Part shown: positions 1-64,000 of the stretch, in pieces | Layout of the letters: each line of letters starts with the position of its first letter | Position numbering within the stretch: the first letter of the stretch is position 1 | Program-made: the position numbers and the translations under genes | The notes under the pieces: model-generated | Told to the model about the DNA's origin: nothing | What the model saw: the letters and a program-made list of their open reading frames with translations, nothing else | The model's database searches: none | Source of the DNA: Vicinamibacterales bacterium | Lineage (GTDB): Bacteria > Acidobacteriota > Vicinamibacteria > Vicinamibacterales > UBA8438 | Assembly: GCA_965207615.1 (NCBI GenBank) | Contig: CBDBMZ010000003.1 | Coordinates: forward strand, 139,854 to 203,853 | Direction of reading: 5' to 3' | DNA length: 64,000 nt

Positions 1-659
1 ACCCCCAGGCGTTCTACGTGAGCTGCCACGGCGACTCGATGGTCCCGGCCGGCATCCGGTCGGCGGACTTCTGCCTCGTCTCTCCGTGCGCGAAGCTCGA
101 GCCCGGTCAGCGGATCTGGCTGCGGGACCGGAAGGGGCGCGAAGGACTGCGGTGGCTCATCAGGCTGACGGCGGCCACCTACGAGGTGGCCGCCTGGGAA
201 ACGCCCAAGCCGAACGGCCACCAGGACCTGGTCCCCGAGCGGTGGGAGCGCAAGAACGTCGACGACCGCGGCGTCGTCCTGGCGGTGTACTGCGGTTGGC
301 TCGTTCCGTCGGACCCGGTGTACCGGCTTCCCGACTGGCGCGGCGGCCCGCTCACCGGTTTGTGGCGGGCGCTGCTCGACGAGGAGCCGGACCTCCAGGC
401 CGCGGTGGCGGAGCATCTCGAAGAAACGACCTCCTCCTTCAACCGAAGGATCACGGGCTGGCTCAAGCACGGTTCGGTCCGGCGCTCCGACATGCAGGAT
501 CTCCTGCAGCAGGTCGAGGACGTGAAGCAGTTGGCCCAGTTGCTGTCCCGGCAATCGGCAGCGTCCCGCAACGAGTCCGGAGCGCGTGGCGAAGAAGCTG
601 ACCGGCCCGCCGACGGGCGCGGGGGCGAGGGAGCGGTGACGGATCCCGCCCTCGCGTGA
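1..659 (+). CDS. S24 (LexA/CI-type) peptidase-domain, repressor-like protein; 5' end outside window
   Basis: The frame is open from the window edge (..AFYVSCHGDSMVPAG..). GDSM is the Ser-nucleophile motif of S24 peptidases. A ~120-aa tail follows with no motif I recognise. Confidence 0.7.
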   Translation, partial: PQAFYVSCHGDSMVPAGIRSADFCLVSPCAKLEPGQRIWLRDRKGREGLRWLIRLTAATYEVAAWETPKPNGHQDLVPERWERKNVDDRGVVLAVYCGWLVPSDPVYRLPDWRGGPLTGLWRALLDEEPDLQAAVAEHLEETTSSFNRRITGWLKHGSVRRSDMQDLLQQVEDVKQLAQLLSRQSAASRNESGARGEEADRPADGRGGEGAVTDPALA

Positions 660-802
660 CGGCGCCCGCCGGCCGATCTTCGTCCTCGACGACCTGCCCT
701 TTCGCTCACTTCCCACCACCGGCTCGACACTGACGCACCTCACGAACGGACGCCTGCCGGGCGGCAGTCGGCGGCCACCGGGCGCCACGGGCGCACTCGC
801 CA

Positions 803-1333
803 TCATTCATCGGGTGGCTCCTGCGCGTTGACGCGGTCGAGCATCGCGCCGATCACGGAGGTCGCCTTCGCCTTGCCGAGCTTCTCCAGCGCGGGCTCGT
901 CGGGGTCGACGCCGAGCTCCCGCGCGAACTGGGGATGCTCCTCGACCAGCTTGGCCAACAGCTTCTTCTGCCGGGCGGTGATCGGGGCCGGCCGCGCGGC
1001 TGCCGGCTCGGCCTTGTCCGCGTCGGCGGCGTCGGTGGACGGCTCCGCATCGAGACCGAAGAGGGCGCGGTCGTCGGGCCGCTTCAGGGTCCGGATCTGC
1101 TCGTCGAGCCAGCCGAGACTGATGTCCGTCCGCGATGTCTGCGCCGCCCGGACGATGGCCCCGACGATGATCTTGCGGCGGGTCTCCCGCTTGCGCTCGG
1201 TCTTCGCCTCGTCCGTCTGGAGCCGGCGCAACCGATCCGCGAGGAGCCTGTCGGCGTCCCTCGCTTTGGCCGCCAGCTCCTGCCGCCGCTCCTTGAGCTT
1301 CACGATCCGAGTAGCACGTCTTGACGTCTGCAT
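803..1333 (-). CDS. mobC: MobC-type relaxosome accessory protein
   Basis: The core ..ERKRETRRKIIVGAIV...DDRALFGL.. parallels RSF1010 MobC (..ERKNETRRKVLVGAMIL...HDRALFGL..) as I recall it. It is divergent from the relaxase across oriT, as in RSF1010. The C-terminus is longer than in RSF1010 MobC. Confidence 0.8.
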   Translation of the reverse strand: MQTSRRATRIVKLKERRQELAAKARDADRLLADRLRRLQTDEAKTERKRETRRKIIVGAIVRAAQTSRTDISLGWLDEQIRTLKRPDDRALFGLDAEPSTDAADADKAEPAAARPAPITARQKKLLAKLVEEHPQFARELGVDPDEPALEKLGKAKATSVIGAMLDRVNAQEPPDE

Positions 1334-1440
1334 GACTCAGGTATGTATCATGAATCCGGGCGGTCGAAAAATAGATAAAAACAACAGTACTAGCCAAGAG
1401 TTCACCGGACTAAACGACACAAACTGAAGAAACACACGAA

Positions 1441-1481
1441 ACCCGAAGGGCGCACTTACCGGTTTCGCTGCGCGAAACCGA
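1441..1481 (-). other. oriT, RSF1010/R1162 (MOBQ) type; expected nick on the minus strand between 1451 and 1450
   Basis: The minus strand reads CGGTTTCGC-GCA-GCGAAACCG-G-TAAGTGCGCCCT. That is a 9-bp inverted repeat (1460-1468 / 1472-1480) followed by an exact copy of the conserved R1162/RSF1010 core TAAGTGCGCCCT (1447-1458). It lies between mobC and mobA, next to an AT-rich stretch at 1337-1440. Confidence 0.8.
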
Positions 1482-1519
1482 CGTGCGACGAGAGCCTTCG
1501 GCCCGAAGAGCACGACGCC

Positions 1520-2074
1520 ATGTATTGCCACGTCAACGTGAGCACGGGCAGCCGCGGCACGGGCCAGTCGGCGGCGGCGAAGTACGACTACATCAGCCGC
1601 GCCGGCAAGTACGAGGCGGCCTGCCAGGACGAGGTGGTGCACCTCGAGTCGGGCTCGATGCCGTCGTTCGCGTCGTCGGACGCGCGCCTGTACTGGGCGG
1701 CGGCCGACTGCCACGAGCGGAGCAACGGGCGGCTCTTTCGATCGCTGACGGCGGCGCTGCCCAACTCGCTGGACCCTGCCGGTCGGCTGGATCTGGCGCG
1801 GAGCTTCGCGGCGCACGTGACGTCGGGCGAGTTGCCGTACACGCTGGCGGTGCACGCCGGCGAGTCGAAGAAGGCGGGGGTGGCGGACAACCCGCACCTG
1901 CACCTGGTGTTCTCCGAGCGGGTGAACGACGGGGTGGAGCGCGGGGCGGAGCAGTGGTTCCGGCGGGCGGCGCCGAAGAAGGGCGATCCGGCGTCGGGGG
2001 GCGCGAGGAAGACGGAGCGGACGAAGCCGCGGTCGTGGCTGGAGGAGACGCGACAGGCGTGGGCGGGGAGATGA
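1520..2074 (+). CDS. mobA: MOBQ relaxase, N-terminal nickase domain (0-frame product, 184 aa)
   Basis: Collinear with RSF1010 MobA residues 1 to ~185: STGSRGTGQSAAAKYDYISRAGKY, ERSNGRLFRSL, LPYTLAVHAG, NPHLHLVFSERVNDG (HxH metal site), KPRSWLEETRQAW. The frame stops at TGA 2072-2074 inside the conserved domain. Confidence 0.85.
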   Translation: MYCHVNVSTGSRGTGQSAAAKYDYISRAGKYEAACQDEVVHLESGSMPSFASSDARLYWAAADCHERSNGRLFRSLTAALPNSLDPAGRLDLARSFAAHVTSGELPYTLAVHAGESKKAGVADNPHLHLVFSERVNDGVERGAEQWFRRAAPKKGDPASGGARKTERTKPRSWLEETRQAWAGR

Positions 2075-5000
2075 ACCTGGCGTTCGAGCGGGCCGGCGTG
2101 GACGACCGGGTGACGTCGGAGAGCCACGCCACGCAACTGGCGCGTGCGCGCGCGGCCGGCGACGCGGCGGAGGAGGTGCGTCTTCTGCTGAACCCGCCGT
2201 CGTTGCACATCGGCCCGTCGGCGAAGCACAACTGGGAGGACCGGCCGGGGAGGGCGCAGGAGCTGAAGCCGGATCGGTATGTGGCGGCCGAGGCGGCGGC
2301 GGCTTCCGCCGAGGAGGTCCGTTCGGCGCACGCGCCGGACGTGGCGGAGGTGGCCGAGGCGAGGTCGCGGGTCGCGGCGCTCGACGCGCGTATCGCGGCG
2401 CTGGAGGCGGAGGTGGCGGCCGGCGAACGGCGGGCCGGGCTGGCCGCTCGCGAGGAGTCGGTGCGGGCGACGTCGGCGGGCGGGCAGTGGCTGGACGAGG
2501 CGCACCAGTCGGTCCGCGGCGACGGCCGTCTGACGCCGGGCGAGAGGGAACGCGCCGTGGAGACGGTGGAGGGCCGTCTCCGTGCGGACCTCGCCGCCCG
2601 CGAGGAGTCGCTCATGGCGACGTCGACCGGCTCGACGTTGCTGAAGGAGGAGTACGGGGAGGCCGTCGCCGAGGCGGCGGCGGCGCAGAGCTTCGCGAAG
2701 CGGGAATCCGTTCTGGAACGGGTCGCGCAACGGGTCGGCGAGGAGCTGTCGGCTCGCGAGGAAGCGCTCCGGTCGATCCCGCTGGGCCGGCAGCATCTGT
2801 CGGCGGCGGAACAAGCTCGGGCCGTCGGGCCAGCGGGGCCGCCACTGGCCGAGCGCGAGTCGGTGGTCCGAGCGGCGGAGCAGCGGGTGGGGGAAGAGCT
2901 CGACCGACGCGAGGAACGGGTCCTCGCGGCCACGGGCGACGACCGGCTGCTGGCCGGGGCGGCCGAAGAGCTGACGGAGCGCGGAGCGGTCTCGGGCGAC
3001 GGCGGCTTCGCGGAGCGGGCGCTGATCATCGACCGGGCGGAGGACCTGCTCGAGGCGGAGCGCGCCGAGTTCGGGCTCAAGGAAGCGGATCTGCGGAAGG
3101 ACGCGGCCGGCGAGGAGTTTCTCCGCGACGCCCGGGGTGATGTCCTCGGCGCCGCCGACCGGGAGCCGGAGACGCTCGCCGACGGCTGGACCGTCATCGA
3201 CCAGGCGGCCGCGGCGAGGGCCCGCGTCGAGGCACTCGGCATCGGGGGCATGGACCTGTACCACGCCCACCTGGCGGACATCGATCCGAAGTGGGGCGTG
3301 GACGGGAACGCCGCGACGACGCGCGGGAACCAGGATGCGGCGCTGAGCGCGGCGGATTCGGACGTCGCGCGCCTCGGGCGCCTTCGCGCCGTGCTGTCGG
3401 ACGAGGCCGCCGCCGCCCGCTACCGCGAGGTCCTCGGCGATGGTCCGGGCCGGTTCGACACGGCGGACCTCGACAGGGCCCTCGCGGCGGGCGAGCGGGA
3501 GCGGGAGGAACGCGCGGCGACGGCGTGGGCCGGGCTGGCCGCCCGCGAGGAGTCGGTGCGGGCGACCTCGGCGGGCGGGCAGTGGCTGGACGAGGCGCAC
3601 CAGTCGGTCCTTGCCGACGCCGGCGGCCGCCTGACGCTTGGCGAGAGGGAACGCGCCGTGGAGACGGTGGAGGGCCGTCTCCGGGCGGATCTTGCCGCCC
3701 GCGAGGCGTCGCTCATGGCGACGTCGACCGGCTCGACGTTGCTGAGGGAGGAGTACGGGGAGGGCGGCGCCGCAGCGGCGGCGCAGAGCTTCGCGGAGCG
3801 GGAATCCGTTCTGGACCGGGTCGCGCAACGGGTCGACGAGGAGCTGGGGGCTCGCGAGGAAGCGCTCCGGTCGGTCCCGCTGGGCCGGCGGCATCTGTCG
3901 GCGGCGGAGCAGGCTCGGACCGGCGGTGTTGCGGATGCGCCGCCGACCCCGGCCGAGCGCGAGTCGATGGTCCGCGCGGCGGAGCAGCGGGTGGGAGAGG
4001 ATCTCGACCGGCGCGAGGAACGGGTCCTCGCGGCCACGGGCGACGACCGGCTGCTGGCGGAGGCGGCCGAAGAGCTGGCGGCGCGCGGCGCGGTCTTCGG
4101 CGACAGCGGCTTCGAGGAGCAGGCGTTGATCATCGACCAGGCGGAGGACCTGCTCGAGGGGGAGCGCGCCGGGCTCGAGCTCGAGGAAGGCAAGCTGTTG
4201 AAGGCCGCCGGCGGCGAGGAGTTTCTCCGCAACGCCCGGCTTGACGTCCTCGGCGACGACGACCGGGAGGCGGAGACGCTCGTCGACGGCTGGGCCGTCA
4301 TCGACCAGGCGTCCGCGGCGAAGGCCCGCGTCGAGGCGCTCGGCATCGGGGGCCTGGACCTGTACCACGCCCACTTGGCGGCCGTCGATGCGAAGTGGGG
4401 CGTGGACGGGAACGCCGCGACGACGCGCGTGAGCCAGGATGCGGCGCTGAGCGCGGCGGAGTCGGACGTCGCGCGCCTCGGGCGCCTTCGCGCCGTGCTG
4501 TCGGACGAGGCCGCCGCCGCTCGCTACCGCGAGGTCCTCGGCGACAGTCCGGACCGGTTCGACACGGCGGACCTCGACCGGGCCCTCGCGGCGGGCGAGC
4601 GGGAGCGGGAGGACCGCGCGGCGGCGGCTCGCCGTACGGCGGACCTCGAGACGGCCACGGAGGCGGCGCAGGCCGCGGCGGCGCGGTCGAAGATCAACTT
4701 GCGCCCCGCCGGCGTGCGCGCGGTCTACGAGACCGGCGAGACGCACGCGGCCGGTATCGCGGCCGTGGAGCGCACGACCGAGGCCCTCGACGCTGCGGCC
4801 GACCAGGGTCTCCCGGCCGGCACGGTCATCGACGCCTGGAAAACGAACCGTTCGGCGCCCGGCGGGATAGCGGCGGCCCTTGCCGCCGCCACCGCCGCCG
4901 CCCGCCTTGAGGAGGAGCGTGCCGAGGCGCGCCGCAAGCAGGCGGCCATCGAGAAGCGCAGCTCTCGCGTGAAGCAGCTGTTGGCCGACCCCGCGTCGGC

Positions 5001-6192
5001 CGACGCACTCATCGAGGCCCTCGAAGCGGAGGACCCGTCGTGGCGGTCTGGGATCCGCCCGGCCCGCATCGACCGGGCGCTCGACGTCGCCGAGCGGGAC
5101 GCCGGCCGCCGGGAGGTCGCCACTCGGCGACACCGGGAACACGAGGTGGTCCTGGAGGCGGAACAGCGCTTCCCCGACGCCACCAGCACGGCGTGCCAAT
5201 TCGCGGGTGGCCGTTTCGACGGGACCACGGAGGTCGGCCGTGCGGGCCGGCGCGTCTCGCAGGATCTCTCGGACCGCGCCCTCGTGAGAGCGCACGCGGC
5301 CGAGAAGGCCGAGGCGCCGGCGCCTCGCAACTTCGTTCAGCGGCTCTACGACTGGCTGCGGGATCGGCTCGAGCGGCTGTTCGGCCGTTCGCCCGGCCGG
5401 GCCGCGGAGGCCGCCGCCCTCGGGCCGGCGGCCTCCGCGGAGCGTCCGGCCGAAGCGGGACGGCCTCGACCCGCCGCCTTCGAGGAGCGGTACTGCCGGG
5501 AGTGGCCCGAGCACGCGGCCGACATCCGTCGTCCGGACTTCGAGAAGCTGGCCGCGGGCGCGTTGAGCGGCAACCGGCTCTTCGAGCGGGAGGAGCCCCG
5601 CTCGTCAAGATGGATCACGGTCGAACCGGGCGAGTTGCCGGCCGCTCTCGCCAAGCCCGCGCCGGCTTGGAGCGACAAGGCCGTCGAGGAGGTGACCCGG
5701 CGGGCTACAGTCTGGGACCCGGACCGGACCGAGGGCCGGCGGGTCGCCGAGGCGCACCTGGGCGGCTACGAGAGCCGGTTGCCGGCGGAGTACTCGCACT
5801 CGGCGGAATGGCAGGCGATCCTGAAGCGTGCGGAGGAGGCGGTCGGGAAGGCCCAGAACAGCTGGCGGTACAAGTGGGCCGACCGCCGGAAGGACGACCG
5901 GAAGAAGCGGGAGCTCGAGGCGACCGCTATCAACCGCGCCTGCGGCCGCGATGCGCGCCGCCTGCACGGGAAGATGATGGCGGGGCGTGAGGCCGCGCGG
6001 CCCGGCTGGGAGGTCACGGTCAGGATCCGGGCCGTTCAGGAGCTCATCCGGGACGAAGAGGCGACCCGTTTCAGACAAGAGCGGGAGCAGGCGCGGGAAC
6101 GGGAACAGGCGCAAGAGCGGGAGCGCCCCGCCGACAGGCCGCCGCCCGAGCAGAAGCGGCCGAGAGGCCGGGGACATGTTCTAGATCGATGA
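2065..6192 (+). CDS. mobA: Relaxase continuation in the -1 frame; the fused product would be ~1557 aa
   Basis: The -1 frame continues the MobA alignment without a gap: ..AWAG|EMNLAFERAGVDDRVTSESH.. versus RSF1010 ..AWADHANRALERAGHDARIDHRTL... The rest is an Ala/Glu/Arg-rich, coiled-coil-like extension in which I recognise no primase motif. Confidence 0.7.
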   Translation, partial: GEMNLAFERAGVDDRVTSESHATQLARARAAGDAAEEVRLLLNPPSLHIGPSAKHNWEDRPGRAQELKPDRYVAAEAAAASAEEVRSAHAPDVAEVAEARSRVAALDARIAALEAEVAAGERRAGLAAREESVRATSAGGQWLDEAHQSVRGDGRLTPGERERAVETVEGRLRADLAAREESLMATSTGSTLLKEEYGEAVAEAAAAQSFAKRESVLERVAQRVGEELSAREEALRSIPLGRQHLSAAEQARAVGPAGPPLAERESVVRAAEQRVGEELDRREERVLAATGDDRLLAGAAEELTERGAVSGDGGFAERALIIDRAEDLLEAERAEFGLKEADLRKDAAGEEFLRDARGDVLGAADREPETLADGWTVIDQAAAARARVEALGIGGMDLYHAHLADIDPKWGVDGNAATTRGNQDAALSAADSDVARLGRLRAVLSDEAAAARYREVLGDGPGRFDTADLDRALAAGEREREERAATAWAGLAAREESVRATSAGGQWLDEAHQSVLADAGGRLTLGERERAVETVEGRLRADLAAREASLMATSTGSTLLREEYGEGGAAAAAQSFAERESVLDRVAQRVDEELGAREEALRSVPLGRRHLSAAEQARTGGVADAPPTPAERESMVRAAEQRVGEDLDRREERVLAATGDDRLLAEAAEELAARGAVFGDSGFEEQALIIDQAEDLLEGERAGLELEEGKLLKAAGGEEFLRNARLDVLGDDDREAETLVDGWAVIDQASAAKARVEALGIGGLDLYHAHLAAVDAKWGVDGNAATTRVSQDAALSAAESDVARLGRLRAVLSDEAAAARYREVLGDSPDRFDTADLDRALAAGEREREDRAAAARRTADLETATEAAQAAAARSKINLRPAGVRAVYETGETHAAGIAAVERTTEALDAAADQGLPAGTVIDAWKTNRSAPGGIAAALAAATAAARLEEERAEARRKQAAIEKRSSRVKQLLADPASADALIEALEAEDPSWRSGIRPARIDRALDVAERDAGRREVATRRHREHEVVLEAEQRFPDATSTACQFAGGRFDGTTEVGRAGRRVSQDLSDRALVRAHAAEKAEAPAPRNFVQRLYDWLRDRLERLFGRSPGRAAEAAALGPAASAERPAEAGRPRPAAFEERYCREWPEHAADIRRPDFEKLAAGALSGNRLFEREEPRSSRWITVEPGELPAALAKPAPAWSDKAVEEVTRRATVWDPDRTEGRRVAEAHLGGYESRLPAEYSHSAEWQAILKRAEEAVGKAQNSWRYKWADRRKDDRKKRELEATAINRACGRDARRLHGKMMAGREAARPGWEVTVRIRAVQELIRDEEATRFRQEREQAREREQAQERERPADRPPPEQKRPRGRGHVLDR
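2437..4620 (+). repeat. Tandem direct duplication, 2 units of ~1.09 kb (~365 aa each), inside the relaxase extension
   Basis: Unit 1 starts at 2437 (gggctggccgctcgcgaggagtcggtgcgggcgac..) and unit 2 at 3532 (gggctggccgcccgcgaggagtcggtgcgggcgac..). The protein units run from GLAAREESVRATSAGGQWLDEAHQS to DRALAAGERERE, are highly similar, and differ by a few indels. Confidence 0.9.
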
Positions 6193-6365
6193 GCCCGCTT
6201 CGCGGAAGCAGCGCTCGCTAGGGCCCGGCAGGAGACGCCGTGCGCCACCAGCGCGAGGAGAGCGAGGACTGCCCGGTCGAGCTGAGGCCGTCGGAAGACC
6301 TTCAGTGACGAGTAAATCCTAACAGCCTGCCGGCAGGAGGGCCTTGGCGCGGTCGATATAGAGTC

Positions 6366-6412
6366 GAGCGGGGGTGACGACACGCTCTTCGTGCTCGACG
6401 GCGTGCCGTACC
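6366..6412 (+). repeat. 47-bp direct repeat, copy 1 (partner at 8713-8759)
   Basis: gagcgggggtgacgacacgctcttcgtgctcgacggcgtgccgtacc versus gaggggggctgacgacacgatcttcgtgctcgacggcgtgctgtacc. I count 43/47 identical. Confidence 0.9.
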
Positions 6413-6613
6413 TTCGCGCCGCTGGCCGCCGACGGTCAGCGTCAACCTCGCCGTCGTAGCCGCCCCCCGAGGCCGCGTGCGCCAGCGTCGCCTTGTCCTC
6501 CGCCGTGTCGTCGTCCTCGCTCGCCGTCACCCGTCCGGGCGTGCTCCCATTGCCCCTTACCAGCCCGGGCTTTTCGTCGGGTTTCTGGCCGGGCCACGTG
6601 ATAGGCTGAAGGC

Positions 6614-6889
6614 ATGGAGGCTCTCACGCCGTGGTTGACGCCCGTCCTTCTGGTCGGGCTCTTCGTGTGGCTGCGGCGCGAACTGAACGGTCGCCTTGAC
6701 AGATCAGAGAAGCGGCTCACCGACCGCATGGAGAAGATCGAGAAGCAGGTCGGCGAGCTGGCCAAGGACATGAACCAGCGGTTCGACCAGGTCAACCGCG
6801 AGCTGGCCGATCTGCGCGAGCGGATGGCGAAGCTCGAGGGCTCGCTCGAAGGGTTCCTCGCCGGCCGCCGCGACCGCGACGTCGCCTGA
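6614..6889 (+). CDS. Small N-terminally membrane-anchored coiled-coil protein, function unknown
   Basis: One hydrophobic helix (LTPVLLVGLFVWL) is followed by heptad-like RLTDRMEKIEKQVGELAKDM..LRERMAKLEGSLEG. No motif I can name. Confidence 0.5.
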   Translation: MEALTPWLTPVLLVGLFVWLRRELNGRLDRSEKRLTDRMEKIEKQVGELAKDMNQRFDQVNRELADLRERMAKLEGSLEGFLAGRRDRDVA

Positions 6890-6891
6890 CG

Positions 6892-7830
6892 ATGAGGATA
6901 CAAACCATGGAGAGCAACCCGACTCAGAGGACCGTGTTCATCACGGGTACGAACTCGGGCTTCGGCAAGGCCACCGTCGAACTGTTTGCGGCGAACGGTT
7001 GGAGGGTCGCCGCGACGGTGCGGAACAAGGATCGGCACGCGGACCTGTTCACGGAACTCGCGGGCGTCAAGCTGTACGAACTGGATGTGGACGACTTCAC
7101 CCGGGTAGAGCAGGTCGCAGGCGAGGTCGTCAACGACTTTGGTCGCGTCGACGTGGTGGTCAACAACGCCGGCTACTGCCTGATGGGGCCGACAGAAACC
7201 AGCACCATGGAACAGATCCGGAAGCAGTTCCAGACCAACACTTTAGGCGTATTCGCCGTGACCAAGGCGTTCCTGCCCCACATGCGCGAGGCGGGCGGCG
7301 GGACCATCATCAACATCGCATCCGCGAGCGCTGTGTTCAACTACCCCTTCATCGCCGCCTACGGCGCAAGCAAGTGGGCGGTCCGCGGTCTGACCGAGAG
7401 CCTGGCCGTCGAGCTCGCCCCGTTCAACATCCGCGTCAAGGGGATCTACCCGGGATTCCACGCGACCGGGATCTTCACCAAGCTCGATCAGGGGACCGCG
7501 GATGAAGGCCCCGAGTACCGACTCTACAAGCCTTACTACGCCAATTTCCTCTCGGCACAGAAGGCCCTGCCCAGTGCGGGAAGCCCGGACAGAATCGCCC
7601 GGACGATTTATCGCGCGGCGACGAACCCGGCCGGAAGGCCGCACATCGTGTCCGGGGCGGACGCTAAGCTGCTGGCGTTCATCAAGCGCGTGCTGCCACA
7701 GCGGGCGTTCCTGCGCTTCCAGACGCGCTCGATTCTGTCGCCTATCTCGAAAACGCAGGCGGCATTCATGAGGTTCACCTTCGGCAAGAACCAGCAACCG
7801 TTGCGCATGGACCTGCCCGAAGACTTGTGA
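6892..7830 (+). CDS. Short-chain dehydrogenase/reductase (classical SDR)
   Basis: TGTNSGFGKA (TGxxxGxG), NNAG and YGASKWAV (YxxxK). An alternative start is the ATG at 6907. Confidence 0.9.
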   Translation: MRIQTMESNPTQRTVFITGTNSGFGKATVELFAANGWRVAATVRNKDRHADLFTELAGVKLYELDVDDFTRVEQVAGEVVNDFGRVDVVVNNAGYCLMGPTETSTMEQIRKQFQTNTLGVFAVTKAFLPHMREAGGGTIINIASASAVFNYPFIAAYGASKWAVRGLTESLAVELAPFNIRVKGIYPGFHATGIFTKLDQGTADEGPEYRLYKPYYANFLSAQKALPSAGSPDRIARTIYRAATNPAGRPHIVSGADAKLLAFIKRVLPQRAFLRFQTRSILSPISKTQAAFMRFTFGKNQQPLRMDLPEDL

Positions 7831-8109
7831 TTAACCGCGCCCGGGGCTCCGGGGACGGGGTGGGTCGCGCGGGCGAGCGGCTGCACGCCCGTCCCCGGGT
7901 CGTCTGCGGAAGGGGGCGAGATCCTACGTCAAGCGGGGGTGCTACATCAGCGAGCAGTACGGTTGGCTATTCGAGCCTGCGTGCCTCGAGTACGACGGCG
8001 GGCGGCTCGTCATCCTCAAGACCACCGCCGACGGTACGGCCGAGAGCTGGACGGAGGTAGGGGGACCCGGCGCTGATCGCTCCGGACGATCATCGACAGA
8101 GGAGGCGAC

Positions 8110-8724
8110 ATGAGCGAAGCAGTCACCGTGACTCTGGGACGCGACCCGGCCCAGCGACGGCGGGCGACCTACCAGGATGTGCTCGATGCCCCCGCCCATC
8201 GGGTCGCCGAGGTCGTTGACGGCGTGCTCCACACGAATCCGCGGCCGGCCATGCCGCATTCTTTGGCGAGTTCCCGACTGGGCGGCGAACTCACGGGACC
8301 ATTCGATCGGGGTCGCGGCGGCCCCGGCGGATGGTGGATCATCTTCGAGCCCGAGCTGCACTTGGGCGAGGATATCCTCGTGCCCGACCTCGCCGGTTGG
8401 CGGCGGGAGCGGATGCCTGTCTTTCCCGATGCGCCGTACGCCACGCTGGGCCCCGACTGGGTGTGCGAAGTGCTCTCGCCGTCGACCCGCAAGCTGGACC
8501 TCCACGGCAAGCGCGACGTCTATGGGCGTGAACAGGTGGGTCATCTCTGGCTCGTCGACCCCGCCGACCGCACCCTGGAGGCCTTCGAACTGCGCGAGGG
8601 CGAATGGGTGCTGATCGCCACCGCGCAGGATGACGCCCCCGTCAGCATCCGCCCCTTCGACGCCGTCACCTTCAGCCTCGGCGATCTCTGGCCGCCGAAT
8701 GTCGCCCCGGCCGAGGGGGGCTGA
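8110..8724 (+). CDS. Uma2-family (DUF820) putative endonuclease
   Basis: VPDLAGW..PDWVCEVLSPSTRKLDLHGKRDVYGREQVGHLWLVDP is the typical Uma2 PD-(D/E)xK-like core. GAGGAGG lies 5 nt (gcgac) upstream of the ATG. The stop codon lies inside 47-bp repeat copy 2. Confidence 0.8.
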   Translation: MSEAVTVTLGRDPAQRRRATYQDVLDAPAHRVAEVVDGVLHTNPRPAMPHSLASSRLGGELTGPFDRGRGGPGGWWIIFEPELHLGEDILVPDLAGWRRERMPVFPDAPYATLGPDWVCEVLSPSTRKLDLHGKRDVYGREQVGHLWLVDPADRTLEAFELREGEWVLIATAQDDAPVSIRPFDAVTFSLGDLWPPNVAPAEGG

Positions 8725-8759
8725 CGACACGATCTTCGTGCTCGACGGCGTGCTGTACC
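8713..8759 (+). repeat. 47-bp direct repeat, copy 2
   Basis: See copy 1. In frame it reads DDTIFVLDGVLYH, which resembles the Tn3-family TnpA motif RD(S/A)TxVLDGLLYHE. Confidence 0.9.
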
Positions 8760-8775
8760 ATAGAAACGAGGACGG

Positions 8776-9303
8776 TCAGTTCGGAAAACCCCGCGTCAGA
8801 AGTCCATCGAGCGCCAGCTTGAACCACGCAGTGTATCCCGTCGGACGCTCTGCGAGCTCCCTTTGAATCGTGGGCACGGTCGCCCACTTCCATTCCTCCA
8901 CTTCTTGGTCGTCCGGTGCCGGAACACCACAGAACCGCCCAATCAGCACGTGATCGAACTCATGCTCCACGAGTCCGCCGTCCGTTGCTGCCCGGTACAC
9001 GAAGCCGAACACGACCCGCAGCGGGCAGTTGAACCCCATTTCCTCCTTCAACCGGCGCTCAGCAGCCCCAATCAGGGACTCTCCCGCCCTCGGATGGCCG
9101 CAACAGGTGTTGGACCAGAGACCGCCCGAGTGGTACTTGCCGGCCGCGCGCTTCTGCAACAGCAGGCGGTCGGTTTCGTCGAAGACGAAGATCGAGAACG
9201 CCCGGTGCAGGATTCCGTTCCGGTGAGCCGCCATCTTCTCCACGACTCCCGTTTGCCGGTCGTCGCCGTCGACGGCAATCAGGAGCGTATCGGAATCCTG
9301 CAT
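8776..9303 (-). CDS. idi: Isopentenyl-diphosphate delta-isomerase, type 1 (Nudix fold)
   Basis: LHRAFSIFVFD..LLLQKRAAGKYHSGGLWSNTCCGHPRAGE..AAERRLKEEMG matches the type-1 IDI signature, including the catalytic Cys and Glu context. Confidence 0.85.
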   Translation of the reverse strand: MQDSDTLLIAVDGDDRQTGVVEKMAAHRNGILHRAFSIFVFDETDRLLLQKRAAGKYHSGGLWSNTCCGHPRAGESLIGAAERRLKEEMGFNCPLRVVFGFVYRAATDGGLVEHEFDHVLIGRFCGVPAPDDQEVEEWKWATVPTIQRELAERPTGYTAWFKLALDGLLTRGFPN

Positions 9304-9382
9304 GGGTGTTCACCTCTTAACCGCGGCATCGACGGAATCGTCGACTGGATGTTTGCCGCCGGGAAGTCGTCGGCCCGCCGGG

Positions 9383-10651
9383 TCACCATTCTCGCGAATC
9401 TTCCTCGAACACCGAGGTCGGCAGGCTGTAGGAATGCTCGTACTCGCCGAGATTCGAGACTTCGAGCATGCTCCTGAACCGCGACCTCGACCGATACGCG
9501 GCCAGCGGCGGCGCGAGCCTCCGCAGCATCCTGTCGCCGAAATTGCGCAGCCGCAGCAGCGGAAGCTCCTTCTTCAGTCTTCCGGCGGGGAACCTCAGCT
9601 CGTCGGCCAGCCCGTCCCCGATCATTTCCCGCGACACCTGGTACATGTACTTCGCCATGGCGCGCCGCGCCTTGGGTTCGGTGAACCCCAGAACGATCGG
9701 CGCGCTGTTGACGATGCTGTTCGCCATGATGATCGCGTCCTCGTCGGGCCGCGGCTCGCACAGCGCTCCAATCTCGAACCACCTGACCGACGAGGCGTAG
9801 TCCCGGAACAGGATCTCGTCGGGTATCCCCATGAGGCGGCCGGTGTACCGCCAGACGTGCACGTACCCCTCGCGTTCCCGGTCGCTGAAATCTCCGCCGA
9901 GGTTCGATACATGCTGCAGCAGCCTCCCCGAGAAGGCGGCGGCGCCGAGCAGCATGTGCGCCGCGCTGAGGGGGACCCCGTATACCGACCGGTCCCATTC
10001 GTCGGAAGTCGAGACCAGCCGCCTCGCCTGCGCGTGCACGAGCCGGATCCTGAGGCTCAGCTTCCACCCGTCGCCGCCCGGCTCGATGCCTCCGGGCAGG
10101 TACTGTTCCAGGAGCTGCAGCAGGTTCTGCTTGAGCCGCCGCACGCCGTTCGTCATGATGCGGCTGCGAATGCGGAACGACTTGCTGATGAGCGTGGAGA
10201 AGCCCTCGATGATGGCGCCGCCCACCAGGGCGCCCATCACCATCTCGGAGTTGCGAAGGAAGGCCCGGGTCGCGTCGCGGGCGAGATCGCGGTCGAACCA
10301 GTCGGGCACGACGCCCGAGTCAGCAATCAGGTCACGCAGCGACTTGGGCGTGTCGGCCGGCAGATCGCTGAAGCTGTCGAGCGTCCTCGCGATGATTCCG
10401 TGCACGTCCGCCGGCGACGCGTTCGCCGCCAGCTCGGCGACCACCGCGTCGGCCACCGGGTCCCCCAGGGTCGTGTGGCGGATGTACCTCTCGGCCAGCA
10501 CGGGGTCGACCTTGCGGGCGGTTTCGTAACCGGCGACGTAGGCGGTCGGGATGTTCATCATGCCGGAGAAACGCTCGGTGAGGGGGGGTGCGCAACGAGG
10601 AGCGGAACCGCCTGCGTCGGGTGAACGCGGCGGCGCGGTCATCGCCGTCAC
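9383..10651 (-). CDS. MpaB/DUF2236-family oxygenase (the family that includes the latex-clearing protein Lcp)
   Basis: Length and the ..LSLRIRLVHAQARRL.. (R-x-x-H-A) block are typical of DUF2236. Its start overlaps the upstream P450 stop by 4 nt. Confidence 0.65.
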   Translation of the reverse strand: MTAMTAPPRSPDAGGSAPRCAPPLTERFSGMMNIPTAYVAGYETARKVDPVLAERYIRHTTLGDPVADAVVAELAANASPADVHGIIARTLDSFSDLPADTPKSLRDLIADSGVVPDWFDRDLARDATRAFLRNSEMVMGALVGGAIIEGFSTLISKSFRIRSRIMTNGVRRLKQNLLQLLEQYLPGGIEPGGDGWKLSLRIRLVHAQARRLVSTSDEWDRSVYGVPLSAAHMLLGAAAFSGRLLQHVSNLGGDFSDREREGYVHVWRYTGRLMGIPDEILFRDYASSVRWFEIGALCEPRPDEDAIIMANSIVNSAPIVLGFTEPKARRAMAKYMYQVSREMIGDGLADELRFPAGRLKKELPLLRLRNFGDRMLRRLAPPLAAYRSRSRFRSMLEVSNLGEYEHSYSLPTSVFEEDSREW

Positions 10652-12048
10652 CTCGGGCGCTCCCGGATGGTCACTCGAAAGCCGAGGACGCCTACCCCGA
10701 TGTTCTCGCGTTTCGGCGGGCGGCTCGACGCCGGCTCGATCCGCAGGCGCTGGGTCATGGTCGCCAGCGCCAGGACGAACAGCATCGCCGCCAGATCCGC
10801 GCCGGCGCAGGTGTGCGGGCCGCTCCCGAAAGGGATGTACGCCTGTTCGTGTCGGACCGGTCCGTCACGCCGCGAGTCCTCCAGCCAGCGTTCCGGCCTG
10901 AACTCGCCGGCCCGCGTCCAACCGTCGGCGCGGTGGTGGAGCACACGCATGCCGACGTACACCAGCGTTCCCTTCGGAACCGGATAGCCGCCCAGCACGC
11001 AGTCTTCCTCCGCCCGCCTGGCCCGCATGACATAGGGCGGCGGCTCCAGACGCAACGTCTCCTTGAACACCGCCTGCACGTACTCGAGCCTCTGCAAGTC
11101 GCCCGGCTCCACCGGCCGGTCCCCCAGCACGTCCGAGACCTCTCTCTCCACCCGATCCCGGATGGCCGGATCGCGTGCGACGTGGTGCAGCGCGAAGCAC
11201 AACGCGGCCGTCGGCGCATCCGTGAACGCGCACAGGAAGGCGATGATCTCGTCGCGCAGCGCCCGGGGGCTCGGGTACGACCACCCGCACAGACCCCGGC
11301 GCGCGGCCCGGACGAGGTGTGAAACCAGATCGCGGCCCTCGTGGGCGGGGTCGCCGGCGCGTTCGATGGCGCCGTATATCGCCGCGTCCAGCGCCGCGGT
11401 ATCGGGCGCCCGCCCCATCTTCTTGATGGACTGGCCGAACGGCAGGAGATCCAGAAGCATCGCGGCTTTCAACAGCCTGCAGATCCGCAACCCCTGATCG
11501 CGGTCCGCGTCGCGGCCGAGGACGGCCTCCGCCAGGGCGTCCCACACGTAGCGCTCCACCTCCGGCCGCAGATCCAGCGCCCGCCCCGGCGCCAGCCTCT
11601 CTCGGAGCCTCAGGGCGTGCCGGCCGATGACCTCCGCGTAGCCGGGAAGGCGGTCCTTCGTGAACGCCGTGGCCATGAGCTCGGCGCGCCGGCGGTGCTC
11701 CTCGCCGTCGTGCACGGGCAGGCAGCCGTGCTCCATCAGCGGGTTCGGCTCCCGGCCGCCGGGCGCCCAGGGCGGAAAGGACTCCGCCCGCGTGACGAGG
11801 ACCTCCCGGACGAGGTCGGCGTTGAAGACCGCGCAACACCTCAGGGAAGGAAGACTGAAGAACACGATGTCTCCATGGTCCCGGTAGAGCCGCTCCATGA
11901 ACTCCGGAAAGCCGGTGAACCGCTCGACGTAGTTGCGCAGCCGCCGGCCCCGCGGTCCCGGGGGACGGGCCGGCTTGTCGTCGGCGGAACGCTGCCCGGC
12001 CATGTCCTCCGAGCTGGGAGCCGGCTCTTCTTTGGCGGAACGCTGCAT
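10648..12048 (-). CDS. Cytochrome P450
   Basis: Heme loop FGSGPHTCAGADLA (FxxGxxxCxG) and the ETLRL (ExxR) motif. The N-terminus carries PPGPRG. Confidence 0.9.
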   Translation of the reverse strand: MQRSAKEEPAPSSEDMAGQRSADDKPARPPGPRGRRLRNYVERFTGFPEFMERLYRDHGDIVFFSLPSLRCCAVFNADLVREVLVTRAESFPPWAPGGREPNPLMEHGCLPVHDGEEHRRRAELMATAFTKDRLPGYAEVIGRHALRLRERLAPGRALDLRPEVERYVWDALAEAVLGRDADRDQGLRICRLLKAAMLLDLLPFGQSIKKMGRAPDTAALDAAIYGAIERAGDPAHEGRDLVSHLVRAARRGLCGWSYPSPRALRDEIIAFLCAFTDAPTAALCFALHHVARDPAIRDRVEREVSDVLGDRPVEPGDLQRLEYVQAVFKETLRLEPPPYVMRARRAEEDCVLGGYPVPKGTLVYVGMRVLHHRADGWTRAGEFRPERWLEDSRRDGPVRHEQAYIPFGSGPHTCAGADLAAMLFVLALATMTQRLRIEPASSRPPKRENIGVGVLGFRVTIRERPR

Positions 12049-12067
12049 CGCGATGTCCTTCTTCGAA

Positions 12068-13477
12068 TCAGCTGCCGGGCTCCCGTCGCTCGACGCGCGC
12101 CCGTATCGGCCCCTTCACCCCCAGCCCGAGCAGCTCGGCCCGGAACGGCGTGGGTGATTCGAGGGTCAGACGCATGCCCTGCGCACAGCCCGCGAGGGTC
12201 AGCACGACGAGCACGGTGGCGAACTCCCAGCCGAGGCAGCTGTGGGGCCCGATGAAGAACGGCGTGCAGGCATGGTCGGGACGGGAACCCCCCGAGCCGT
12301 CCATCCAGCGCTCCGGGCGGAACTCCGCCGGCCGCTCCCAGACCGCGGGGTCCCGGTGCGATTCGCCGAGGCACGGTTGCGCAATCGTGCCCCTGGGAAT
12401 CCGGTAGCCGCCGACGACGCAGTCCTCCGACGCCTGCCGCCAGTGCGACGTGCCGGCGTAGGAAGGTGGTCTCAGCCGGAAGCTCTCGCTGGCGACGGCC
12501 CGTGCGTACGGAAGGCGGTCGAAGTCGGCCCCGGCGACCGGGCGGTCACCGAGCACGTCGTCGACCTCCCGCTCCAGCCGCTCGCGAACTTGGGGATTCC
12601 GATCGAGCAGCTCGAGGCTCCACACCAGCCCCATCATCGGCGAGTCGATGGAGCCGAGCACGATCATGTAGATCTCGTCCCGCAGCTCCCGGTCGCCGGC
12701 GGCGAACGGGCAACCGTCCTGCGCGTCGGCGGTGCGGACGACGTGGGAGACCATGTCCTCGCCGCCGTGCGAAGGGTCGCGGGCCTTCCGCATGGCGGCG
12801 TACACGGCGTCGTCCATGCGCTCGATGGCGCGCCGGGCGCGCCGGTTCGCGGGCAGGGGCAGGCGCTTCAGCGCGCCGGACGCCGGGAGGTAGCTCAGCG
12901 CCCAGTCGCGCTTTATCGCCGCGCCGGCATCCCACGCCACTTCCGGCGGAACCCGCGGCTCGCGGCCGAGGAGGGCGTCGAGCAGAGCGCCGCACGCGAG
13001 GCGGCCGGTCTCGGCCTTGTAGTCGATGGTCTGCCCCGCCCCCCAGCGCTCCTTCATCTCGTGGATGTTGTCGGCGATGAGGTCGGCGTAGCGGCGCATG
13101 CGGCGCTCGACGAACGCGCCCCCGAACACCTCGCGCACGCGTTGGTGGTGCTCGCCGTGGTCGCGCGGCATGCAGGGCGTCGCGATGACCCCGAAGCCCG
13201 CGGGATCGTTGAACGCCGGGAACATGTCGGCCTTCTCGACGAGGACCTCGCGGATCAGGTCCGCGTCGAACAGGGCGCAGAAGTCCAGGCCCGGAATCCG
13301 GTAGTGGACGATCCTTCCGTATTCCTCGTGAAGCCGCCTCATCATGCCGCGAAAATCGCGCGAGCGCTCGATCAGGTTGCGTATCCGCCGTCCCTTCGGA
13401 CCGGGAGGCAGTCGCCGATTGCCGTTGTCGGAGCCCTGCATCGATCGCCGTTCCTTTCCTGTTTTCCCTTCCCGCAC
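12068..13477 (-). CDS. Cytochrome P450, paralogue of the downstream one
   Basis: Heme loop FFIGPHSCLGWEFA and the ESFRL motif. The N-terminus PPGPKGRRIRNLIERSRDF parallels PPGPRGRRLRNYVERFTGF of its neighbour. An alternative start is the ATG at 13441. Confidence 0.9.
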   Translation of the reverse strand: MREGKTGKERRSMQGSDNGNRRLPPGPKGRRIRNLIERSRDFRGMMRRLHEEYGRIVHYRIPGLDFCALFDADLIREVLVEKADMFPAFNDPAGFGVIATPCMPRDHGEHHQRVREVFGGAFVERRMRRYADLIADNIHEMKERWGAGQTIDYKAETGRLACGALLDALLGREPRVPPEVAWDAGAAIKRDWALSYLPASGALKRLPLPANRRARRAIERMDDAVYAAMRKARDPSHGGEDMVSHVVRTADAQDGCPFAAGDRELRDEIYMIVLGSIDSPMMGLVWSLELLDRNPQVRERLEREVDDVLGDRPVAGADFDRLPYARAVASESFRLRPPSYAGTSHWRQASEDCVVGGYRIPRGTIAQPCLGESHRDPAVWERPAEFRPERWMDGSGGSRPDHACTPFFIGPHSCLGWEFATVLVVLTLAGCAQGMRLTLESPTPFRAELLGLGVKGPIRARVERREPGS

Positions 13478-13528
13478 TCCGCGCCCGCCGCCCGCGTCGC
13501 AACGCGCCGCGCCCGTCCGCGCGCCGTG

Positions 13529-16500
13529 TCAGCCGACCGGCGCCGGCCGTGCCGTTGCAGCCGGCCCGCTCATGGCCGTTCGGGGCATCGTGACGCCGAA
13601 GTACACGGTGGCCAGGGCCGGCACGACCAGCATCAGGATCGCCGTCGCGAACAGCAGCCCGAAGCCGAGCGAGACGCCGAGCGGGCTGAGGAACTGCGCC
13701 TGAATGCTCCGCTCGAAGATCAACGGTGCGAAGCCCAGGAACGTCGTCAACGACGTCAGCATGATGGGGCGGAAGCGCCGCTTCGCGCCGTCGATGACCG
13801 CGGTCCTCACGGGCGCCCCGAGCCTGAGCCGCTCGCAGATGAAGTCGATCATCACGAGAGAGTCGTTGACGACGACGCCGGTGAGTCCGATGACGCCCCA
13901 CATGGACGTGGCGCTCAGACCGATGCCCATGATGAGGTGGCCGAGGACGGCCCCCACGATGCCGAACGGTATGGCCGCCATCACGAGCAGCGGCATGGTG
14001 TATGAACCGAACGGAATGGCGAGCAGCGCATAGATCGCCAGCAGGGCGAGAAGCAGACCGCGGGTCAGCCCCTCGAACGACTCGGCCTGCTGCTGTTGCT
14101 GGCCGCCCACCGCATACGTCAGACCCGGATAGGCGCTCTCGAGCTCGGGCAGCGCCGTGGCCGTCAGCACCGCGGTCGCTTCGCCGCCGGTGATGACGCC
14201 GTCGTCGACGTCCGCCGTGACGGTGACGATGCGGCGGCCGGCCTTGCGCCGGATCGACGACGGCGATTCCCCCAGGCTCACGGTGGCGACCCGGCTCAGG
14301 GGCACGTCGGCGCCGCCGGGCGTGCGGATGAGGTAGTCCTCGACGTCGGCTATCGTGTCGCGGTCCTCGGGCGGCAGCCGCACGTAGACGCGGACATCCT
14401 CCCGCCCGCGTTGCACGCGCAGGGCCTCTTCGCCGAAGAACGCCGCGCGCACCTGGCGGGCCAGCGCGTCGAGCGTCAGTCCGAGGGTCCGCGCCGCGGG
14501 CCGCAGCTCGATCTGCAGCTCCTGCACGCCCGACGCGTGGTCGGAGCGCACGTCGAAGACCCCCTCGATCCCGCGCAGGCTGTCGACGACCGACTCGGCG
14601 ATCGGACCGAGGCGGTCCGGCTCCGGGTGCGCCAGCTCGACCTGCACCGGGACGCCGAGGTCGAGCAGGTCGGCGCCGAAGGTCAGGCTGCGCGCGTCGG
14701 GAGCTGGGCCCGCCTGCCGCCGCCAGGCCTGCGCGAACGTCTCCGCGGCGATGTCCCGGACCTCGGCGGCAGGCAGCCTGAACTCCACGGCGGCGACGTT
14801 GGCCCGGGGATTCAGGTCGGGCGTCTGCTCGATGGAGCCTCCCAGGGTTCGCGCCCTCGCGCCGACCGTCAGGTTCACACCGGTCAGCAGATCGGGCGCG
14901 CCGTCGGGGCGACCGCGCGACAGGTCGTCGATGGCCCGTCGCCCGGCCGCTTCCAGCTCGCGCGCCAGCTCGGCCGTTCGGTGCGCGGGAGTGCCTTCCG
15001 GCATCACCAGGCTGGCCGTGACGATGTCCGATTCGACGTCCTCGATGAAGATGACGGGGACCGTTCCCGATCCGACCAAGCCGATGCACAGGATGACGGC
15101 GGCCACGCCGCCCGCGATCACGACGGCCGGCTCGCCGGTGGCCAGCCGCAACCCCCGGTCGAGCGGCCCTTCGATGAACCACCGCAACCCGCCGTCCACG
15201 CGGCCCTGGATCCACGAGAAGAAGCGCTCGACCGGGTTGGCCGGCGGCAGCGCCGGGTCCGGCAGGTGGGACAGGTGGTGCGGCAGCACCAAGAGGGATT
15301 CGACCAGCGAGACCAGCAGCACCCCGATCAGGATGATCGAGAGCGGGCGCATCATGGCGCCGATGGGGCCGGGGACGAGCAGGAGCGGCGCGAAGGCGCC
15401 GACGGTGGTGAGGACCGCGAAGACCACCGGGCGCCCGACCCGTTGAGCGCCCCGAATCGCCGCCGCGAGGGGTGGCGTCCCCCTTCGCCGCTCGGCATGC
15501 ACGTTCTCGGCGACGACGATGGCGTCGTCGACCACGATGCCGACCGCGAGAATGAAGGCGAAGAGGGAGATGGTGTTGATGGAGACGTCGAACGCCAGCG
15601 CCACCGCGAGGGCGCCGACGAAGGAGATGCCGATGCCCGCCGCGACCCACGCCGCCAGGCGGATCTGGAGAAACATGGCCAGCGCCGCGAGGACGAGCAG
15701 CAGGCCCAGCGCGCCGTTCTCCCGCAGCAGGTCCAGGCGGCTCTCGTACACTTCCGCGTCGTTGTTCCAGATCTCGACGGCCACGCCAGCGGGCAGCGAC
15801 GGGACGACCTGCCGCGCCAGATGGTCTTCGACGGCGGCCACGACCTCCATGACCTGCTCGCCGGAGGACCGGTACACCTCGACGAACGCCGCCGGCCGTC
15901 CGTTGTAGCGGACGATCAGGTCGGTGTCGGCGAAGCCGTCGCGCACCGTCGCCACGTCGCCGAGGCGGACGGCGGTCCCGTCGGCCCTGCTCAGGACGAC
16001 GATCTCCTCGAAGTCGTGCTGGTGGTAGCGCCGGCCGGTGGTGCGGACGCGCACCTGCGCGTCGCGCGTCTCCAGGCGGCCGGCCGACAGGTCGAGCGAG
16101 CCCGCGCGGACCGCGTCGGAGACGTCGGCATGCGTCAGCCCCAGCGCGCGCAGCCGGTGCAGCGGTACCTCGACGGAGACTTCATAGGCGCGCACCCCGC
16201 TCGTCTCCACCTGGGAGACCCCCGGAAGCGCGGCGAGACCGTCCTCGATGCGGTACGCCAGCTCCTTGAGCGCGCGTTCCCCGACGTCGCCGTACACCAC
16301 CAGGCGAAGGACGCTCTGGCGGTTGGTCATCTCGCGAATCCGCGGGCGTTCGGCCCGGGCCGGCAGCGTCCGAATCCGGCCGACGGCGGCCTCGACCTCG
16401 TCGAGGGCGCGGCCCGCACCGGCGCCGGCCGCGAGTTCGACGACCACGGAGGCCAGTCCCTCGGCGGCGACGGACGTCACCTCGCCGACGCCCTCCAGCG

Positions 16501-16750
16501 TCCCGACCTGCTCCTCGATCCGGACGACTATCGACTCCTCCACCTCGTTCGGGGTCGCTCCGGGGTACGGCACGGTAATCTCGATGGCGTCGAGAGACAC
16601 CGTGGGAAACGGCTCCTGCACCAGGCCGGGCAGCGACAGCAACCCCGCCGCCACGATGAAGAACATCAGGAGGTTGGCGGCCACCCCGTTCCGGGCCATC
16701 CAGGCGACGGGCCCGCGCGATTCCTGCGCGAAGCGGTCGTCCGGGCTCAA
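13529..16750 (-). CDS. RND efflux transporter, inner-membrane permease (AcrB/HAE-like)
   Basis: 1073 aa. The N-terminus ..NGVAANLLMFFIVAAGLLSLPGLVQEPFPTVSLDAIEITVPYPGATPNEVEESI.. and the 12-TM architecture are typical. It overlaps the adaptor stop by 4 nt. Confidence 0.9.
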   Translation of the reverse strand: MSPDDRFAQESRGPVAWMARNGVAANLLMFFIVAAGLLSLPGLVQEPFPTVSLDAIEITVPYPGATPNEVEESIVVRIEEQVGTLEGVGEVTSVAAEGLASVVVELAAGAGAGRALDEVEAAVGRIRTLPARAERPRIREMTNRQSVLRLVVYGDVGERALKELAYRIEDGLAALPGVSQVETSGVRAYEVSVEVPLHRLRALGLTHADVSDAVRAGSLDLSAGRLETRDAQVRVRTTGRRYHQHDFEEIVVLSRADGTAVRLGDVATVRDGFADTDLIVRYNGRPAAFVEVYRSSGEQVMEVVAAVEDHLARQVVPSLPAGVAVEIWNNDAEVYESRLDLLRENGALGLLLVLAALAMFLQIRLAAWVAAGIGISFVGALAVALAFDVSINTISLFAFILAVGIVVDDAIVVAENVHAERRRGTPPLAAAIRGAQRVGRPVVFAVLTTVGAFAPLLLVPGPIGAMMRPLSIILIGVLLVSLVESLLVLPHHLSHLPDPALPPANPVERFFSWIQGRVDGGLRWFIEGPLDRGLRLATGEPAVVIAGGVAAVILCIGLVGSGTVPVIFIEDVESDIVTASLVMPEGTPAHRTAELARELEAAGRRAIDDLSRGRPDGAPDLLTGVNLTVGARARTLGGSIEQTPDLNPRANVAAVEFRLPAAEVRDIAAETFAQAWRRQAGPAPDARSLTFGADLLDLGVPVQVELAHPEPDRLGPIAESVVDSLRGIEGVFDVRSDHASGVQELQIELRPAARTLGLTLDALARQVRAAFFGEEALRVQRGREDVRVYVRLPPEDRDTIADVEDYLIRTPGGADVPLSRVATVSLGESPSSIRRKAGRRIVTVTADVDDGVITGGEATAVLTATALPELESAYPGLTYAVGGQQQQQAESFEGLTRGLLLALLAIYALLAIPFGSYTMPLLVMAAIPFGIVGAVLGHLIMGIGLSATSMWGVIGLTGVVVNDSLVMIDFICERLRLGAPVRTAVIDGAKRRFRPIMLTSLTTFLGFAPLIFERSIQAQFLSPLGVSLGFGLLFATAILMLVVPALATVYFGVTMPRTAMSGPAATARPAPVG

Positions 16751-17988
16751 CGGTCCGCTCCCGGTCCGGTGCGCACCGCCATGCCCTCGGTGGCCACCTG
16801 AAGCCCGCCCACGACGACGGCGTCGCCTTCCCGGAGGGGGCCGGTCACGAACAGGGCGTCGTCCGCGCGCTGCAGCACGCGCACGGGGACAATCGCCACC
16901 CGGCCTCCGCGCACCACCCAGACCTCGTCACCGGGCCTGAGGGCCGGGCGCCGAACCCGGAAGTAAGTGTCCGGGGCAATCCCCTGAATCTCGACCTCAA
17001 CGAACATGCCCAGCAGCAGCGGCGGGCCTCCGGACGGCACCGGCCGGCCGCCGCCGCTACCAGTCCCGCTGTCGCGCGCGTCCGCCGGGACACCGGCGGT
17101 GAACGGCCGCGGCACGCGGACGATCACGTCCAGCGTCCGCGTCTGTTCGTCGAGGGCCGTCTCCACGCGGTCCGCGTACCCCGGCCAGGCGTAGCGGCCG
17201 ACACCGTGCTCGGCGACCACGCGAACCGGGATCCGCCGGTCTGCCTCACCGGCCCGCAGGCTCCACAGGTCTGGCACGAGGGCGGCGTCCGCGTCGGACA
17301 GCGGAACCACGACCTCGACCGCGTCGGAGGCGTACAGCCGTCCGACGCTCTCGCCGGCGGCCACGACCTGACCGGCGTCGAGGGACTCGATCCGCACCAC
17401 GCCGTCGAACGGCGCGCGGACCTCGGTCCGGGACAGCGCCAGCTCGGCGTCCGCCAACTCGGCGTCGTGCCGGCGCAGAACCGCCTGCGCCGCCTCCAGC
17501 TGCGGCTGCCAGAGAGCCAGCGGGCCTGCATCCGCCGCCGGGGCGCCGTCCGCGCGGCGGCGCCGGAAGGCCTCGTACTGCGCACGCGCGATGCGCGCCT
17601 CTTCCTGGATGCGAAGAATCTCCACCTGCTGAACCGCGATGTCGGACCGCACCTGTTCGACACGGTTGCGGTAGCCGGCATCGTCGATGCGGAAGATGGC
17701 CTGTCCCTTGCCGATCCGCCCGCCGCTCTGAAAGGCCGGCTCCACCCAGGTGACCCGGCCCCCGACCTCGGCCGCGATATCGATCTCGGCGTGGGCCCGG
17801 ACCGTGCCGGCGGCCAGAACGGGAATGGCGCCGTCGCCGGCAACCACCGGCTCGGTGACCGCGAACGGCGCCCGCGGGGGCGGCTCCCGGCGCTCGGGCG
17901 CCGGGCGCGTGGAGATCAGGTAGCCGGCCGCGGCCAGCGATCCGGCCAGCAGGGTCACGACCATGACGAATCGCGGCAGTCGGCCCAT
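16747..17988 (-). CDS. RND efflux periplasmic adaptor (MFP/HlyD-like)
   Basis: N-terminal anchor, a coiled-coil hairpin (..QVEILRIQEEARIARAQYEAFRRR..LEAAQAVLRRHDAELADAELAL..) and beta-barrel segments. It abuts the OMF gene. Confidence 0.85.
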   Translation of the reverse strand: MGRLPRFVMVVTLLAGSLAAAGYLISTRPAPERREPPPRAPFAVTEPVVAGDGAIPVLAAGTVRAHAEIDIAAEVGGRVTWVEPAFQSGGRIGKGQAIFRIDDAGYRNRVEQVRSDIAVQQVEILRIQEEARIARAQYEAFRRRRADGAPAADAGPLALWQPQLEAAQAVLRRHDAELADAELALSRTEVRAPFDGVVRIESLDAGQVVAAGESVGRLYASDAVEVVVPLSDADAALVPDLWSLRAGEADRRIPVRVVAEHGVGRYAWPGYADRVETALDEQTRTLDVIVRVPRPFTAGVPADARDSGTGSGGGRPVPSGGPPLLLGMFVEVEIQGIAPDTYFRVRRPALRPGDEVWVVRGGRVAIVPVRVLQRADDALFVTGPLREGDAVVVGGLQVATEGMAVRTGPGADR

Positions 17989-19527
17989 CTATCCGCTTCG
18001 CCCCTCGGTCGGGGTGGAGGCCGGCACGATGCGCGGCCCCGCCCTCAAGTCCGACGCGACCCAGCCCCCGCCCAGGGCGCGGTGGACCGCAAGCCTGGCC
18101 AGCGCCACGTCCCGCTCGCCGCCGGCGAGCGCCGACTCCGCGTCGAGGAGAGTGCGCAGTGCGTCCAGGAAATCCGCGTAGCCTCCAACGCCCGATCCGT
18201 ACCGCTCCGCCCGGAGATCGACTTCGGCCTGCGCCTCCTCCCGCCGGGATTCGAGCAGGGCGCGGCGCCGGTCCTCGTATCGCATCCCCGCCAGCGCGGT
18301 TTCGACCTCGTTGACCGCCGTCACCACGGTGCGTCCGTAGGCGGCGGCCGCCTCGTTGAAGCGGGCCTCCGCAAGCGTGACGTTGCTCCGAAGCCGGCCG
18401 CCGTCGAAGACCGGCAACAGCAGATTCGCGGCCAGGTTGCTGAACCACTGATGGACGTTGAAGAGTCCGGCGACCTGCGAGTTCTGCAGCCCGAGGGTCC
18501 CGGCGAGGGTGAGCGAGGGGCGAAGCTCGGCGCGGCGGACCTCAATGTCGTAGCCGGCCGCTTCCAGTCGGTGTCCGGCGGCCCTCACGTCCGGGCGCTG
18601 GTGCAGGAGATCGGCCGGAATCCCCGCCGGAACGGCGGTCGCAACCGGCGACGGGGACGGGGAGTCCCCGAGTAGCTCCTCCAGGTCGCGCCGGTAGCCG
18701 CCCAGCATCACCACCAGGCGTCCCTCGGCGCCGGACAACCGATGCTCCAGTTGCGGAAGCCGCGCCTGCGTGTCGAGCAGATCCTGGCGGACCCTGTAGG
18801 TGTCCAGGGAATCCGACAGCCCGCGACGGTAGCGCGTCTCCGCCACCGCCTCCCGCTCCTGGAGCACATCGACCGTCTCGCGGAGGAGCACGACTTGTCG
18901 GCGGTAGCCGACGATCTCGAAGTACGAGGCGATGGTCTCGGCGACGATGCCGATGCGGGCCGCCCGAAAATCCGATTCCGAGGCCAGATACGCGGCTCCG
19001 TCGGCGAGCCGGCTGCTGTCGGCGCGCCCCCAGAAATCCAGCTCGTAGGCGAAGTCGGCGCCCAGCGAAAAGGTGGTGAGCCCCAGTCGATCGGGCAACG
19101 TGAAATCGTCCGTCGCGACGCCGAGCCCTTCGCCGAGTCCCAGCTCCTGGAGTTGCGCCCCGATGCCGGCGTTGGTCGGCGAGCTGAAGTCGTCGACGGA
19201 CGCGCGAGCCCGTATCGTGGGGAGAAACGCGGCGCGCGCGATGCGGGCCGCTTCCCGCGCGTGCTGCACGCGCGCAACCGCCACCGCCATGTCGTGGTTG
19301 GAGGTGAGCACCGACTCGACGATCGTGTCGAGCATCGGGTCGGCGAAGGCCCGCCACCATTCGACCGAATCGTACGCTCCCGTCTCCTCGCTGTTGCTGA
19401 ACTCGGCGGGCAGTTCGTCGGCAATGGCCGTCGGCGACGACACGATCGGCTCGGGAAGCCGGGTCCCGGGCGCGAGCGAACACGCAGAGAGGGCGCAACC
19501 CGCAAACAGCAGCGGGGCAGTCGACAT
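17989..19527 (-). CDS. Efflux outer-membrane factor lipoprotein (NodT/TolC family)
   Basis: Lipobox LLFAGC after the Met at 19527 (the ORF is open to 19617). It has the duplicated TolC-type repeat and ends ..LAVHRALGGGW. Confidence 0.85.
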   Translation of the reverse strand: MSTAPLLFAGCALSACSLAPGTRLPEPIVSSPTAIADELPAEFSNSEETGAYDSVEWWRAFADPMLDTIVESVLTSNHDMAVAVARVQHAREAARIARAAFLPTIRARASVDDFSSPTNAGIGAQLQELGLGEGLGVATDDFTLPDRLGLTTFSLGADFAYELDFWGRADSSRLADGAAYLASESDFRAARIGIVAETIASYFEIVGYRRQVVLLRETVDVLQEREAVAETRYRRGLSDSLDTYRVRQDLLDTQARLPQLEHRLSGAEGRLVVMLGGYRRDLEELLGDSPSPSPVATAVPAGIPADLLHQRPDVRAAGHRLEAAGYDIEVRRAELRPSLTLAGTLGLQNSQVAGLFNVHQWFSNLAANLLLPVFDGGRLRSNVTLAEARFNEAAAAYGRTVVTAVNEVETALAGMRYEDRRRALLESRREEAQAEVDLRAERYGSGVGGYADFLDALRTLLDAESALAGGERDVALARLAVHRALGGGWVASDLRAGPRIVPASTPTEGRSG

Positions 19528-19739
19528 CACGGCCAATGGACTCGACGACCCCGGCGCGCCAGCAGCCGCATTCGCGTTTGCACCCCGTTGGCGAAGCACC
19601 GCCAATGAATACCACAATCCAGACGGTCGGCAAATGGATCAAGGCAACAGCGGGCTTCGATCTGACGGAGTCGGCCCTCCGGACACGGGTCGAGCACGCG
19701 CAGGCCGACCGGACGAAGGGCCGGGACGGGCCTGACTGT

Positions 19740-20005
19740 CGCCCCGGCCGACTCGGCTGCGCCGTGCGGTGGGAGGTGCCCGACAGGAAGGTCTGCGCCC
19801 TGCTGACGCAACGCATGGCCGGAGCGCTGTCAGCACCGATGCGCGAAGGTCTTGATGCGCTGGTCGCCGTCGACGACGACCAGCCGCACTCGCCCCTGAA
19901 CCGGGTCAAGGCGAACTCGTCGGTCCGCGGCATGAAGCGGCTGCTGGTGAGGCTGGAGCTGAGCGAGGCGACCTATGTCCTGGGAGTCGACGTGGGCTGG
20001 GGCAA
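19740..20005 (+). pseudogene. Tn3-family transposase fragment (region around aa ~190-260 of TnpA)
   Basis: ..REGLDALVAVDDDQPHSPLNRVKANSSVRGMKRLLVRLELSEATYVLGVDV.. parallels Tn21 TnpA ..[50 protein letters not shown].. (from memory). No N- or C-terminal continuation is present. Confidence 0.55.
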
Positions 20006-20243
20006 ACAGCAACTACCAGCGGATCCGTCGTCCTCTCGGGCAACGCCCGCCGGATGCTGACCCAGGGCGGGCCGGACAGGGCCCGCGAGCGACGCGGGCC
20101 GCACTGTATCCGATCCGTCCGCCGCGGCCCGCGTGCGGGTCTGTCGGCCCGCCGCTTCGGGGCGTGCCGCTCCGTCCGCCCCTGCTTCAACGCCGTGCCA
20201 GGTCGAGAGGTTGGCTTGCACGCACAGTCGTCCCATCCGCCCC

Positions 20244-20496
20244 CGGAGCGGGGTTGAAGGGCGACCCCGCTCCGAACCCCGGCAGCCGCCGGCGGGGCGG
20301 ACGCCGCCCCCGGCCGGACCTGGAACCGCGGTCCGGCCTCAATCCTGCGGCCGTGAAGGGCGACGGCCGCGGGATGGGCGGCGAACCCCTGCCCTTGCGA
20401 CGGCGCACCCGGCCGGCCTGAAGACCGGGCCGGCCAGACGGGTGCGCCTCTCGCAGATTCCGGGTCAAGGACGGCGGTGGCGAAGAGCGACCGCCG
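20244..20496. repeat. Array of 5 GC-rich stem-loops with different stems but a shared loop, TGAAG(G/A)(G/C)CG
   Basis: H1 20244-20274 cggagcggggt/TGAAGGGCG/accccgctccg. H1b 20313-20337, loop TGGAACCGC. H2 20347-20370, loop (T)GAAGGGCG. H3 20411-20435, loop TGAAGACCG. H4 20472-20496, loop GGCGAAGAGCG. A weaker sixth lies near 20632-20649. Confidence 0.7.
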
Positions 20497-20809
20497 CCGC
20501 TGAACGCCCGGGGCGACGAATCTCCGCTTTCCACCTTGACGGCGCCGGCAAAAACGCGGCTTCGCCGCAGGCCGGCACTTCCTCGCCACCACCACCGCCG
20601 TACCCGACGAGAGAACCGCTCTCTCAGGCCGGCCGGCCTGAACGCCGGCGCCGAAAACCATCGGCTGGTCGATTAGCCGCCCCGGGCAGCGGTCCCCTGC
20701 GGGGCTCCCTGACTCCGGAATCGCGGGCAGGGGTCCTCCGGCGCGACGTGTGCGCCCGAGCGCGGGTCGGCATGAGGCCGGACGCGACTCGCCGCAGGAG
20801 GAGTGAACG

Positions 20810-21559
20810 ATGACCAGCACCCGCGTCCGCAACATGGGGAGGGACCGGTTCCGCGACGGCGACGGGTCCGTCGAACGGCCGAGCCGACAGGGGGATCTGT
20901 TTCCCGAGGACCGGCCGATACGAGTCGGCTCCGAGATCGTCGTGCGCTCGATCGACAGCGGCGGCTCGACCATCCGCGCCCTGCGGGTGACCGCGCAGCT
21001 GCGCCTGCAGGGCTCGGCGCTGGCCGCGGCGCTGGCGAGCCCGGCCGTGAGCTCGGCCCTCGCCGACGTGTCGTATCGCACCGGCGCCGGCCACACGACG
21101 GGCCTCTCGGTGGTCTACCAGCAGGTCGAGCCGCTGACCACGGTCGTCCGCGAGTCGGCCGTGAGCGCCGGGCAGGAGTTCGAGGTCACGTGGCGGGGCG
21201 CCGACGGCCTCCTCGACCAGATGCCGGACCCCGAGCCCATCGACGGCAGTCCGACGCGCGCGGCCGTCGACTGGCACGAGCTGGCGAAGCACGCTCCAGA
21301 CGTCGACGACGAGCGGTCGATGCCGGCCCTCGCCGACCGGAAGGTCCTGCGCCGGCGCGGCCGCGTGACGGTCAGGCGCGGGTTCCTGCGCCCGCCGATG
21401 TCGACCGAGGCCGTCGCGCGCATGGTCGAGCTTCGCGCCCAGGGCCTCGGCTTCAAGCGTATCGCGCGGGCGGTCGGCTGCGCGCCCATCACCGTGTCCC
21501 GCTATCTGCGCAGCTTCGAGGAGGAATGGAATGGACGCCTCCCGCCCTCTGATTGGTAG
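20810..21559 (+). CDS. Hypothetical protein with a C-terminal HTH (resolvase/sigma-like)
   Basis: AGGAGG RBS. The C-terminus reads STEAVARMVELRAQGLGFKRIARAVGCAPITVSRYLR. I do not recognise the ~170-aa N-terminal part. Confidence 0.65.
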   Translation: MTSTRVRNMGRDRFRDGDGSVERPSRQGDLFPEDRPIRVGSEIVVRSIDSGGSTIRALRVTAQLRLQGSALAAALASPAVSSALADVSYRTGAGHTTGLSVVYQQVEPLTTVVRESAVSAGQEFEVTWRGADGLLDQMPDPEPIDGSPTRAAVDWHELAKHAPDVDDERSMPALADRKVLRRRGRVTVRRGFLRPPMSTEAVARMVELRAQGLGFKRIARAVGCAPITVSRYLRSFEEEWNGRLPPSDW

Positions 21560-21595
21560 CGGCAACATGAAGGGGACCCCCTGAGCACTCGGAAG

Positions 21596-21630
21596 CCGCG
21601 CTCTCCTGGCGATGAGCCAGGAGAGCGCGG
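21596..21630 (+). terminator. Perfect 14-bp stem-loop 37 nt downstream of the HTH gene (no U-tract)
   Basis: ccgcgctctcctgg-cgatgag-ccaggagagcgcgg. Confidence 0.4.
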
Positions 21631-21873
21631 AGGTGAGTCAGGATGAACCGGTGGGCCGAGAGCACGCGACCGACATCAGGGCGAGCACAGATAGAGACTC
21701 ACGCTCCTGGCGCCGGTGCCGCGCCACGCCGCCCTTCGGCCGGCGTGGCGGTTGTCAGGCGGGCCGGCCCGCTGCAACGCGGCCTCGGTCGAGCCCGCCG
21801 ACGCTCGATGTCGTGAACGTCCGGGGGCCGAGCTGTCTGTCACCGGTCCGTTACGTAACGGTGAGGAGTAGTC

Positions 21874-22164
21874 GTGGCGTTGACGAACGCGGAGCGGCAG
21901 GCGCGCTACCGGGAGCGGCGACAGGCCGCCGAGCCCCGGATCCGGTATCGCCGGCCGGCGGACCGGCGGTCGCGGCCACAGCAGTGGGACGGCGCGGTCC
22001 GGACGCTCCTGGCACTTCAGGACCAGTATCGGGCGTGGCAGGACGCGTTGCCTGCATCCCTCGCCGGGTCCGCGACCGCGGCGTTGCTCGAGCAGGTCTG
22101 CGAGCTCGATCTGTCGGTCCTGGAGGCAGTCGAGCTTCCCAGGGGGTTCGGGCGTGACCGCTGA
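21874..22164 (+). CDS. Small conserved MGE-associated protein, function unknown
   Basis: GTG start with a GAGGAG RBS. The N-terminus LTNAERQARYRERR and the C-terminus ..ELPRGFGRD resemble small proteins I have seen next to recombinases on plasmids and transposons. I have no family name for them. Confidence 0.55.
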   Translation: MALTNAERQARYRERRQAAEPRIRYRRPADRRSRPQQWDGAVRTLLALQDQYRAWQDALPASLAGSATAALLEQVCELDLSVLEAVELPRGFGRDR

Positions 22165-22494
22165 ACCGCCGGCAACAAGCTTCCGCTTGGTGGCTACGAC
22201 CCGGCGCTGTCGGGCCCATCAGCATGACCGTGTGCTCGCCGGCGTCAAGCCGCGTCGCTTCGCTCCGCCCCCGCTTCGCGGGGCTGACGGCCTTGACGCC
22301 GGCTGCGCGCACGGTCCCAGGCTGGTCTGCCCGACAGCCCCACGGAACGCTCAGCGAGGAGGGCCCGGAATCTGATGTGTTGACGGAGAACCTGGGGGGG
22401 CCTTTCACGGTGAAGGTGGACCCCCCGGGCCGACGGCATCTAAAGTGCCCAAGGGGGAAGCGCAAGCTCTTCCCAGGCAACCGGGAGGTCCAAG

Positions 22495-23520
22495 ATGAAG
22501 AATAGCAGAACGGTCGTCGGCGTGGACACGGCGAAGCGGGTGTTTCAGTTGCACTGGGTCGACCTCGAGACCGGCGAGATGGTGGACAGGCGGTTGAGCC
22601 GTGGGAAGTTCCTGGAGCACTTCGCCAATCGGGCGGCATGCCTGGTAGGCCTGGAAGCCTGTGGCGGGTCGCAGCACTGGGCGCGCCGGCTCCGCGAGTT
22701 GGGCCACGAGGTCCGTATGGTGCCGGCGAAGATGGTGCGGCCGTTCGTGAGTGGCAACAAGAACGACGCGGCTGATGCGCGGGCGATCTGGACGGCGGTT
22801 CAGCAGCCCGGCGTCAAGACGGTGGCGGTCAAGAGCGAGGAGCAGCAGGGGGTGCTGGCGCTGCATCGGATGCGGCAGCAACTCGTGAAGTTCCGCACGG
22901 CGCAGATCAACGGCCTGCGGGGCCTGTTGGCCGAGTACGGCGAGGTGATGCCGCGCGGCCGCACGGGAATGCGGCGGGACATGGCCGCGGCGCTTGCCCG
23001 GGTCTCGGAGCAGCTGCCGGCCCTGGTGGTCGAGACGTTGCGAGAGCAGTGGGCACGCGTGTCGCAGTTGGATGCGGAGGTCGGGGCGATCGAGCGGCGA
23101 CTGGCGGTGTGGCACCGGAGCAGCGAGGCGAGCCGGCGGATTGCGGCGATCCCGGGTGTCGGCGTGCTGAGCGCGACCGCGGCGGTGGCGGCGATGGGCG
23201 ACCCGTCCGCGTTCCGGTCCGGTCGCGAGTTTGCCGCGTGGCTGGGACTGGTGCCCCGCCACAGCGGCACGGGGGGGAAGGTGCGCATGCTCGGCATCTC
23301 GAAGCGGGGAGACAGGTACCTGCGCACTCTGCTGATCCACGGCGCCCGCTCGGCGCTCACCCACGCCAAGACCCCGTCGACCTGGCAGCTCCAGCTGGCC
23401 AGACGTCGTCCGCCGAATGTGGCGGCCGTGGCGCTGGCGAACAAGACAGCGCGCACGATCTGGGCCTTGCTGGCCCATGACCGGGAGTACGATCCGAACT
23501 TTGCTGTCCAGTCCGCCTGA
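22495..23520 (+). CDS. IS110-family DEDD transposase/recombinase
   Basis: VVGVDTAKRVFQLH.., LEACGGSQHWARRLRELGHEVRMVPAKMVRPFVSGNKNDAADARAI, IPGVGVLSATA, GLVPRHSGTGGKVRMLGISKRGDRYLRTLLIHGAR, ALANKTARTIWALL. It is collinear with the IS4321/IS5075 transposase as I recall it. Confidence 0.9.
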   Translation: MKNSRTVVGVDTAKRVFQLHWVDLETGEMVDRRLSRGKFLEHFANRAACLVGLEACGGSQHWARRLRELGHEVRMVPAKMVRPFVSGNKNDAADARAIWTAVQQPGVKTVAVKSEEQQGVLALHRMRQQLVKFRTAQINGLRGLLAEYGEVMPRGRTGMRRDMAAALARVSEQLPALVVETLREQWARVSQLDAEVGAIERRLAVWHRSSEASRRIAAIPGVGVLSATAAVAAMGDPSAFRSGREFAAWLGLVPRHSGTGGKVRMLGISKRGDRYLRTLLIHGARSALTHAKTPSTWQLQLARRRPPNVAAVALANKTARTIWALLAHDREYDPNFAVQSA

Positions 23521-23885
23521 TGTTGGGCAGCGCAGGAGCGTGAACCACGAATCGGAGGAGGTGGCCGCCGAAGGTTGCGCAAGGCAACGACAAGGTGTGA
23601 TGGCAAACAGGTCAGACCGCGACCCGCCAAGCCTGGACCGGCCCTCAAGGGGAAACACCCTACAGGAGGAATGAGGCGCGGGTCGGCTGATTCCATCGGG
23701 GCCAGCAGGAGTCGATCCTGCACGAACAGGCCGGATATAGAGCTGCAACCTGTTCCCAGGCACACCGAATCGAGCCTTGCCTAGCGGGAGGCGTCCATAT
23801 AGAGGGTCGATGACGGTTTCCGCGACGTGGCGCTTCACGTCCGGCGATCGGGTCGGCCGAGCCGTGTAGGATCCCCCCGTACAGT
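23521..23885 (+). ncRNA. Candidate IS110-family guide (bridge/seek) RNA in the 3' non-coding tail
   Basis: No credible ORF. Several local stems (gaacagg..cctgttc 23724-23756; gacgtg..cacgtc 23823-23840). Two AT-rich ATATAGAG octamers sit 62 nt apart in otherwise GC-rich sequence. The position matches the IS1111-subgroup arrangement. Confidence 0.3.
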
Positions 23886-24218
23886 GACACGCCCCGGCAC
23901 CCATGCCGGGGCGTGGATTCCCAGGTCGGCCCGTCCGAACGCTTGTGCAGGCAGGACGACGGGCTGACCTTCCAAGCGGGCGCGATAATGCCCGAACGGT
24001 CGAAGCTTACCCGCTCGTCGAATCCGCGTCAACGGATACCGATCAGCGCCCGGGACGGCGCGGCCCGAGGCCGCGCGTTAGTGACGGTCTCTTGCTTTGC
24101 CTTCCGGAGCTGATACGCCAACTGACGGCGCGTCTCGATCGGCACCCCGACGAGCGAACGTACGCACCTCGTCGAGCAGTGTGCTCAGTTCCGCAATTTC
24201 GGCCCACCCCAAGAGAGT

Positions 24219-24247
24219 TTGACATCCTGCGGGCAGGCCAGTAATCT
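24219..24247 (+). promoter_or_regulatory. Sigma70-like promoter: TTGACA, 17-nt spacer, TAATCT
   Basis: TTGACA at 24219-24224, a 17-nt spacer, TAATCT at 24242-24247. The ATG at 24257 is only 9 nt after the -10 element, which implies a leaderless or near-leaderless mRNA. Confidence 0.5.
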
Positions 24248-24256
24248 CCATGACCA

Positions 24257-24544
24257 ATGAGTGACATCGCACAGGCAATTGCTGACCGCCAAAGTGAAAT
24301 AGACCGCCTCCAGGCCGAGATCAAGGCGTTGACCGACGTCGAGCAGATGCTTGGAGCGTCCGCACCGACGGCACGCTCTTCGCCGCGGCGCTCCTCGCGG
24401 AAGAAGTCCGCCGTCGCCGAGAGCGAACCCGAGGCCAAGCCAAAACGGAAGCGCCGGTCCATGACGGCCAAGGAGAAGAAGGCGGTATCGGAGCGCATGA
24501 CCGCCTACTGGGCGGAGCGGAGGAAGAAGGCCACCAAGAAGTAG
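24257..24544 (+). CDS. Small basic coiled-coil protein (Lys/Arg-rich C-terminus), function unknown
   Basis: The N-terminal coiled coil (IADRQSEIDRLQAEIKALTDVEQ) is followed by ..KPKRKRRSMTAKEKKAVSERMTAYWAERRKKATKK. A good promoter lies upstream. Confidence 0.55.
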   Translation: MSDIAQAIADRQSEIDRLQAEIKALTDVEQMLGASAPTARSSPRRSSRKKSAVAESEPEAKPKRKRRSMTAKEKKAVSERMTAYWAERRKKATKK

Positions 24545-25240
24545 TGTGCTTGCGCCGAGGGTGGCGGGGCAGCCCGGTCGCCGGACGCGCGGCAACTGCC
24601 CCGACGATTTCGCGGGCTTTGCCGCCTGCCCCTGGGAATCTGACGCCGATCGACCGATACATCCGGCATGCGAAAACCGACCCGACAGGCCAGGCTGATG
24701 GACGCGCTGCTCGCGGTTGAAGAAGCCCGCCCGACTGCGCTTCCTCCCCCCAAGCTCGGCATTGTGCCCGGCGGCACCGTGGACGCCGTGCGGCGCCTGC
24801 TCGCAGAGCCTACCCCGGAGTTGAGCCCGCTTCACGCGGTCGGGTCCGGGTCCGTCCGCATCGGCTGCCCGGCCCACCCGAGCCATCCAGGATCGACCCG
24901 CTCTACGCCGTCCGGGTAGGTGACAACGGCCAAGCCCCCACGTATCGCCGTCGCCGTCCCGGTGCGGCCGGACAAGTCCCGCACCCTCACACGCCGCCAT
25001 CGCCAGCCTCGCGAATCAACCGCCGCAGAACTTCACCGTCCACCACCCTCCCTCTCCCTTGTGGTCGACTCCCTCGGCCGCGGCCGCCTCGGGGCGCACC
25101 CGCGGCTCCGGGGTCACCGCCGGTTGTAGCGCGGACCGTGCGCACCGGCGTAGCCGCTTCTCGTGCACCCCTCGAGAACCGGTCGGCTTGGCACTGCGGC
25201 ATCGCGGCCGATACCTGCGGGGCCGCGGGACCCAAGGATG

Positions 25241-25325
25241 CGCGAGCCCTGGTGAACCTGACGCCCATCGCGGGTCTCGAACGGCACCTGCATCGCTGCC
25301 AGGGCGACGCGCGCCTCGCGTTGCG
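25241..25325 (+). repeat. 85-bp direct repeat, copy 1 (partner at 26815-26899)
   Basis: cgcgagccctggtgaacctgacgcccatcgcgggtctcgaacggcacctgcatcgctgcc... I count 78/85 identical to copy 2. Confidence 0.85.
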
Positions 25326-25400
25326 TACGGTGCGCGAGGCGGTGCTCGAACGCAACCGCGAAGGACGGACGGCATGACCTCGGCGACGACGGGGCGGATC

Positions 25401-26291
25401 TCAGAAACCGTCGGTCAACTCCGACACATTCATGCCCGCCGCCTTCTTCAGGCGCTCGATCAGCTTCCGGTGAATCCGGGCGGGGTCGCCACCGTTGGTC
25501 ACCACCGCGAGCTCCGAGATGCACGTGGCGTGCATACCGCAGAGGACGAAGTCGTTCATGCCCCGGGCGCCGAGGAAGTGCGCGCCGGCGAGCAGCGAGG
25601 CGGCGTCGATGACGACCCCGTAGGCGCTCCTGCCGATCCGCTCCTTCACCTCGTCGGCGAGTATGGCCCAGTTGTTCTCGGTGAACCGCTTCATCGCCTC
25701 GTCGTTCGCGGTGCGGTGGCACCGGAACTCCTCGTCCGAGGTGATGCCCCATGCGTTCTCGGTCCAGTTCCCGGCGGCGTCCTTGAAGCCGATGTCCCGC
25801 AGGGCGGCCCGGGTCATCTGGTAGTAGCCGATGGCCGTGCTGTTCGACGGGCTGAGGCCGCAGCCCGTCGATTCGTGCCGCCTCGCCAAGTCCAGGTAGT
25901 CCCGCACGCCGGCGTTGTTCGCCGCGGCGACAGCGGTGGCGCTCACGAGGCCGGCCAGCGCGGCGGCTGCGCCGTGCGCATTGGCATCGGCACCCCGCGC
26001 GCGAGGGCCTCGACCGTGGCCAGGCTTCCGGCGCGGGTCGCGGTCATCAGCACCTCGTCTCGCCTCCCCGCCGTCTCGAGGTCGTCGTGGTACGTCGCCC
26101 AGTGGAGGGCGATCATGCCGTCGACCCTGCGCCGCGTTGACGTCGGCGCCCCCCGCGTGCAGCAGGGTGCGGACCAGCGCGGCGTTCCCCTCCTGGGCCG
26201 CGGCGGCGAACGGGGCCTCGCCGGCCGCCCACGCGGCTCCGGCCAGTCCCAGCGCCAGCACCGACGGTCGGGCGATTCGTCCTGGTTGCAT
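25401..26291 (-). CDS. Secreted ankyrin-repeat / lysozyme-like (SLT-like) protein; the ankyrin part appears out of frame
   Basis: AGGAGA RBS and signal peptide MQPGRIARPSVLALGLAGAAWA. AAQEGNAALVRTLLHAGGADVNAA is an ankyrin start, but the next ~55 codons make sense only in another frame (VDGMIALHWATYHDDLETA..TRAGSLATVEALARG). The C-terminal HESTGCGLSPSNSTAIGYYQMT..LLAGAHFLG looks transglycosylase-like; that call is tentative. Confidence 0.5.
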   Translation of the reverse strand: MQPGRIARPSVLALGLAGAAWAAGEAPFAAAAQEGNAALVRTLLHAGGADVNAAQGRRHDRPPLGDVPRRPRDGGEARRGADDRDPRRKPGHGRGPRARGADANAHGAAAALAGLVSATAVAAANNAGVRDYLDLARRHESTGCGLSPSNSTAIGYYQMTRAALRDIGFKDAAGNWTENAWGITSDEEFRCHRTANDEAMKRFTENNWAILADEVKERIGRSAYGVVIDAASLLAGAHFLGARGMNDFVLCGMHATCISELAVVTNGGDPARIHRKLIERLKKAAGMNVSELTDGF

Positions 26292-26368
26292 CCGGATTCT
26301 CTCCTGGCCCGGCGACCTCCGCCTCGGCGCCGATCGCCGCCGGCCCCCGATTGATATCGACCGTTGCG

Positions 26369-26520
26369 TTACACCGCGACAGGGGCGAAGAGCGTGTCGA
26401 AGGTGCCGGTGCTGTCGCCGAACTGGGTCGAGCTCCACCCCCATCCGGTCGAGCAGGGTGGAGCGCAGGTTGGCCAGCGGCTTGTCGGTCTTCGTAGCCG
26501 ATGTGGCGGCCGCGGCCAGC
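26369..26520 (-). pseudogene. C-terminal fragment of a DUF1552-family protein, frameshifted
   Basis: ..KTDKPLANLRSTLLDRMGV.. in one frame and ..QFGDSTGTFDTLFAPVAV* in the next. Together they match the conserved DUF1552 C-terminus (..ANL..LL..MGV....FGDSTG..L). Confidence 0.55.
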
Positions 26521-26814
26521 TCAGCAGGCCGTCCACCACGACGAGCGCTCGATGCCGGCCCTCGCCGACCGGAGGTCCTGCGCCAGCGCGGCCGCCTGAC
26601 GGCCGGGGAGCGGTCGGGCCCTCTTCGCGATGGAGGACTCCCTCTATGGCTGCTACCTGCGCGTGGGCGATCCCGGGCCGTGGGCGGGCGGGTCCTTGGG
26701 CGGGCGTCGCCCGCCTCGAGATGCCGTCAGGCATCGGCCGCGCCGGCGCGGTCGATGCGGCCGACCAGGCCGCGGGCTGGCTGCCGGGCTTCGCGTCGGC
26801 GCTGCACCGGGACG

Positions 26815-26899
26815 CGCGGGCCCCGGTGAACCTGACGCCGATCGCGGGTCTCGAACAGCACCTGCATCGCCGCCAAGGCGCCGCGCGCCTCGCGTTGCG
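26815..26899 (+). repeat. 85-bp direct repeat, copy 2
   Basis: See copy 1. Confidence 0.85.
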
Positions 26900-27069
26900 C
26901 GCGGCGCCCAGGGGTTCACCATTGCGTCGACCTGCTCGGGTGCGGGGGCGTCTCGCGGTTCTGCTCGGCCGCGACCGCCGCGGTCATGGCCTCGCGGTCC
27001 TCAACGGCGGCCGGGGACGCAGGCGCCGTCGCATCCCCGGCCGCCCCCGTCGGGCGGCCCGCCGCCGGA

Positions 27070-28149
27070 TCAGGCGCTGTCGGCCGCGAGCGCACCGCGC
27101 AGGGCGTCCAGCTTCGCCGCGTTGAACCGTTGCGCGATCTTCGTGTCGGCGGCCAGACCGTCGAACCCGTGGAAGGCGCCGGGAACCACCAGGAGCTGCG
27201 TCGGCACGCCCGCCTCGATCAGCCGCCGCGCGTACTCGATGTCCTCAAGGACGAACAGGTCGATCCCGCCCACGCCGATGAACGCGGGCGGCAGGCCTTC
27301 CACGCTGGCGACGCGGGCCGGCACACCGGCGCTCGGCACCGACGCGCCGCCCGCCTCCTGGCCGAGGAAGGCGCTCCAGCCGAACCGGTTCGCGGTGGCG
27401 TTCCACGTGATGCGGCCCATCTGCGGCGGCACCTCGCGCGTGCTCCCGGTCCGATCGTCCAGCATCGGATAGACGAGGAGCTGGAACGCCAGCGGCACCT
27501 CGCCCCGGTCGCGGGCCGCGATGGCCAGGAGGGCGGCATGCCCGCCGCCGGCGCTCTCGCCCATCACGGCCAGACGGTCGGGATCCACGCCCACCTCGTC
27601 CGCGTGCTGGTAGAGCCACAGCAGACTGGCATAGTTGTCCTCGACGGACCCCGCGTAGGTCGTCTCCGGCGCCAGCCGGTACTCGACGGTGACGACGCCG
27701 CAATCGAGCGCCGCGGCAACCTCCTGGAGAGGACGCACGCTCGCAGAGGCCGACCCGGCGACGTAGCCGCCGCCGTGCGCGTGGAGGATGCCGGGCCGGC
27801 TCGCGCCGGGCTTCGCGTTGATGATGTAAACCTCGACGTCCGGCTCACCGGCCGAACCTGGGACGGTCCGCCTCTCGACCGGCGGAGCCTCCAGGGGCGG
27901 CGGCGTCAAGGCATCCGCCGCTCCCCGCATCGTCGGCAGCGTGTCCGCCGTAATCGCGGACAGCGCCTGGCCCAACGGCTGCGCCTGGCGCGCGGCGGCG
28001 CGCAGCTCGGGGTGGACGAACGAAAGCGGGTCCGCGTCGGACGAGGCCTGCGGCAACGCCGCCAGCGCGGAGCGGGCGCTGGAAAGAGCCAGGAGTCCCG
28101 GCATTGTCATCCCCGCGAGCATGAGCTCACGGCGTGTCAGTTCGGTCAT
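27070..28149 (-). CDS. Tat-exported alpha/beta hydrolase, HSL-type esterase/lipase
   Basis: AAGGAGA RBS. Twin-arginine signal MTELTRRELMLAG. Oxyanion HGGG (LHAHGGGY), nucleophile elbow GESAGG, and C-terminal ..PGAFHGFD. Confidence 0.85.
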   Translation of the reverse strand: MTELTRRELMLAGMTMPGLLALSSARSALAALPQASSDADPLSFVHPELRAAARQAQPLGQALSAITADTLPTMRGAADALTPPPLEAPPVERRTVPGSAGEPDVEVYIINAKPGASRPGILHAHGGGYVAGSASASVRPLQEVAAALDCGVVTVEYRLAPETTYAGSVEDNYASLLWLYQHADEVGVDPDRLAVMGESAGGGHAALLAIAARDRGEVPLAFQLLVYPMLDDRTGSTREVPPQMGRITWNATANRFGWSAFLGQEAGGASVPSAGVPARVASVEGLPPAFIGVGGIDLFVLEDIEYARRLIEAGVPTQLLVVPGAFHGFDGLAADTKIAQRFNAAKLDALRGALAADSA

Positions 28150-28334
28150 TGCGTTCTCCTTAGTCCCTGTCGGGCGTCGGCGGCTTGCGCGGCCGCCCGC
28201 CTGTTGATCCACGACGAACCCGGCCGCAACGATAGATTGTAGGCTATGCTGACCGTGTTCTTGTTCGGGGGATGTCCCGCTGGCGGTTGGATTTCGCGGG
28301 TGACGGACTCCGTACCTGACGAGTTAAACTGTTC

Positions 28335-28720
28335 GACGTCGCGGTGTTGTTTACCTGCGGGACGCGTTCCGCGTCGGCGACGTCTGGCTGGCGTGGTCGC
28401 GCCGCTACGGCGACATCCCAAAGGCGCTGCTGTCGGCTCCCGGCTTCGCTGATGCCAACCGCAGCCTGCCGGTCCCGGCCAGTCTGCACGACTGGCTCGC
28501 CGAGCGCCGGTCCGCCCTCGACGAGGGCTTGCGCCGGCTGGCCGTTGCGGCGTGGGCCGGTGCGTTCGCCGGCGGGGGAGCATCGAAGACAGCGTGCTTC
28601 GCGTCGAGAGGACGGAAGCCGCCGTGCCGGACGCGGCCGCTGACACCCGGCCGCCGACCTCTACCGGCGGCTGCCCGAGGCGCGGATCACGGACATCCTC
28701 CTCGAGGTGGACGACGCCGA
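28335..28720 (+). pseudogene. Tn3-family transposase fragment (region around aa ~520-650 of TnpA), at least 2 frameshifts
   Basis: ..YLRDAFRVGDVWLAWSRRYGDIPKALLSAPGF..SLHDWLAERRSALDEGLRRL.. then IEDSVLRVERTEAAVPDAA then LYRRLPEARITDILLEVDD. Tn21 TnpA reads ..[74 protein letters not shown]. Confidence 0.7.
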
Positions 28721-29233
28721 TCGAACGTTGAGGCGGCGCGGCGACTGCACCGGCTGCTGCGCGAACGGCTCGCGCCTCTCCGCTGACCTCGGCCCGAAAT
28801 CGATCCGGGACGGGTACTCGTACGCGCCGCCGAGGGTGAAGTCAGCGGCTGCCGGTATCAGGGCCGCGAGAAGGCCTATCCGAATGCTCCCTTCCGGATC
28901 CTCCTCTCCGGGGAACTGGGGGTAGACGCCGTAGCCGAGGAAGAACGCGGCCACCAGATCCAACCACATCCACTTGCTCAGGCTGTTCCCCAGCTGCCTG
29001 TACTCCGAGTTGCCCTGTTGATCGACGACGCGAACCTGGGGACTCGCGGCGCGGCGAGTCATGACGAACTCGGTCGGCGTGGTGCCGGCCGGCTCGCCGG
29101 CGACGAAGACCTCGGCGCCCGGCGGCTCCGACAGCACCTGGATGCGTTGCGAGGTGCCATTGATCATGGTCGCGCAGCCCGCCATCGACAGCATGGCGCT
29201 GGCGACCCCGATGAAATGCAGGCTCTTCAACAC
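28661..29233 (-). CDS. PEGA-domain lipoprotein; the 3' end runs into the Tn3 fragment and is probably not native
   Basis: Lipobox LSMAGC. PEGA-like IQVLSEPPGAEVFVAGEPAGTTPTEF. The last ~40 codons overlap the tnpA relic and are Arg/Ser-rich. Confidence 0.6.
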   Translation of the reverse strand: MLKSLHFIGVASAMLSMAGCATMINGTSQRIQVLSEPPGAEVFVAGEPAGTTPTEFVMTRRAASPQVRVVDQQGNSEYRQLGNSLSKWMWLDLVAAFFLGYGVYPQFPGEEDPEGSIRIGLLAALIPAAADFTLGGAYEYPSRIDFGPRSAERREPFAQQPVQSPRRLNVRSASSTSRRMSVIRASGSRR

Positions 29234-29690
29234 GGGTCTGCTCCTCTACCGGATGCGCATGGCGAGCCCGTTCCGCTGGAAGCCGGGCTCGATAGCGGTG
29301 AAGGAGAACACGTTCGACACGCGGCCGTCGACGTCCGCCCGAAATGCGATCGGCGTGTCCGGGGTCAGCCCTCGGATGACGAACACGCCGTTCCATCCGG
29401 TGGCCTGGAATCGCCATCCAGGGCTCTGAGGGCCCCAGCGGTCGGGAACCAGGCCGCGCTACCGCGCCGCCGCCGCGGTCGCCGGTCAGCACCGGGGCGA
29501 GGGAAGTCGCCGCTCGTCGCTGCCGCCGTGCCTCCTCCAGATCCCGCCACCCCAGACCCACAATCCCAACCAGGGGGGCGCCGGCGACGAACCCGGCGAG
29601 GACCGCCGTTCGGCGCCCCACACGAGCGTGATGGAGACGAACAGCGATTGAGAACGTGGCGACATTTTCCTGTCGGCCCGGCGGGCTCCG

Positions 29691-30263
29691 TCACCACGAG
29701 ACCGACAGGGCGGCCCCGGCATGCTCCCTCGACACCAGCGGCCTGAGCACTGCACGCCGCTTCCCTGTCGAGGCCCGGTAGAGATCCGTCATCCTCATGT
29801 GGCGACCGTCAATGCTGGCGCCGATCAAGCCCCCTGCTGTGCCGACCGCGCCCGTGAGCAGCGCAAACCCGGCAAGTCCGGCTCCGCCCCCACTCGGCAG
29901 TTCTCCCTCGTGGTGCGCTATCAGCACGAACATCACCAACAGCGGCGCCGCACCCACCGCGAACCCTATGGCGAAGCCGTCCCGTGTGGGATCCTCCCAG
30001 TGCTGGCGGATGCGCAGGACGCGGGACTCGTCGAGCTCGACCCGGCGCCCGCTGACGACCACGCTCAGTGAGGACCCCGAGACGTCGAGGGCCCGGCCCA
30101 TGACCACCTCCTCCTCGGGGCCGTGCGTGACCACGACGTCTTTCCCGAGTTCGATCAGCTCCGCGAGTTCGCGGAACGAGTCGGCGGGCTGCGCTCCCGC
30201 CGAGCCCGCCAACAATGCAAGCAGAATCCACGCGCCCGATCTCACCGCACTCATGGGGTGCAC
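29691..30263 (-). CDS. Secreted/membrane hypothetical protein
   Basis: Signal peptide SGAWILLALLAGSAGAQP, two Gly/Ala-rich hydrophobic segments, GGAGG-like RBS. No motif I recognise. Confidence 0.5.
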   Translation of the reverse strand: MHPMSAVRSGAWILLALLAGSAGAQPADSFRELAELIELGKDVVVTHGPEEEVVMGRALDVSGSSLSVVVSGRRVELDESRVLRIRQHWEDPTRDGFAIGFAVGAAPLLVMFVLIAHHEGELPSGGGAGLAGFALLTGAVGTAGGLIGASIDGRHMRMTDLYRASTGKRRAVLRPLVSREHAGAALSVSW

Positions 30264-30877
30264 CTCCTATCCCCGGAGTGCGCGAACGACGAGCGAGACG
30301 GCTCAAGATCGGGTCGCTCAGCCCCCGAACCCGATGATGACGCGGGCGGACCGCGTGAACCCGCTCACATACGTGCGGTTCAGGATGAAGAGCAGGTCGG
30401 CCGCCACGCGGACCACGACCGTGCCTGTCCTCAGCCGTGATCGCCGGCCGGCCGCCGGTAGCCGGCGAGGACGCGCCGTCCCCCCCAAGCCCATCACGGT
30501 TGTGTGGCCGACGCTCGACGAGGTAAGGCGGCGACGGCGCTCTCCTCGAGCGGCCGGGTCGTCGAGCCAGGCGTCGACGCGGTTCGCGGCGGGTTGTGAT
30601 GGCGGGCCCGAGCTCGCGGTCCGGCGTGATCAAGACGATGAGACCAGGCTGGCTAGTAGCCTAGACGGCCCCTCTCCCCGACGAAGCACCGTCATGCGTG
30701 CGCTGTCACGGGCAACCGTGACAATCACCGAATACCAGCGTGACTCGTCGTCGAAGCGCCCTCGATCGTTCGTCGTCTCGGCGGCCCGCTCTCGGGCTGA
30801 CGCCGGTGGCGCCCGCCGACGCCGCCAACGGCGTCAACCCGCTCGGGGCATTGACGAACGTCGGGGTGTTGACAACA

Positions 30878-31064
30878 GGTCATTCCATAACAGCGCTAGC
30901 CCGGCGGCTACAGCCGTGTGCGGGACTACGTCCGGGCGGTTCGTCCCCGCGAGGCGCCCGAACCGGTGGTGCCGTTCGAGACGCCGGGGGGGCGTCAGGG
31001 CCAGGTTGACTTCGCGACGCTCACCCTGCCGTGCGGCCGCCGGCCCGCCCTGGTGGCCGGTTAG
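30878..31064 (+). pseudogene. IS21-family IstA transposase N-terminal fragment, frameshifted and truncated
   Basis: GHSITALARRL.. (HTH) then, in another frame, VRDYVRAVRPREAPEPVVPFETPGGRQGQVDFATLTL... IS21 IstA reads ..TVRRYL......VRFETQPGYQLQHDWGE... Confidence 0.6.
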
Positions 31065-31280
31065 GGTTAGGCCGGAAGCAAGCTTCCGGCCGCAACAAGG
31101 CGGCGGCCCGTTAGCTGAGTGGAAGGTCTTGCGAACGAGGAAACGCTCATATAGGGCACAGGCGGGGGGCGGTGTCGGAGATGCAATCGACCCCTCATGT
31201 GAACCTGGACCCCTTGCCCGTCGCCCCCGTCCACCCGGCCGCCTGTCGAAGACAGGCGGCCGGGACGGATGAATTTCGCG

Positions 31281-31830
31281 CTATGCACTCGACCGAAAGC
31301 CGTGAACGTCCGCATCCGTACCCGTCGCTCTCCGTAGCGCCTTGATCAAGGTGTCGCCGTTGAGCAGCCGCCCGCCCACGCCAGGGAAGATCAACGAATC
31401 GGCCGCGCCGTCAGAATGCGCTCTCATGCCCTCGAGAACGGCCACAGCCGCATCCGACAACGGCACCCGGTGTTCCCGCCCCGGCCTTCATCCGTGATGC
31501 CGGTACGCGCCACTCCCGTGCCTCGAGGTCGACCTCGCCCCACATCGCCCCGCGCGCCTCGCCGGACCGTACGGCCGTCAGCAGCAGCGACTCGAACGCC
31601 AGCTTGACCGCCGGCGCCGTCGACTGCACGACTCTGAAGCCGTGCACCACGCCCGGCAAGCAGCAGATCGGCGATGTCGATCGGTTGCGTGCGGAACGGC
31701 TTCGCGGCCTCGACCGTTGCGTGAGCGCCCCGGAGATCGAAACCGGCGGCCTTGCCGGCGTTCGTAATCGCGTTGACCACCGAGACGCAGACCTGCCGGC
31801 GGACCGAACGCAGGCCGCGCGGCTCGCGGC
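31281..31830 (-). pseudogene. P4-type tyrosine integrase remnant: N- and C-terminally truncated, at least 2 frameshifts
   Basis: ..RRQVCVSVVNAITNAGKAAGFDLRG.. / ..VKLAFESLLLTAVRSGEARGAMWGEVDLEAREWRVPASRMKAG.. / ..VPLSDAAVAVLE..LIFPG..HGFRSSA*. It stops before the catalytic ..AYRR.. Tyr block, which is present in the intact copy at 41410-42552. Confidence 0.8.
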
Positions 31831-31839
31831 GGAAGCCGG

Positions 31840-32652
31840 CTATCGTCCCGGTTCGCCAGCCGCCGGGTCAAGCCGGGCGCAGGCCTCATCCATGTGCCGT
31901 TGCGTGCGCGACACCGAACGACTGTCGGGATAGAGATCGGCTGGAAGCGGCATGTCGCAACGCAGAAAGGCGAGCAACTCTTCGGATCGCTGCAGGAGGG
32001 TCTCGACGCCGTCGAGGAGGTAAGGCGGTTCGTCGAGACACCGGACGGCGAACCGCGGATCGATGCGCAGGGTGCCGGCCACGCGCGGCCCGGCGGAATC
32101 GTCGACATCGTCGACCAGGACGACGTTGTCGTCGTGCAGAGAGACGGGGTGCTCCTGCACGTAGACGGTTGCACTCTCCGGTTCGAACCGGAGCTCCAAG
32201 CGCACTCTCCCCTGGTGAATACTGACCGACGAGCCGAGGCGACCGCCAGCCGGCACGCCGCCCGCCGCCGGACGTGACGCGTCCCGGCCGGGCCGTGGGT
32301 AGAAGGCGCCGCTGTCGAAGGACACCGATGAGCCACCGCCGGGGCCCGGCTCGAGAAACCACCCCGGGGTCCCGCGCCAGAGAACGAGCACCTCCAGCAT
32401 CGCGGAAGACTCCCGGTTCTCCCCGCCCGCAGGGGCCACCTGCGGAGGCGACGCTACCGGTGAGCGCAACGGCTCCAGGCCGGCCGAGCAGTTGACCGGC
32501 TCGTGCTGTTGAGCGAACCAGCTGGCCCCGACCGACGGCGAGAGCTGACGCCATGCGGTGTCCGCGAACGCCGCCGGTCGGTTGGGCGGTGACGAACAGC
32601 CCGGAGCTGCCAGGAGGAACGCGGCAATGAAGACGGCCTCGGCGACCCGCAT
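31840..32652 (-). CDS. Hypothetical lipoprotein
   Basis: Taking the Met at 32652, MRVAEAVFIAAFLLAAPGCSS gives a lipobox. The rest is beta-rich with no motif I recognise. Confidence 0.45.
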   Translation of the reverse strand: MRVAEAVFIAAFLLAAPGCSSPPNRPAAFADTAWRQLSPSVGASWFAQQHEPVNCSAGLEPLRSPVASPPQVAPAGGENRESSAMLEVLVLWRGTPGWFLEPGPGGGSSVSFDSGAFYPRPGRDASRPAAGGVPAGGRLGSSVSIHQGRVRLELRFEPESATVYVQEHPVSLHDDNVVLVDDVDDSAGPRVAGTLRIDPRFAVRCLDEPPYLLDGVETLLQRSEELLAFLRCDMPLPADLYPDSRSVSRTQRHMDEACARLDPAAGEPGR

Positions 32653-33281
32653 CCAAGACCTCACCGCCTCGAACAGGCAGGGCATCCCCTCAACGAGTCG
32701 GCGGCGAGCTTCTGGCGCGCCGACGGTCTGCTCTCTCGTCATGAGTGGTCTTCGCTCCGCTGTGTCTTGCCGCGCCACCACCAGGCGACTCGGTGCCGCC
32801 GGCAACAGAATCCAAGGAACCATCGCAGGTGTCTCCGGACCGTACCGCACCGCCGCTGGCTCACAGCCCGGCTCAAGCTATCGCGCCCAAAAATCTGGCG
32901 ACATGACCGTACCACATCGTAGCGGCGCGGACCGAACCGGTCCCTCGGAGTCCGTCCGTGCCAGCCCCGCGGATGAAGGCGAAGCGCGAGCACCGGGTTC
33001 CACTCTGCCCGTGTCGACGCGCCCAACGTCGACGCCGCCGCGAGGCTCGCACTGTTCTTGTCACATCGACAGCCGGCCGTCCCCGCCTCCGGCCGGGACC
33101 TCCTTCGAGCCCGTCGTGATCACGCCGCCGCCCTGCGACCCGAGCGTGCCTCACCACGACCTCGACGACGAGGCCCAGATGCTGCCGGACTAGATTCCTT
33201 GAACAAGCGTGATCTTTACAGTTGAGTCAAGTTCGGGGCGGCCTCCATTTCGACAGCTTGGTTTTCTCGGTGATCGACGGT

Positions 33282-34883
33282 TTACGCGGCGAGGGCCTGT
33301 CCGTGCCAGGCGCGGTGGACCTCGCGATCGTAGATGGCCAGGGCTTCATGTAGCCGCGTGGTCGATTCCCCGTCGAGGGTCGCCGACAGGACGGGGCCCA
33401 GGACCCTCGCCTGCGTACGGTGGTAGGCGAGGGCGACGCACAGCCCTTTGGCGGTGAGCCGATAGCGCTGGGTGCGGGGGACCCGTTCGATGATGCCCCG
33501 CAGCCGGAGCCGGCGCAGGTCGTAGGTCATGCGGCCCGCGCCGTAGTCGTCGGGTGAGAGCCCGCAGAGCCCCGCCACCGTCTCGCGCAACTCCCGGTTG
33601 CGGAAGCCCTGCGGCAGCAGGTCGAAGCGCAGCAGGGCCGCGAAGAGGCTCTGCACCCGCGGGTCGCCGAAGCGGAGCGCCGAGGCGCGTTGGCCGTCGA
33701 TGCACATCGGACGGTGCAGCTCGTCGAGCACGTCGGCCCCGAGGGTGCAGTCGTGGCTGAGGCGTTGGACGCCGAGCAGGCGTCGGTTGGCGGCGAAGCC
33801 GATCTTCTTCAGATCATCGAGGTTCCTCAGCCGGCGACCGACATCGAAGTCGTACGTGTCGTTGATGACCGTCTCGGTGCGCAGCGCGCGCCCTTCCTTG
33901 TGGTACTGCTTGATCCGCGAGTGCTTGTAGTCGACGTGCAGCGACGGGATGACCCCGTCGGTGATGACGCGGGTGCGATACCGCGAGGGGGTGCGCCGGC
34001 TGACGCGCCGGTCGAAGATCAACTGCACGTGGTCGGGTCGACCCATGTCGAGGTTCTCGCGCACCACCTCCTCGAAGAAGACCCGCCCCTGCGCGGGCCG
34101 GTCGAAGACCTGGGTCAGAGCGAACTCGGCCTGGAGAATCGAGATGTCGTAGCGGATGCCCTGCTGGCGGTCGGAGACCGTGAAGGGGTGGGGCAGGCGG
34201 GCCAGCCACTTGCGCAGCAGCGCGTCGACCTTCTTCGCCGTCAACCCGTCGGCCAGCCGCTGCAGGCGTTCGGGGTCCGAGCAGCGCAGGATTCCGTTGT
34301 CGAGCGACTGGTACGCGATGCCCCGCTTCGTCAGCTGCCGCTTCAGGTACTCGTGCCCGTTGATGCACAGCTTGGCGTTGTAGGGGAAGTACGAGCAGAA
34401 CTTCAGGAAGAACGGACCGAAGTCGTCGTCCACGGCGTAGAAGTAGAACTGGTTGACCATCGCCGTCGAGGTGGCCAGCCACGGGTAGGTGTCGCCGGTG
34501 GCGGGGTCGTGGCGGCGCTCGGTGCGCACCACCCGAGCCTTCTCCTGGGCCTTGCCGATGTAGAGGACGCCTTCGACGCCCGGCCAATCGCGGAGGTACT
34601 GCCGGGTCCGGTCGTCCTTGCGCTCGCCGCGGCGGAACGTCACGATCTCGATCCCGTTGCGGGCAGCGAAGCTCTTGATGGCGTCGACGAAGCGCTGGGT
34701 CATCGGGGCCATCAGGGCCGAGGACGGCACGGCTGCACCCCGCATCTTGCGGAAGAAGTACGCCGCACCGGCGGCCCTCTGGAGCAGGGGCACGTAGACG
34801 TTGAGGTACATCCGGTCGATGCACTCCAGGGTCAGCGTCGTGTGCTCTGCCAACACCTCGGCGACGGAACGTGCTACCTTCAT
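33282..34883 (-). CDS. Conserved 533-aa MGE-like singleton; possibly an unclassified transposase-like protein
   Basis: Clean 1.6-kb ORF. I recall N-terminal ..LECIDRMYLNVYVPLLQ.., mid ..FFLKFCSYFPYNAKLCINGHEY.., and C-terminal ..MTYDLRRLRLRGIIERVPRTQRYRLTAKG.. blocks from orphan genes in high-GC bacteria. I cannot name the family. Confidence 0.6.
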   Translation of the reverse strand: MKVARSVAEVLAEHTTLTLECIDRMYLNVYVPLLQRAAGAAYFFRKMRGAAVPSSALMAPMTQRFVDAIKSFAARNGIEIVTFRRGERKDDRTRQYLRDWPGVEGVLYIGKAQEKARVVRTERRHDPATGDTYPWLATSTAMVNQFYFYAVDDDFGPFFLKFCSYFPYNAKLCINGHEYLKRQLTKRGIAYQSLDNGILRCSDPERLQRLADGLTAKKVDALLRKWLARLPHPFTVSDRQQGIRYDISILQAEFALTQVFDRPAQGRVFFEEVVRENLDMGRPDHVQLIFDRRVSRRTPSRYRTRVITDGVIPSLHVDYKHSRIKQYHKEGRALRTETVINDTYDFDVGRRLRNLDDLKKIGFAANRRLLGVQRLSHDCTLGADVLDELHRPMCIDGQRASALRFGDPRVQSLFAALLRFDLLPQGFRNRELRETVAGLCGLSPDDYGAGRMTYDLRRLRLRGIIERVPRTQRYRLTAKGLCVALAYHRTQARVLGPVLSATLDGESTTRLHEALAIYDREVHRAWHGQALAA

Positions 34884-35217
34884 GGCCGGACTCCGGTCGA
34901 TGGGCTCCTCACCGGCCAGTCTACGGCCACCATCGCCCTTGTGCGACCATGAACGCGGCTTTCGGGCCGCAGCTGGAGCAGCGGCCGGGGTCCATCTTCA
35001 CCGTCGGAAGCTGCCCAGCCCTACATGCTCGTCGGTCTGAGGCGGAGCCTCGCTAGTACTTAGTAGACCAAGCCCGCCTCGGCGGGCGGGATCGTACACC
35101 GCAGGACACTTCCGCCAGCCGCGCCCGTACCAGCCGCGCCAGCCCAAGATATCGAGAGCCCGGATCGGGATACAATGTGCGCAAAGCGCGACCGGTTCAC
35201 GCATCGCCAAGGAGGGA

Positions 35218-35550
35218 ATGTTGGCAAGAGTCAAGAAGCTCACCGTGGCCATGACGAAGACGCAGCTGTTTTCGGATATCGCGGAGAACACGGCGTTGAC
35301 GAGGCGGCAGGTCGCGGATGTCTTCGAGGCGCTGGAATCGGTCATCGAGCGCCATGTCCGGAAAGGGGCCGTCGGCGTTTGCACGATACCCGGCCTGATG
35401 AAGATCAGGGTCGTGAAGAAGCCCGCGCAAAGGGCCCGGAAGAACGTGCCGAATCCGTTCCGGCCAGGTGAGACGATGGACGTGAAGGCCAAGCCGGCAA
35501 GCAACTCCGTGAAGGTCCAGCCGCTCAAGAAGCTGAAAGATATGGCGTAG
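35218..35550 (+). CDS. HU/IHF-family DNA-binding protein
   Basis: MTKTQLFSDIAENTALTRRQVADVFEALESVI..IPGLMKIRVVKKPAQRARKNVPNPFRPGETMDVKAKPASNSVKV is the HU fold signature. The canonical start would be the ATG at 35251. Confidence 0.8.
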   Translation: MLARVKKLTVAMTKTQLFSDIAENTALTRRQVADVFEALESVIERHVRKGAVGVCTIPGLMKIRVVKKPAQRARKNVPNPFRPGETMDVKAKPASNSVKVQPLKKLKDMA

Positions 35551-35916
35551 GTGTCGGCGGTACGGCTCGGCGTCCCGCTCGCGCTGCGTACTCCGGTTCG
35601 ACGCGCGCGTGACCGAGGTCAAGGCGCCTACGGCCTGACCGTCGACCGCCGGGTGCGGGACGCCCCGGCCCGCACCTTGGCGGGGTGCGAAGACACCGAG
35701 ATCGACATCATCGCGCCGGGCGCCGCCGCCGAGATCGCGTCGCCGTCGTCGCCCGCGGCCATCGGTACCGACGCGCTCGCGCTGCACGACGACAACGGGA
35801 ACGGCCGCACCAGCTGCGCCGAAGCGCGCCGCCACGGCATCGCGCCGGTGCCCCGAAACCACCCCGCGTACCGGTACATGCGGAACTGAGACGGCGACGG
35901 TGTTGTCTGCGAATGA
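35551..35916 (+). pseudogene. Excalibur (calcium-binding) domain protein with an in-frame TGA 9 codons before the native stop
   Basis: ..TSCAEARRHGIAPVPRNHPAYRYMRN-TGA-DGDGVVCE-TGA. Excalibur domains end ..CxxARAAGxAPIxxGxPGY...DRDGDGxxCE. The TGA at 35887-35889 sits where Arg (CGA) is expected. Confidence 0.5.
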
Positions 35917-36089
35917 AGCCCGCCGGTCCCGGACGGGAACCGAACCCCGCGGCCGAAGCGGCCGAATCCCGGAGAGGACGCCATGACCGACAGGACGACG
36001 AAAGCGCTGCTGGCCGCCATCGCTGTGGGACTATGGGCGAACATCGCGGGAGACTGGCTGAAGCCGGAACCGGTTCACGCCCAGGACAC

Positions 36090-36618
36090 GAGGACGCTCC
36101 GACCATCGGGCAATCGCTGCGGTCCGCGCACGTGCAAACGAGCGACGGGCCGGCGGCCACGATGGCCGCGGTCAACGCCGCCATCGTCCGCCGGGGGATA
36201 CAGGGGCGCTTCGTCACGCTCTTCCACGGCGTGCTCTTCCCCGATGGCAGGGTCACGTACTGCAATGCCGGTCACAACCCTCCCATCCTCGCGAGCAGCT
36301 CCGGCGTCCGCCGGCTCGAGACCGGCGGCATGGTGCTCGGCTTCTTCGAGGACGCGCCGTACGCGGAGGGTTCCCGTGACGCTCCTGCCGGACGACTACC
36401 TGGTGCTGTTCAGCGACGGGATCTCGGAGGCGATGAACGACGAGGAAGAAGAGTTCGGCGACGACGGGCTCGTCGGCTGCCTCGCCGGGGTCGCGGACGC
36501 CGAGGCCGACTCCCGCCTGCGCCACATCTTCGCCAGCGTGAAGCGGTTCACCGCCTCCGCCCCGCAGCACGATGACGTGACGGCCATGGTCGTGGCGTAT
36601 CGCTCGTCCGCGGCATGA
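36090..36618 (+). pseudogene. PP2C/SpoIIE-family phosphatase remnant: N-terminally truncated, 1 frameshift near 36365
   Basis: ..MAAVNAAIVRRGIQGRFVTLFHGVLFPDGRVTYCNAGHNPPILA..LETGGMVLGFFEDAPYAEG| then a frame change to |VTLLPDDYLVLFSDGISEAMN..FGDDGL..QHDDVTAMVVAYR. The N-terminal metal-binding Asp block is absent. Confidence 0.7.
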
Positions 36619-36969
36619 CGACGTGCGGCTCCCTCCGCCTCGGCGGCGATCGCCATCCCATGACCGTGGCGTACCGCTCGCTCGCGGCACCACGACCGAT
36701 GCCGCCACATGACCCGAACCTCGGTGACAGGCGTCGCCGGACGTCCGTTGGGTGACGGCGACCCCGACCCAGCGCAGCCCGAGGCCACGCGCGCATCTGC
36801 GTGCTTTCGACCCGTTGCTCTAGTCCGCTCCACGCGGCGGCACTTTTGCTTACCGAGAGGAGCAGTGCCACAATACACGGTGACCGAGGGGACGATGCAG
36901 AAGGCAACCACCGGAATGACCGGACCGTCGAATCTGTTGCACGGGCCGGCTGACTGACGGAGGAAGATC

Positions 36970-39642
36970 ATGCCCTTCGAGCAATGGCTCTACGCGTGGC
37001 GGGTCCGGCTGCGAATCCTGCTCGACCGCGACGCCGTCGACCGCGAGCTGGACGACGAGTTGCACCACCACGTCGCGCTCGAGACCGAGTCGCGGCGTGC
37101 GCAGGGAATCCTCCCGGCCGAGGCGCGCCGGCAGGCGCTCGCGACCCTGGGGGGGCTCGAGTCAACCCGCAACCACGTTCGCGAGGCGAGGTTCGGGGCC
37201 GCGCTCGAGCACGTGCTGCAGGACGTCCGCTACGTCCTGCGGGTCCTGCGCAGGAATCCGGGCTTCACCGCCACGACCGTCCTGACCCTGACCCTCGCGA
37301 TCAGCGCGACCACCGCCACCTTCTCGGTGGTCGACGCGGTGCTGCTGCAGCAGCCGCCCTTCCCCGACGCGGACCGTCTCGTCACGCTGTGGGAGACGGA
37401 CCCCGAGAACGGCAACCGGCCGACCGAGCCGGCCCCCGCGAACTTCCTGGACTGGCGCGACCAAGCGACCAACTTCGAGCACATCGCAGCCCTCGAACCG
37501 TGGTCGGTCGACCTCACGGGCACCGACACCCCCGAGGAGCTCTACGGGTGGCGGGCCACGGAGGGCTTCTTCGAGACGCTGGGCGCCGGCGCCGCCCTCG
37601 GCCGGACGTTTCTGCCCGACGAGCATCGCCCAGGCAGCGGCGTCGTCGTCCTGACGAACGCGCTGTGGCAGCGGCGCTTCGCCGGCGACCCCGGCATCGT
37701 CGGCCGCCCGCTGGTGCTGAACGGCGAGCCGCACGCGGTGGTGGGGGTGCTCGCCCCGAGCTTCGAGCTCCGCCTGGAGGGCCGTCGAAGCGACCGCGAT
37801 TTCTTCCTGCCCAAGGCCATCGCTGAGCATGAGACATCCAGGCGTAGCGGGGGCTGGTGGCAGGTGATCGGGCGGACCCGCCCGGACGTGTCGCTCGCGG
37901 AGGCGCAAGCCGAGATGGACGCGGTCGCGGGGCGGCTCGCCGCCGACCATCCGCGCACCAACACCGGCGTCGGGGCGCGCGTCATCCCTCTGCAGACGCG
38001 TCAGGTCGAGGCGGTGCGGCCGGTGCTGCTTCTGCTGTGGGGCGCGGTCGTCTTCGTCCTGCTCATCGCCTGCGTCAACGTCGCGAACCTCATGCTGGCG
38101 CGCTATGCCCGGCGCCAGCAGGAGTTCGCGGTCCGCGCCGCGGTGGGGGGCGGCCCCGCGCGCCTGCTCCGCCAGCTCCTGACCGAGAGCGTCGTCATCG
38201 CGGCCCTCGGCGGCATCGGCGGGCTCGTGGCGACGGCCTACGCCCTCGACCTGCTAGTGGCGCTCATGCCTGCCGACGTGCCCCGCCTCGCCCGGATCGC
38301 GGTGAACGGACGCGTCCTGGGGTTCACCGCCGGCCTCGTCGTCCTCACCGCCCTCGCCTTCGGCTGCGCGCCCGCGGTCCGGATACTCCGGCAGGACGCG
38401 AACGGCCCCCTCACCCGGGGGCAGCGCGCGGGCGACACCCCCGCTCAGCAGCGGCTGCGACGCATGCTGGTGGCGGCCGAGGTCGCCCTCGCCCTGGTGC
38501 TGCTGGTCGGGGCGGGCCTGCTCCTGCAGAGCTTCGTGCGGCTGGTCAACGTCGACCTCGGCTTCACCCCGCGGAACACCGCGGTGCTGCAGGTGTTCCA
38601 CTACGGCGACGGCGGCGCCGAGGCCACCCCCAACTTCTTCCGCGAGACCGTCGCCGGCATTCGCGCCCTCCCCGGCGTCGCCGCCGCCGGCGCCGTCTCG
38701 GCGTTCCCCCTCGCGCTCGCCGACATGAGCGCCGAGAGCCCCCTGACGCTGCTCGACCGGCCGCCGCCCCCGCCCGGCGAGGAGCCGTCGACGACCGTCT
38801 CGATGGTGACTCCGGGCTACTTCGACGCGATGCGGGTTCCGCTCCGGGCCGGGCGGTGGTTCGACGAGCGCGACGACGCCGAAGCGCCGGCCGTCGCCAT
38901 CGTCAACGAGACGCTGGCGCGACAGCACTGGCCTGACGGGAACCCCATCACGCGGCGGGTGACCGTGCAGCTCCAGGGGGGGCAGGCGTTCGAGGGGGAC
39001 TTCGAGGTGGAGATCGTCGGCGTCGTCGGGGCGGTGCGCCCGCGAGGCTTCGACAGCCCCCCGCGCCCGGAGGTGTTCATTCCCCACGCGCAGGCGCCGA
39101 ACGGCGCGATGACCTACGCCGTGCGGATCAACGGCGATCCCGCGGCCGGCATCCCGGCCATCCAGAGCGTGGTGTGGGACGCCGCGCCGCACCTCGCCTT
39201 CTACAGCGTCGCGATGGTCGAGCAGCTCCTGTCGGACACCCTCGCGGTGCGGCGGTTCACGACCGTGCTCCTTGCGCTGTTCGGTGCGGCGGCCCTCGCC
39301 CTCGCCGGCCTCGGCATCTACGGGGTCATCGCGGTGGCCACGGCCCAGCGGACCCGCGAGATCGGCCTGCGCCTCGCCATGGGGGCAGTGCCGCGCAATG
39401 TCGTGTGGATGGTCGTCCGCGGCGCCGTCGGTCTCGCCGGGGCCGGGGTCGCGGTCGGCCTGCTCGCATCGCTGCTGTTCTCGCAGATCCTCACCGGCCT
39501 GCTCTTCGACGTCGCCCCGTTCGACGCCCCGACGCTGGCCGCGGTGTCCCTGGTGCTGCTCGCCGTGGCCGCGGCCGCCGCCTGGTCCCCGGCGAGGCGC
39601 GCGAGCCGGGTGGACCCGCTCGTCGCGTTGCGCACGGAGTAG
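36970..39642 (+). CDS. ADOP-family duplicated FtsX/MacB-like ABC permease
   Basis: 890 aa. The prefix ..RLRILLDRDAVDRELDDELHHHVALETE..RRQALATLGGLESTRNHVRE.. and two FtsX-type 4-TM modules are typical of the acidobacterial duplicated orphan permease family. No adjacent PadR or ATPase gene. Confidence 0.85.
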   Translation: MPFEQWLYAWRVRLRILLDRDAVDRELDDELHHHVALETESRRAQGILPAEARRQALATLGGLESTRNHVREARFGAALEHVLQDVRYVLRVLRRNPGFTATTVLTLTLAISATTATFSVVDAVLLQQPPFPDADRLVTLWETDPENGNRPTEPAPANFLDWRDQATNFEHIAALEPWSVDLTGTDTPEELYGWRATEGFFETLGAGAALGRTFLPDEHRPGSGVVVLTNALWQRRFAGDPGIVGRPLVLNGEPHAVVGVLAPSFELRLEGRRSDRDFFLPKAIAEHETSRRSGGWWQVIGRTRPDVSLAEAQAEMDAVAGRLAADHPRTNTGVGARVIPLQTRQVEAVRPVLLLLWGAVVFVLLIACVNVANLMLARYARRQQEFAVRAAVGGGPARLLRQLLTESVVIAALGGIGGLVATAYALDLLVALMPADVPRLARIAVNGRVLGFTAGLVVLTALAFGCAPAVRILRQDANGPLTRGQRAGDTPAQQRLRRMLVAAEVALALVLLVGAGLLLQSFVRLVNVDLGFTPRNTAVLQVFHYGDGGAEATPNFFRETVAGIRALPGVAAAGAVSAFPLALADMSAESPLTLLDRPPPPPGEEPSTTVSMVTPGYFDAMRVPLRAGRWFDERDDAEAPAVAIVNETLARQHWPDGNPITRRVTVQLQGGQAFEGDFEVEIVGVVGAVRPRGFDSPPRPEVFIPHAQAPNGAMTYAVRINGDPAAGIPAIQSVVWDAAPHLAFYSVAMVEQLLSDTLAVRRFTTVLLALFGAAALALAGLGIYGVIAVATAQRTREIGLRLAMGAVPRNVVWMVVRGAVGLAGAGVAVGLLASLLFSQILTGLLFDVAPFDAPTLAAVSLVLLAVAAAAAWSPARRASRVDPLVALRTE

Positions 39643-40006
39643 GAGTCACCGCTGGCGGCCGCGTGCTGGTGCCCTAGCGCCGCGTCAGCGGCCCTCCCTC
39701 CCGCCTCGCCCCGTCGAGCGCCGCGGAGCGGGCAAGCCGTTCGAGCACGACGCCACGCATCCCCAGGGGCCCGGACGTCCCGCCGAGCCAGCCCGGAAGT
39801 CCGCCCCGGACGCGCAAGTGGCCGCCCGACGATTCCGGCGGGCGCAGGGGTGGAGCCCGTCGGCGGCGGGTTCGGCGTCGCGCAGCGGCGCGAGCATCCA
39901 ACTATATCGTCGCCGTTCCCGGGAGTGCGCGAGTTGGCTCGTTGCCAGCCCATGAGCCGATCGAAAGTTTTTTTACTTTTTTTCGGGAGTAGAACGCCGG
40001 CTCAGC

Positions 40007-40033
40007 ACGTCAGAACACGTCAGAAAACGTCAC
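40007..40033 (+). repeat. Three helically phased (10-bp spacing) direct repeats, ACGTCAGAA / ACGTCAGAA / ACGTCAC, in an AT-rich stretch
   Basis: agcACGTCAGAAcACGTCAGAAaACGTCACgcg, with starts at 40007, 40017 and 40027. It is preceded by gtttttttactttttttc at 39967-39984. Confidence 0.7.
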
Positions 40034-40210
40034 GCGTGTTCGTGCCCCCGTCCCATACCGTGCTACTGGTTCCCAGGGTGTCATGTAATAATAAACTATT
40101 GCTAAACAACAACTTACGTCGTTCTTGTGCTAGGCTCGACCGTCATGGTCCACGGCGAACCAACCACGTCGGTGCCGCCCGTCGGCGGGCCGCAACCACA
40201 GGAGGAAGAC

Positions 40211-40411
40211 ATGACGACGAGACTGCTCACGCTCCGCGACGTGATGGCGATGACCGCACTGTCGCGCTCGGCCATCTACGCGCTGATGGCCGAGTCCCGG
40301 TTCCCGAAGCCGATCCGGGTCGGCGCCCGCGCGGTCCGCTGGGTCGAGCAGGAAGTGGCCGACTTCATCGCCAGCCGGCCCCGCGCCGGCTCCGAGCACC
40401 CGGCCGCGTAG
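40211..40411 (+). CDS. alpA: AlpA-family transcriptional regulator/excisionase-like protein
   Basis: GGAGGA RBS. LLTLRDVMAMTALSRSAIYALMAESRFPKPIRVGARAVRWVEQEVADFI is the AlpA/MerR-type HTH signature. Confidence 0.85.
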   Translation: MTTRLLTLRDVMAMTALSRSAIYALMAESRFPKPIRVGARAVRWVEQEVADFIASRPRAGSEHPAA

Positions 40412-40603
40412 CCGAGACGACCTGCCCGACCGTCTGCAAAGGTCAGGCGGTCGGGCTTGGGCTGGGTGACACGGTCTTCCATCGTCCAGACCCAATGGCG
40501 CAAAGGCCGCCGACCTGATCGACCTCGATATCGAAACCGTTCCCACCGCCGCCTTGCAGCTCGGCGAGAGACGCACACCGTGACGGGCTTCGGGGCGGAC
40601 GGT

Positions 40604-41386
40604 ATGCTACCATCCGCGGCCGTGGCGCAGATCACGATACGGCAAGGGACTCCCTCGGAGGATGCCAACGTCCTCCGGGTCGAATCCTGGCAGACGACGT
40701 CTTTGGCCGCCGCGCTCGTTCTGGTCATCGTCGTTGCCGTCATGGTCCTGCGGAGGTGGGTCCGCGGCGGCCCGGAGCACTCTGCCAGCGCGCCTCGCCC
40801 TGCTGGCGGGGTGCTCCGGCTGATCGACAGTCCCGTCCGGGTGATGAGCTGGTGGGGGGCTGGCCCCCAGCGCATCGACTGGGCGATCCTCCCGGTGCTC
40901 GTCCACGCCGTCGCTTCGGCTCGGGTCTCTCTGGGCTTGGCGCTGCCTCCTGATGCGCCGATGGCCGCCGCGCTCTTCAGCCCCTTGATCCTCGCCGGTG
41001 CGTCTGCCGCTGCCGTGGCGGCCTTCGGTGCGCACGCCGTCGTCGTCGTGGTGCTCGATCTCCTCGCGGCTCCCTCGGGCCGGGCTCGGCGGTTGGTCGA
41101 GCTGTCAGCACTCGCGTACTGGTCGCAGGTTGCGTGGTCTGTCCCGGCCGCGTTGCTGGTGACGGGTGCCGGCGCGGTCGGTGACGATCTACGCGTGGTT
41201 CTCGACGCCACGCGGCAGCTGTGGGGCGTGTGGCTGATCGGCCTCCACGCCGCAGTCCTCTACGTCGTCACCGGCTTGTCGGTCGCCGGCGCCGTGGCGG
41301 CGGCGCTGATCATGCTCGCGGTCTTCTACGGGCTCCCGCCCCTCGTCGGCATGATCGGGTCTCAGCTCCTGACGCCCGTGCCCTGA
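40604..41386 (+). CDS. Multi-pass membrane protein (Yip1-like topology?), function unknown
   Basis: Five or more hydrophobic segments. It lies between alpA and int. The start is uncertain (ATG 40604, GTG 40580, or upstream). Confidence 0.5.
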   Translation: MLPSAAVAQITIRQGTPSEDANVLRVESWQTTSLAAALVLVIVVAVMVLRRWVRGGPEHSASAPRPAGGVLRLIDSPVRVMSWWGAGPQRIDWAILPVLVHAVASARVSLGLALPPDAPMAAALFSPLILAGASAAAVAAFGAHAVVVVVLDLLAAPSGRARRLVELSALAYWSQVAWSVPAALLVTGAGAVGDDLRVVLDATRQLWGVWLIGLHAAVLYVVTGLSVAGAVAAALIMLAVFYGLPPLVGMIGSQLLTPVP

Positions 41387-41409
41387 CGCCGCGGGCCGGC
41401 TGTGGCGCC

Positions 41410-42552
41410 TTACTCCTTCTCGACGACGTACTCGGCCCAAGCGTCCATCAGCATGCGACGCTTCGCGAGGAGGTCGCCGCGACGGTACGCCCGCTCGACC
41501 GCGGAGCCCACCGCATGGGCCAGCGCCGTTTCGACGACGGCGAAGTCGTGGGCCGTCTCCTCCGATGCCCAATCGCGGAACGAGGAGCGGAAGCCGTGGA
41601 TCGTGCCGGCGATGCCCTGCACCGTCCGGGTCAGCCCCATCTGCGACAGGGCGCGGCCGGTGCGCTCGGAGGCGAACACGAACCCCCGCTTGTGCAACCC
41701 GCTTCGCTCGTCGAGGATCGCCAAAGCCGGGTCGCTCAGCGGCACGACGTGCGCCCGCTTGCTCTTCATGCGTTCGGCGGGTAGCGTCCAGGTCCTGCCG
41801 CCCAAGTCGATCTCGTCCCACAGCGCCCCCCGAGCCTCAGCCGACCGGGTGGCGGTCAGGACCAGAAAGGCGGCGCAGGCACGAGCGGAATCCGCGGCGT
41901 GACTGCCGAGAATGTTGCGGTACGCACTCGGAACATCGCGGTAAGGGACCGCTTCGTGGTGCCGCCTGACGCGCTCCTGGACCGGGAGAGCCGCCTTGAT
42001 GCCGCCGTTGGCGGCGACGTTCTCGGAGACGTGGCCATGGGCGAGGCACCAGTCGAAGATGGCGCGTACTCGCTGGAGCGCCTTCCGGCTCTCGGCCGGC
42101 TTCGAGGTCCAGACGGGCTTGAGCACGCCGATGATATCCTGGCGGCTGATGGCGTTCACGCGATGCTGGCCGAGCACCCTGAGGACGTTGCAGCCCCGAA
42201 GCGGCTGCATGAACGCTCGGGCGCTGCTCTCGGACCACCGCCCGCGATTGGCCGCCAACGTCGCCTCGGCGGCGTCGCGGAACAGCGGCTTGACGTTGTG
42301 GGGAGCGGTGAAGGGATCACGGCCGTCGAGCCGGGCCGCCCGGCGGTTGGCCGACGCGATGGCCCGCGCCTCGGCGAGCGTCCGCAGGGGCCATCCACCG
42401 AGGCCGCGGTCGACGCGCTTGCCGTTGACGGTGAGCCGCTGCACGAACGCCCGGGAGCCGGAGGGCTGCACGACGACGAACAGGGTCTTGCAGTCCGAGT
42501 CCCCGTGGCGGCCTGCCTGCAACGTCCCGATCCGCCTCTGGGTCAGCTTCAT
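41410..42552 (-). CDS. int: Tyrosine site-specific integrase, P4-type (DUF4102 N-terminal domain), intact
   Basis: N-terminus MKLTQRRIGTLQAG..KTLFVVVQPSGSRAFVQRLTVNGKRVDRGLGGWP. Catalytic blocks LTATRSAEARGALWDEIDL, AHVVPLS, IHGFRSSFRDWASE, LAHAVGSAVERAYRRGD. Confidence 0.9.
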   Translation of the reverse strand: MKLTQRRIGTLQAGRHGDSDCKTLFVVVQPSGSRAFVQRLTVNGKRVDRGLGGWPLRTLAEARAIASANRRAARLDGRDPFTAPHNVKPLFRDAAEATLAANRGRWSESSARAFMQPLRGCNVLRVLGQHRVNAISRQDIIGVLKPVWTSKPAESRKALQRVRAIFDWCLAHGHVSENVAANGGIKAALPVQERVRRHHEAVPYRDVPSAYRNILGSHAADSARACAAFLVLTATRSAEARGALWDEIDLGGRTWTLPAERMKSKRAHVVPLSDPALAILDERSGLHKRGFVFASERTGRALSQMGLTRTVQGIAGTIHGFRSSFRDWASEETAHDFAVVETALAHAVGSAVERAYRRGDLLAKRRMLMDAWAEYVVEKE

Positions 42553-42723
42553 CGCACCCTCCCACGCCCAGTGTCATCCACGAACTATACCACGTTTTGG
42601 TTACGGTTTCAGCGCGATTCCTGTGGACGCGCACGGATTGATCGGGACGCGGAAATCGCCACAAGTAACAGAAAATGCTTGCTTTAGGTGGACAGCATGG
42701 GAGTATCTCGGACCTCCAGCGAC

Positions 42724-42737
42724 ACTACACGTGTAGT
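42724..42737. other. Perfect 14-bp palindrome ACTACACGTGTAGT at the island/chromosome junction; candidate att or recombinase site
   Basis: It lies 172 nt from the int start codon and about 2 nt before homology to the PQQ-dehydrogenase paralogue begins. Confidence 0.4.
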
Positions 42738-42738
42738 T

Positions 42739-43567
42739 CGCCTGGTACTATCAGCACCTGAACGACCACTGGGACCTCGACCATCCCTTCGAGCGCCTGC
42801 TCGTCGACACCGCGGTCGCCCCGGACGCCGCCGCCGTCGACTGGATCAATCCCGGCGTGCAGCCGGGCGAGACGCGCCGGGTCATCACCGGCATCCCCGG
42901 GAAGACCGGCGTCGTCTACACGCTGGACCGCGAGACCGGCGAGTTCCTCTGGGCCAGGCCCACCATCACCCAGAACGTCATCAGCCACATCGACGGCGCG
43001 TCGGGCGCGGTGACCGAGAACCCCGAGCTCATCTTCACCGGGGCGGGGCAGCAGGTGCTCACCTGCCCCCACGCCAGCGGCGGCAAGGACTGGGAGGCGG
43101 GCGCCTACAGCCCCCTCACCAACACCATGTACATGCCGCTGCGCAACGTCTGCGCGCAGATGATCGCCGAGGGCCCCGAGAGCACCTCGATCTACGCCAT
43201 CAACTGGCGCCCCGAGATCGCGCCGGGCACCGACCAGGTCGGCGCGGTCTGGGCCGTCTCGGCCGAGACCGGCGAGACCGCCTGGGTCCACGAGCAGCGC
43301 GCCGCCACCATGTCGCTGGTCACCACCGGCGGCGGCCTCGTCTTCGGCGGCGACGTCAACGGCCGCTTCCGCGCCTTCGACCAGGAGACCGGCGAGGTGC
43401 TCTGGGAGGTCAACCTCGGCTCGTCGGTGTCGGGCTTCCCCATCACCTACGCGGTCGACGGCCGGCAGTACGTGGCGGTGAGCACGGGCACGCCGCGGTT
43501 CATCAACCTCACCCCCGAGCTGAGCCCCAGCCAGGGGAACAATCTGTTCGTCTTCGCGCTGCCCTGA
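42739..43567 (+). pseudogene. 5'-truncated PQQ-dependent dehydrogenase (C-terminal ~275 aa only)
   Basis: WYYQHLNDHWDLDHPFERLLVDTAV...GNNLFVFALP* is collinear with, and highly similar to, residues from ~307 to the end of the intact gene at 59376-61118. An in-frame TAG lies at 42734-42736 just upstream. The first possible start is the GTG at 42857. Confidence 0.85.
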
Positions 43568-43655
43568 TTCGGGAGGCCCACGGTCACCGGACGTGGCGTC
43601 TGATGCGCGGCCTACTCGTCGAAGAAACTGCCGCGGGACCTGAAGGAACGTCGTC

Positions 43656-44558
43656 GTGGAAGCACCGGGTGAGGACGTTGTCGTTCGCAGCGTCGAGTCC
43701 GTGCTGGAAGGCGGGCCGGCGAAGCTCACGTCCTGTCCCAACTGCGGATCGGGCCGCGTCGAGAACTTCTGCCCGTCGTGCGGCCAACGCGCCGGAGACC
43801 TTCATACGTCGGTCTTCACGTTCGCGCGGGAGATGCTGGACGGCCTCTTCTCGTTCGACTCACGCGTGTGGCGCACGCTCATCGTTCTCCTGCTTCGGCC
43901 CGGCGATCTGACGCTGGAGTACTGGCGCGGAAGGCGCGCGCGTTTCGTGGCGCCGTTGCGGCTCTACCTGTTCGTCAGCTTCTGCGTGTTTCTCTTCCTG
44001 GCGGTCGTCGCGCCGCAGGGCGTCATCGACACTTCAGGCGAGGAGTCCGACGCGATGGTGCAGATCGGGCTCGACGAGGATGCTCCCGCCGACCTCGACG
44101 ACCTCGGCGCGGACTCTCCGCCTGTCGAGCGTTGGTTCGTGCAGCGCGTCCTGCGGCCGATGATCGAGGAGCCGGAACGCGCCGGGGCCCTCTTCCTCCA
44201 GCGACTGCCCTGGGCGTTCTTCTTTCTCGTTCCGGCGTTCGCGGCGCAGCTTCGGCTGCTGTACCGCCGGCAGGAGCGGTTCTTCGTTCCGCACCTCGTC
44301 TTTGCCCTTCATTTCCAGACGGCTGCGTTCCTGCTCTACACCGCCGGCATCGCTGTCGACGCGATCTCCGGCACGGAAGCGGCCTCCTCGCTCGCGGGGC
44401 TGGTTCTCCTCGCGTTTCTGTTTCTGTCGCTCCGCCGCGCGTACCGGCAGGGTTTCCTGATGACCCTCGCCAAGCAGGCCGGGCTCCTGTTCGTGCACTC
44501 GATCGTGATTATGGTGGCGATGCTCCTGTTGCTGGTCGTCACGGGGTTGACCGCATAG
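43656..44558 (+). CDS. DUF3667-family zinc-ribbon membrane protein
   Basis: CPNCGSGRVENFCPSCGQR, then ..FDSRVWRTLIVLLLRPGDLTLEYWRGRRARFVAPLRLYLFVSF.. and several TM segments. Confidence 0.75.
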   Translation: MEAPGEDVVVRSVESVLEGGPAKLTSCPNCGSGRVENFCPSCGQRAGDLHTSVFTFAREMLDGLFSFDSRVWRTLIVLLLRPGDLTLEYWRGRRARFVAPLRLYLFVSFCVFLFLAVVAPQGVIDTSGEESDAMVQIGLDEDAPADLDDLGADSPPVERWFVQRVLRPMIEEPERAGALFLQRLPWAFFFLVPAFAAQLRLLYRRQERFFVPHLVFALHFQTAAFLLYTAGIAVDAISGTEAASSLAGLVLLAFLFLSLRRAYRQGFLMTLAKQAGLLFVHSIVIMVAMLLLLVVTGLTA

Positions 44559-44728
44559 CGGTGCGGGAAGAACGGCGGTTGGATCCGGTCTCCCGGAGCT
44601 GCGAAAGCCGCAACTGCGGTGCGCGGTCCGCGCTTGGTTCGGGGAGAAGTGGTCGCCCTGGCCGCGGTGGCCGTTCCGTGGGCCAAGGAGGCGGCCGGCG
44701 GTCTGTCCCGGAGGCGTCTTCCGCCGAC

Positions 44729-45196
44729 TCAGTAGTTCGTGTGACCCGGCAGTCGCTGCCAGCTGGCGAACACCTCCAGGGCCCCGTCGCACGGAAGGTG
44801 CACCATCGGCAGCGCCCGCTCCGCCAACGGCTTCGCCAGCTCCTCGTAGATGAACTCGTCGCGGAACTCGATGCCGGCGGCGTCGTGCCGGCCGATCGAG
44901 AAGTACACCCGGCCGATGCGCGACCAGTAGATGGCGCCCAGGCACATCGGGCACGGCTCGCAACTGGCGTAGATCTCGCAACCCGACAGGTCGTAGGTTC
45001 CCAGTGCACGGCACGCGTTCCTGATGGCGACGACCTCGGCATGGGCGGTCGGGTCTTTCGAGCTCAGGACTTCGTTCCAGCCTTCGCCGACGACGGCGCC
45101 GCCCCGCACGATCACGGCGCCGAACGGTCCGCCGTGCCCCGACTCCATGCCCCTGCGGGACAACTCCACGGCCCGCTTCATGTACGCTTCGTGCAT
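44729..45196 (-). CDS. CDA-fold nucleoside/guanine deaminase
   Basis: ..DPTAHAEVVAIRNA.. (HAE) and ..CEPCPMCLGAIYWS.. (PCxxC) zinc ligands. 155 aa from the Met at 45196. Confidence 0.85.
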   Translation of the reverse strand: MHEAYMKRAVELSRRGMESGHGGPFGAVIVRGGAVVGEGWNEVLSSKDPTAHAEVVAIRNACRALGTYDLSGCEIYASCEPCPMCLGAIYWSRIGRVYFSIGRHDAAGIEFRDEFIYEELAKPLAERALPMVHLPCDGALEVFASWQRLPGHTNY

Positions 45197-45486
45197 CGGT
45201 GTCCAATCCGGCCACCGCCCGTTCCCGGGCGGCCGTGGGGCAGCGTGCCCTCGAACGTGCATTCTATGCCGTACGGCGTCGGCGCCACGTCCGGGGCTGC
45301 GATTGTCGTCTCGCGCGGGCGGCGCGAGGAGCGACGACGTTCGGGGAAGGCACACGGCTGGCCCTGTGGAGCCGCCGAGGAGCCCGCCTGACCAGGCGCG
45401 ACGAGGGAGAGTACCGGGCGTGTTCGGCCGAGGAGCAACGCAACCAGGCGGGAAGCATCGCCGCTCGAATGCGGCGGCACCCTTCA

Positions 45487-46704
45487 CTACGGGCTCCCAG
45501 GATCGCCGATCCGGAACGGCACCACGGCGCCGCGGGCGCGCTCGGCGCCCCGGGCCTCGGCCGCGTCGACCTCGAACGCCCGCCCGATGCGGTTGCCGGC
45601 GACGTCCTCGAGGGTTGGCGCCGCGACGAGTCGATGCTCGCCCGGCCGCCACGGCGCGCGCGGCGTGAAGGTCCAGCGCGTCTCGCCCTGCTCCACCCGG
45701 ATGTCCCCGGCCAGCGGCCGGCCGCCGGCGTCCGCCACGTGGAGCGCGCGCTGCAGCAGGCCGTAGTCGAGTGATACCGGAAAGCGCACCAGGAGAGGGT
45801 CCCGTGTGTCGTGGGCCGGGAGATCGAGCTGCCAGCTGTCGGGAGCGAGGGCGCGCTCCCGGGGCGGACCCACCCGGAACTCCCGTCGGAACGGCGCGAC
45901 GAGCGGCTGGCCCGCCGCGTCGCGCCAGGCGACGTCGATCACCAGCGTGTACCTGCGGTCCGCCGACAGCGGGCGGCCGAGCTCGGCGTTCGGCAGGATG
46001 CCGCGCTTGACGCGCCCCGGGTCGTAGAGAACCGTGTAGCGCGTGCGGTCCGCGTTCCACAGGTCGACGTCCAACGGCAGGAACGGGTCGGCGACCGGCT
46101 GGCCGCGCTCGTCGAGCAGTCGGACGTGCGCGCCGCCCGCGCCCAGCCCCATCGGCGCCGAGAAGAGGACGTACAGGCGGAGATGGTTCTCCGGCACCTC
46201 GGGGCCGGTGGGGTAGACGGCGACCACGCGGGTCGACGGCGCGCGGTCGGGCGCCGGTACCTCGACCGTCGCGCGGAGGGCGCGCGGCGGGGTGGGCGCG
46301 GAACCGCCGCGCGCGGACGGGAGGGACGACGGATCGAAGACCACCTCGTAGCGTTGACCCGCATCGAACGGAAACCGCGGGGTGAAGCGCAGTGCGCCGG
46401 CTTGCACGGCATAGTCGCCGAGGACCGGCGGCAGCTCCGCGGGGACCGGATCCGCCTGCGCAACCTGGACGCGCAGGATGGCCTGCCACGCGTCGGGCGA
46501 CGGGGCGGAGCGCTCGAGGTGCGCGAGGTCCGCGGCCGCCAGCCCCGCGACGTCGACGGTGCGCTGCCCGGAGGGCGAGGTGACCAATTGGATACGCGGC
46601 GCGCCGGGACCGGGTTCCGGCCCCCGGCTGCTCGAGGGCGAGCACGCGTGCGCGAACGCGAGGGCCGCCGCCACCACGGCGGCGGCCCTCGCCGCATGTC
46701 TCAT
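45487..46704 (-). CDS. Hypothetical lipoprotein (~405 aa)
   Basis: MRHAARAAAVVAALAFAHAC lipobox. Beta-rich body. Only the C-terminal half of track ORF 45487..47964 is in a sensible frame. Confidence 0.6.
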   Translation of the reverse strand: MRHAARAAAVVAAALAFAHACSPSSSRGPEPGPGAPRIQLVTSPSGQRTVDVAGLAAADLAHLERSAPSPDAWQAILRVQVAQADPVPAELPPVLGDYAVQAGALRFTPRFPFDAGQRYEVVFDPSSLPSARGGSAPTPPRALRATVEVPAPDRAPSTRVVAVYPTGPEVPENHLRLYVLFSAPMGLGAGGAHVRLLDERGQPVADPFLPLDVDLWNADRTRYTVLYDPGRVKRGILPNAELGRPLSADRRYTLVIDVAWRDAAGQPLVAPFRREFRVGPPRERALAPDSWQLDLPAHDTRDPLLVRFPVSLDYGLLQRALHVADAGGRPLAGDIRVEQGETRWTFTPRAPWRPGEHRLVAAPTLEDVAGNRIGRAFEVDAAEARGAERARGAVVPFRIGDPGSP

Positions 46705-46718
46705 CGGAATGCAGGCGC

Positions 46719-47876
46719 CTACGGCAGCGCGACCGCTTCGAGGTCCAGCCCGCCGCCCGCGGCGTCGACGAGCAGCATCGCCCGGGAGGCATCCAGCCGA
46801 TCGAGCTGCCGCACGCCTTCGAGCGACGCGATGGTCTCGAACGGCACGCCGGCCGTATCGGGGATCGGATCCGCGATGGCGTCCGCGGCGCCGAACGGCT
46901 CCGTCGGTACCTTCATCACGCCGCGCTGGTTGTTCGACAGCAGGATGTAGTCCTGCCCGTCCTTCTCGTAGACGATCATGTCGATGGGCCGGTTGCGGTT
47001 GCCGAACTCGGCGATCGTCGTCCCCTGGATCTTGCTGCCCGGCTCGAGGGCCGCGATGGGGAACTTGACGAGCGGCGTGCACAGGTAGCTGGCGACGATA
47101 GACGGCTCGCCGTCTATCTCGTACGGCACGAACGTGAACACGGGCGAGAAGGTTTCGAGCTGGCCGTGGGAGCCGTGGTAGATCTCGACGCTCGTCCCCG
47201 CGTCCGCCACCCGGAACGGGTAGGGGATGACGCGCATCTTCGACGCGAACTCCTCGTTCGACAGGCCCGAGACGAAGAGGTTGCCGTCGATGAAGGCCAT
47301 GTGGGTGATGGTCTGCACGCCGATCAGCCCCGCGGGGTCGACCTGGTCGGGATAGTTGGCGATTGGCACCTCCCGCCCGCCCGCGAGCACCAGCGGAGTC
47401 TCGGCCGGCGGCGGATTGGGCACCCCGATGCGCGAGTAGCGGACCTCGTCGAGCGAGACGACCTCGATCTCGCCCGCGCCGTCCACGCGCAGGAGGACCG
47501 GCACGGCGCCGTCGCCGAGCCCGCGCATCACCGAGAGCCAGGTGTTGCGCGTCCGCGGGTCGACCACCATGTCGGTGATCAGCAGGTTGCCGGCGTCGAT
47601 GCCGAGCAGCGCGGCGACCTTCCGATCGATCGCGGGCACGTCCCGCGTCCCCGGCGTCCCGCCGGCCATCTCCCCGCCGAGATGCAGGGCGGTGATGGAC
47701 ACTTCCTGGGCGTCGGCCGCGAAGAGCACGCCTTCGGGCCCGAACGCCAGCTTGCCGATGTACTGGAACTCGGGCGCGACGCCGGTCGTCGCCTCCGAGT
47801 TGGCCGCCGGCCGGGCTCCGGCGACGGCCAGGCTCCCGACGATGACGAGCAACAGGCCGAAACGAATTCTGGACAT
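46719..47876 (-). CDS. Secreted hypothetical protein, beta-propeller-like
   Basis: Signal MSRIRFGLLLVIVGSLAVAGA. No named motif. It ends 14 nt upstream of the next gene. Confidence 0.6.
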   Translation of the reverse strand: MSRIRFGLLLVIVGSLAVAGARPAANSEATTGVAPEFQYIGKLAFGPEGVLFAADAQEVSITALHLGGEMAGGTPGTRDVPAIDRKVAALLGIDAGNLLITDMVVDPRTRNTWLSVMRGLGDGAVPVLLRVDGAGEIEVVSLDEVRYSRIGVPNPPPAETPLVLAGGREVPIANYPDQVDPAGLIGVQTITHMAFIDGNLFVSGLSNEEFASKMRVIPYPFRVADAGTSVEIYHGSHGQLETFSPVFTFVPYEIDGEPSIVASYLCTPLVKFPIAALEPGSKIQGTTIAEFGNRNRPIDMIVYEKDGQDYILLSNNQRGVMKVPTEPFGAADAIADPIPDTAGVPFETIASLEGVRQLDRLDASRAMLLVDAAGGGLDLEAVALP

Positions 47877-48023
47877 GCGGGTCTCCTTCCAGCGCACACG
47901 ATACCGGTTTGACCAGTCCCCGGCACGGCCAGGGAGGGAACGGATCGAAGCGACGAGTCTCCACGGGCGCCGCGACGGCCGCCCTTCACTCGCCAGGGGG
48001 CCGCGACGGCCGCCCTTCGCGCG

Positions 48024-50027
48024 TCAGGGCGCCGCGATGGCCGCGCGCCACGCGGCGGCGGCAGACGCCTTGAGCGTCTCGGCGTCGGCGGGCAGCAGGT
48101 ACCCCTCGGCGACCAGCGCGTCCGCCGCCTCGCCGTAGCTCGCCACGTACTCCGCCTCGCCGCCGGGGTAGCGCTCTTCCAGGGAGAGCCGCGAATCGCC
48201 CGACGCCGTCCGCTCGTCCCGCGTCCGTGGGAACGGAATCGTGGAGCCGTTCACGCCGCACAGGTCGCCTTGGGCGAAGCCCGCCGCGCGGACCGCCTTG
48301 CCCATGGTGGAGAGCGGGGCAGCGACCTCCGGCACGATGACCCCGGCCACGATGTTGCCGTCGGCGTCGAGGCCCGGCACGAACAGCGGGTACCGCTCGT
48401 CGCTCTCCTTCGGCGGCCAGACCGAGAAGTCGCGCACGCCGAGGGTGCTGATCGTGTCGTTGTAGGGACGGTCCGGGATGGTCGGATACTGCTCGCCCTG
48501 CCGTTCGACCGTCACCGCGGTGCCGTCGGCCACCGAGGGCGCGCGTGTCGCCGGCGGCTCGACGCCGTCCCGCACCCACCGCACCGTCGCGTCGAACGCG
48601 GCCCGGTAGTACGGCCACGGCAGCACCGGGTTGGCGGGGTCGCGGCACCCGGCGTCGCCCTGCAGGTGCGCGGTCCCGAGCATCCAGTAGCGCACGTTCG
48701 GCGGCAGCTCCAGCGCCCGGCCCCTCGTGTCGGTGACGATGAGCGAGGCATGGGCGCCGTAGTACTCGGAGTCGGCGTCCACCTGGATGATGCGGGGGCA
48801 CGTGTCCGAGGCGGTGCAGGCGGCCAGCAGCCCGTCGGTGCGGCCCGTCAGCGGATCGGTGGTCGTCGCGAAGGTGAACGGGAACTCGTCCATCGGGTAG
48901 TTGTGGTCCTCGTGCTGGCGCGTGTAGCGGCCCGTCTGCGCGAAACGGGCGTTGACCCACGTGAGGCGCGCGCCCGCCACGTACGGCGTCATGCCGTCGA
49001 AGACGCGCCGCCCCGCCGGGTCCTCGTTGAAGCCCTTGTAGAGGAAGTCCCTGATCATCCGGCCGCTCTGCGAGGAGCCGACGGCCACCGCGTGCTCGAG
49101 CACCGGCATGCCGTCCACGAAGAGCGGGTTGGCGACGCCCCGATCATCGGCGGGACGGTAGCGCGCGAACGACACGAGATCGCGCATGCCGCTGAAGCCC
49201 AGGCCGTGGACGATCGGATCCCGGGCCTCGTACACGAACTCGTAGATGGTTCCCGCGTCGGTGCCCGCGGGCGGCGTGACCGCGACCGTCGTGTCGTCGA
49301 CGTAGCGCCACGCGTCGGCCGGAAGGTTCTGGCGCGGATCGTCCTGGAGCTGGCGGTGCGTGAGGGTCGCGGCGCTCTCGTCGAGCGTCGCCGCCGGGTA
49401 GGTCAGCCGCCCGAACGCGGGGCTGTCCGGGTTCTGCCACTCCTCCATCGAGGCGCCGGTAATCGTCCGGCCGTCGTCGGTGGCGAGCGGGAAGGTCGCC
49501 AGCACCGGGCGCGGGTCGCCGGCCCCCGGCGCGCCGTGCAGCCAGCCGCTCGAGACGTACGTGTAGCCCTGGTTCATGAGGAACGCGCTGCCGGCGTTCC
49601 CGGCCGCGTAGCCCCGCCCCGCCTCGTGGAAGTAGCCGAAGACGATGTTGCGGCCGCGGTTGTTGACCTCGTACGCGAGGACGCCGTTGCCCCGGGTGAT
49701 GTCGACCGGCTTGAGGATGTCGACCTCGAAGGTGTACTCGACCAGACCGTCCGCGTTGCGCGGGGCGTTCTCGAGATCCGCGATCCCGGCGTCGCGGGGG
49801 GCGTCCGGATCGGCGACGGCGGTGGCCGTCCCGAGCAGAATCTCGTACGCGCCCACGGCGCCGAACGACCGGCCGCCGAAGGCGGGCTCGCGGCTCGTGA
49901 TGTCGAGCCGGGTGACGCGCGAACCGGCGAGGGCCGGCGAGGCGGATTCCTGCGCCTCGGCGACGCCCTGAAGCCCGCCCAGTCCCATCCCTAGTACGAC
50001 CGTCAACAGTTGGCGTCGGAACCGCAT
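48024..50027 (-). CDS. Secreted protein of the large 'alpha/beta hydrolase domain' family
   Basis: Signal MRFRRQLLTVVLGMGLGGLQGVAEA. VTRLDITSREPAFGGRSFGAVGAYEIL..GLVEYTFEVDILKPVD..GNGVLAYEVNNRG is the characteristic N-terminal block of this family, as I recall it. Confidence 0.65.
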   Translation of the reverse strand: MRFRRQLLTVVLGMGLGGLQGVAEAQESASPALAGSRVTRLDITSREPAFGGRSFGAVGAYEILLGTATAVADPDAPRDAGIADLENAPRNADGLVEYTFEVDILKPVDITRGNGVLAYEVNNRGRNIVFGYFHEAGRGYAAGNAGSAFLMNQGYTYVSSGWLHGAPGAGDPRPVLATFPLATDDGRTITGASMEEWQNPDSPAFGRLTYPAATLDESAATLTHRQLQDDPRQNLPADAWRYVDDTTVAVTPPAGTDAGTIYEFVYEARDPIVHGLGFSGMRDLVSFARYRPADDRGVANPLFVDGMPVLEHAVAVGSSQSGRMIRDFLYKGFNEDPAGRRVFDGMTPYVAGARLTWVNARFAQTGRYTRQHEDHNYPMDEFPFTFATTTDPLTGRTDGLLAACTASDTCPRIIQVDADSEYYGAHASLIVTDTRGRALELPPNVRYWMLGTAHLQGDAGCRDPANPVLPWPYYRAAFDATVRWVRDGVEPPATRAPSVADGTAVTVERQGEQYPTIPDRPYNDTISTLGVRDFSVWPPKESDERYPLFVPGLDADGNIVAGVIVPEVAAPLSTMGKAVRAAGFAQGDLCGVNGSTIPFPRTRDERTASGDSRLSLEERYPGGEAEYVASYGEAADALVAEGYLLPADAETLKASAAAAWRAAIAAP

Positions 50028-50443
50028 CGCTCACCTCCGGGCGCATGATACAGCCTGCCGTCATCGACCGCCAGCGACGAGAGCGGGCCGCGAGCGCCGG
50101 ACGCTCATCGCCCCGAGCGGGTCGATCGTGCCCCGAGTCTCGCGTCGGTGCTCGAGCACGTCCTGGCCCGGAGAGCGTCGACTACGGCTCCGCTCGCCGC
50201 CCAACCAACCCTGCTGGGCGTCTGCACCGGGCCACGGCGCAGACTCCCGGGGCCCGGTGAAGGCGCCACCGGGGCCAACCCGGGAAACGGCTTGTCGGAC
50301 CGCGGGGGGGCCTTCGTCGAGCGGCCCCACGGCTCCCCTTCGTGGTTGCCAAGGCCACCGCGGGGTGATAGCGTGAGCCGCCGCGGCGCGGACGATCCGG
50401 TTCGGCGCGTCGTGAACGAAGGTGTGGCAGCAAGGAGGACACG

Positions 50444-51301
50444 ATGGTGGATCCGACCAGACGCACGATACTCAAGACGGGCGCGGCGGCGACGGTCCTG
50501 GCCGCCACGCGGGGGCTTGCGGGACAGACCGGCCAGGACGGAGCGGCCATGTCCTTCTACGAGAGGGGGCCCGTCCGCATCCGCTACGAGGAGGCCGGCT
50601 CCGGCTTCCCGCTGCTCGTCATCGCCGGCGGGGGACTGAACTCGTCGATCGCCGGGCTGGCCACGCATCCCTTCAACCCGCTGGAGGATCTCAAGGAAGA
50701 GCACCGCGTCATCGCCGCCGACCTGCGCAACTCCAACCGCGGCCAGTCCTCCGGCCCGGTCGAGATCGATCGGCCGTGGGATTCGCATACCGACGACCAT
50801 CTCGGCCTGATGGATCACCTGGGCATCGAGAGGTTCATGGTGCTCGGCTTCTGCATCGGCGGCCCCTTCATCTGGAACCTGCTGCGGCGGGCCCCCGACC
50901 GCGTCGTCGCCGCCGTGCTGGCGCAGCCCAGCGCGTATAGCGCGGATCATCCCACCCTGTTCTACGACAACAACATGGGAAGTTGGGGGCCGGATCTCGT
51001 CGCGCGCCGTCCCGAGATCACGATGGACATGGTCGACCGGTTCCTGACCAGGATGTACCTCGCCAACGCGGACTTCGTCTTCACCGTGACCCGGGACTTC
51101 GTGCGCGAGCTGCAGACGCCGATCCTCATCCTGCCTGACGACATCCCGGCGCACCCGTACGACGTCGCCATCGAGGCCGCGATGCTCGCGCCGAAGTCCG
51201 AGCTGAGCCTGTTCCCGTGGAAGCGGCCCGAGGAACGGATTCCGCTCGCGGTGCGCCAGATACGGTCCTTCCTCCGGGCGCATCGGCCGGCGGCCGGGTA
51301 G
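50444..51301 (+). CDS. Alpha/beta-fold hydrolase with Cys at the nucleophile elbow (G-F-C-I-G-G), Tat-like signal
   Basis: AAGGAGG RBS. RRTILKTGAAATVLAA. The elbow GFCIGG is at codons 135-140, with TGC at 50852-50854. Confidence 0.8.
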   Translation: MVDPTRRTILKTGAAATVLAATRGLAGQTGQDGAAMSFYERGPVRIRYEEAGSGFPLLVIAGGGLNSSIAGLATHPFNPLEDLKEEHRVIAADLRNSNRGQSSGPVEIDRPWDSHTDDHLGLMDHLGIERFMVLGFCIGGPFIWNLLRRAPDRVVAAVLAQPSAYSADHPTLFYDNNMGSWGPDLVARRPEITMDMVDRFLTRMYLANADFVFTVTRDFVRELQTPILILPDDIPAHPYDVAIEAAMLAPKSELSLFPWKRPEERIPLAVRQIRSFLRAHRPAAG

Positions 51302-51367
51302 AGGGTATACTGCCGGCTACAGACGACTTGCGAATGGCCTCGAGCTGCGAAGGCGAAGGAGAGATCC

Positions 51368-52621
51368 ATGGCTGCGAAACGACCTGATCGTCGGGAATTC
51401 CTGCGAGGCGGCGCCGCGTTGGCGGGCGGCTTGACGGTGGGGGCGGCAGAGCCGGCGCTCGGCCAGGCGCCGCCGGAGCCGGAGCGGTACGTCAGGGGCG
51501 ACCCGGACCTGATCGCCTATGGCGAGCGCTCGCGTTTCGTGACCTCGGTGCGCATACCGCACCCGCCGGGCGGCCGGGAGTCGCCCGACTCGTTCGGGCT
51601 CGTGTTCCACGTGGCGGCGCCGCTCCAGGATTCGGTGGGCGTGATCACGCCGTCGTCGCTCCACTTCGTGGGGACCACCCGCGGCTCCCTCATGCCGGAC
51701 ATCGATCCCGCCGAGCATCGCCTGATGATCCACGGCATGGTGGAGCGTCCGCTGATCTTCACCATGGAGGAGTTGAAGCGTCTCCCGTCGGTGACTCGCC
51801 TGCACTTCGTCGAGTGCGCGGGGAACCGGGCGAGAAGCACGCACAAGGACGTGCAGGAGACGCACGGGATGACCAGTTGCGCCGAGTGGACCGGGGTGCT
51901 CCTGTCCACGCTGCTCGAGGAGGCCGGCGTGAAGGCCGGGGCGGCCTGGGTCGTCGCGGAAGGGACCGAGAACGTGAAGGGCGCGTCGAGCTTCCCGCTG
52001 GCCAAGGCCATGGACGACTGCATCGTGGCCTACGGCATGAACGGCGAGGCGGTGCGCCCGCAGAACGGGTTCCCGCTGCGGCTGCTGATTCCCGGCTTCG
52101 AGGGGATCTTCAACACGAAGTACCTCAGGCGGATCAAGGTCACGGAAGAGTACTACCTGAACTACAACGACTACGGGCACCTCAGCCGGAACGCGACGCG
52201 CGCCGCGTTGGGCTACCAGGTCGGGCCCAAGTCGGTCATCACGCGCCCTTCCGGCGGCCAGCGGCTGCCCGGTCCCGGATTCTACGAAGTCTCCGGCCTG
52301 GCGTGGTCCGGGGGGGGCGCCGTCAGCCGGGTGGACGTGTCCACCGACGGCGGCCAAAGCTGGAGCGAGGCCGAGATTCAGGGGACGGCGCACCGCATGG
52401 CGCACACCCGGTTCCGCCATCAGTGGAACTGGGACGGCCAGGAGACCGTGCTCATGTCGCGCTGCACGGACGAAGTGGGCCAGGTGCAGCCGTTGCAGGC
52501 GCAGGTCGCCGAGCACTTCGGCGAGCCCGGCAATACGTCGGTCGGCGTGCCGGGTCTCGACAACACGATCCAGCCGTGGCGGGTCGCCGGCGACGGGAGC
52601 GTCAGCAATGGGCGCGCTTAG
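51368..52621 (+). CDS. Sulfite-oxidase-family molybdopterin oxidoreductase (SoxC/SorA-like), Tat-exported
   Basis: Twin-arginine signal DRREFLRGGAALAGG. ..HFVECAGN.., ..AYGMNGEAVRPQNGFPLRLLIPGFEG..KYLRRI.. and a C-terminal dimerisation domain. Confidence 0.85.
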   Translation: MAAKRPDRREFLRGGAALAGGLTVGAAEPALGQAPPEPERYVRGDPDLIAYGERSRFVTSVRIPHPPGGRESPDSFGLVFHVAAPLQDSVGVITPSSLHFVGTTRGSLMPDIDPAEHRLMIHGMVERPLIFTMEELKRLPSVTRLHFVECAGNRARSTHKDVQETHGMTSCAEWTGVLLSTLLEEAGVKAGAAWVVAEGTENVKGASSFPLAKAMDDCIVAYGMNGEAVRPQNGFPLRLLIPGFEGIFNTKYLRRIKVTEEYYLNYNDYGHLSRNATRAALGYQVGPKSVITRPSGGQRLPGPGFYEVSGLAWSGGGAVSRVDVSTDGGQSWSEAEIQGTAHRMAHTRFRHQWNWDGQETVLMSRCTDEVGQVQPLQAQVAEHFGEPGNTSVGVPGLDNTIQPWRVAGDGSVSNGRA

Positions 52622-53180
52622 AGTCCTCGCGCTGGCGATGCTGATGGGCGGCGCCGCGCTGGCGCAGGGGCCCACCTACGGAGTGGGACGGACCCCCACG
52701 CCGGACGAAATCCGTGCCTGGGACATCTCCGTCGGTCCCGCCGGCGAGGAGCTCCCGCCGGGGAGCGGCACGGCCGCGGACGGGGAGCGTCTCTATCGGA
52801 TACGTTGCGCGGGATGCCACGGAAGGGAGCTGGAAGGCGGCCGGGCTCCCCGGCGCGCCCCCCGGCTGGTGAAGACCGAACCGGGGTCGGACGTCGACCC
52901 GTGGGCCGCGGGGCGCATACTGCCGTACCGCTCGCCGTACGCGACGACGGTCTGGGACTACATCAACCGCGGCATGCCGCTCTACCAGGAGGGATCGCTG
53001 ACCGCGGACCAGGTGTACGCGCTGACGGCGTTCCTGCTGTACAGGAACGATGTCATCCCGGAGGACCTGGTGCTCGACGCCGAGAGCCTGCCGCAGGTCG
53101 AGATGCCGAACCGCGACGGATGGGCGCCGCTGCCGGATTGGAAGCCCCGGTCACCGAGGCTTCCGGGTTATCCCTTCTAG
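52608..53180 (+). CDS. Monoheme cytochrome c subunit (SoxD/SorB-like)
   Basis: Signal peptide. CAGCH heme-binding motif. ..MPLYQEGSLTADQVYALTAFLL... It overlaps the upstream gene by 14 nt. Confidence 0.8.
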   Translation: MGALRVLALAMLMGGAALAQGPTYGVGRTPTPDEIRAWDISVGPAGEELPPGSGTAADGERLYRIRCAGCHGRELEGGRAPRRAPRLVKTEPGSDVDPWAAGRILPYRSPYATTVWDYINRGMPLYQEGSLTADQVYALTAFLLYRNDVIPEDLVLDAESLPQVEMPNRDGWAPLPDWKPRSPRLPGYPF

Positions 53181-53255
53181 GGGTCTCCGCCGTAGAACGG
53201 TGCGGATTCCTGGAGGATTGGTTGGGCGCCCAGCGGAGCCGAAGGCGACGATGGG
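53181..53255 (+). repeat. ~70-nt intergenic repeat, copy A (starts 1 nt after the cytochrome c stop)
   Basis: gggtctccgccgtagaacggtgcggattcctggaggattggttgggcgcccagcggagccgaaggcgacgatggg. Confidence 0.8.
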
Positions 53256-53379
53256 CGGGCCAGGCGAGTGTCGGCGGTCACCGGGCGGATGGCGCCCCGG
53301 TGATCCGGGAGTTTCCAGTGGACGCCGGCGAGCGACGGCGTGGAACCAGGGGCGCGCGCCCCGAGCCAAGGAGTGCACG

Positions 53380-55242
53380 ATGAGTCTGTCTACCAACCGG
53401 AGCGGCTGGATGTCGATTCCGCTCCTGTCACTGCTGTGCCTTCTCGCCGTACCGGCGGCCGCGGTCGCCCAGGAGGGTTCGGCCGGCGACGCCTCGCAGT
53501 GGGTCATGCCGAACGCCAACTACGCCGGCTGGAACTACAGCCCGCTCGACCAGATCAACGTCGACAACGTCGGGCAGCTCACGATGACGTGGACGATGCA
53601 GCTCGGCGTCCACGATTCGTACGAGGCCTCGCCGCTCGTGATCGGCGACACGATGTACATCGTCACCCCCGAGCCGAACTACGTCTACGCGCTCGACCTC
53701 GCCCGGGACGGCTTCATCAAGTGGGAGTTCCGCCCCGAGATTCCCGACGCGGAGCTGACGCGGAGGAGCGCCTGCTGCGGCGCGCAGACCCGCGGCCTGG
53801 GCTACGACGACGGCCGGATCTTCTTCTCCACCCTCGACGGCCAGGTGTTCGGGCTCGACGCGGAGACCGGAGAGCAGCTCTGGCAGGCCGATAACGCGAG
53901 CGTCGAGATGGGGGAGACGGTTCCCGGCATGCCGCTCGTGGTCGGCGACAAGGTCATCGTGGGCGTGGCCGGCGGCGAGCGCGGCGTCCGCGGCCACGTC
54001 ACCGCCTACAACCTCGACGACGGCCGGCTCCGGTGGCGGTACTACAGCATGGGGCCGAACAACGAGGTGGGCATCGGGTCCCGCTTCGCCCCCTTCTATC
54101 CGGACGACCGGATCGACAACCCGGCCCTCGACACCTGGTCGGGCGACTCGTGGCGGCGCGGCGGCGGCGCCGTCTGGGGCTGGTTCACGTACGACGCCGA
54201 GCTCAACCTCTTCTACTACGGCACGAGCAACTGCGCCCCCTGGAACCCGGACTACCGCCGGGAGTGGGGCGTGGTCGAGCTGGACGAGGACGGGGGCCTC
54301 ACCGGCTTCCGGAACAACTACTGCGCTTCGATCCTGGCCCGCGACGCCGACACCGGAGACCTGATCTGGGCCTACAACATGACCCCCCAGGACCAGTGGG
54401 ACCTCGACGAGCCCAACGTGAACCTCCTCGTCGACCTCGAGATCGACGGCGAGGTGCGCAAGGCGCTGGTCCGCCCGGCGAGGAACGGCTACTTCTACGT
54501 GTTCGATCGCGCGACGGGCGAGATGCTCCTCGAGCCCTGGATGTTCGTCTACAACGACATCTTCGACGGCATCAACATGGAGACCGGCCGTCCGCGCTAC
54601 GACATGACGAAGATGATGTTCACCGACGTCGAGGACAGGCAGCGGTACCTGCCCGACGCCGAGAACGTCGCCATCGGCTGGTGTCCCGGCATCGCCGCCC
54701 GGAACTGGCAGAACGACGCGTTCTCCCCGCGCACCGGACTCGTGTACACGCCGACCTCGAACAGTTGCGACCGGCTGAGAATGGTCGAGGGCGAGTACGT
54801 GCCGGGGAACGACTACACGCTCCGCGAGCGCGGCGGCCGCGCCCCGGAGCCGCCCAACGCCGAGGTCGTCAACGAGCTGCAGGCTAACGATCCGGTGGCG
54901 GGCGAGACGGTCTGGCGGGTCCAGTTCACGACCGCCAACAACGCGCCGGTCATGGCCACCGGCGGTGATCTGCTCTTCCAGGGCGGCCCCAACGAGGGCG
55001 TGGTGCGGGCGTTCGACGCCCGGACCGGGGACATCGTCTGGACGTTCCGGACCGGGACCAACTTCCGGAACTCGCCCATCACCTACCTCGGGCCGGACGG
55101 CCGGCAGTACGTCGCCGTCATCGGCAGCCAGCGCCCGGGCAGCGTTCAGATCACGCCGGACGCCGAGCCCGACGCGGTCGACCGCTTCCGGCGGGCGGGC
55201 AGCGCCCTCTACGTGTTCGCGCTCCCGCCGGCCGCCGACTGA
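53380..55242 (+). CDS. PQQ-dependent alcohol/methanol dehydrogenase, XoxF/ExaA-like 8-bladed propeller
   Basis: AAGGAG RBS and a signal peptide. ..NYAGWNYSPLDQINVDNVGQL..SYEASPLVIGDTMYIVTP.., vicinal Cys-Cys (SACCG), ..GGERGVRGHVTAYNLDDG.., ..QDQWDLDEPN... Track ORF 53050.. includes spurious upstream codons. Confidence 0.85.
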   Translation: MSLSTNRSGWMSIPLLSLLCLLAVPAAAVAQEGSAGDASQWVMPNANYAGWNYSPLDQINVDNVGQLTMTWTMQLGVHDSYEASPLVIGDTMYIVTPEPNYVYALDLARDGFIKWEFRPEIPDAELTRRSACCGAQTRGLGYDDGRIFFSTLDGQVFGLDAETGEQLWQADNASVEMGETVPGMPLVVGDKVIVGVAGGERGVRGHVTAYNLDDGRLRWRYYSMGPNNEVGIGSRFAPFYPDDRIDNPALDTWSGDSWRRGGGAVWGWFTYDAELNLFYYGTSNCAPWNPDYRREWGVVELDEDGGLTGFRNNYCASILARDADTGDLIWAYNMTPQDQWDLDEPNVNLLVDLEIDGEVRKALVRPARNGYFYVFDRATGEMLLEPWMFVYNDIFDGINMETGRPRYDMTKMMFTDVEDRQRYLPDAENVAIGWCPGIAARNWQNDAFSPRTGLVYTPTSNSCDRLRMVEGEYVPGNDYTLRERGGRAPEPPNAEVVNELQANDPVAGETVWRVQFTTANNAPVMATGGDLLFQGGPNEGVVRAFDARTGDIVWTFRTGTNFRNSPITYLGPDGRQYVAVIGSQRPGSVQITPDAEPDAVDRFRRAGSALYVFALPPAAD

Positions 55243-55249
55243 GGCCTCA

Positions 55250-55394
55250 GGAGTCCGCGTCGTGGAACGGCGCGGACTCCCGCGGGGTTGGTTGAGGCGC
55301 CAGGCGGCGATTGGCCGTCGAGGAGTCTGCGCTGTAGAGCGGCGTACTCCTGCAGGGTTGATTGGCGCCAAGCGGAGCCGACGGCGGCGATTGG
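55250..55394 (+). repeat. ~70-nt intergenic repeat, tandem copies B (55250-55314) and C (55322-55394), just after the PQQ-dehydrogenase stop
   Basis: B: ggagtccgcgtcgtggaacggcgcggactcccgcggggttggttgaggcgccaggcggcgattgg. C: ggagtctgcgctgtagagcggcgtactcctgcagggttgattggcgccaagcggagccgacggcggcgattgg. B holds a perfect 9-bp hairpin, gagtccgcg..cgcggactc. Confidence 0.8.
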
Positions 55395-55496
55395 AGGCGA
55401 GGCGGGAGACGCGCGGTGAGGCGCCCGGGGCCCGGCCCCGGAGGCCGTCGGCGCCTCACCGCATTGGGCCACGCGGAGGTCTCACCAAGGGCTCGC

Positions 55497-57761
55497 ATGC
55501 CCAGACTCCTGGCAAGCCTCCCGGTTCCGCGGTCCTCGTCGCTCCGGATCCGGGTCCTGGCCCTGACCTGCGCCTGCCACTGCATCATTGCCCTCCCTCC
55601 GTGGGTCGCCACTGCTCAGCAGACCACAGATCCGGTTCGCTCGGCCGTCGTGACGCGGGTCGCCGCGGAGATCGTCATCGACGGGTCGCTCGACGAGGCA
55701 GCGTGGCGGCAGGCGCCGACCATCGGCGACCTGGTCCAGAGAATCCCCGTGGCCGGGGCGGCGCCCACCGAAAGGACCGAGGTCAGGCTGCTCTACGACG
55801 AGGAGAACCTCTATATCGGCGTGATGTGTCACGACTCGGAACCCGACCGCGTGCTGGCGTCGCAGATGGCGCGCGACGCGAGCCTGAATGCCGACGACCG
55901 CCTCGCCATCGTGCTCGACACGTTCCGCGACCAGAGCAACGCCTTCCATTTCGCCACCAATCCGGCCGGCGCCATGGTCGACGGCCTGGTGTTCGCGAAC
56001 GGCGAGACGAACGACGACTGGGACGGCATCTGGATCGTGCGGACGGCGCGAACCGGCGCGGGGTGGAGCGCGGAGTTCGCCATCCCCTTCAAGACCCTGA
56101 GCTTCCCGGCCGGCGAGACCGTCTGGGGCTTCAACATCGCCCGCACGATTCAGCGGAAGCTGGAAGAGAACCGCTGGACGGGGGCGCGCTTCCAGACCCA
56201 GTTCTTCCAGATTTCCGAGGCGGGCCGGATCACCGACCTCGAAGGCCTGCAGCAGGGTGCAGGGCTCGACGTCCGCCCCTTCATGGCGCGGCTATGGCCG
56301 CGCCCGGACACCGGGGGCGACACCGTCGTCGGGAAGCCCGGCGTGGACCTGTTCTACAACATCACCCCGAGCCTCAAGCTGTCCTTCACCGCGAACACCG
56401 ACTTCGGCGAGACCGAAGTGGACGCGCGGCAGATCAATCTCACGCGCTTCTCCATCTTCTTTCCCGAGAAGCGGACGTTCTTCCTGCAGGACGCCGGCGT
56501 CTTCAACTTCGCGACCACCGGCATCGATCCGCCGGGCGGCATTCCGGGCACCGGGGCCGAGATCTTTCCGTTCTTCAGCCGGAGAATCGGCCTGCTCGGC
56601 GGGCGGGAGGTGCCAATCGACTACGGCGCCAAGCTGACCGGGAGGGTCGGCAGGACCGAGGTCGGCATGCTCGACGTGCGCACCCGCGGCGTGCCCGCCG
56701 CCGAGGGCGGCAACCTGCTGGTGGGGCGCCTCAAGCGGAACTTCCTGGAGCAGTCGTACGTGGGCGCCATTCTCACGAACGGCGACCCCGCTTCCGCGCT
56801 CTCGAGCAGCACCGTGGGCGTGGATCTGCGGTTGGCCACGTCCGATTTCCTGGGCCGCGGTCAGAACCTGGTCTTCAGCGCCTTCGGCCTCCGGAGCGAC
56901 AACGAGGGCGTCGCCGACGACAACGCGTCCTTCGGCTTCGGGGCGCACTATCCCAACGACAGGTACGAGGCCCAGATTCTCTGGCGGGAGATTCAGGGCA
57001 ACTTCGACCCGGCGATCGGCTTCGTGCAGCGCAGCAACGTGCGGATGCTCCGGGTCGCGGGCAGCTTCAACCCGCGCCCGAGTCCGTCGACCGGCATCCA
57101 GCAGATGTTCCACGACGTCTTCTACACGCGCTTCACCCGGCTCGACAACGGACTGGTCGAGAGCTGGGACATCTATGCCACCCTGGTCGACTGGCACTTC
57201 AACTCGGGCGACTCGCTGCACAGCCTGTTCGACCTGAACCCGACCTACGAGCGCCTGTTCGAGCCGTTCGAGATCTCGCCCGGCGTCGTCCTTCCCGTGG
57301 GCGAGTACCGCTTCATGCCCATGCGCATCTTCTTCACCTCGGCGCAGAAGCGGCGGCTGCAGGGCAGCGTCGGCCTGACGTTCGGCAACTACTGGTCTGG
57401 CACCGCGCAGGCGCTCCGGACGGGCATCAGCTACAAGCTCCCGCCCAACTTCCTGGTCAGCTTCAATGCCGACCAGACGTTCGCCAGCCTGCCGGAAGGC
57501 GATTTCGTCGCCCGCATCTACAGCTCGGAAGTGAACTACGCGGTCTCGCCCTTCCTCACGTTCTCCAACCTGATACAGTTCGACAACCGATCGGGGAACC
57601 TCGGCCTCCAGAGCCGCGTGCACTGGACCCTGGAGCCGGGAAACGACCTCTTCTTCGTATTCGGCCAGGGCTGGGTGCACGACCTCGAGCGGGGCTACCG
57701 CGCTTTCCGGAGGCAGGACTCGAGGCTGGCCACCAAGCTCCAGTACACGTTCCGCTTCTGA
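55497..57761 (+). CDS. CBM9-like / DUF5916-family outer-membrane-type protein
   Basis: ..IDGSLDEAAWRQAP..LYDEENLYIGVMCHDSEP..DDRLAIVLDTFRDQSNAFHFATNPAG..WDGIW..GWSAEFAIPFKTLSF.. followed by a long beta-rich C-terminal part ending ..KLQYTFRF. Confidence 0.75.
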   Translation: MPRLLASLPVPRSSSLRIRVLALTCACHCIIALPPWVATAQQTTDPVRSAVVTRVAAEIVIDGSLDEAAWRQAPTIGDLVQRIPVAGAAPTERTEVRLLYDEENLYIGVMCHDSEPDRVLASQMARDASLNADDRLAIVLDTFRDQSNAFHFATNPAGAMVDGLVFANGETNDDWDGIWIVRTARTGAGWSAEFAIPFKTLSFPAGETVWGFNIARTIQRKLEENRWTGARFQTQFFQISEAGRITDLEGLQQGAGLDVRPFMARLWPRPDTGGDTVVGKPGVDLFYNITPSLKLSFTANTDFGETEVDARQINLTRFSIFFPEKRTFFLQDAGVFNFATTGIDPPGGIPGTGAEIFPFFSRRIGLLGGREVPIDYGAKLTGRVGRTEVGMLDVRTRGVPAAEGGNLLVGRLKRNFLEQSYVGAILTNGDPASALSSSTVGVDLRLATSDFLGRGQNLVFSAFGLRSDNEGVADDNASFGFGAHYPNDRYEAQILWREIQGNFDPAIGFVQRSNVRMLRVAGSFNPRPSPSTGIQQMFHDVFYTRFTRLDNGLVESWDIYATLVDWHFNSGDSLHSLFDLNPTYERLFEPFEISPGVVLPVGEYRFMPMRIFFTSAQKRRLQGSVGLTFGNYWSGTAQALRTGISYKLPPNFLVSFNADQTFASLPEGDFVARIYSSEVNYAVSPFLTFSNLIQFDNRSGNLGLQSRVHWTLEPGNDLFFVFGQGWVHDLERGYRAFRRQDSRLATKLQYTFRF

Positions 57762-57767
57762 GGAAAC

Positions 57768-57784
57768 GGCGACCGCGGGTCGCC
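57768..57784 (+). terminator. Short GC hairpin 7 nt after the stop (ggcgacc-gcg-ggtcgcc); no U-tract
   Basis: Seen directly. Weak evidence for terminator function. Confidence 0.3.
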
Positions 57785-57826
57785 ATCACATGAGGCGCCT
57801 CGCGGGGAGGCGCAGGAGGTTGCCAC

Positions 57827-59131
57827 ATGGTCAGTCGACGCAGGTTCAATACGCTGCTCGCGGGAACGGCCGGCTGGGTCGCCGCGGGTCCGCTCGGCAC
57901 GTCCGCCGCGGGTCCGCTCGGCACGTCCGCCGCGGGTCCGCTCGGCACCGCCGCCGCGCAGTCGCAGCCGCGCGGCGCGGTGTATGCCAGCCTGGGCGCC
58001 CGGCTTTACCGGGTTCGCCGCGACGGCGATGCCCTCGTGCGGGAGCCCCGCCCGGTGGTTCTGCCCGCGCAGGTGCAGGAGGGGTGGCAGCACCCGTCGG
58101 GCCGCTACTTCTACATCGCCAGCAGCGACCAGCGCACGTCGACGGCCCGCGTGCGGCATCACTATCTGAACGCGTTCCGGGTCGATTCGTCGGGAGATCT
58201 CCAGCCGCACGGCGGGGCGGTGGAGCTGCCGCACCGGCCAATCTTCATCACCGTCGACCAGCGCGGCGAGTACGTGCTGTCGGCCTACAGCTTCCCGAGC
58301 TCCCTCTCGGTGCACCGGCTCGCCGCCGACGGGTCGATCGGCGACATGGTCGAGCAGCGGGCGACCCTCGACGCGGGCTACTATGCGCACGCGGTGTACG
58401 TCATGCCGTCGAACCGCGCGGTCCTGCTGCCGGCGCGCGGCAACGAGCCCGACCCCGGCGTCCACACCGAGGACCCGGGCGGCCTCTTCCTGTACGGCTT
58501 CGAGAACGGCCAGTTGACCAACAAGCAGACGGTGGCGCCGAACGGGGGGCTCGCGTACCGCGCGCGGCACGCCGACTTCCACCCGTCGGGCCGCTGGGTC
58601 TACGTCGATCTGGAGACCCAGAACCTGCTGCACACCTACGCCATCGGGGCCGACGACACGCTGTCGGAGGAGCCGGTGTTCGCCAGCACGACGCTGGCCG
58701 CGCCGGAGGCCTATCGCGGTGGGCAGACGACGTCGTCGATCCGCATGCACCCGACCGACGGCCGGACCCTCTACGTGGCGAACCGCGGCCGCGGAACGGA
58801 GATCTTCCGGGGCGAGACGGTGTCGAACGGCACCGAGAACACCATTTCCGTCTTCTCCGTCGATGCTGGCACCGGCGAGCCGACCCTGGTGCAGACCATC
58901 GACACCCGCAGCGTCGCCGTGAGAAACATGGCGTTCCAGCCGGACGGCCGGTCGATGGTCGCCTCGAGCCCGGAGCCGGGACAGGTCCGCACCGACGGGC
59001 GCCTGGAGACGGTGCCGGCGGCGCTGACGTTGTACGACATCGAGGCGGATGGCCGGCTGGCGTTCAAGTCCGTCCTGCCGATCGACACGCGGGGCGAGTC
59101 GATGTTCTGGTCCGGGATCGTCCGCTACTGA
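57827..59131 (+). CDS. 7-bladed beta-propeller lactonase family protein, Tat-exported
   Basis: SRRRFNTLLAG twin-arginine signal. ..LYVANRGRGTE..NTISVFSVDAGTGEPTL.. and repeated propeller blades. Confidence 0.75.
   Translation: MVSRRRFNTLLAGTAGWVAAGPLGTSAAGPLGTSAAGPLGTAAAQSQPRGAVYASLGARLYRVRRDGDALVREPRPVVLPAQVQEGWQHPSGRYFYIASSDQRTSTARVRHHYLNAFRVDSSGDLQPHGGAVELPHRPIFITVDQRGEYVLSAYSFPSSLSVHRLAADGSIGDMVEQRATLDAGYYAHAVYVMPSNRAVLLPARGNEPDPGVHTEDPGGLFLYGFENGQLTNKQTVAPNGGLAYRARHADFHPSGRWVYVDLETQNLLHTYAIGADDTLSEEPVFASTTLAAPEAYRGGQTTSSIRMHPTDGRTLYVANRGRGTEIFRGETVSNGTENTISVFSVDAGTGEPTLVQTIDTRSVAVRNMAFQPDGRSMVASSPEPGQVRTDGRLETVPAALTLYDIEADGRLAFKSVLPIDTRGESMFWSGIVRY
57881..57952 (+). repeat. 3 x 24-nt perfect/near-perfect tandem repeat inside the signal peptide (AAGPLGTS x3)
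   Basis: gccgcgggtccgctcggcacgtcc x2, then gccgcgggtccgctcggcaccgcc. Confidence 0.95.
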
Positions 59132-59375
59132 GGTGGGACCCGGCAGGGAACGCCGCGGCGCCGAAATCGAACCGGGACCGCGGTTGTCGTCTGACAGAGT
59201 GCTGCCGCGCCGCACGTCGAGCCGGCGCGTCTACAAGCACCACTGGCGACGATCACGGTGGCCGGACCGCTGCCGGCCGGCGGAATCGCGCAGGGCAGCC
59301 GTGCCACGGCAGGCACGGGAGCGAAAGCAGGGCCGTAGCTCGATGCACTGAACTTCACTTCCCCGGGAGCGTGCG

Positions 59376-61118
59376 ATGTTCCGACAGCGTCTTGGATTCT
59401 CTCTTTCGATGCTTGCTTCCGTGCTGCTCGCGCCGCTCGCGGTGACGGCGCAGTCCAGCGAAGATGCCGGCTTCGTGCCCGTCACCGACGCCATGCTCGA
59501 GGGCCCCGCGCCGGACGACTGGCTCATGTGGCGCCGCACGCAGAACGGTTGGGGCTACAGTCCGCTCGACCAGGTGAACCGCGACAACGTCGGCGACCTG
59601 CGACTGGTGTGGACGCGGGCCCTGGCGGAGGGCGCCCAGGAGGGGACCCCGCTGGCCTACGGCGGCGTCCTCTACATGCCGAACCCGAGGGACCACCTGC
59701 AGGCCATCGACGCCGTCACCGGCGACCTGCTCTGGGAGTACCGGCGCGACATCCCCGAGGACGTCCCCGAGATCATGGGCGGCCTGACCGACAACAACCG
59801 GAACGTCGCCATCTACGGCAACCTGATCATCGACACCAGCAACGACGACTACGTCTACGCCCTCGACGCCGAGAGCGGCGAGCTGGTCTGGGAGACGCAG
59901 ATCTTCGACTACCAGGTGCACCCCGCCCGGCATTCCTCGGGCCCCATCGTCGGCGGGGGGAGGATCTACTCGGGGCGTAGCTGCCGCCCGCGGGCGGGGC
60001 CGGTCTCGTGCGTCATCGTCGCCCACGACGCCGCCACCGGCGAGGAGCTCTGGCGGACCGGCCTCGTGCCGGCGCCGGGCGAGCCGGGCGACGAGACCTG
60101 GGGCGGCGTGCCTTACGAGGAGCGCATGCACGTCGGCTCGTGGATGGTGCCGAGCTACGACCCCGAGCTCGACCTCGTCTACGTCGGCACCTCCGTCACG
60201 TCGCCGGCCCCGAAGTTCATGCTCGGCGGCGTCGACAACCGCCACCTCTACCACAACTCGACCCTCGCCCTCGACGGCGAGACGGGGGCCATCCGCTGGT
60301 ACTACCAGCACCTGAACGACCACTGGGACCTCGACCACCCCTACGAGCGCCTCCTCGTCGACACCGCGGTCGCGCCCGACCCCGACGCCGTCGCCTGGAT
60401 CAACCCGCGGCTCCGCCCCGGCGAGGAGCGCCGGGTCATGACCGGCATTCCCGGCAAGACCGGCGTGGTGTACACCCTCGACCGCGAGACCGGCGAGTTC
60501 CTCTGGGCCACCCCGACCATCGCCCAGAACGTGATCAGCGACATCGACGGCGCGACCGGCGCGGTCACCGAGAACTCGGAGCTCGTCTTCACCGACCTCG
60601 GGCAGGAGGTGCTGTCGTGCCCCTCGTGGGGCGGCGGCAAGAACTGGCCGGCCGGCGCGTACAGCCCGCTGACCAACACCATGTACTTCCCGATGCAGAA
60701 CACCTGCGCGCGGGTGCTCTCGACGATGGACGGCGGGCTCGCCATCTACCGCCTCGCCGCCCGCTTCCAGCTCGCGCCGGGGACGGACGACCTCGGCAGC
60801 GTGTGGGCCATCGACGCGGCGACCGGCGAGACCACGTGGCTGCACGAGCAGCGGGCCTCCACCTACGCCCTCGTTGCGACCGGCGGCGGGCTCGTCTTCG
60901 GCGGCGACGGCAACGGCCGGTTCCGGGCGTTCGACCACGAAACCGGCGAGGTGCTGTGGGAGATCAACCTGGGGTCGGCGGTCAGCGGCTTCCCGATCAC
61001 CTACGCGGTCGACGGGCGGCAGTACGTCGTGGCCAGCACCAGCGCGCGGCGGTCTGGGCTGACGCCGGAGCTGCGCCCGAGTTCGGGCAACAATCTGTTC
61101 GTGTTTGGGCTGCCTTGA
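59376..61118 (+). CDS. PQQ-dependent dehydrogenase (580 aa, no cytochrome domain)
   Basis: Signal peptide. ..WLMWRRTQNGWGYSPLDQVNRDNVGDLRLVW..EGTPLAYGGVLYMP.. and repeated propeller W-motifs. ..NDHWDLDHPYE... This is the full-length paralogue of the fragment at 42739-43567. Confidence 0.85.
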   Translation: MFRQRLGFSLSMLASVLLAPLAVTAQSSEDAGFVPVTDAMLEGPAPDDWLMWRRTQNGWGYSPLDQVNRDNVGDLRLVWTRALAEGAQEGTPLAYGGVLYMPNPRDHLQAIDAVTGDLLWEYRRDIPEDVPEIMGGLTDNNRNVAIYGNLIIDTSNDDYVYALDAESGELVWETQIFDYQVHPARHSSGPIVGGGRIYSGRSCRPRAGPVSCVIVAHDAATGEELWRTGLVPAPGEPGDETWGGVPYEERMHVGSWMVPSYDPELDLVYVGTSVTSPAPKFMLGGVDNRHLYHNSTLALDGETGAIRWYYQHLNDHWDLDHPYERLLVDTAVAPDPDAVAWINPRLRPGEERRVMTGIPGKTGVVYTLDRETGEFLWATPTIAQNVISDIDGATGAVTENSELVFTDLGQEVLSCPSWGGGKNWPAGAYSPLTNTMYFPMQNTCARVLSTMDGGLAIYRLAARFQLAPGTDDLGSVWAIDAATGETTWLHEQRASTYALVATGGGLVFGGDGNGRFRAFDHETGEVLWEINLGSAVSGFPITYAVDGRQYVVASTSARRSGLTPELRPSSGNNLFVFGLP

Positions 61119-61302
61119 CTCGCAAGGCCATGTTGGGCAACCTGCCCTGAACGGCAGCCGCCAACCTGACAACTCCCCGTCTCGCTGACGGGCCGTGGCG
61201 CACTTTCTCAGGCGCCCACCAGAAGAGTGGTAGATTGTTCATGGGATGCTGCGACATGTTCGTGTGACTTGGAGGCGGGAGATGCCAGGTGTGCGGGAGA
61301 CC

Positions 61303-61962
61303 ATGTCGAAGTGGACGTCGACATCGACAACGGCACTGACGGTACTGTCCACTCCGGTGCTCGCAGGTGCTACGCTGTATCTGGCGATCAGTGCCAGGGA
61401 CAGTGCCTACAGCGCAAGAGAAGCAGCGGAGGCGGCGCGTGAGACGGCTGTAGCAGTTGAGGCAGCTGTCAATGTGGTGCGAGAGACTGCTGACATCGCT
61501 CGAGAATCGGTTGATGTCACCAGGGATTGGTTTGAGCTGAGCCAACGGCCGTTTATTAGCTTGGGTGGCTGGGAGATCGTCGCACGCGATAGTGGCAGGG
61601 TCGTTATTCGGGGAAGATTGAGTGATGTGGCCGGTGTGCCGACGGCCATAGAGAATGTCTGCATTTGGTCGAGGCCGCAGCAAGTTGTAGAAAGTCAGAG
61701 GAATTTTGTTCGGGTTAATCTGGATGACAATGCAATTGCCTTCATGGACCATCATCAATGGGTTCTTTATGGACCACTTCCTCTGCGAACACAGGTTGTG
61801 GGCCAACGAATCGGTTTTCTGAGTACCATTTATTCATTCTCGCGTGAAGGTACGTCTTCAAGCGAAACATGGCGTGTGGATTCGGAGGTACAGGTCGCGG
61901 AAGAGTCTCGGCTCCTCATCAGGACAATCGACATGTATCGAGTAGAGGAGGTTACCTGCTAA
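61303..61962 (+). CDS. Membrane-anchored hypothetical protein in a low-GC islet
   Basis: TM segment ALTVLSTPVLAGATLYLAI, then a helical Ala/Glu-rich segment and a beta-rich domain. I recognise no motif. Local composition is far below the window norm. Confidence 0.55.
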   Translation: MSKWTSTSTTALTVLSTPVLAGATLYLAISARDSAYSAREAAEAARETAVAVEAAVNVVRETADIARESVDVTRDWFELSQRPFISLGGWEIVARDSGRVVIRGRLSDVAGVPTAIENVCIWSRPQQVVESQRNFVRVNLDDNAIAFMDHHQWVLYGPLPLRTQVVGQRIGFLSTIYSFSREGTSSSETWRVDSEVQVAEESRLLIRTIDMYRVEEVTC

Positions 61963-62126
61963 CGATAATCGTCAGCGGTCGCCCGGATCAGCTCCAGGAG
62001 CTCAGTGGCAGGCTTATCGAGTAGCCCGAATTCCGGGCGACCTCCTCACCCTGCGATTCGAGCGTCTGCTCCTCGCCGAACCTCGCCGGCTGATATCGTG
62101 GCGTCACCGGTGGCTCTGCCGCCATC

Positions 62127-62165
62127 TTGGTTGACACGTGTACCGATGTGTATTATTTACACATG
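62127..62165 (+). promoter_or_regulatory. Putative hicAB promoter/operator
   Basis: TTGACA 62131-62136. TATTAT 62151-62156 or TATTTA 62154-62159. The inverted repeat ATGTGTA-ttatt-TACACAT (62146-62164) overlaps the -10 element and the hicA ATG. Confidence 0.4.
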
Positions 62166-62330
62166 AACAGTGCGGCAGTCATCAAGCGGCTCCGGCGAGC
62201 CGGCTGGGTGCTTCGGCGGGTGAAGGGCAGCCACCATCACTTCACGCACCCGACCAGGCCCGGCGTCGTGACGGTGCCACACCCGCGTCGAGACATCATG
62301 CTTGGCACGCTGCGAGACATCTTCCGCTAG
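62163..62330 (+). CDS. hicA: HicA mRNA-interferase toxin
   Basis: VIKRLRRAGWVLRRVKGSHHHFTHPTRPGVVTVPHPRRDIMLGTLRDIFR is a canonical HicA sequence. Confidence 0.9.
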   Translation: MNSAAVIKRLRRAGWVLRRVKGSHHHFTHPTRPGVVTVPHPRRDIMLGTLRDIFR

Positions 62331-62358
62331 GCAGGCTGGAAGTGGAAGGATCGGTAAG

Positions 62359-62766
62359 ATGCAGTTTCTTGTCGTGCTGCACACCGAAACGGATCGCACC
62401 GACTATGGCGTCACCGTGCCGGACCTGCCGGGCTGCGTGTCGGCTGGTGACACCCTGGAACAAGCGCTCGCCAACGCCGGGGAGGCCATCCTCGGCCACC
62501 TGGAGGTCATGGTCGAGGATGGCAAGCCCGTGCCGGAGCCGAACAGCACGGTACCGCCGCTCGGCCCCGGTCAGATGATCGGCGCCGTCAAGGTCGACCT
62601 TGCCGAGCTGGAGGCGCTCCGCGAGACGGTCCGACTGAACATCTCGATGGCGCGCCGCACGCTGGAACGCATCGACGAGGCTGCCAGGCTAGCCGGAACC
62701 ACCCGTTCGGGATTCCTTGCGATGGCAGCCTTGGAGCACATCAACCGGCGCCAACAGGCCGGTTGA
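62359..62766 (+). CDS. hicB: HicB antitoxin with a C-terminal RHH/CopG-like DNA-binding domain
   Basis: ..YGVTVPDLPGCVSAGDTLEQALANAGEAILGHLE.. (HicB fold) and ..RLNISMARRTLERIDEAARLAGTTRSGFLAMAAL.. (RHH). Confidence 0.9.
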   Translation: MQFLVVLHTETDRTDYGVTVPDLPGCVSAGDTLEQALANAGEAILGHLEVMVEDGKPVPEPNSTVPPLGPGQMIGAVKVDLAELEALRETVRLNISMARRTLERIDEAARLAGTTRSGFLAMAALEHINRRQQAG

Positions 62767-62821
62767 ATCCTGGGGTGGGGCGCGCGCAACCGATCCCGTC
62801 GACCGGGCCGTTTCCGGAGAG

Positions 62822-64000
62822 TCAGCGAGGGGGTGGCGTCAACGTCCACAGGGTCAGCGTGTCGACGTCCTTGACGAAGATCCGGTCGCCGGAGATGGCG
62901 GGTTGGGCCCACGTTGGGCTGTCGGCGACGACATGGCGTGCGACCGGCTCGAAGCCGGCGCGGTCGGCCCGCGCCACGATCAGCTCGGCGTCGTCGTTGA
63001 GCAGGAACAGGAGGCGTTCCGTCTGGACGACGGCGGAGTTCTCGGCCTGACGCGGAGGCCCCAGCCACAGCGTCGCCCCGGTGTTCGCATCGAGGGCGAA
63101 GAACTGCCCCCGCCTGCGCTCGGACAGCCCGAACAGGGTGTCGGCGATCACGACGGGATTGGTCATCCCGGGCGAGACGTCATCGTTCCGCCATTCGGTG
63201 TCGACGACCCATTCGGCCCGCCGACGGCGCGGCCGGAGAGCTCGGATTCCCATGTTCTGGGCGCCGACGACGATTTTCCCGGCGTGCGCGATCGGGGTGA
63301 TCGCATGGGTGTACGGCGACGAGAACGGATGGGCCCAGAGCACGACGCCATCCCGCGCCGACAGGCCGACCACGTGATCCTGCGATATCGACACGACCTG
63401 GCGAACCCCGTCCAAGTCGACGACGAGCGGCGAGCTGTAGGTGAAGGTGCCCGCGGTGCTCCAGACGACCGCGCCGGTATCCCGGTCGAACGCGGTCAGC
63501 GCGTCGTAGTTGCCGGTGTGAACGAAGACGAGGCGGCCGTCGGCGGCTGGTGACGAGGCGGTGCCGTAGAAGGGCTGCTCGGCCGGCCTCGGGGTCTGCC
63601 ACAGGAGTCGGCCGTTCGCCGCGTCGAAGGCCGAGACGACGCCGCTCATGCCGAGCGTGAAGAGCGTGCCGTCGACGAACAGGGGAGTGGCCTTGGGTCC
63701 AGGACCGTGGTTGGCGGTGGCCGCGAACATGTCGTACTGCGCGGCGTACGCCGTTCGCCAGAGCACGCTGCCGGTTTCGGCGTTCAACGCCGTCATCACC
63801 TCGTCGCCGTTCCGGCGCGTGAACATGAAGACGCGGTGGCCGACGATGATCGGCGTGGCGTAGCCGTGGCCGACGGGTACGGTCCACCGTCGTGACAGTT
63901 CGGCGGGCCAGGAGGACGGCTCGATGAGCCCGCTCGCGGCCCCGTCGCGGTCGCGCCCCCGCCACTGCGGATAGTCGAGCCGTTCCGACTGCGCGGCCGC
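62822..64000 (-). CDS. PQQ-like beta-propeller repeat protein (BamB-like fold); 5' end outside window
   Basis: The frame stays open to the window edge (..YPQWRGRDRDGAASG..VGHGYATPIIVGHRVFMFTRR..). Repeated ..ALDA.TG..LW.. blade motifs. Confidence 0.75.
   Translation of the reverse strand, partial: AAAQSERLDYPQWRGRDRDGAASGLIEPSSWPAELSRRWTVPVGHGYATPIIVGHRVFMFTRRNGDEVMTALNAETGSVLWRTAYAAQYDMFAATANHGPGPKATPLFVDGTLFTLGMSGVVSAFDAANGRLLWQTPRPAEQPFYGTASSPAADGRLVFVHTGNYDALTAFDRDTGAVVWSTAGTFTYSSPLVVDLDGVRQVVSISQDHVVGLSARDGVVLWAHPFSSPYTHAITPIAHAGKIVVGAQNMGIRALRPRRRRAEWVVDTEWRNDDVSPGMTNPVVIADTLFGLSERRRGQFFALDANTGATLWLGPPRQAENSAVVQTERLLFLLNDDAELIVARADRAGFEPVARHVVADSPTWAQPAISGDRIFVKDVDTLTLWTLTPPPR

Follow-up and report, generated by a model that had tools for sequence, protein, structure and literature searches.

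Positions 42700-43567 of the 64,000-nucleotide stretch of Vicinamibacterales DNA analysed here (the window) are very probably an attR site, the right junction of an integrated genomic island of ~52 kb that we read as an integrative mobilizable element. A P4-type integrase lies immediately to the left of the junction, and the 3′ part of a PQQ-type dehydrogenase gene lies to the right. The features on which the analysis draws are as follows; other contigs are given by their L numbers.

1-42737: right-hand 42.7 kb of the integrated element (compared with L085/L086 at the left and L001/L002 at the right)
1520-6192, plus strand: MobA/MobL (MOBQ-type) relaxase with a long repetitive C-terminal part (Pfam MobA_MobL, 36.2 bits; cut-off 26.7)
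40211-40411, plus strand: AlpA-family small DNA-binding protein (Pfam Phage_AlpA, E 2.6e-18; a 66-aa gene in L001 and L002)
41410-42552, minus strand: intact P4-type tyrosine integrase of 380 aa (Pfam), transcribed away from the junction
42553-42737: P arm of the att site, the 185-bp region upstream of the integrase, conserved in 13 of 13 junctions
42578-42582 (CCACG) and 42587-42596 (ATACCACGTT): candidate arm-type sites
42724-42737: perfect palindrome ACTACACGTGTAGT that closes the element, with the conserved terminus GTAG(T) as its final bases
42738-42750, plus strand: 13-bp core or direct repeat TCGCCTGGTACTA of attR, common to attL, attR, and attB
42743-43567, plus strand: orphan 3′ part (aa 308-580) of the PQQ-type dehydrogenase target (tblastn; Pfam PQQ and PQQ_2)
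43568-51291: chromosomal right flank (45499-51291 is syntenic with L082 10295-16137, at ~91%)
60292-60304, plus strand: free attB core TCCGCTGGTACTA, located within the intact paralogue (59376-61118) by pattern search

The interrupted gene and its empty site

When the intact 580-aa protein encoded at 59376-61118 was compared with the window (tblastn), its residues 308-580 were matched at 42743-43564 (73% amino acid identity, E 3.6e-126); no counterpart of residues 1-307 was found left of the junction, and in the window only two other full paralogues, both to the right, matched this part. An earlier note on this DNA had described an abrupt start of homology and the loss of the first ~306 residues, and both are borne out, with W now placed at residue 308. 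The position of the breakpoint, which the note had put at ~42739-42742, required correction: identity begins at 42742 when the fragment is compared with the DNA of the intact paralogue (87%) and at 42738 when the true orthologue, from a different assembly, is used instead; the crossover segment spans 42738-42750. The fragment frame reads ...ATLHV-stop-FAWYYQHLNDHWDLD... and closes with a stop codon at 43565-43567; the in-frame TAG (42734-42736) and the palindrome (42724-42737) are both where they had been reported. The orphan part has no start codon or promoter of its own, and it contains neither a stop nor a frameshift. No island boundary is visible in base composition, no second copy of the junction sequence occurs in the window, and an exact-protein look-up of the DUF3667 neighbour gave no record.

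The intact paralogue scores 317.6 bits against the methanol/ethanol PQQ dehydrogenase model TIGR03075 (cut-off 480) and 243 against the acido-empty-quinoprotein model TIGR04528 (cut-off 650), and it clearly passes Pfam PQQ (207 bits). Because both NCBIfam cut-offs are missed and that of Pfam PQQ is reached, the safe name for the target is "PQQ-type propeller dehydrogenase-like."

The protein closest to the window fragment (P0001, on contig L082) belongs to an orthologue with 96% amino acid identity to it. In L082 this gene runs uninterrupted through the site, with 94.5% nucleotide identity to window 42738-43563, no integrase, and downstream synteny that extends over window 45499-51291; the empty site that the earlier note had proposed seeking in related genomes therefore exists. 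The L082 DNA that precedes the target gene has no counterpart in the window. The L082 orthologue is split by a frameshift around residue 184-236 (4879-5493 and 5345-6529), and many close dehydrogenase homologues among the database proteins are likewise truncated, at differing positions; indel errors in long-read assemblies are a likely cause of both.

Proteins of the attL type were sought with the N-terminal 312 residues as query, and many proteins of ~306-336 aa that end in ...GEI(A/V/R)WY-stop were retrieved. One of them, P0177 (L083), corresponds to the 5′ half of the gene orthologous to the window target (92.6% nucleotide identity to L082 4630-5715); it ends in ...GAGATCGCCTGGTACTAG followed by non-gene DNA, the core being succeeded by a G and the left end of the element. 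L083 thus carries the 5′ half together with the direct repeat, the pair that had been named as a further check: the same 13 bases, and then the element end. A second contig, L084, holds the 5′ half of a neighboring paralogue, which ends in the core and ~115-150 bp of conserved left end. A clean end for the 5′ half is provided by the left end of the element, which places a TAG immediately behind ...TGG TAC; this is the case in 12 of 13 type-1 attL proteins, the remaining one being a read-through, and among the 120 nearest N-terminal protein clusters, 12 (plus the one read-through) end exactly in ...WY-stop.

The core was defined by a three-way comparison of attB (L082 5703-5715), attL (L083 and L085), and attR (window). 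TCGCCTGGTACTA is identical to L082 5703-5715 and comprises the only bases common to the L083 attL and the window attR; a 13-bp segment is shared in this way among attB, attL, and attR across three target genes, with further attB pairs formed by window 60292 and L013 (attR) and by L082 3332 and L084 (attL). The attL and attR sequences together reconstitute attB, and the core lies within the open reading frame, so precise excision would restore the gene. The core consensus, TC-NN-CTGGTACTA, encodes I-x-W-Y in the conserved WYYQHLNDHWDLD motif of PQQ-type dehydrogenase genes, and its two variable bases track the codon of the target (GCC, CGC, or GTC); as core positions 3-4 match the target in attL and attR alike, the points of strand exchange are not placeable. 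The target CTGGTACTACCAG itself is a 6+1+6 palindrome (read from the sequence).

The core pattern occurs twice in the window, at attR and at the free attB (0.03 occurrences expected), and is absent from the distant paralogue at 53473-55227. In L013 an orthologue of the intact paralogue (94% amino acid identity) is cut exactly at the point corresponding to 60292-60304 by the same integrase family.

Two other features were observed in this part of the window. Just past the intact dehydrogenase gene is a stretch of low G+C content (61119-62080; 0.57 versus ~0.70) with a 238-aa ORF (61246-61962); the equivalent gap in L013 is only ~150 bp, so ~800 bp look inserted in the window. At 57859-57954, three tandem 24-bp repeats give AAGPLGTS units in the N-terminal part of the 57827-59131 product.

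The earlier note had left open whether an element inserted into the gene or a deletion reached up to it; the empty site in L082 and the attL half in L083 show insertion, and the deletion alternative falls away. The window itself has a single junction and no 5′ half, as would be seen if the dehydrogenase gene had been truncated by an old deletion and the integrase lay beside it by chance, with no site-specific integration. Against such a history, which we regard as scarcely credible, 12 other contigs, with different paralogues, have their breakpoint at exactly the same base, the 13-bp core is common to attB, attL, and attR for three genes, and an attL exists for this very type of element (L085/L086).

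Site-specific insertion also appears to be recent. Comparison of the orphan fragment with the uninterrupted orthologue gave dN 0.018 and dS 0.198 (dN/dS 0.09); nearly all of the divergence thus accumulated under selection, which makes the interruption recent when set against the separation of the two strains. The presence of near-identical elements in different paralogues likewise indicates recent movement.

A conserved integrase module in many dehydrogenase genes

The integrase matches Arm-DNA-bind_3 (PF13356, 36.9 bits), Phage_int_M (PF22022, 50.3), and Phage_integrase (PF00589, 47.2), all above their cut-offs, and inspection of the translation by eye indicated that the catalytic R, K, HxxR, H, and Y are kept (TATR, MKSKR, HGFRSSFR, LAHAVG, and ERAYRR). 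The three domains and the catalytic residues agree with its original description as an intact P4-type integrase directed away from the junction. Against the NCBIfam model of enterobacterial P4-like integrases, PRK09692, it scores 111.6 bits (cut-off 434); it is a distant relative of that group, outside the narrow model.

An exact-protein look-up placed an identical integrase on two other contigs, L001 and L002, which align with window 29547-42737 at 97-99.7% DNA identity and each adjoin a different dehydrogenase gene. The window, L001, and L002 therefore represent three target genes with three downstream flanks; their fragments are 72-73% identical at the amino acid level and their integrases 100%. 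A scan of one genome per species identified eleven further loci (L003-L014; L012 is the same place as L001), with integrases 91-98% identical to that of the window; they are contigs of metagenome-assembled genomes (MAGs) of Vicinamibacterales or Acidobacteria, a few of which are probably mis-binned. Wherever a locus extends far enough, a dehydrogenase 3′ fragment is found ~190 bp upstream of the integrase start. On 12 contigs besides the window the fragments all begin at residue 306-308, and at least nine different paralogues are represented. No tRNA gene was found near the junction in the window, and the recurrence of the integrase at the same dehydrogenase codon elsewhere upholds the proposal that a protein-coding gene, instead of a tRNA, had been the target.

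Several genomes have two copies; the 6.6-Mb contig CBDEVO010000003.1 has two, inverted and 667 kb apart. Many paralogues with the same motif are present in these Vicinamibacterales genomes, which thus offer many possible landing sites. The junction is present in 13 assemblies from different projects, and a common assembly artefact is an unlikely source of what they share.

The dehydrogenase fragment could in principle be cargo or a homology arm of the element, with the true boundary further right, and a first blastn comparison of the window with L001/L002 did extend through the fragment to ~43498. That extension reflects paralogue similarity, as shown by the 72-73% of the fragments against the 100% of the integrases; moreover, from 42738 onwards the sequence is 94.5% identical to the L082 orthologue, which is contiguous there with syntenic chromosome. 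Across all loci the integrases are 91-100% identical and the fragments 45-99%, so the fragments derive from the targets and not from the element, and a boundary further right is hardly conceivable.

The boundary at the core is accompanied by two conserved arms. The right arm, from the integrase ATG to the core (42553-42737), can be aligned across all 13 junctions and has the terminus ...CGTGTAG(T); the left arm is conserved over ~115-150 bp in four attL sites, beyond which the cargo differs. To the left of the integrase stop codon, related elements differ immediately, with the exceptions of L001, L002, L012, and, in part, L003. Integrase and att site are thus a conserved module with variable cargo. 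The only words of at least seven bases shared without change by the 13 P arms and the 4 P′ arms come from ATACCACGTT, which has the same orientation in both arms and is accompanied in each by a second CCACG 12 bp away. These repeats are candidate arm-type sites for the N-terminal domain of the integrase.

The weight that the earlier note had placed on the 14-bp palindrome is not supported. The window has 17 perfect 14-bp palindromes, compared with 12.3 in shuffled sequences, and among the 13 related junctions ACTACACGTGTAGT is perfect only in the window, L001, and L002; it was rejected as a conserved recombinase site, being neither conserved nor statistically unusual, and is a lineage-specific variant of the element terminus.

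A different origin of the junctions, by homologous recombination or misassembly between paralogues, or by integrase-driven shuffling or inversion that makes chimeric genes, would draw on the many paralogues with near-identical motif DNA, on the inverted copies in the 6.6-Mb contig, which could mediate inversions, and on one sample whose contigs break inside the element. It is nevertheless very unlikely, since the two sides of the junction are not paralogous (an element arm meets a gene), the left and right arms are each conserved and distinct from one another, and the integrase faces no 5′ half in any locus; secondary rearrangements between copies may have taken place but are not needed as an explanation.

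Under simple insertion, the integrase would recombine the 13-bp core with an attP built from the two conserved ends of the element, with a predicted form of ...CACGTGTAGT-TCGCCTGGTACTA-GGTGAAAATCG..., and its N-terminal arm-binding domain would bind the repeated (A/T)xCCACG motifs. Insertion splits the gene into a 5′ half that ends two codons past W by means of the element's TAG and a 3′ half (42743-43567) that is left startless beside the integrase. The AlpA protein is a candidate regulator of excision and of the integrase, judging from its family; it may control or direct excision, in which case the gene would be rejoined precisely, and the MOBQ relaxase may allow the excised circle to use the conjugation machinery of another element. 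A search for the excised circle with an attP-specific pattern in JGI metagenomes, a collection that seems poor in these organisms, gave four unrelated chance matches.

This is a well-defined pairing of an integrase and att sites whose target, the inside of an enzyme gene present in many copies, is unusual; with the core, the two arms, and a candidate motif for the arm sites mapped, it can be tested directly. It also means that many "short" PQQ dehydrogenase genes (~270-335 aa) in metagenome-derived protein sets are halves left by insertion. A family of paralogues allows one family of islands several places on the chromosome, which bears on genome rearrangement and on the metabolic repertoire of uncultured Vicinamibacterales.

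Extent and gene content of the element

The earlier note had set the accessory DNA at no less than 42.7 kb with its left end outside the window, and rightly so. A 176-aa protein (803-1333) is also encoded on contigs L085 and L086, which are 99% identical to window 1-11332 and reach an attL 8.94 kb beyond window position 1. In L085 the dehydrogenase 5′ half at this attL reads ...ATCGCCTGGTACTAG, directly followed by GTGAAAATCGAG; L086 has ...ATCGTCTGG... there. With this extension the full element measures ~51.7 kb, an inferred span from about -8943 to 42737 in window coordinates; the attL of the window's own genome is presumably of the same kind, to judge by these 99%-identical copies in other assemblies. 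L085 and L002 come from the same sample, and both break off within the element, near window 20-21 kb and beside IS-type genes, and thus probably represent opposite ends of a single copy. The conserved left end is absent from the window and from the 10 kb around any related integrase (blastn-short and nhmmer); all of the elements are thus longer than 10 kb.

The relaxase falls below the cut-off of the NCBIfam MobQ model (E 1.6e-10). It is a single ORF of 1557-1558 aa in L085 and L086; alignment with these indicates a 1-nt deletion in a G run near 2065 of the window, which splits the frame and is either real or a homopolymer sequencing error. The relaxase ORF also has an internal tandem duplication of ~1.1 kb (e.g., 2833-3132 versus 3937-4236, 87%).

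The cargo includes an SDR, a Uma2 nuclease, a Nudix protein, an MpaB/Lcp-type oxygenase, two P450s, an RND efflux pump with adaptor and outer-membrane partner, an IS110 transposase, and an esterase. The element also encodes HU, a SpoIIE-type phosphatase, a MacB-type permease, and a 268-aa protein with no assigned function; its left 9 kb, seen in L085, adds a second MacB-type permease, a sigma factor, and TPR and bactofilin proteins.

On the minus strand at 31287-31587 is an integrase remnant that corresponds to aa 230-324 of the intact integrase (40-63% identity) and suggests the earlier accretion of a second element. ARAGORN reported a "tRNA-???" at 31577-31667 (91 nt, anticodon undetermined), which overlaps the upstream edge of the remnant; it was considered as a target and set aside as probably spurious. 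A 1.86-kb insertion at 33194-35052, missing from L001 and L002, has CTAG duplicated at its flanks and a single 533-aa ORF (33282-34883, minus strand) that reaches the threshold of no Pfam family; it probably represents an insertion sequence outside the classified ones. Together, the frameshifted relaxase and the two IS-type insertions, in addition to the integrase remnant, indicate that this copy may be decaying and losing its mobility.

A size of ~52 kb would also suit a prophage or a self-transmissible integrative and conjugative element, and several ORFs have no family assignment. No capsid, terminase, tail, VirB4, coupling-protein, or other type IV secretion family was found among the scanned ORFs or the L085 genes, however, and a MOBQ-type relaxase is present, so that either of these identities is improbable. 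As no virion or type IV secretion family was found, the island is named an integrative mobilizable element, with the qualification that several ORFs are without family. The att sites of such an element are all represented: attR in the window, attL in L085/L086 for the element and in L083 for the target gene, and attB in L082.

Other element lineages and comparison with known systems

Integrases less closely related to that of the window also adjoin dehydrogenase genes. In L093 (3747-5100) a 47%-identical integrase occupies the same WYYQ site in an equivalent arrangement, with an arm motif, TTTACCACGG, that is similar; in this contig gene-like sequence reaches about five codons further left (TGENV versus TGEIV). 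A second element family has its core ~10 bp downstream, around CAGCACCTGAACG (L088 6001-8383 and L087 5900-6855). Its attL proteins end in ...WYYQHLNG and a tail of ~15 aa, its attR proteins start with x, then QHLNDHW, and its 440-aa P4-like integrase (40% identical to that of the window) lies directly after the 5′ half, at the attL end; this type accounts for 10 of the 120 nearest N-terminal protein clusters. In a Vicinamibacterales MAG (L015, ~9745-10001), a 45%-identical integrase adjoins a dehydrogenase gene cut at residue ~58, at WGYSPLDQ. These several insertion points and integrases make the dehydrogenase family a recurrent target of several element lineages.

Another cut was noted in L083 (4129-9726), where a paralogue beside the orthologue of the window target is cut at residue ~442, near GGKDWEAGAYSP, and has ahead of it the genes of RepA_C, a RepB-type primase, and an HTH/S24-peptidase protein; this region is probably the end of yet another element.

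More speculatively, the dehydrogenase paralogues of these host-associated Acidobacteria might constitute a multi-site landing pad, on which at least four lineages independently evolved to insert (at motifs around aa ~58, 306-309, 310-315, and ~442), with reversible insertion switching paralogues off and on. We consider this extension doubtful; if it were true, it would amount to "regulated gene integrity" at the level of the population, with a family of metabolic genes and not a single regulator as its object.

Islands of the P4 and CP4-57 type carry Arm-DNA-bind_3 or DUF4102 integrases together with AlpA and usually reside in tRNA or tmRNA genes. The element described here resembles them in the three-domain architecture of its integrase, in the proximity of AlpA, in the position of the integrase at the extreme end of the island beside att, and in the arms on either side of a short core. 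It differs from them in its target, the middle of a protein-coding gene instead of a tRNA. The tRNA or tmRNA target of Islander-type islands is likewise lacking at this junction, where the target is protein-coding; and in contrast to both types the target is not regenerated, since an element-borne TAG ends the 5′ half.

Elements that split genes and give rise to "regulated gene integrity" include skin in sigK and SPbeta in spsM of B. subtilis, and phi10403S in comK of Listeria. As in these, the core lies within an ORF and precise excision would restore the gene; unlike these, the present element is not a prophage, as far as annotation goes, and its target is one of many paralogues and not a unique regulator.

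A search of the literature for quinoprotein, attB, and integrase found no published precedent for quinoprotein or PQQ genes as integration sites. Closest in behavior are integrase clades that specialize in a protein-coding gene: those of the dusA-specific islands (Farrugia et al. 2015; PMC4482086) and of the SGI1-type integrative mobilizable elements in trmE or dusA (PMC8409611). As far as the abstracts of these two papers describe them, they share with the element a tyrosine-integrase clade that recognizes a conserved coding stretch, variable cargo, and, for some of them, a mobilizable rather than conjugative nature; their site is either the 5′ or the 3′ end of a housekeeping gene present in single copy, whereas here the site is codon 306-309 of ~580, the gene is inactivated, and a multi-copy paralogue family offers many sites per genome. 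A tyrosine-integrase island in a protein-coding gene is a kind of element already known; the target is new.
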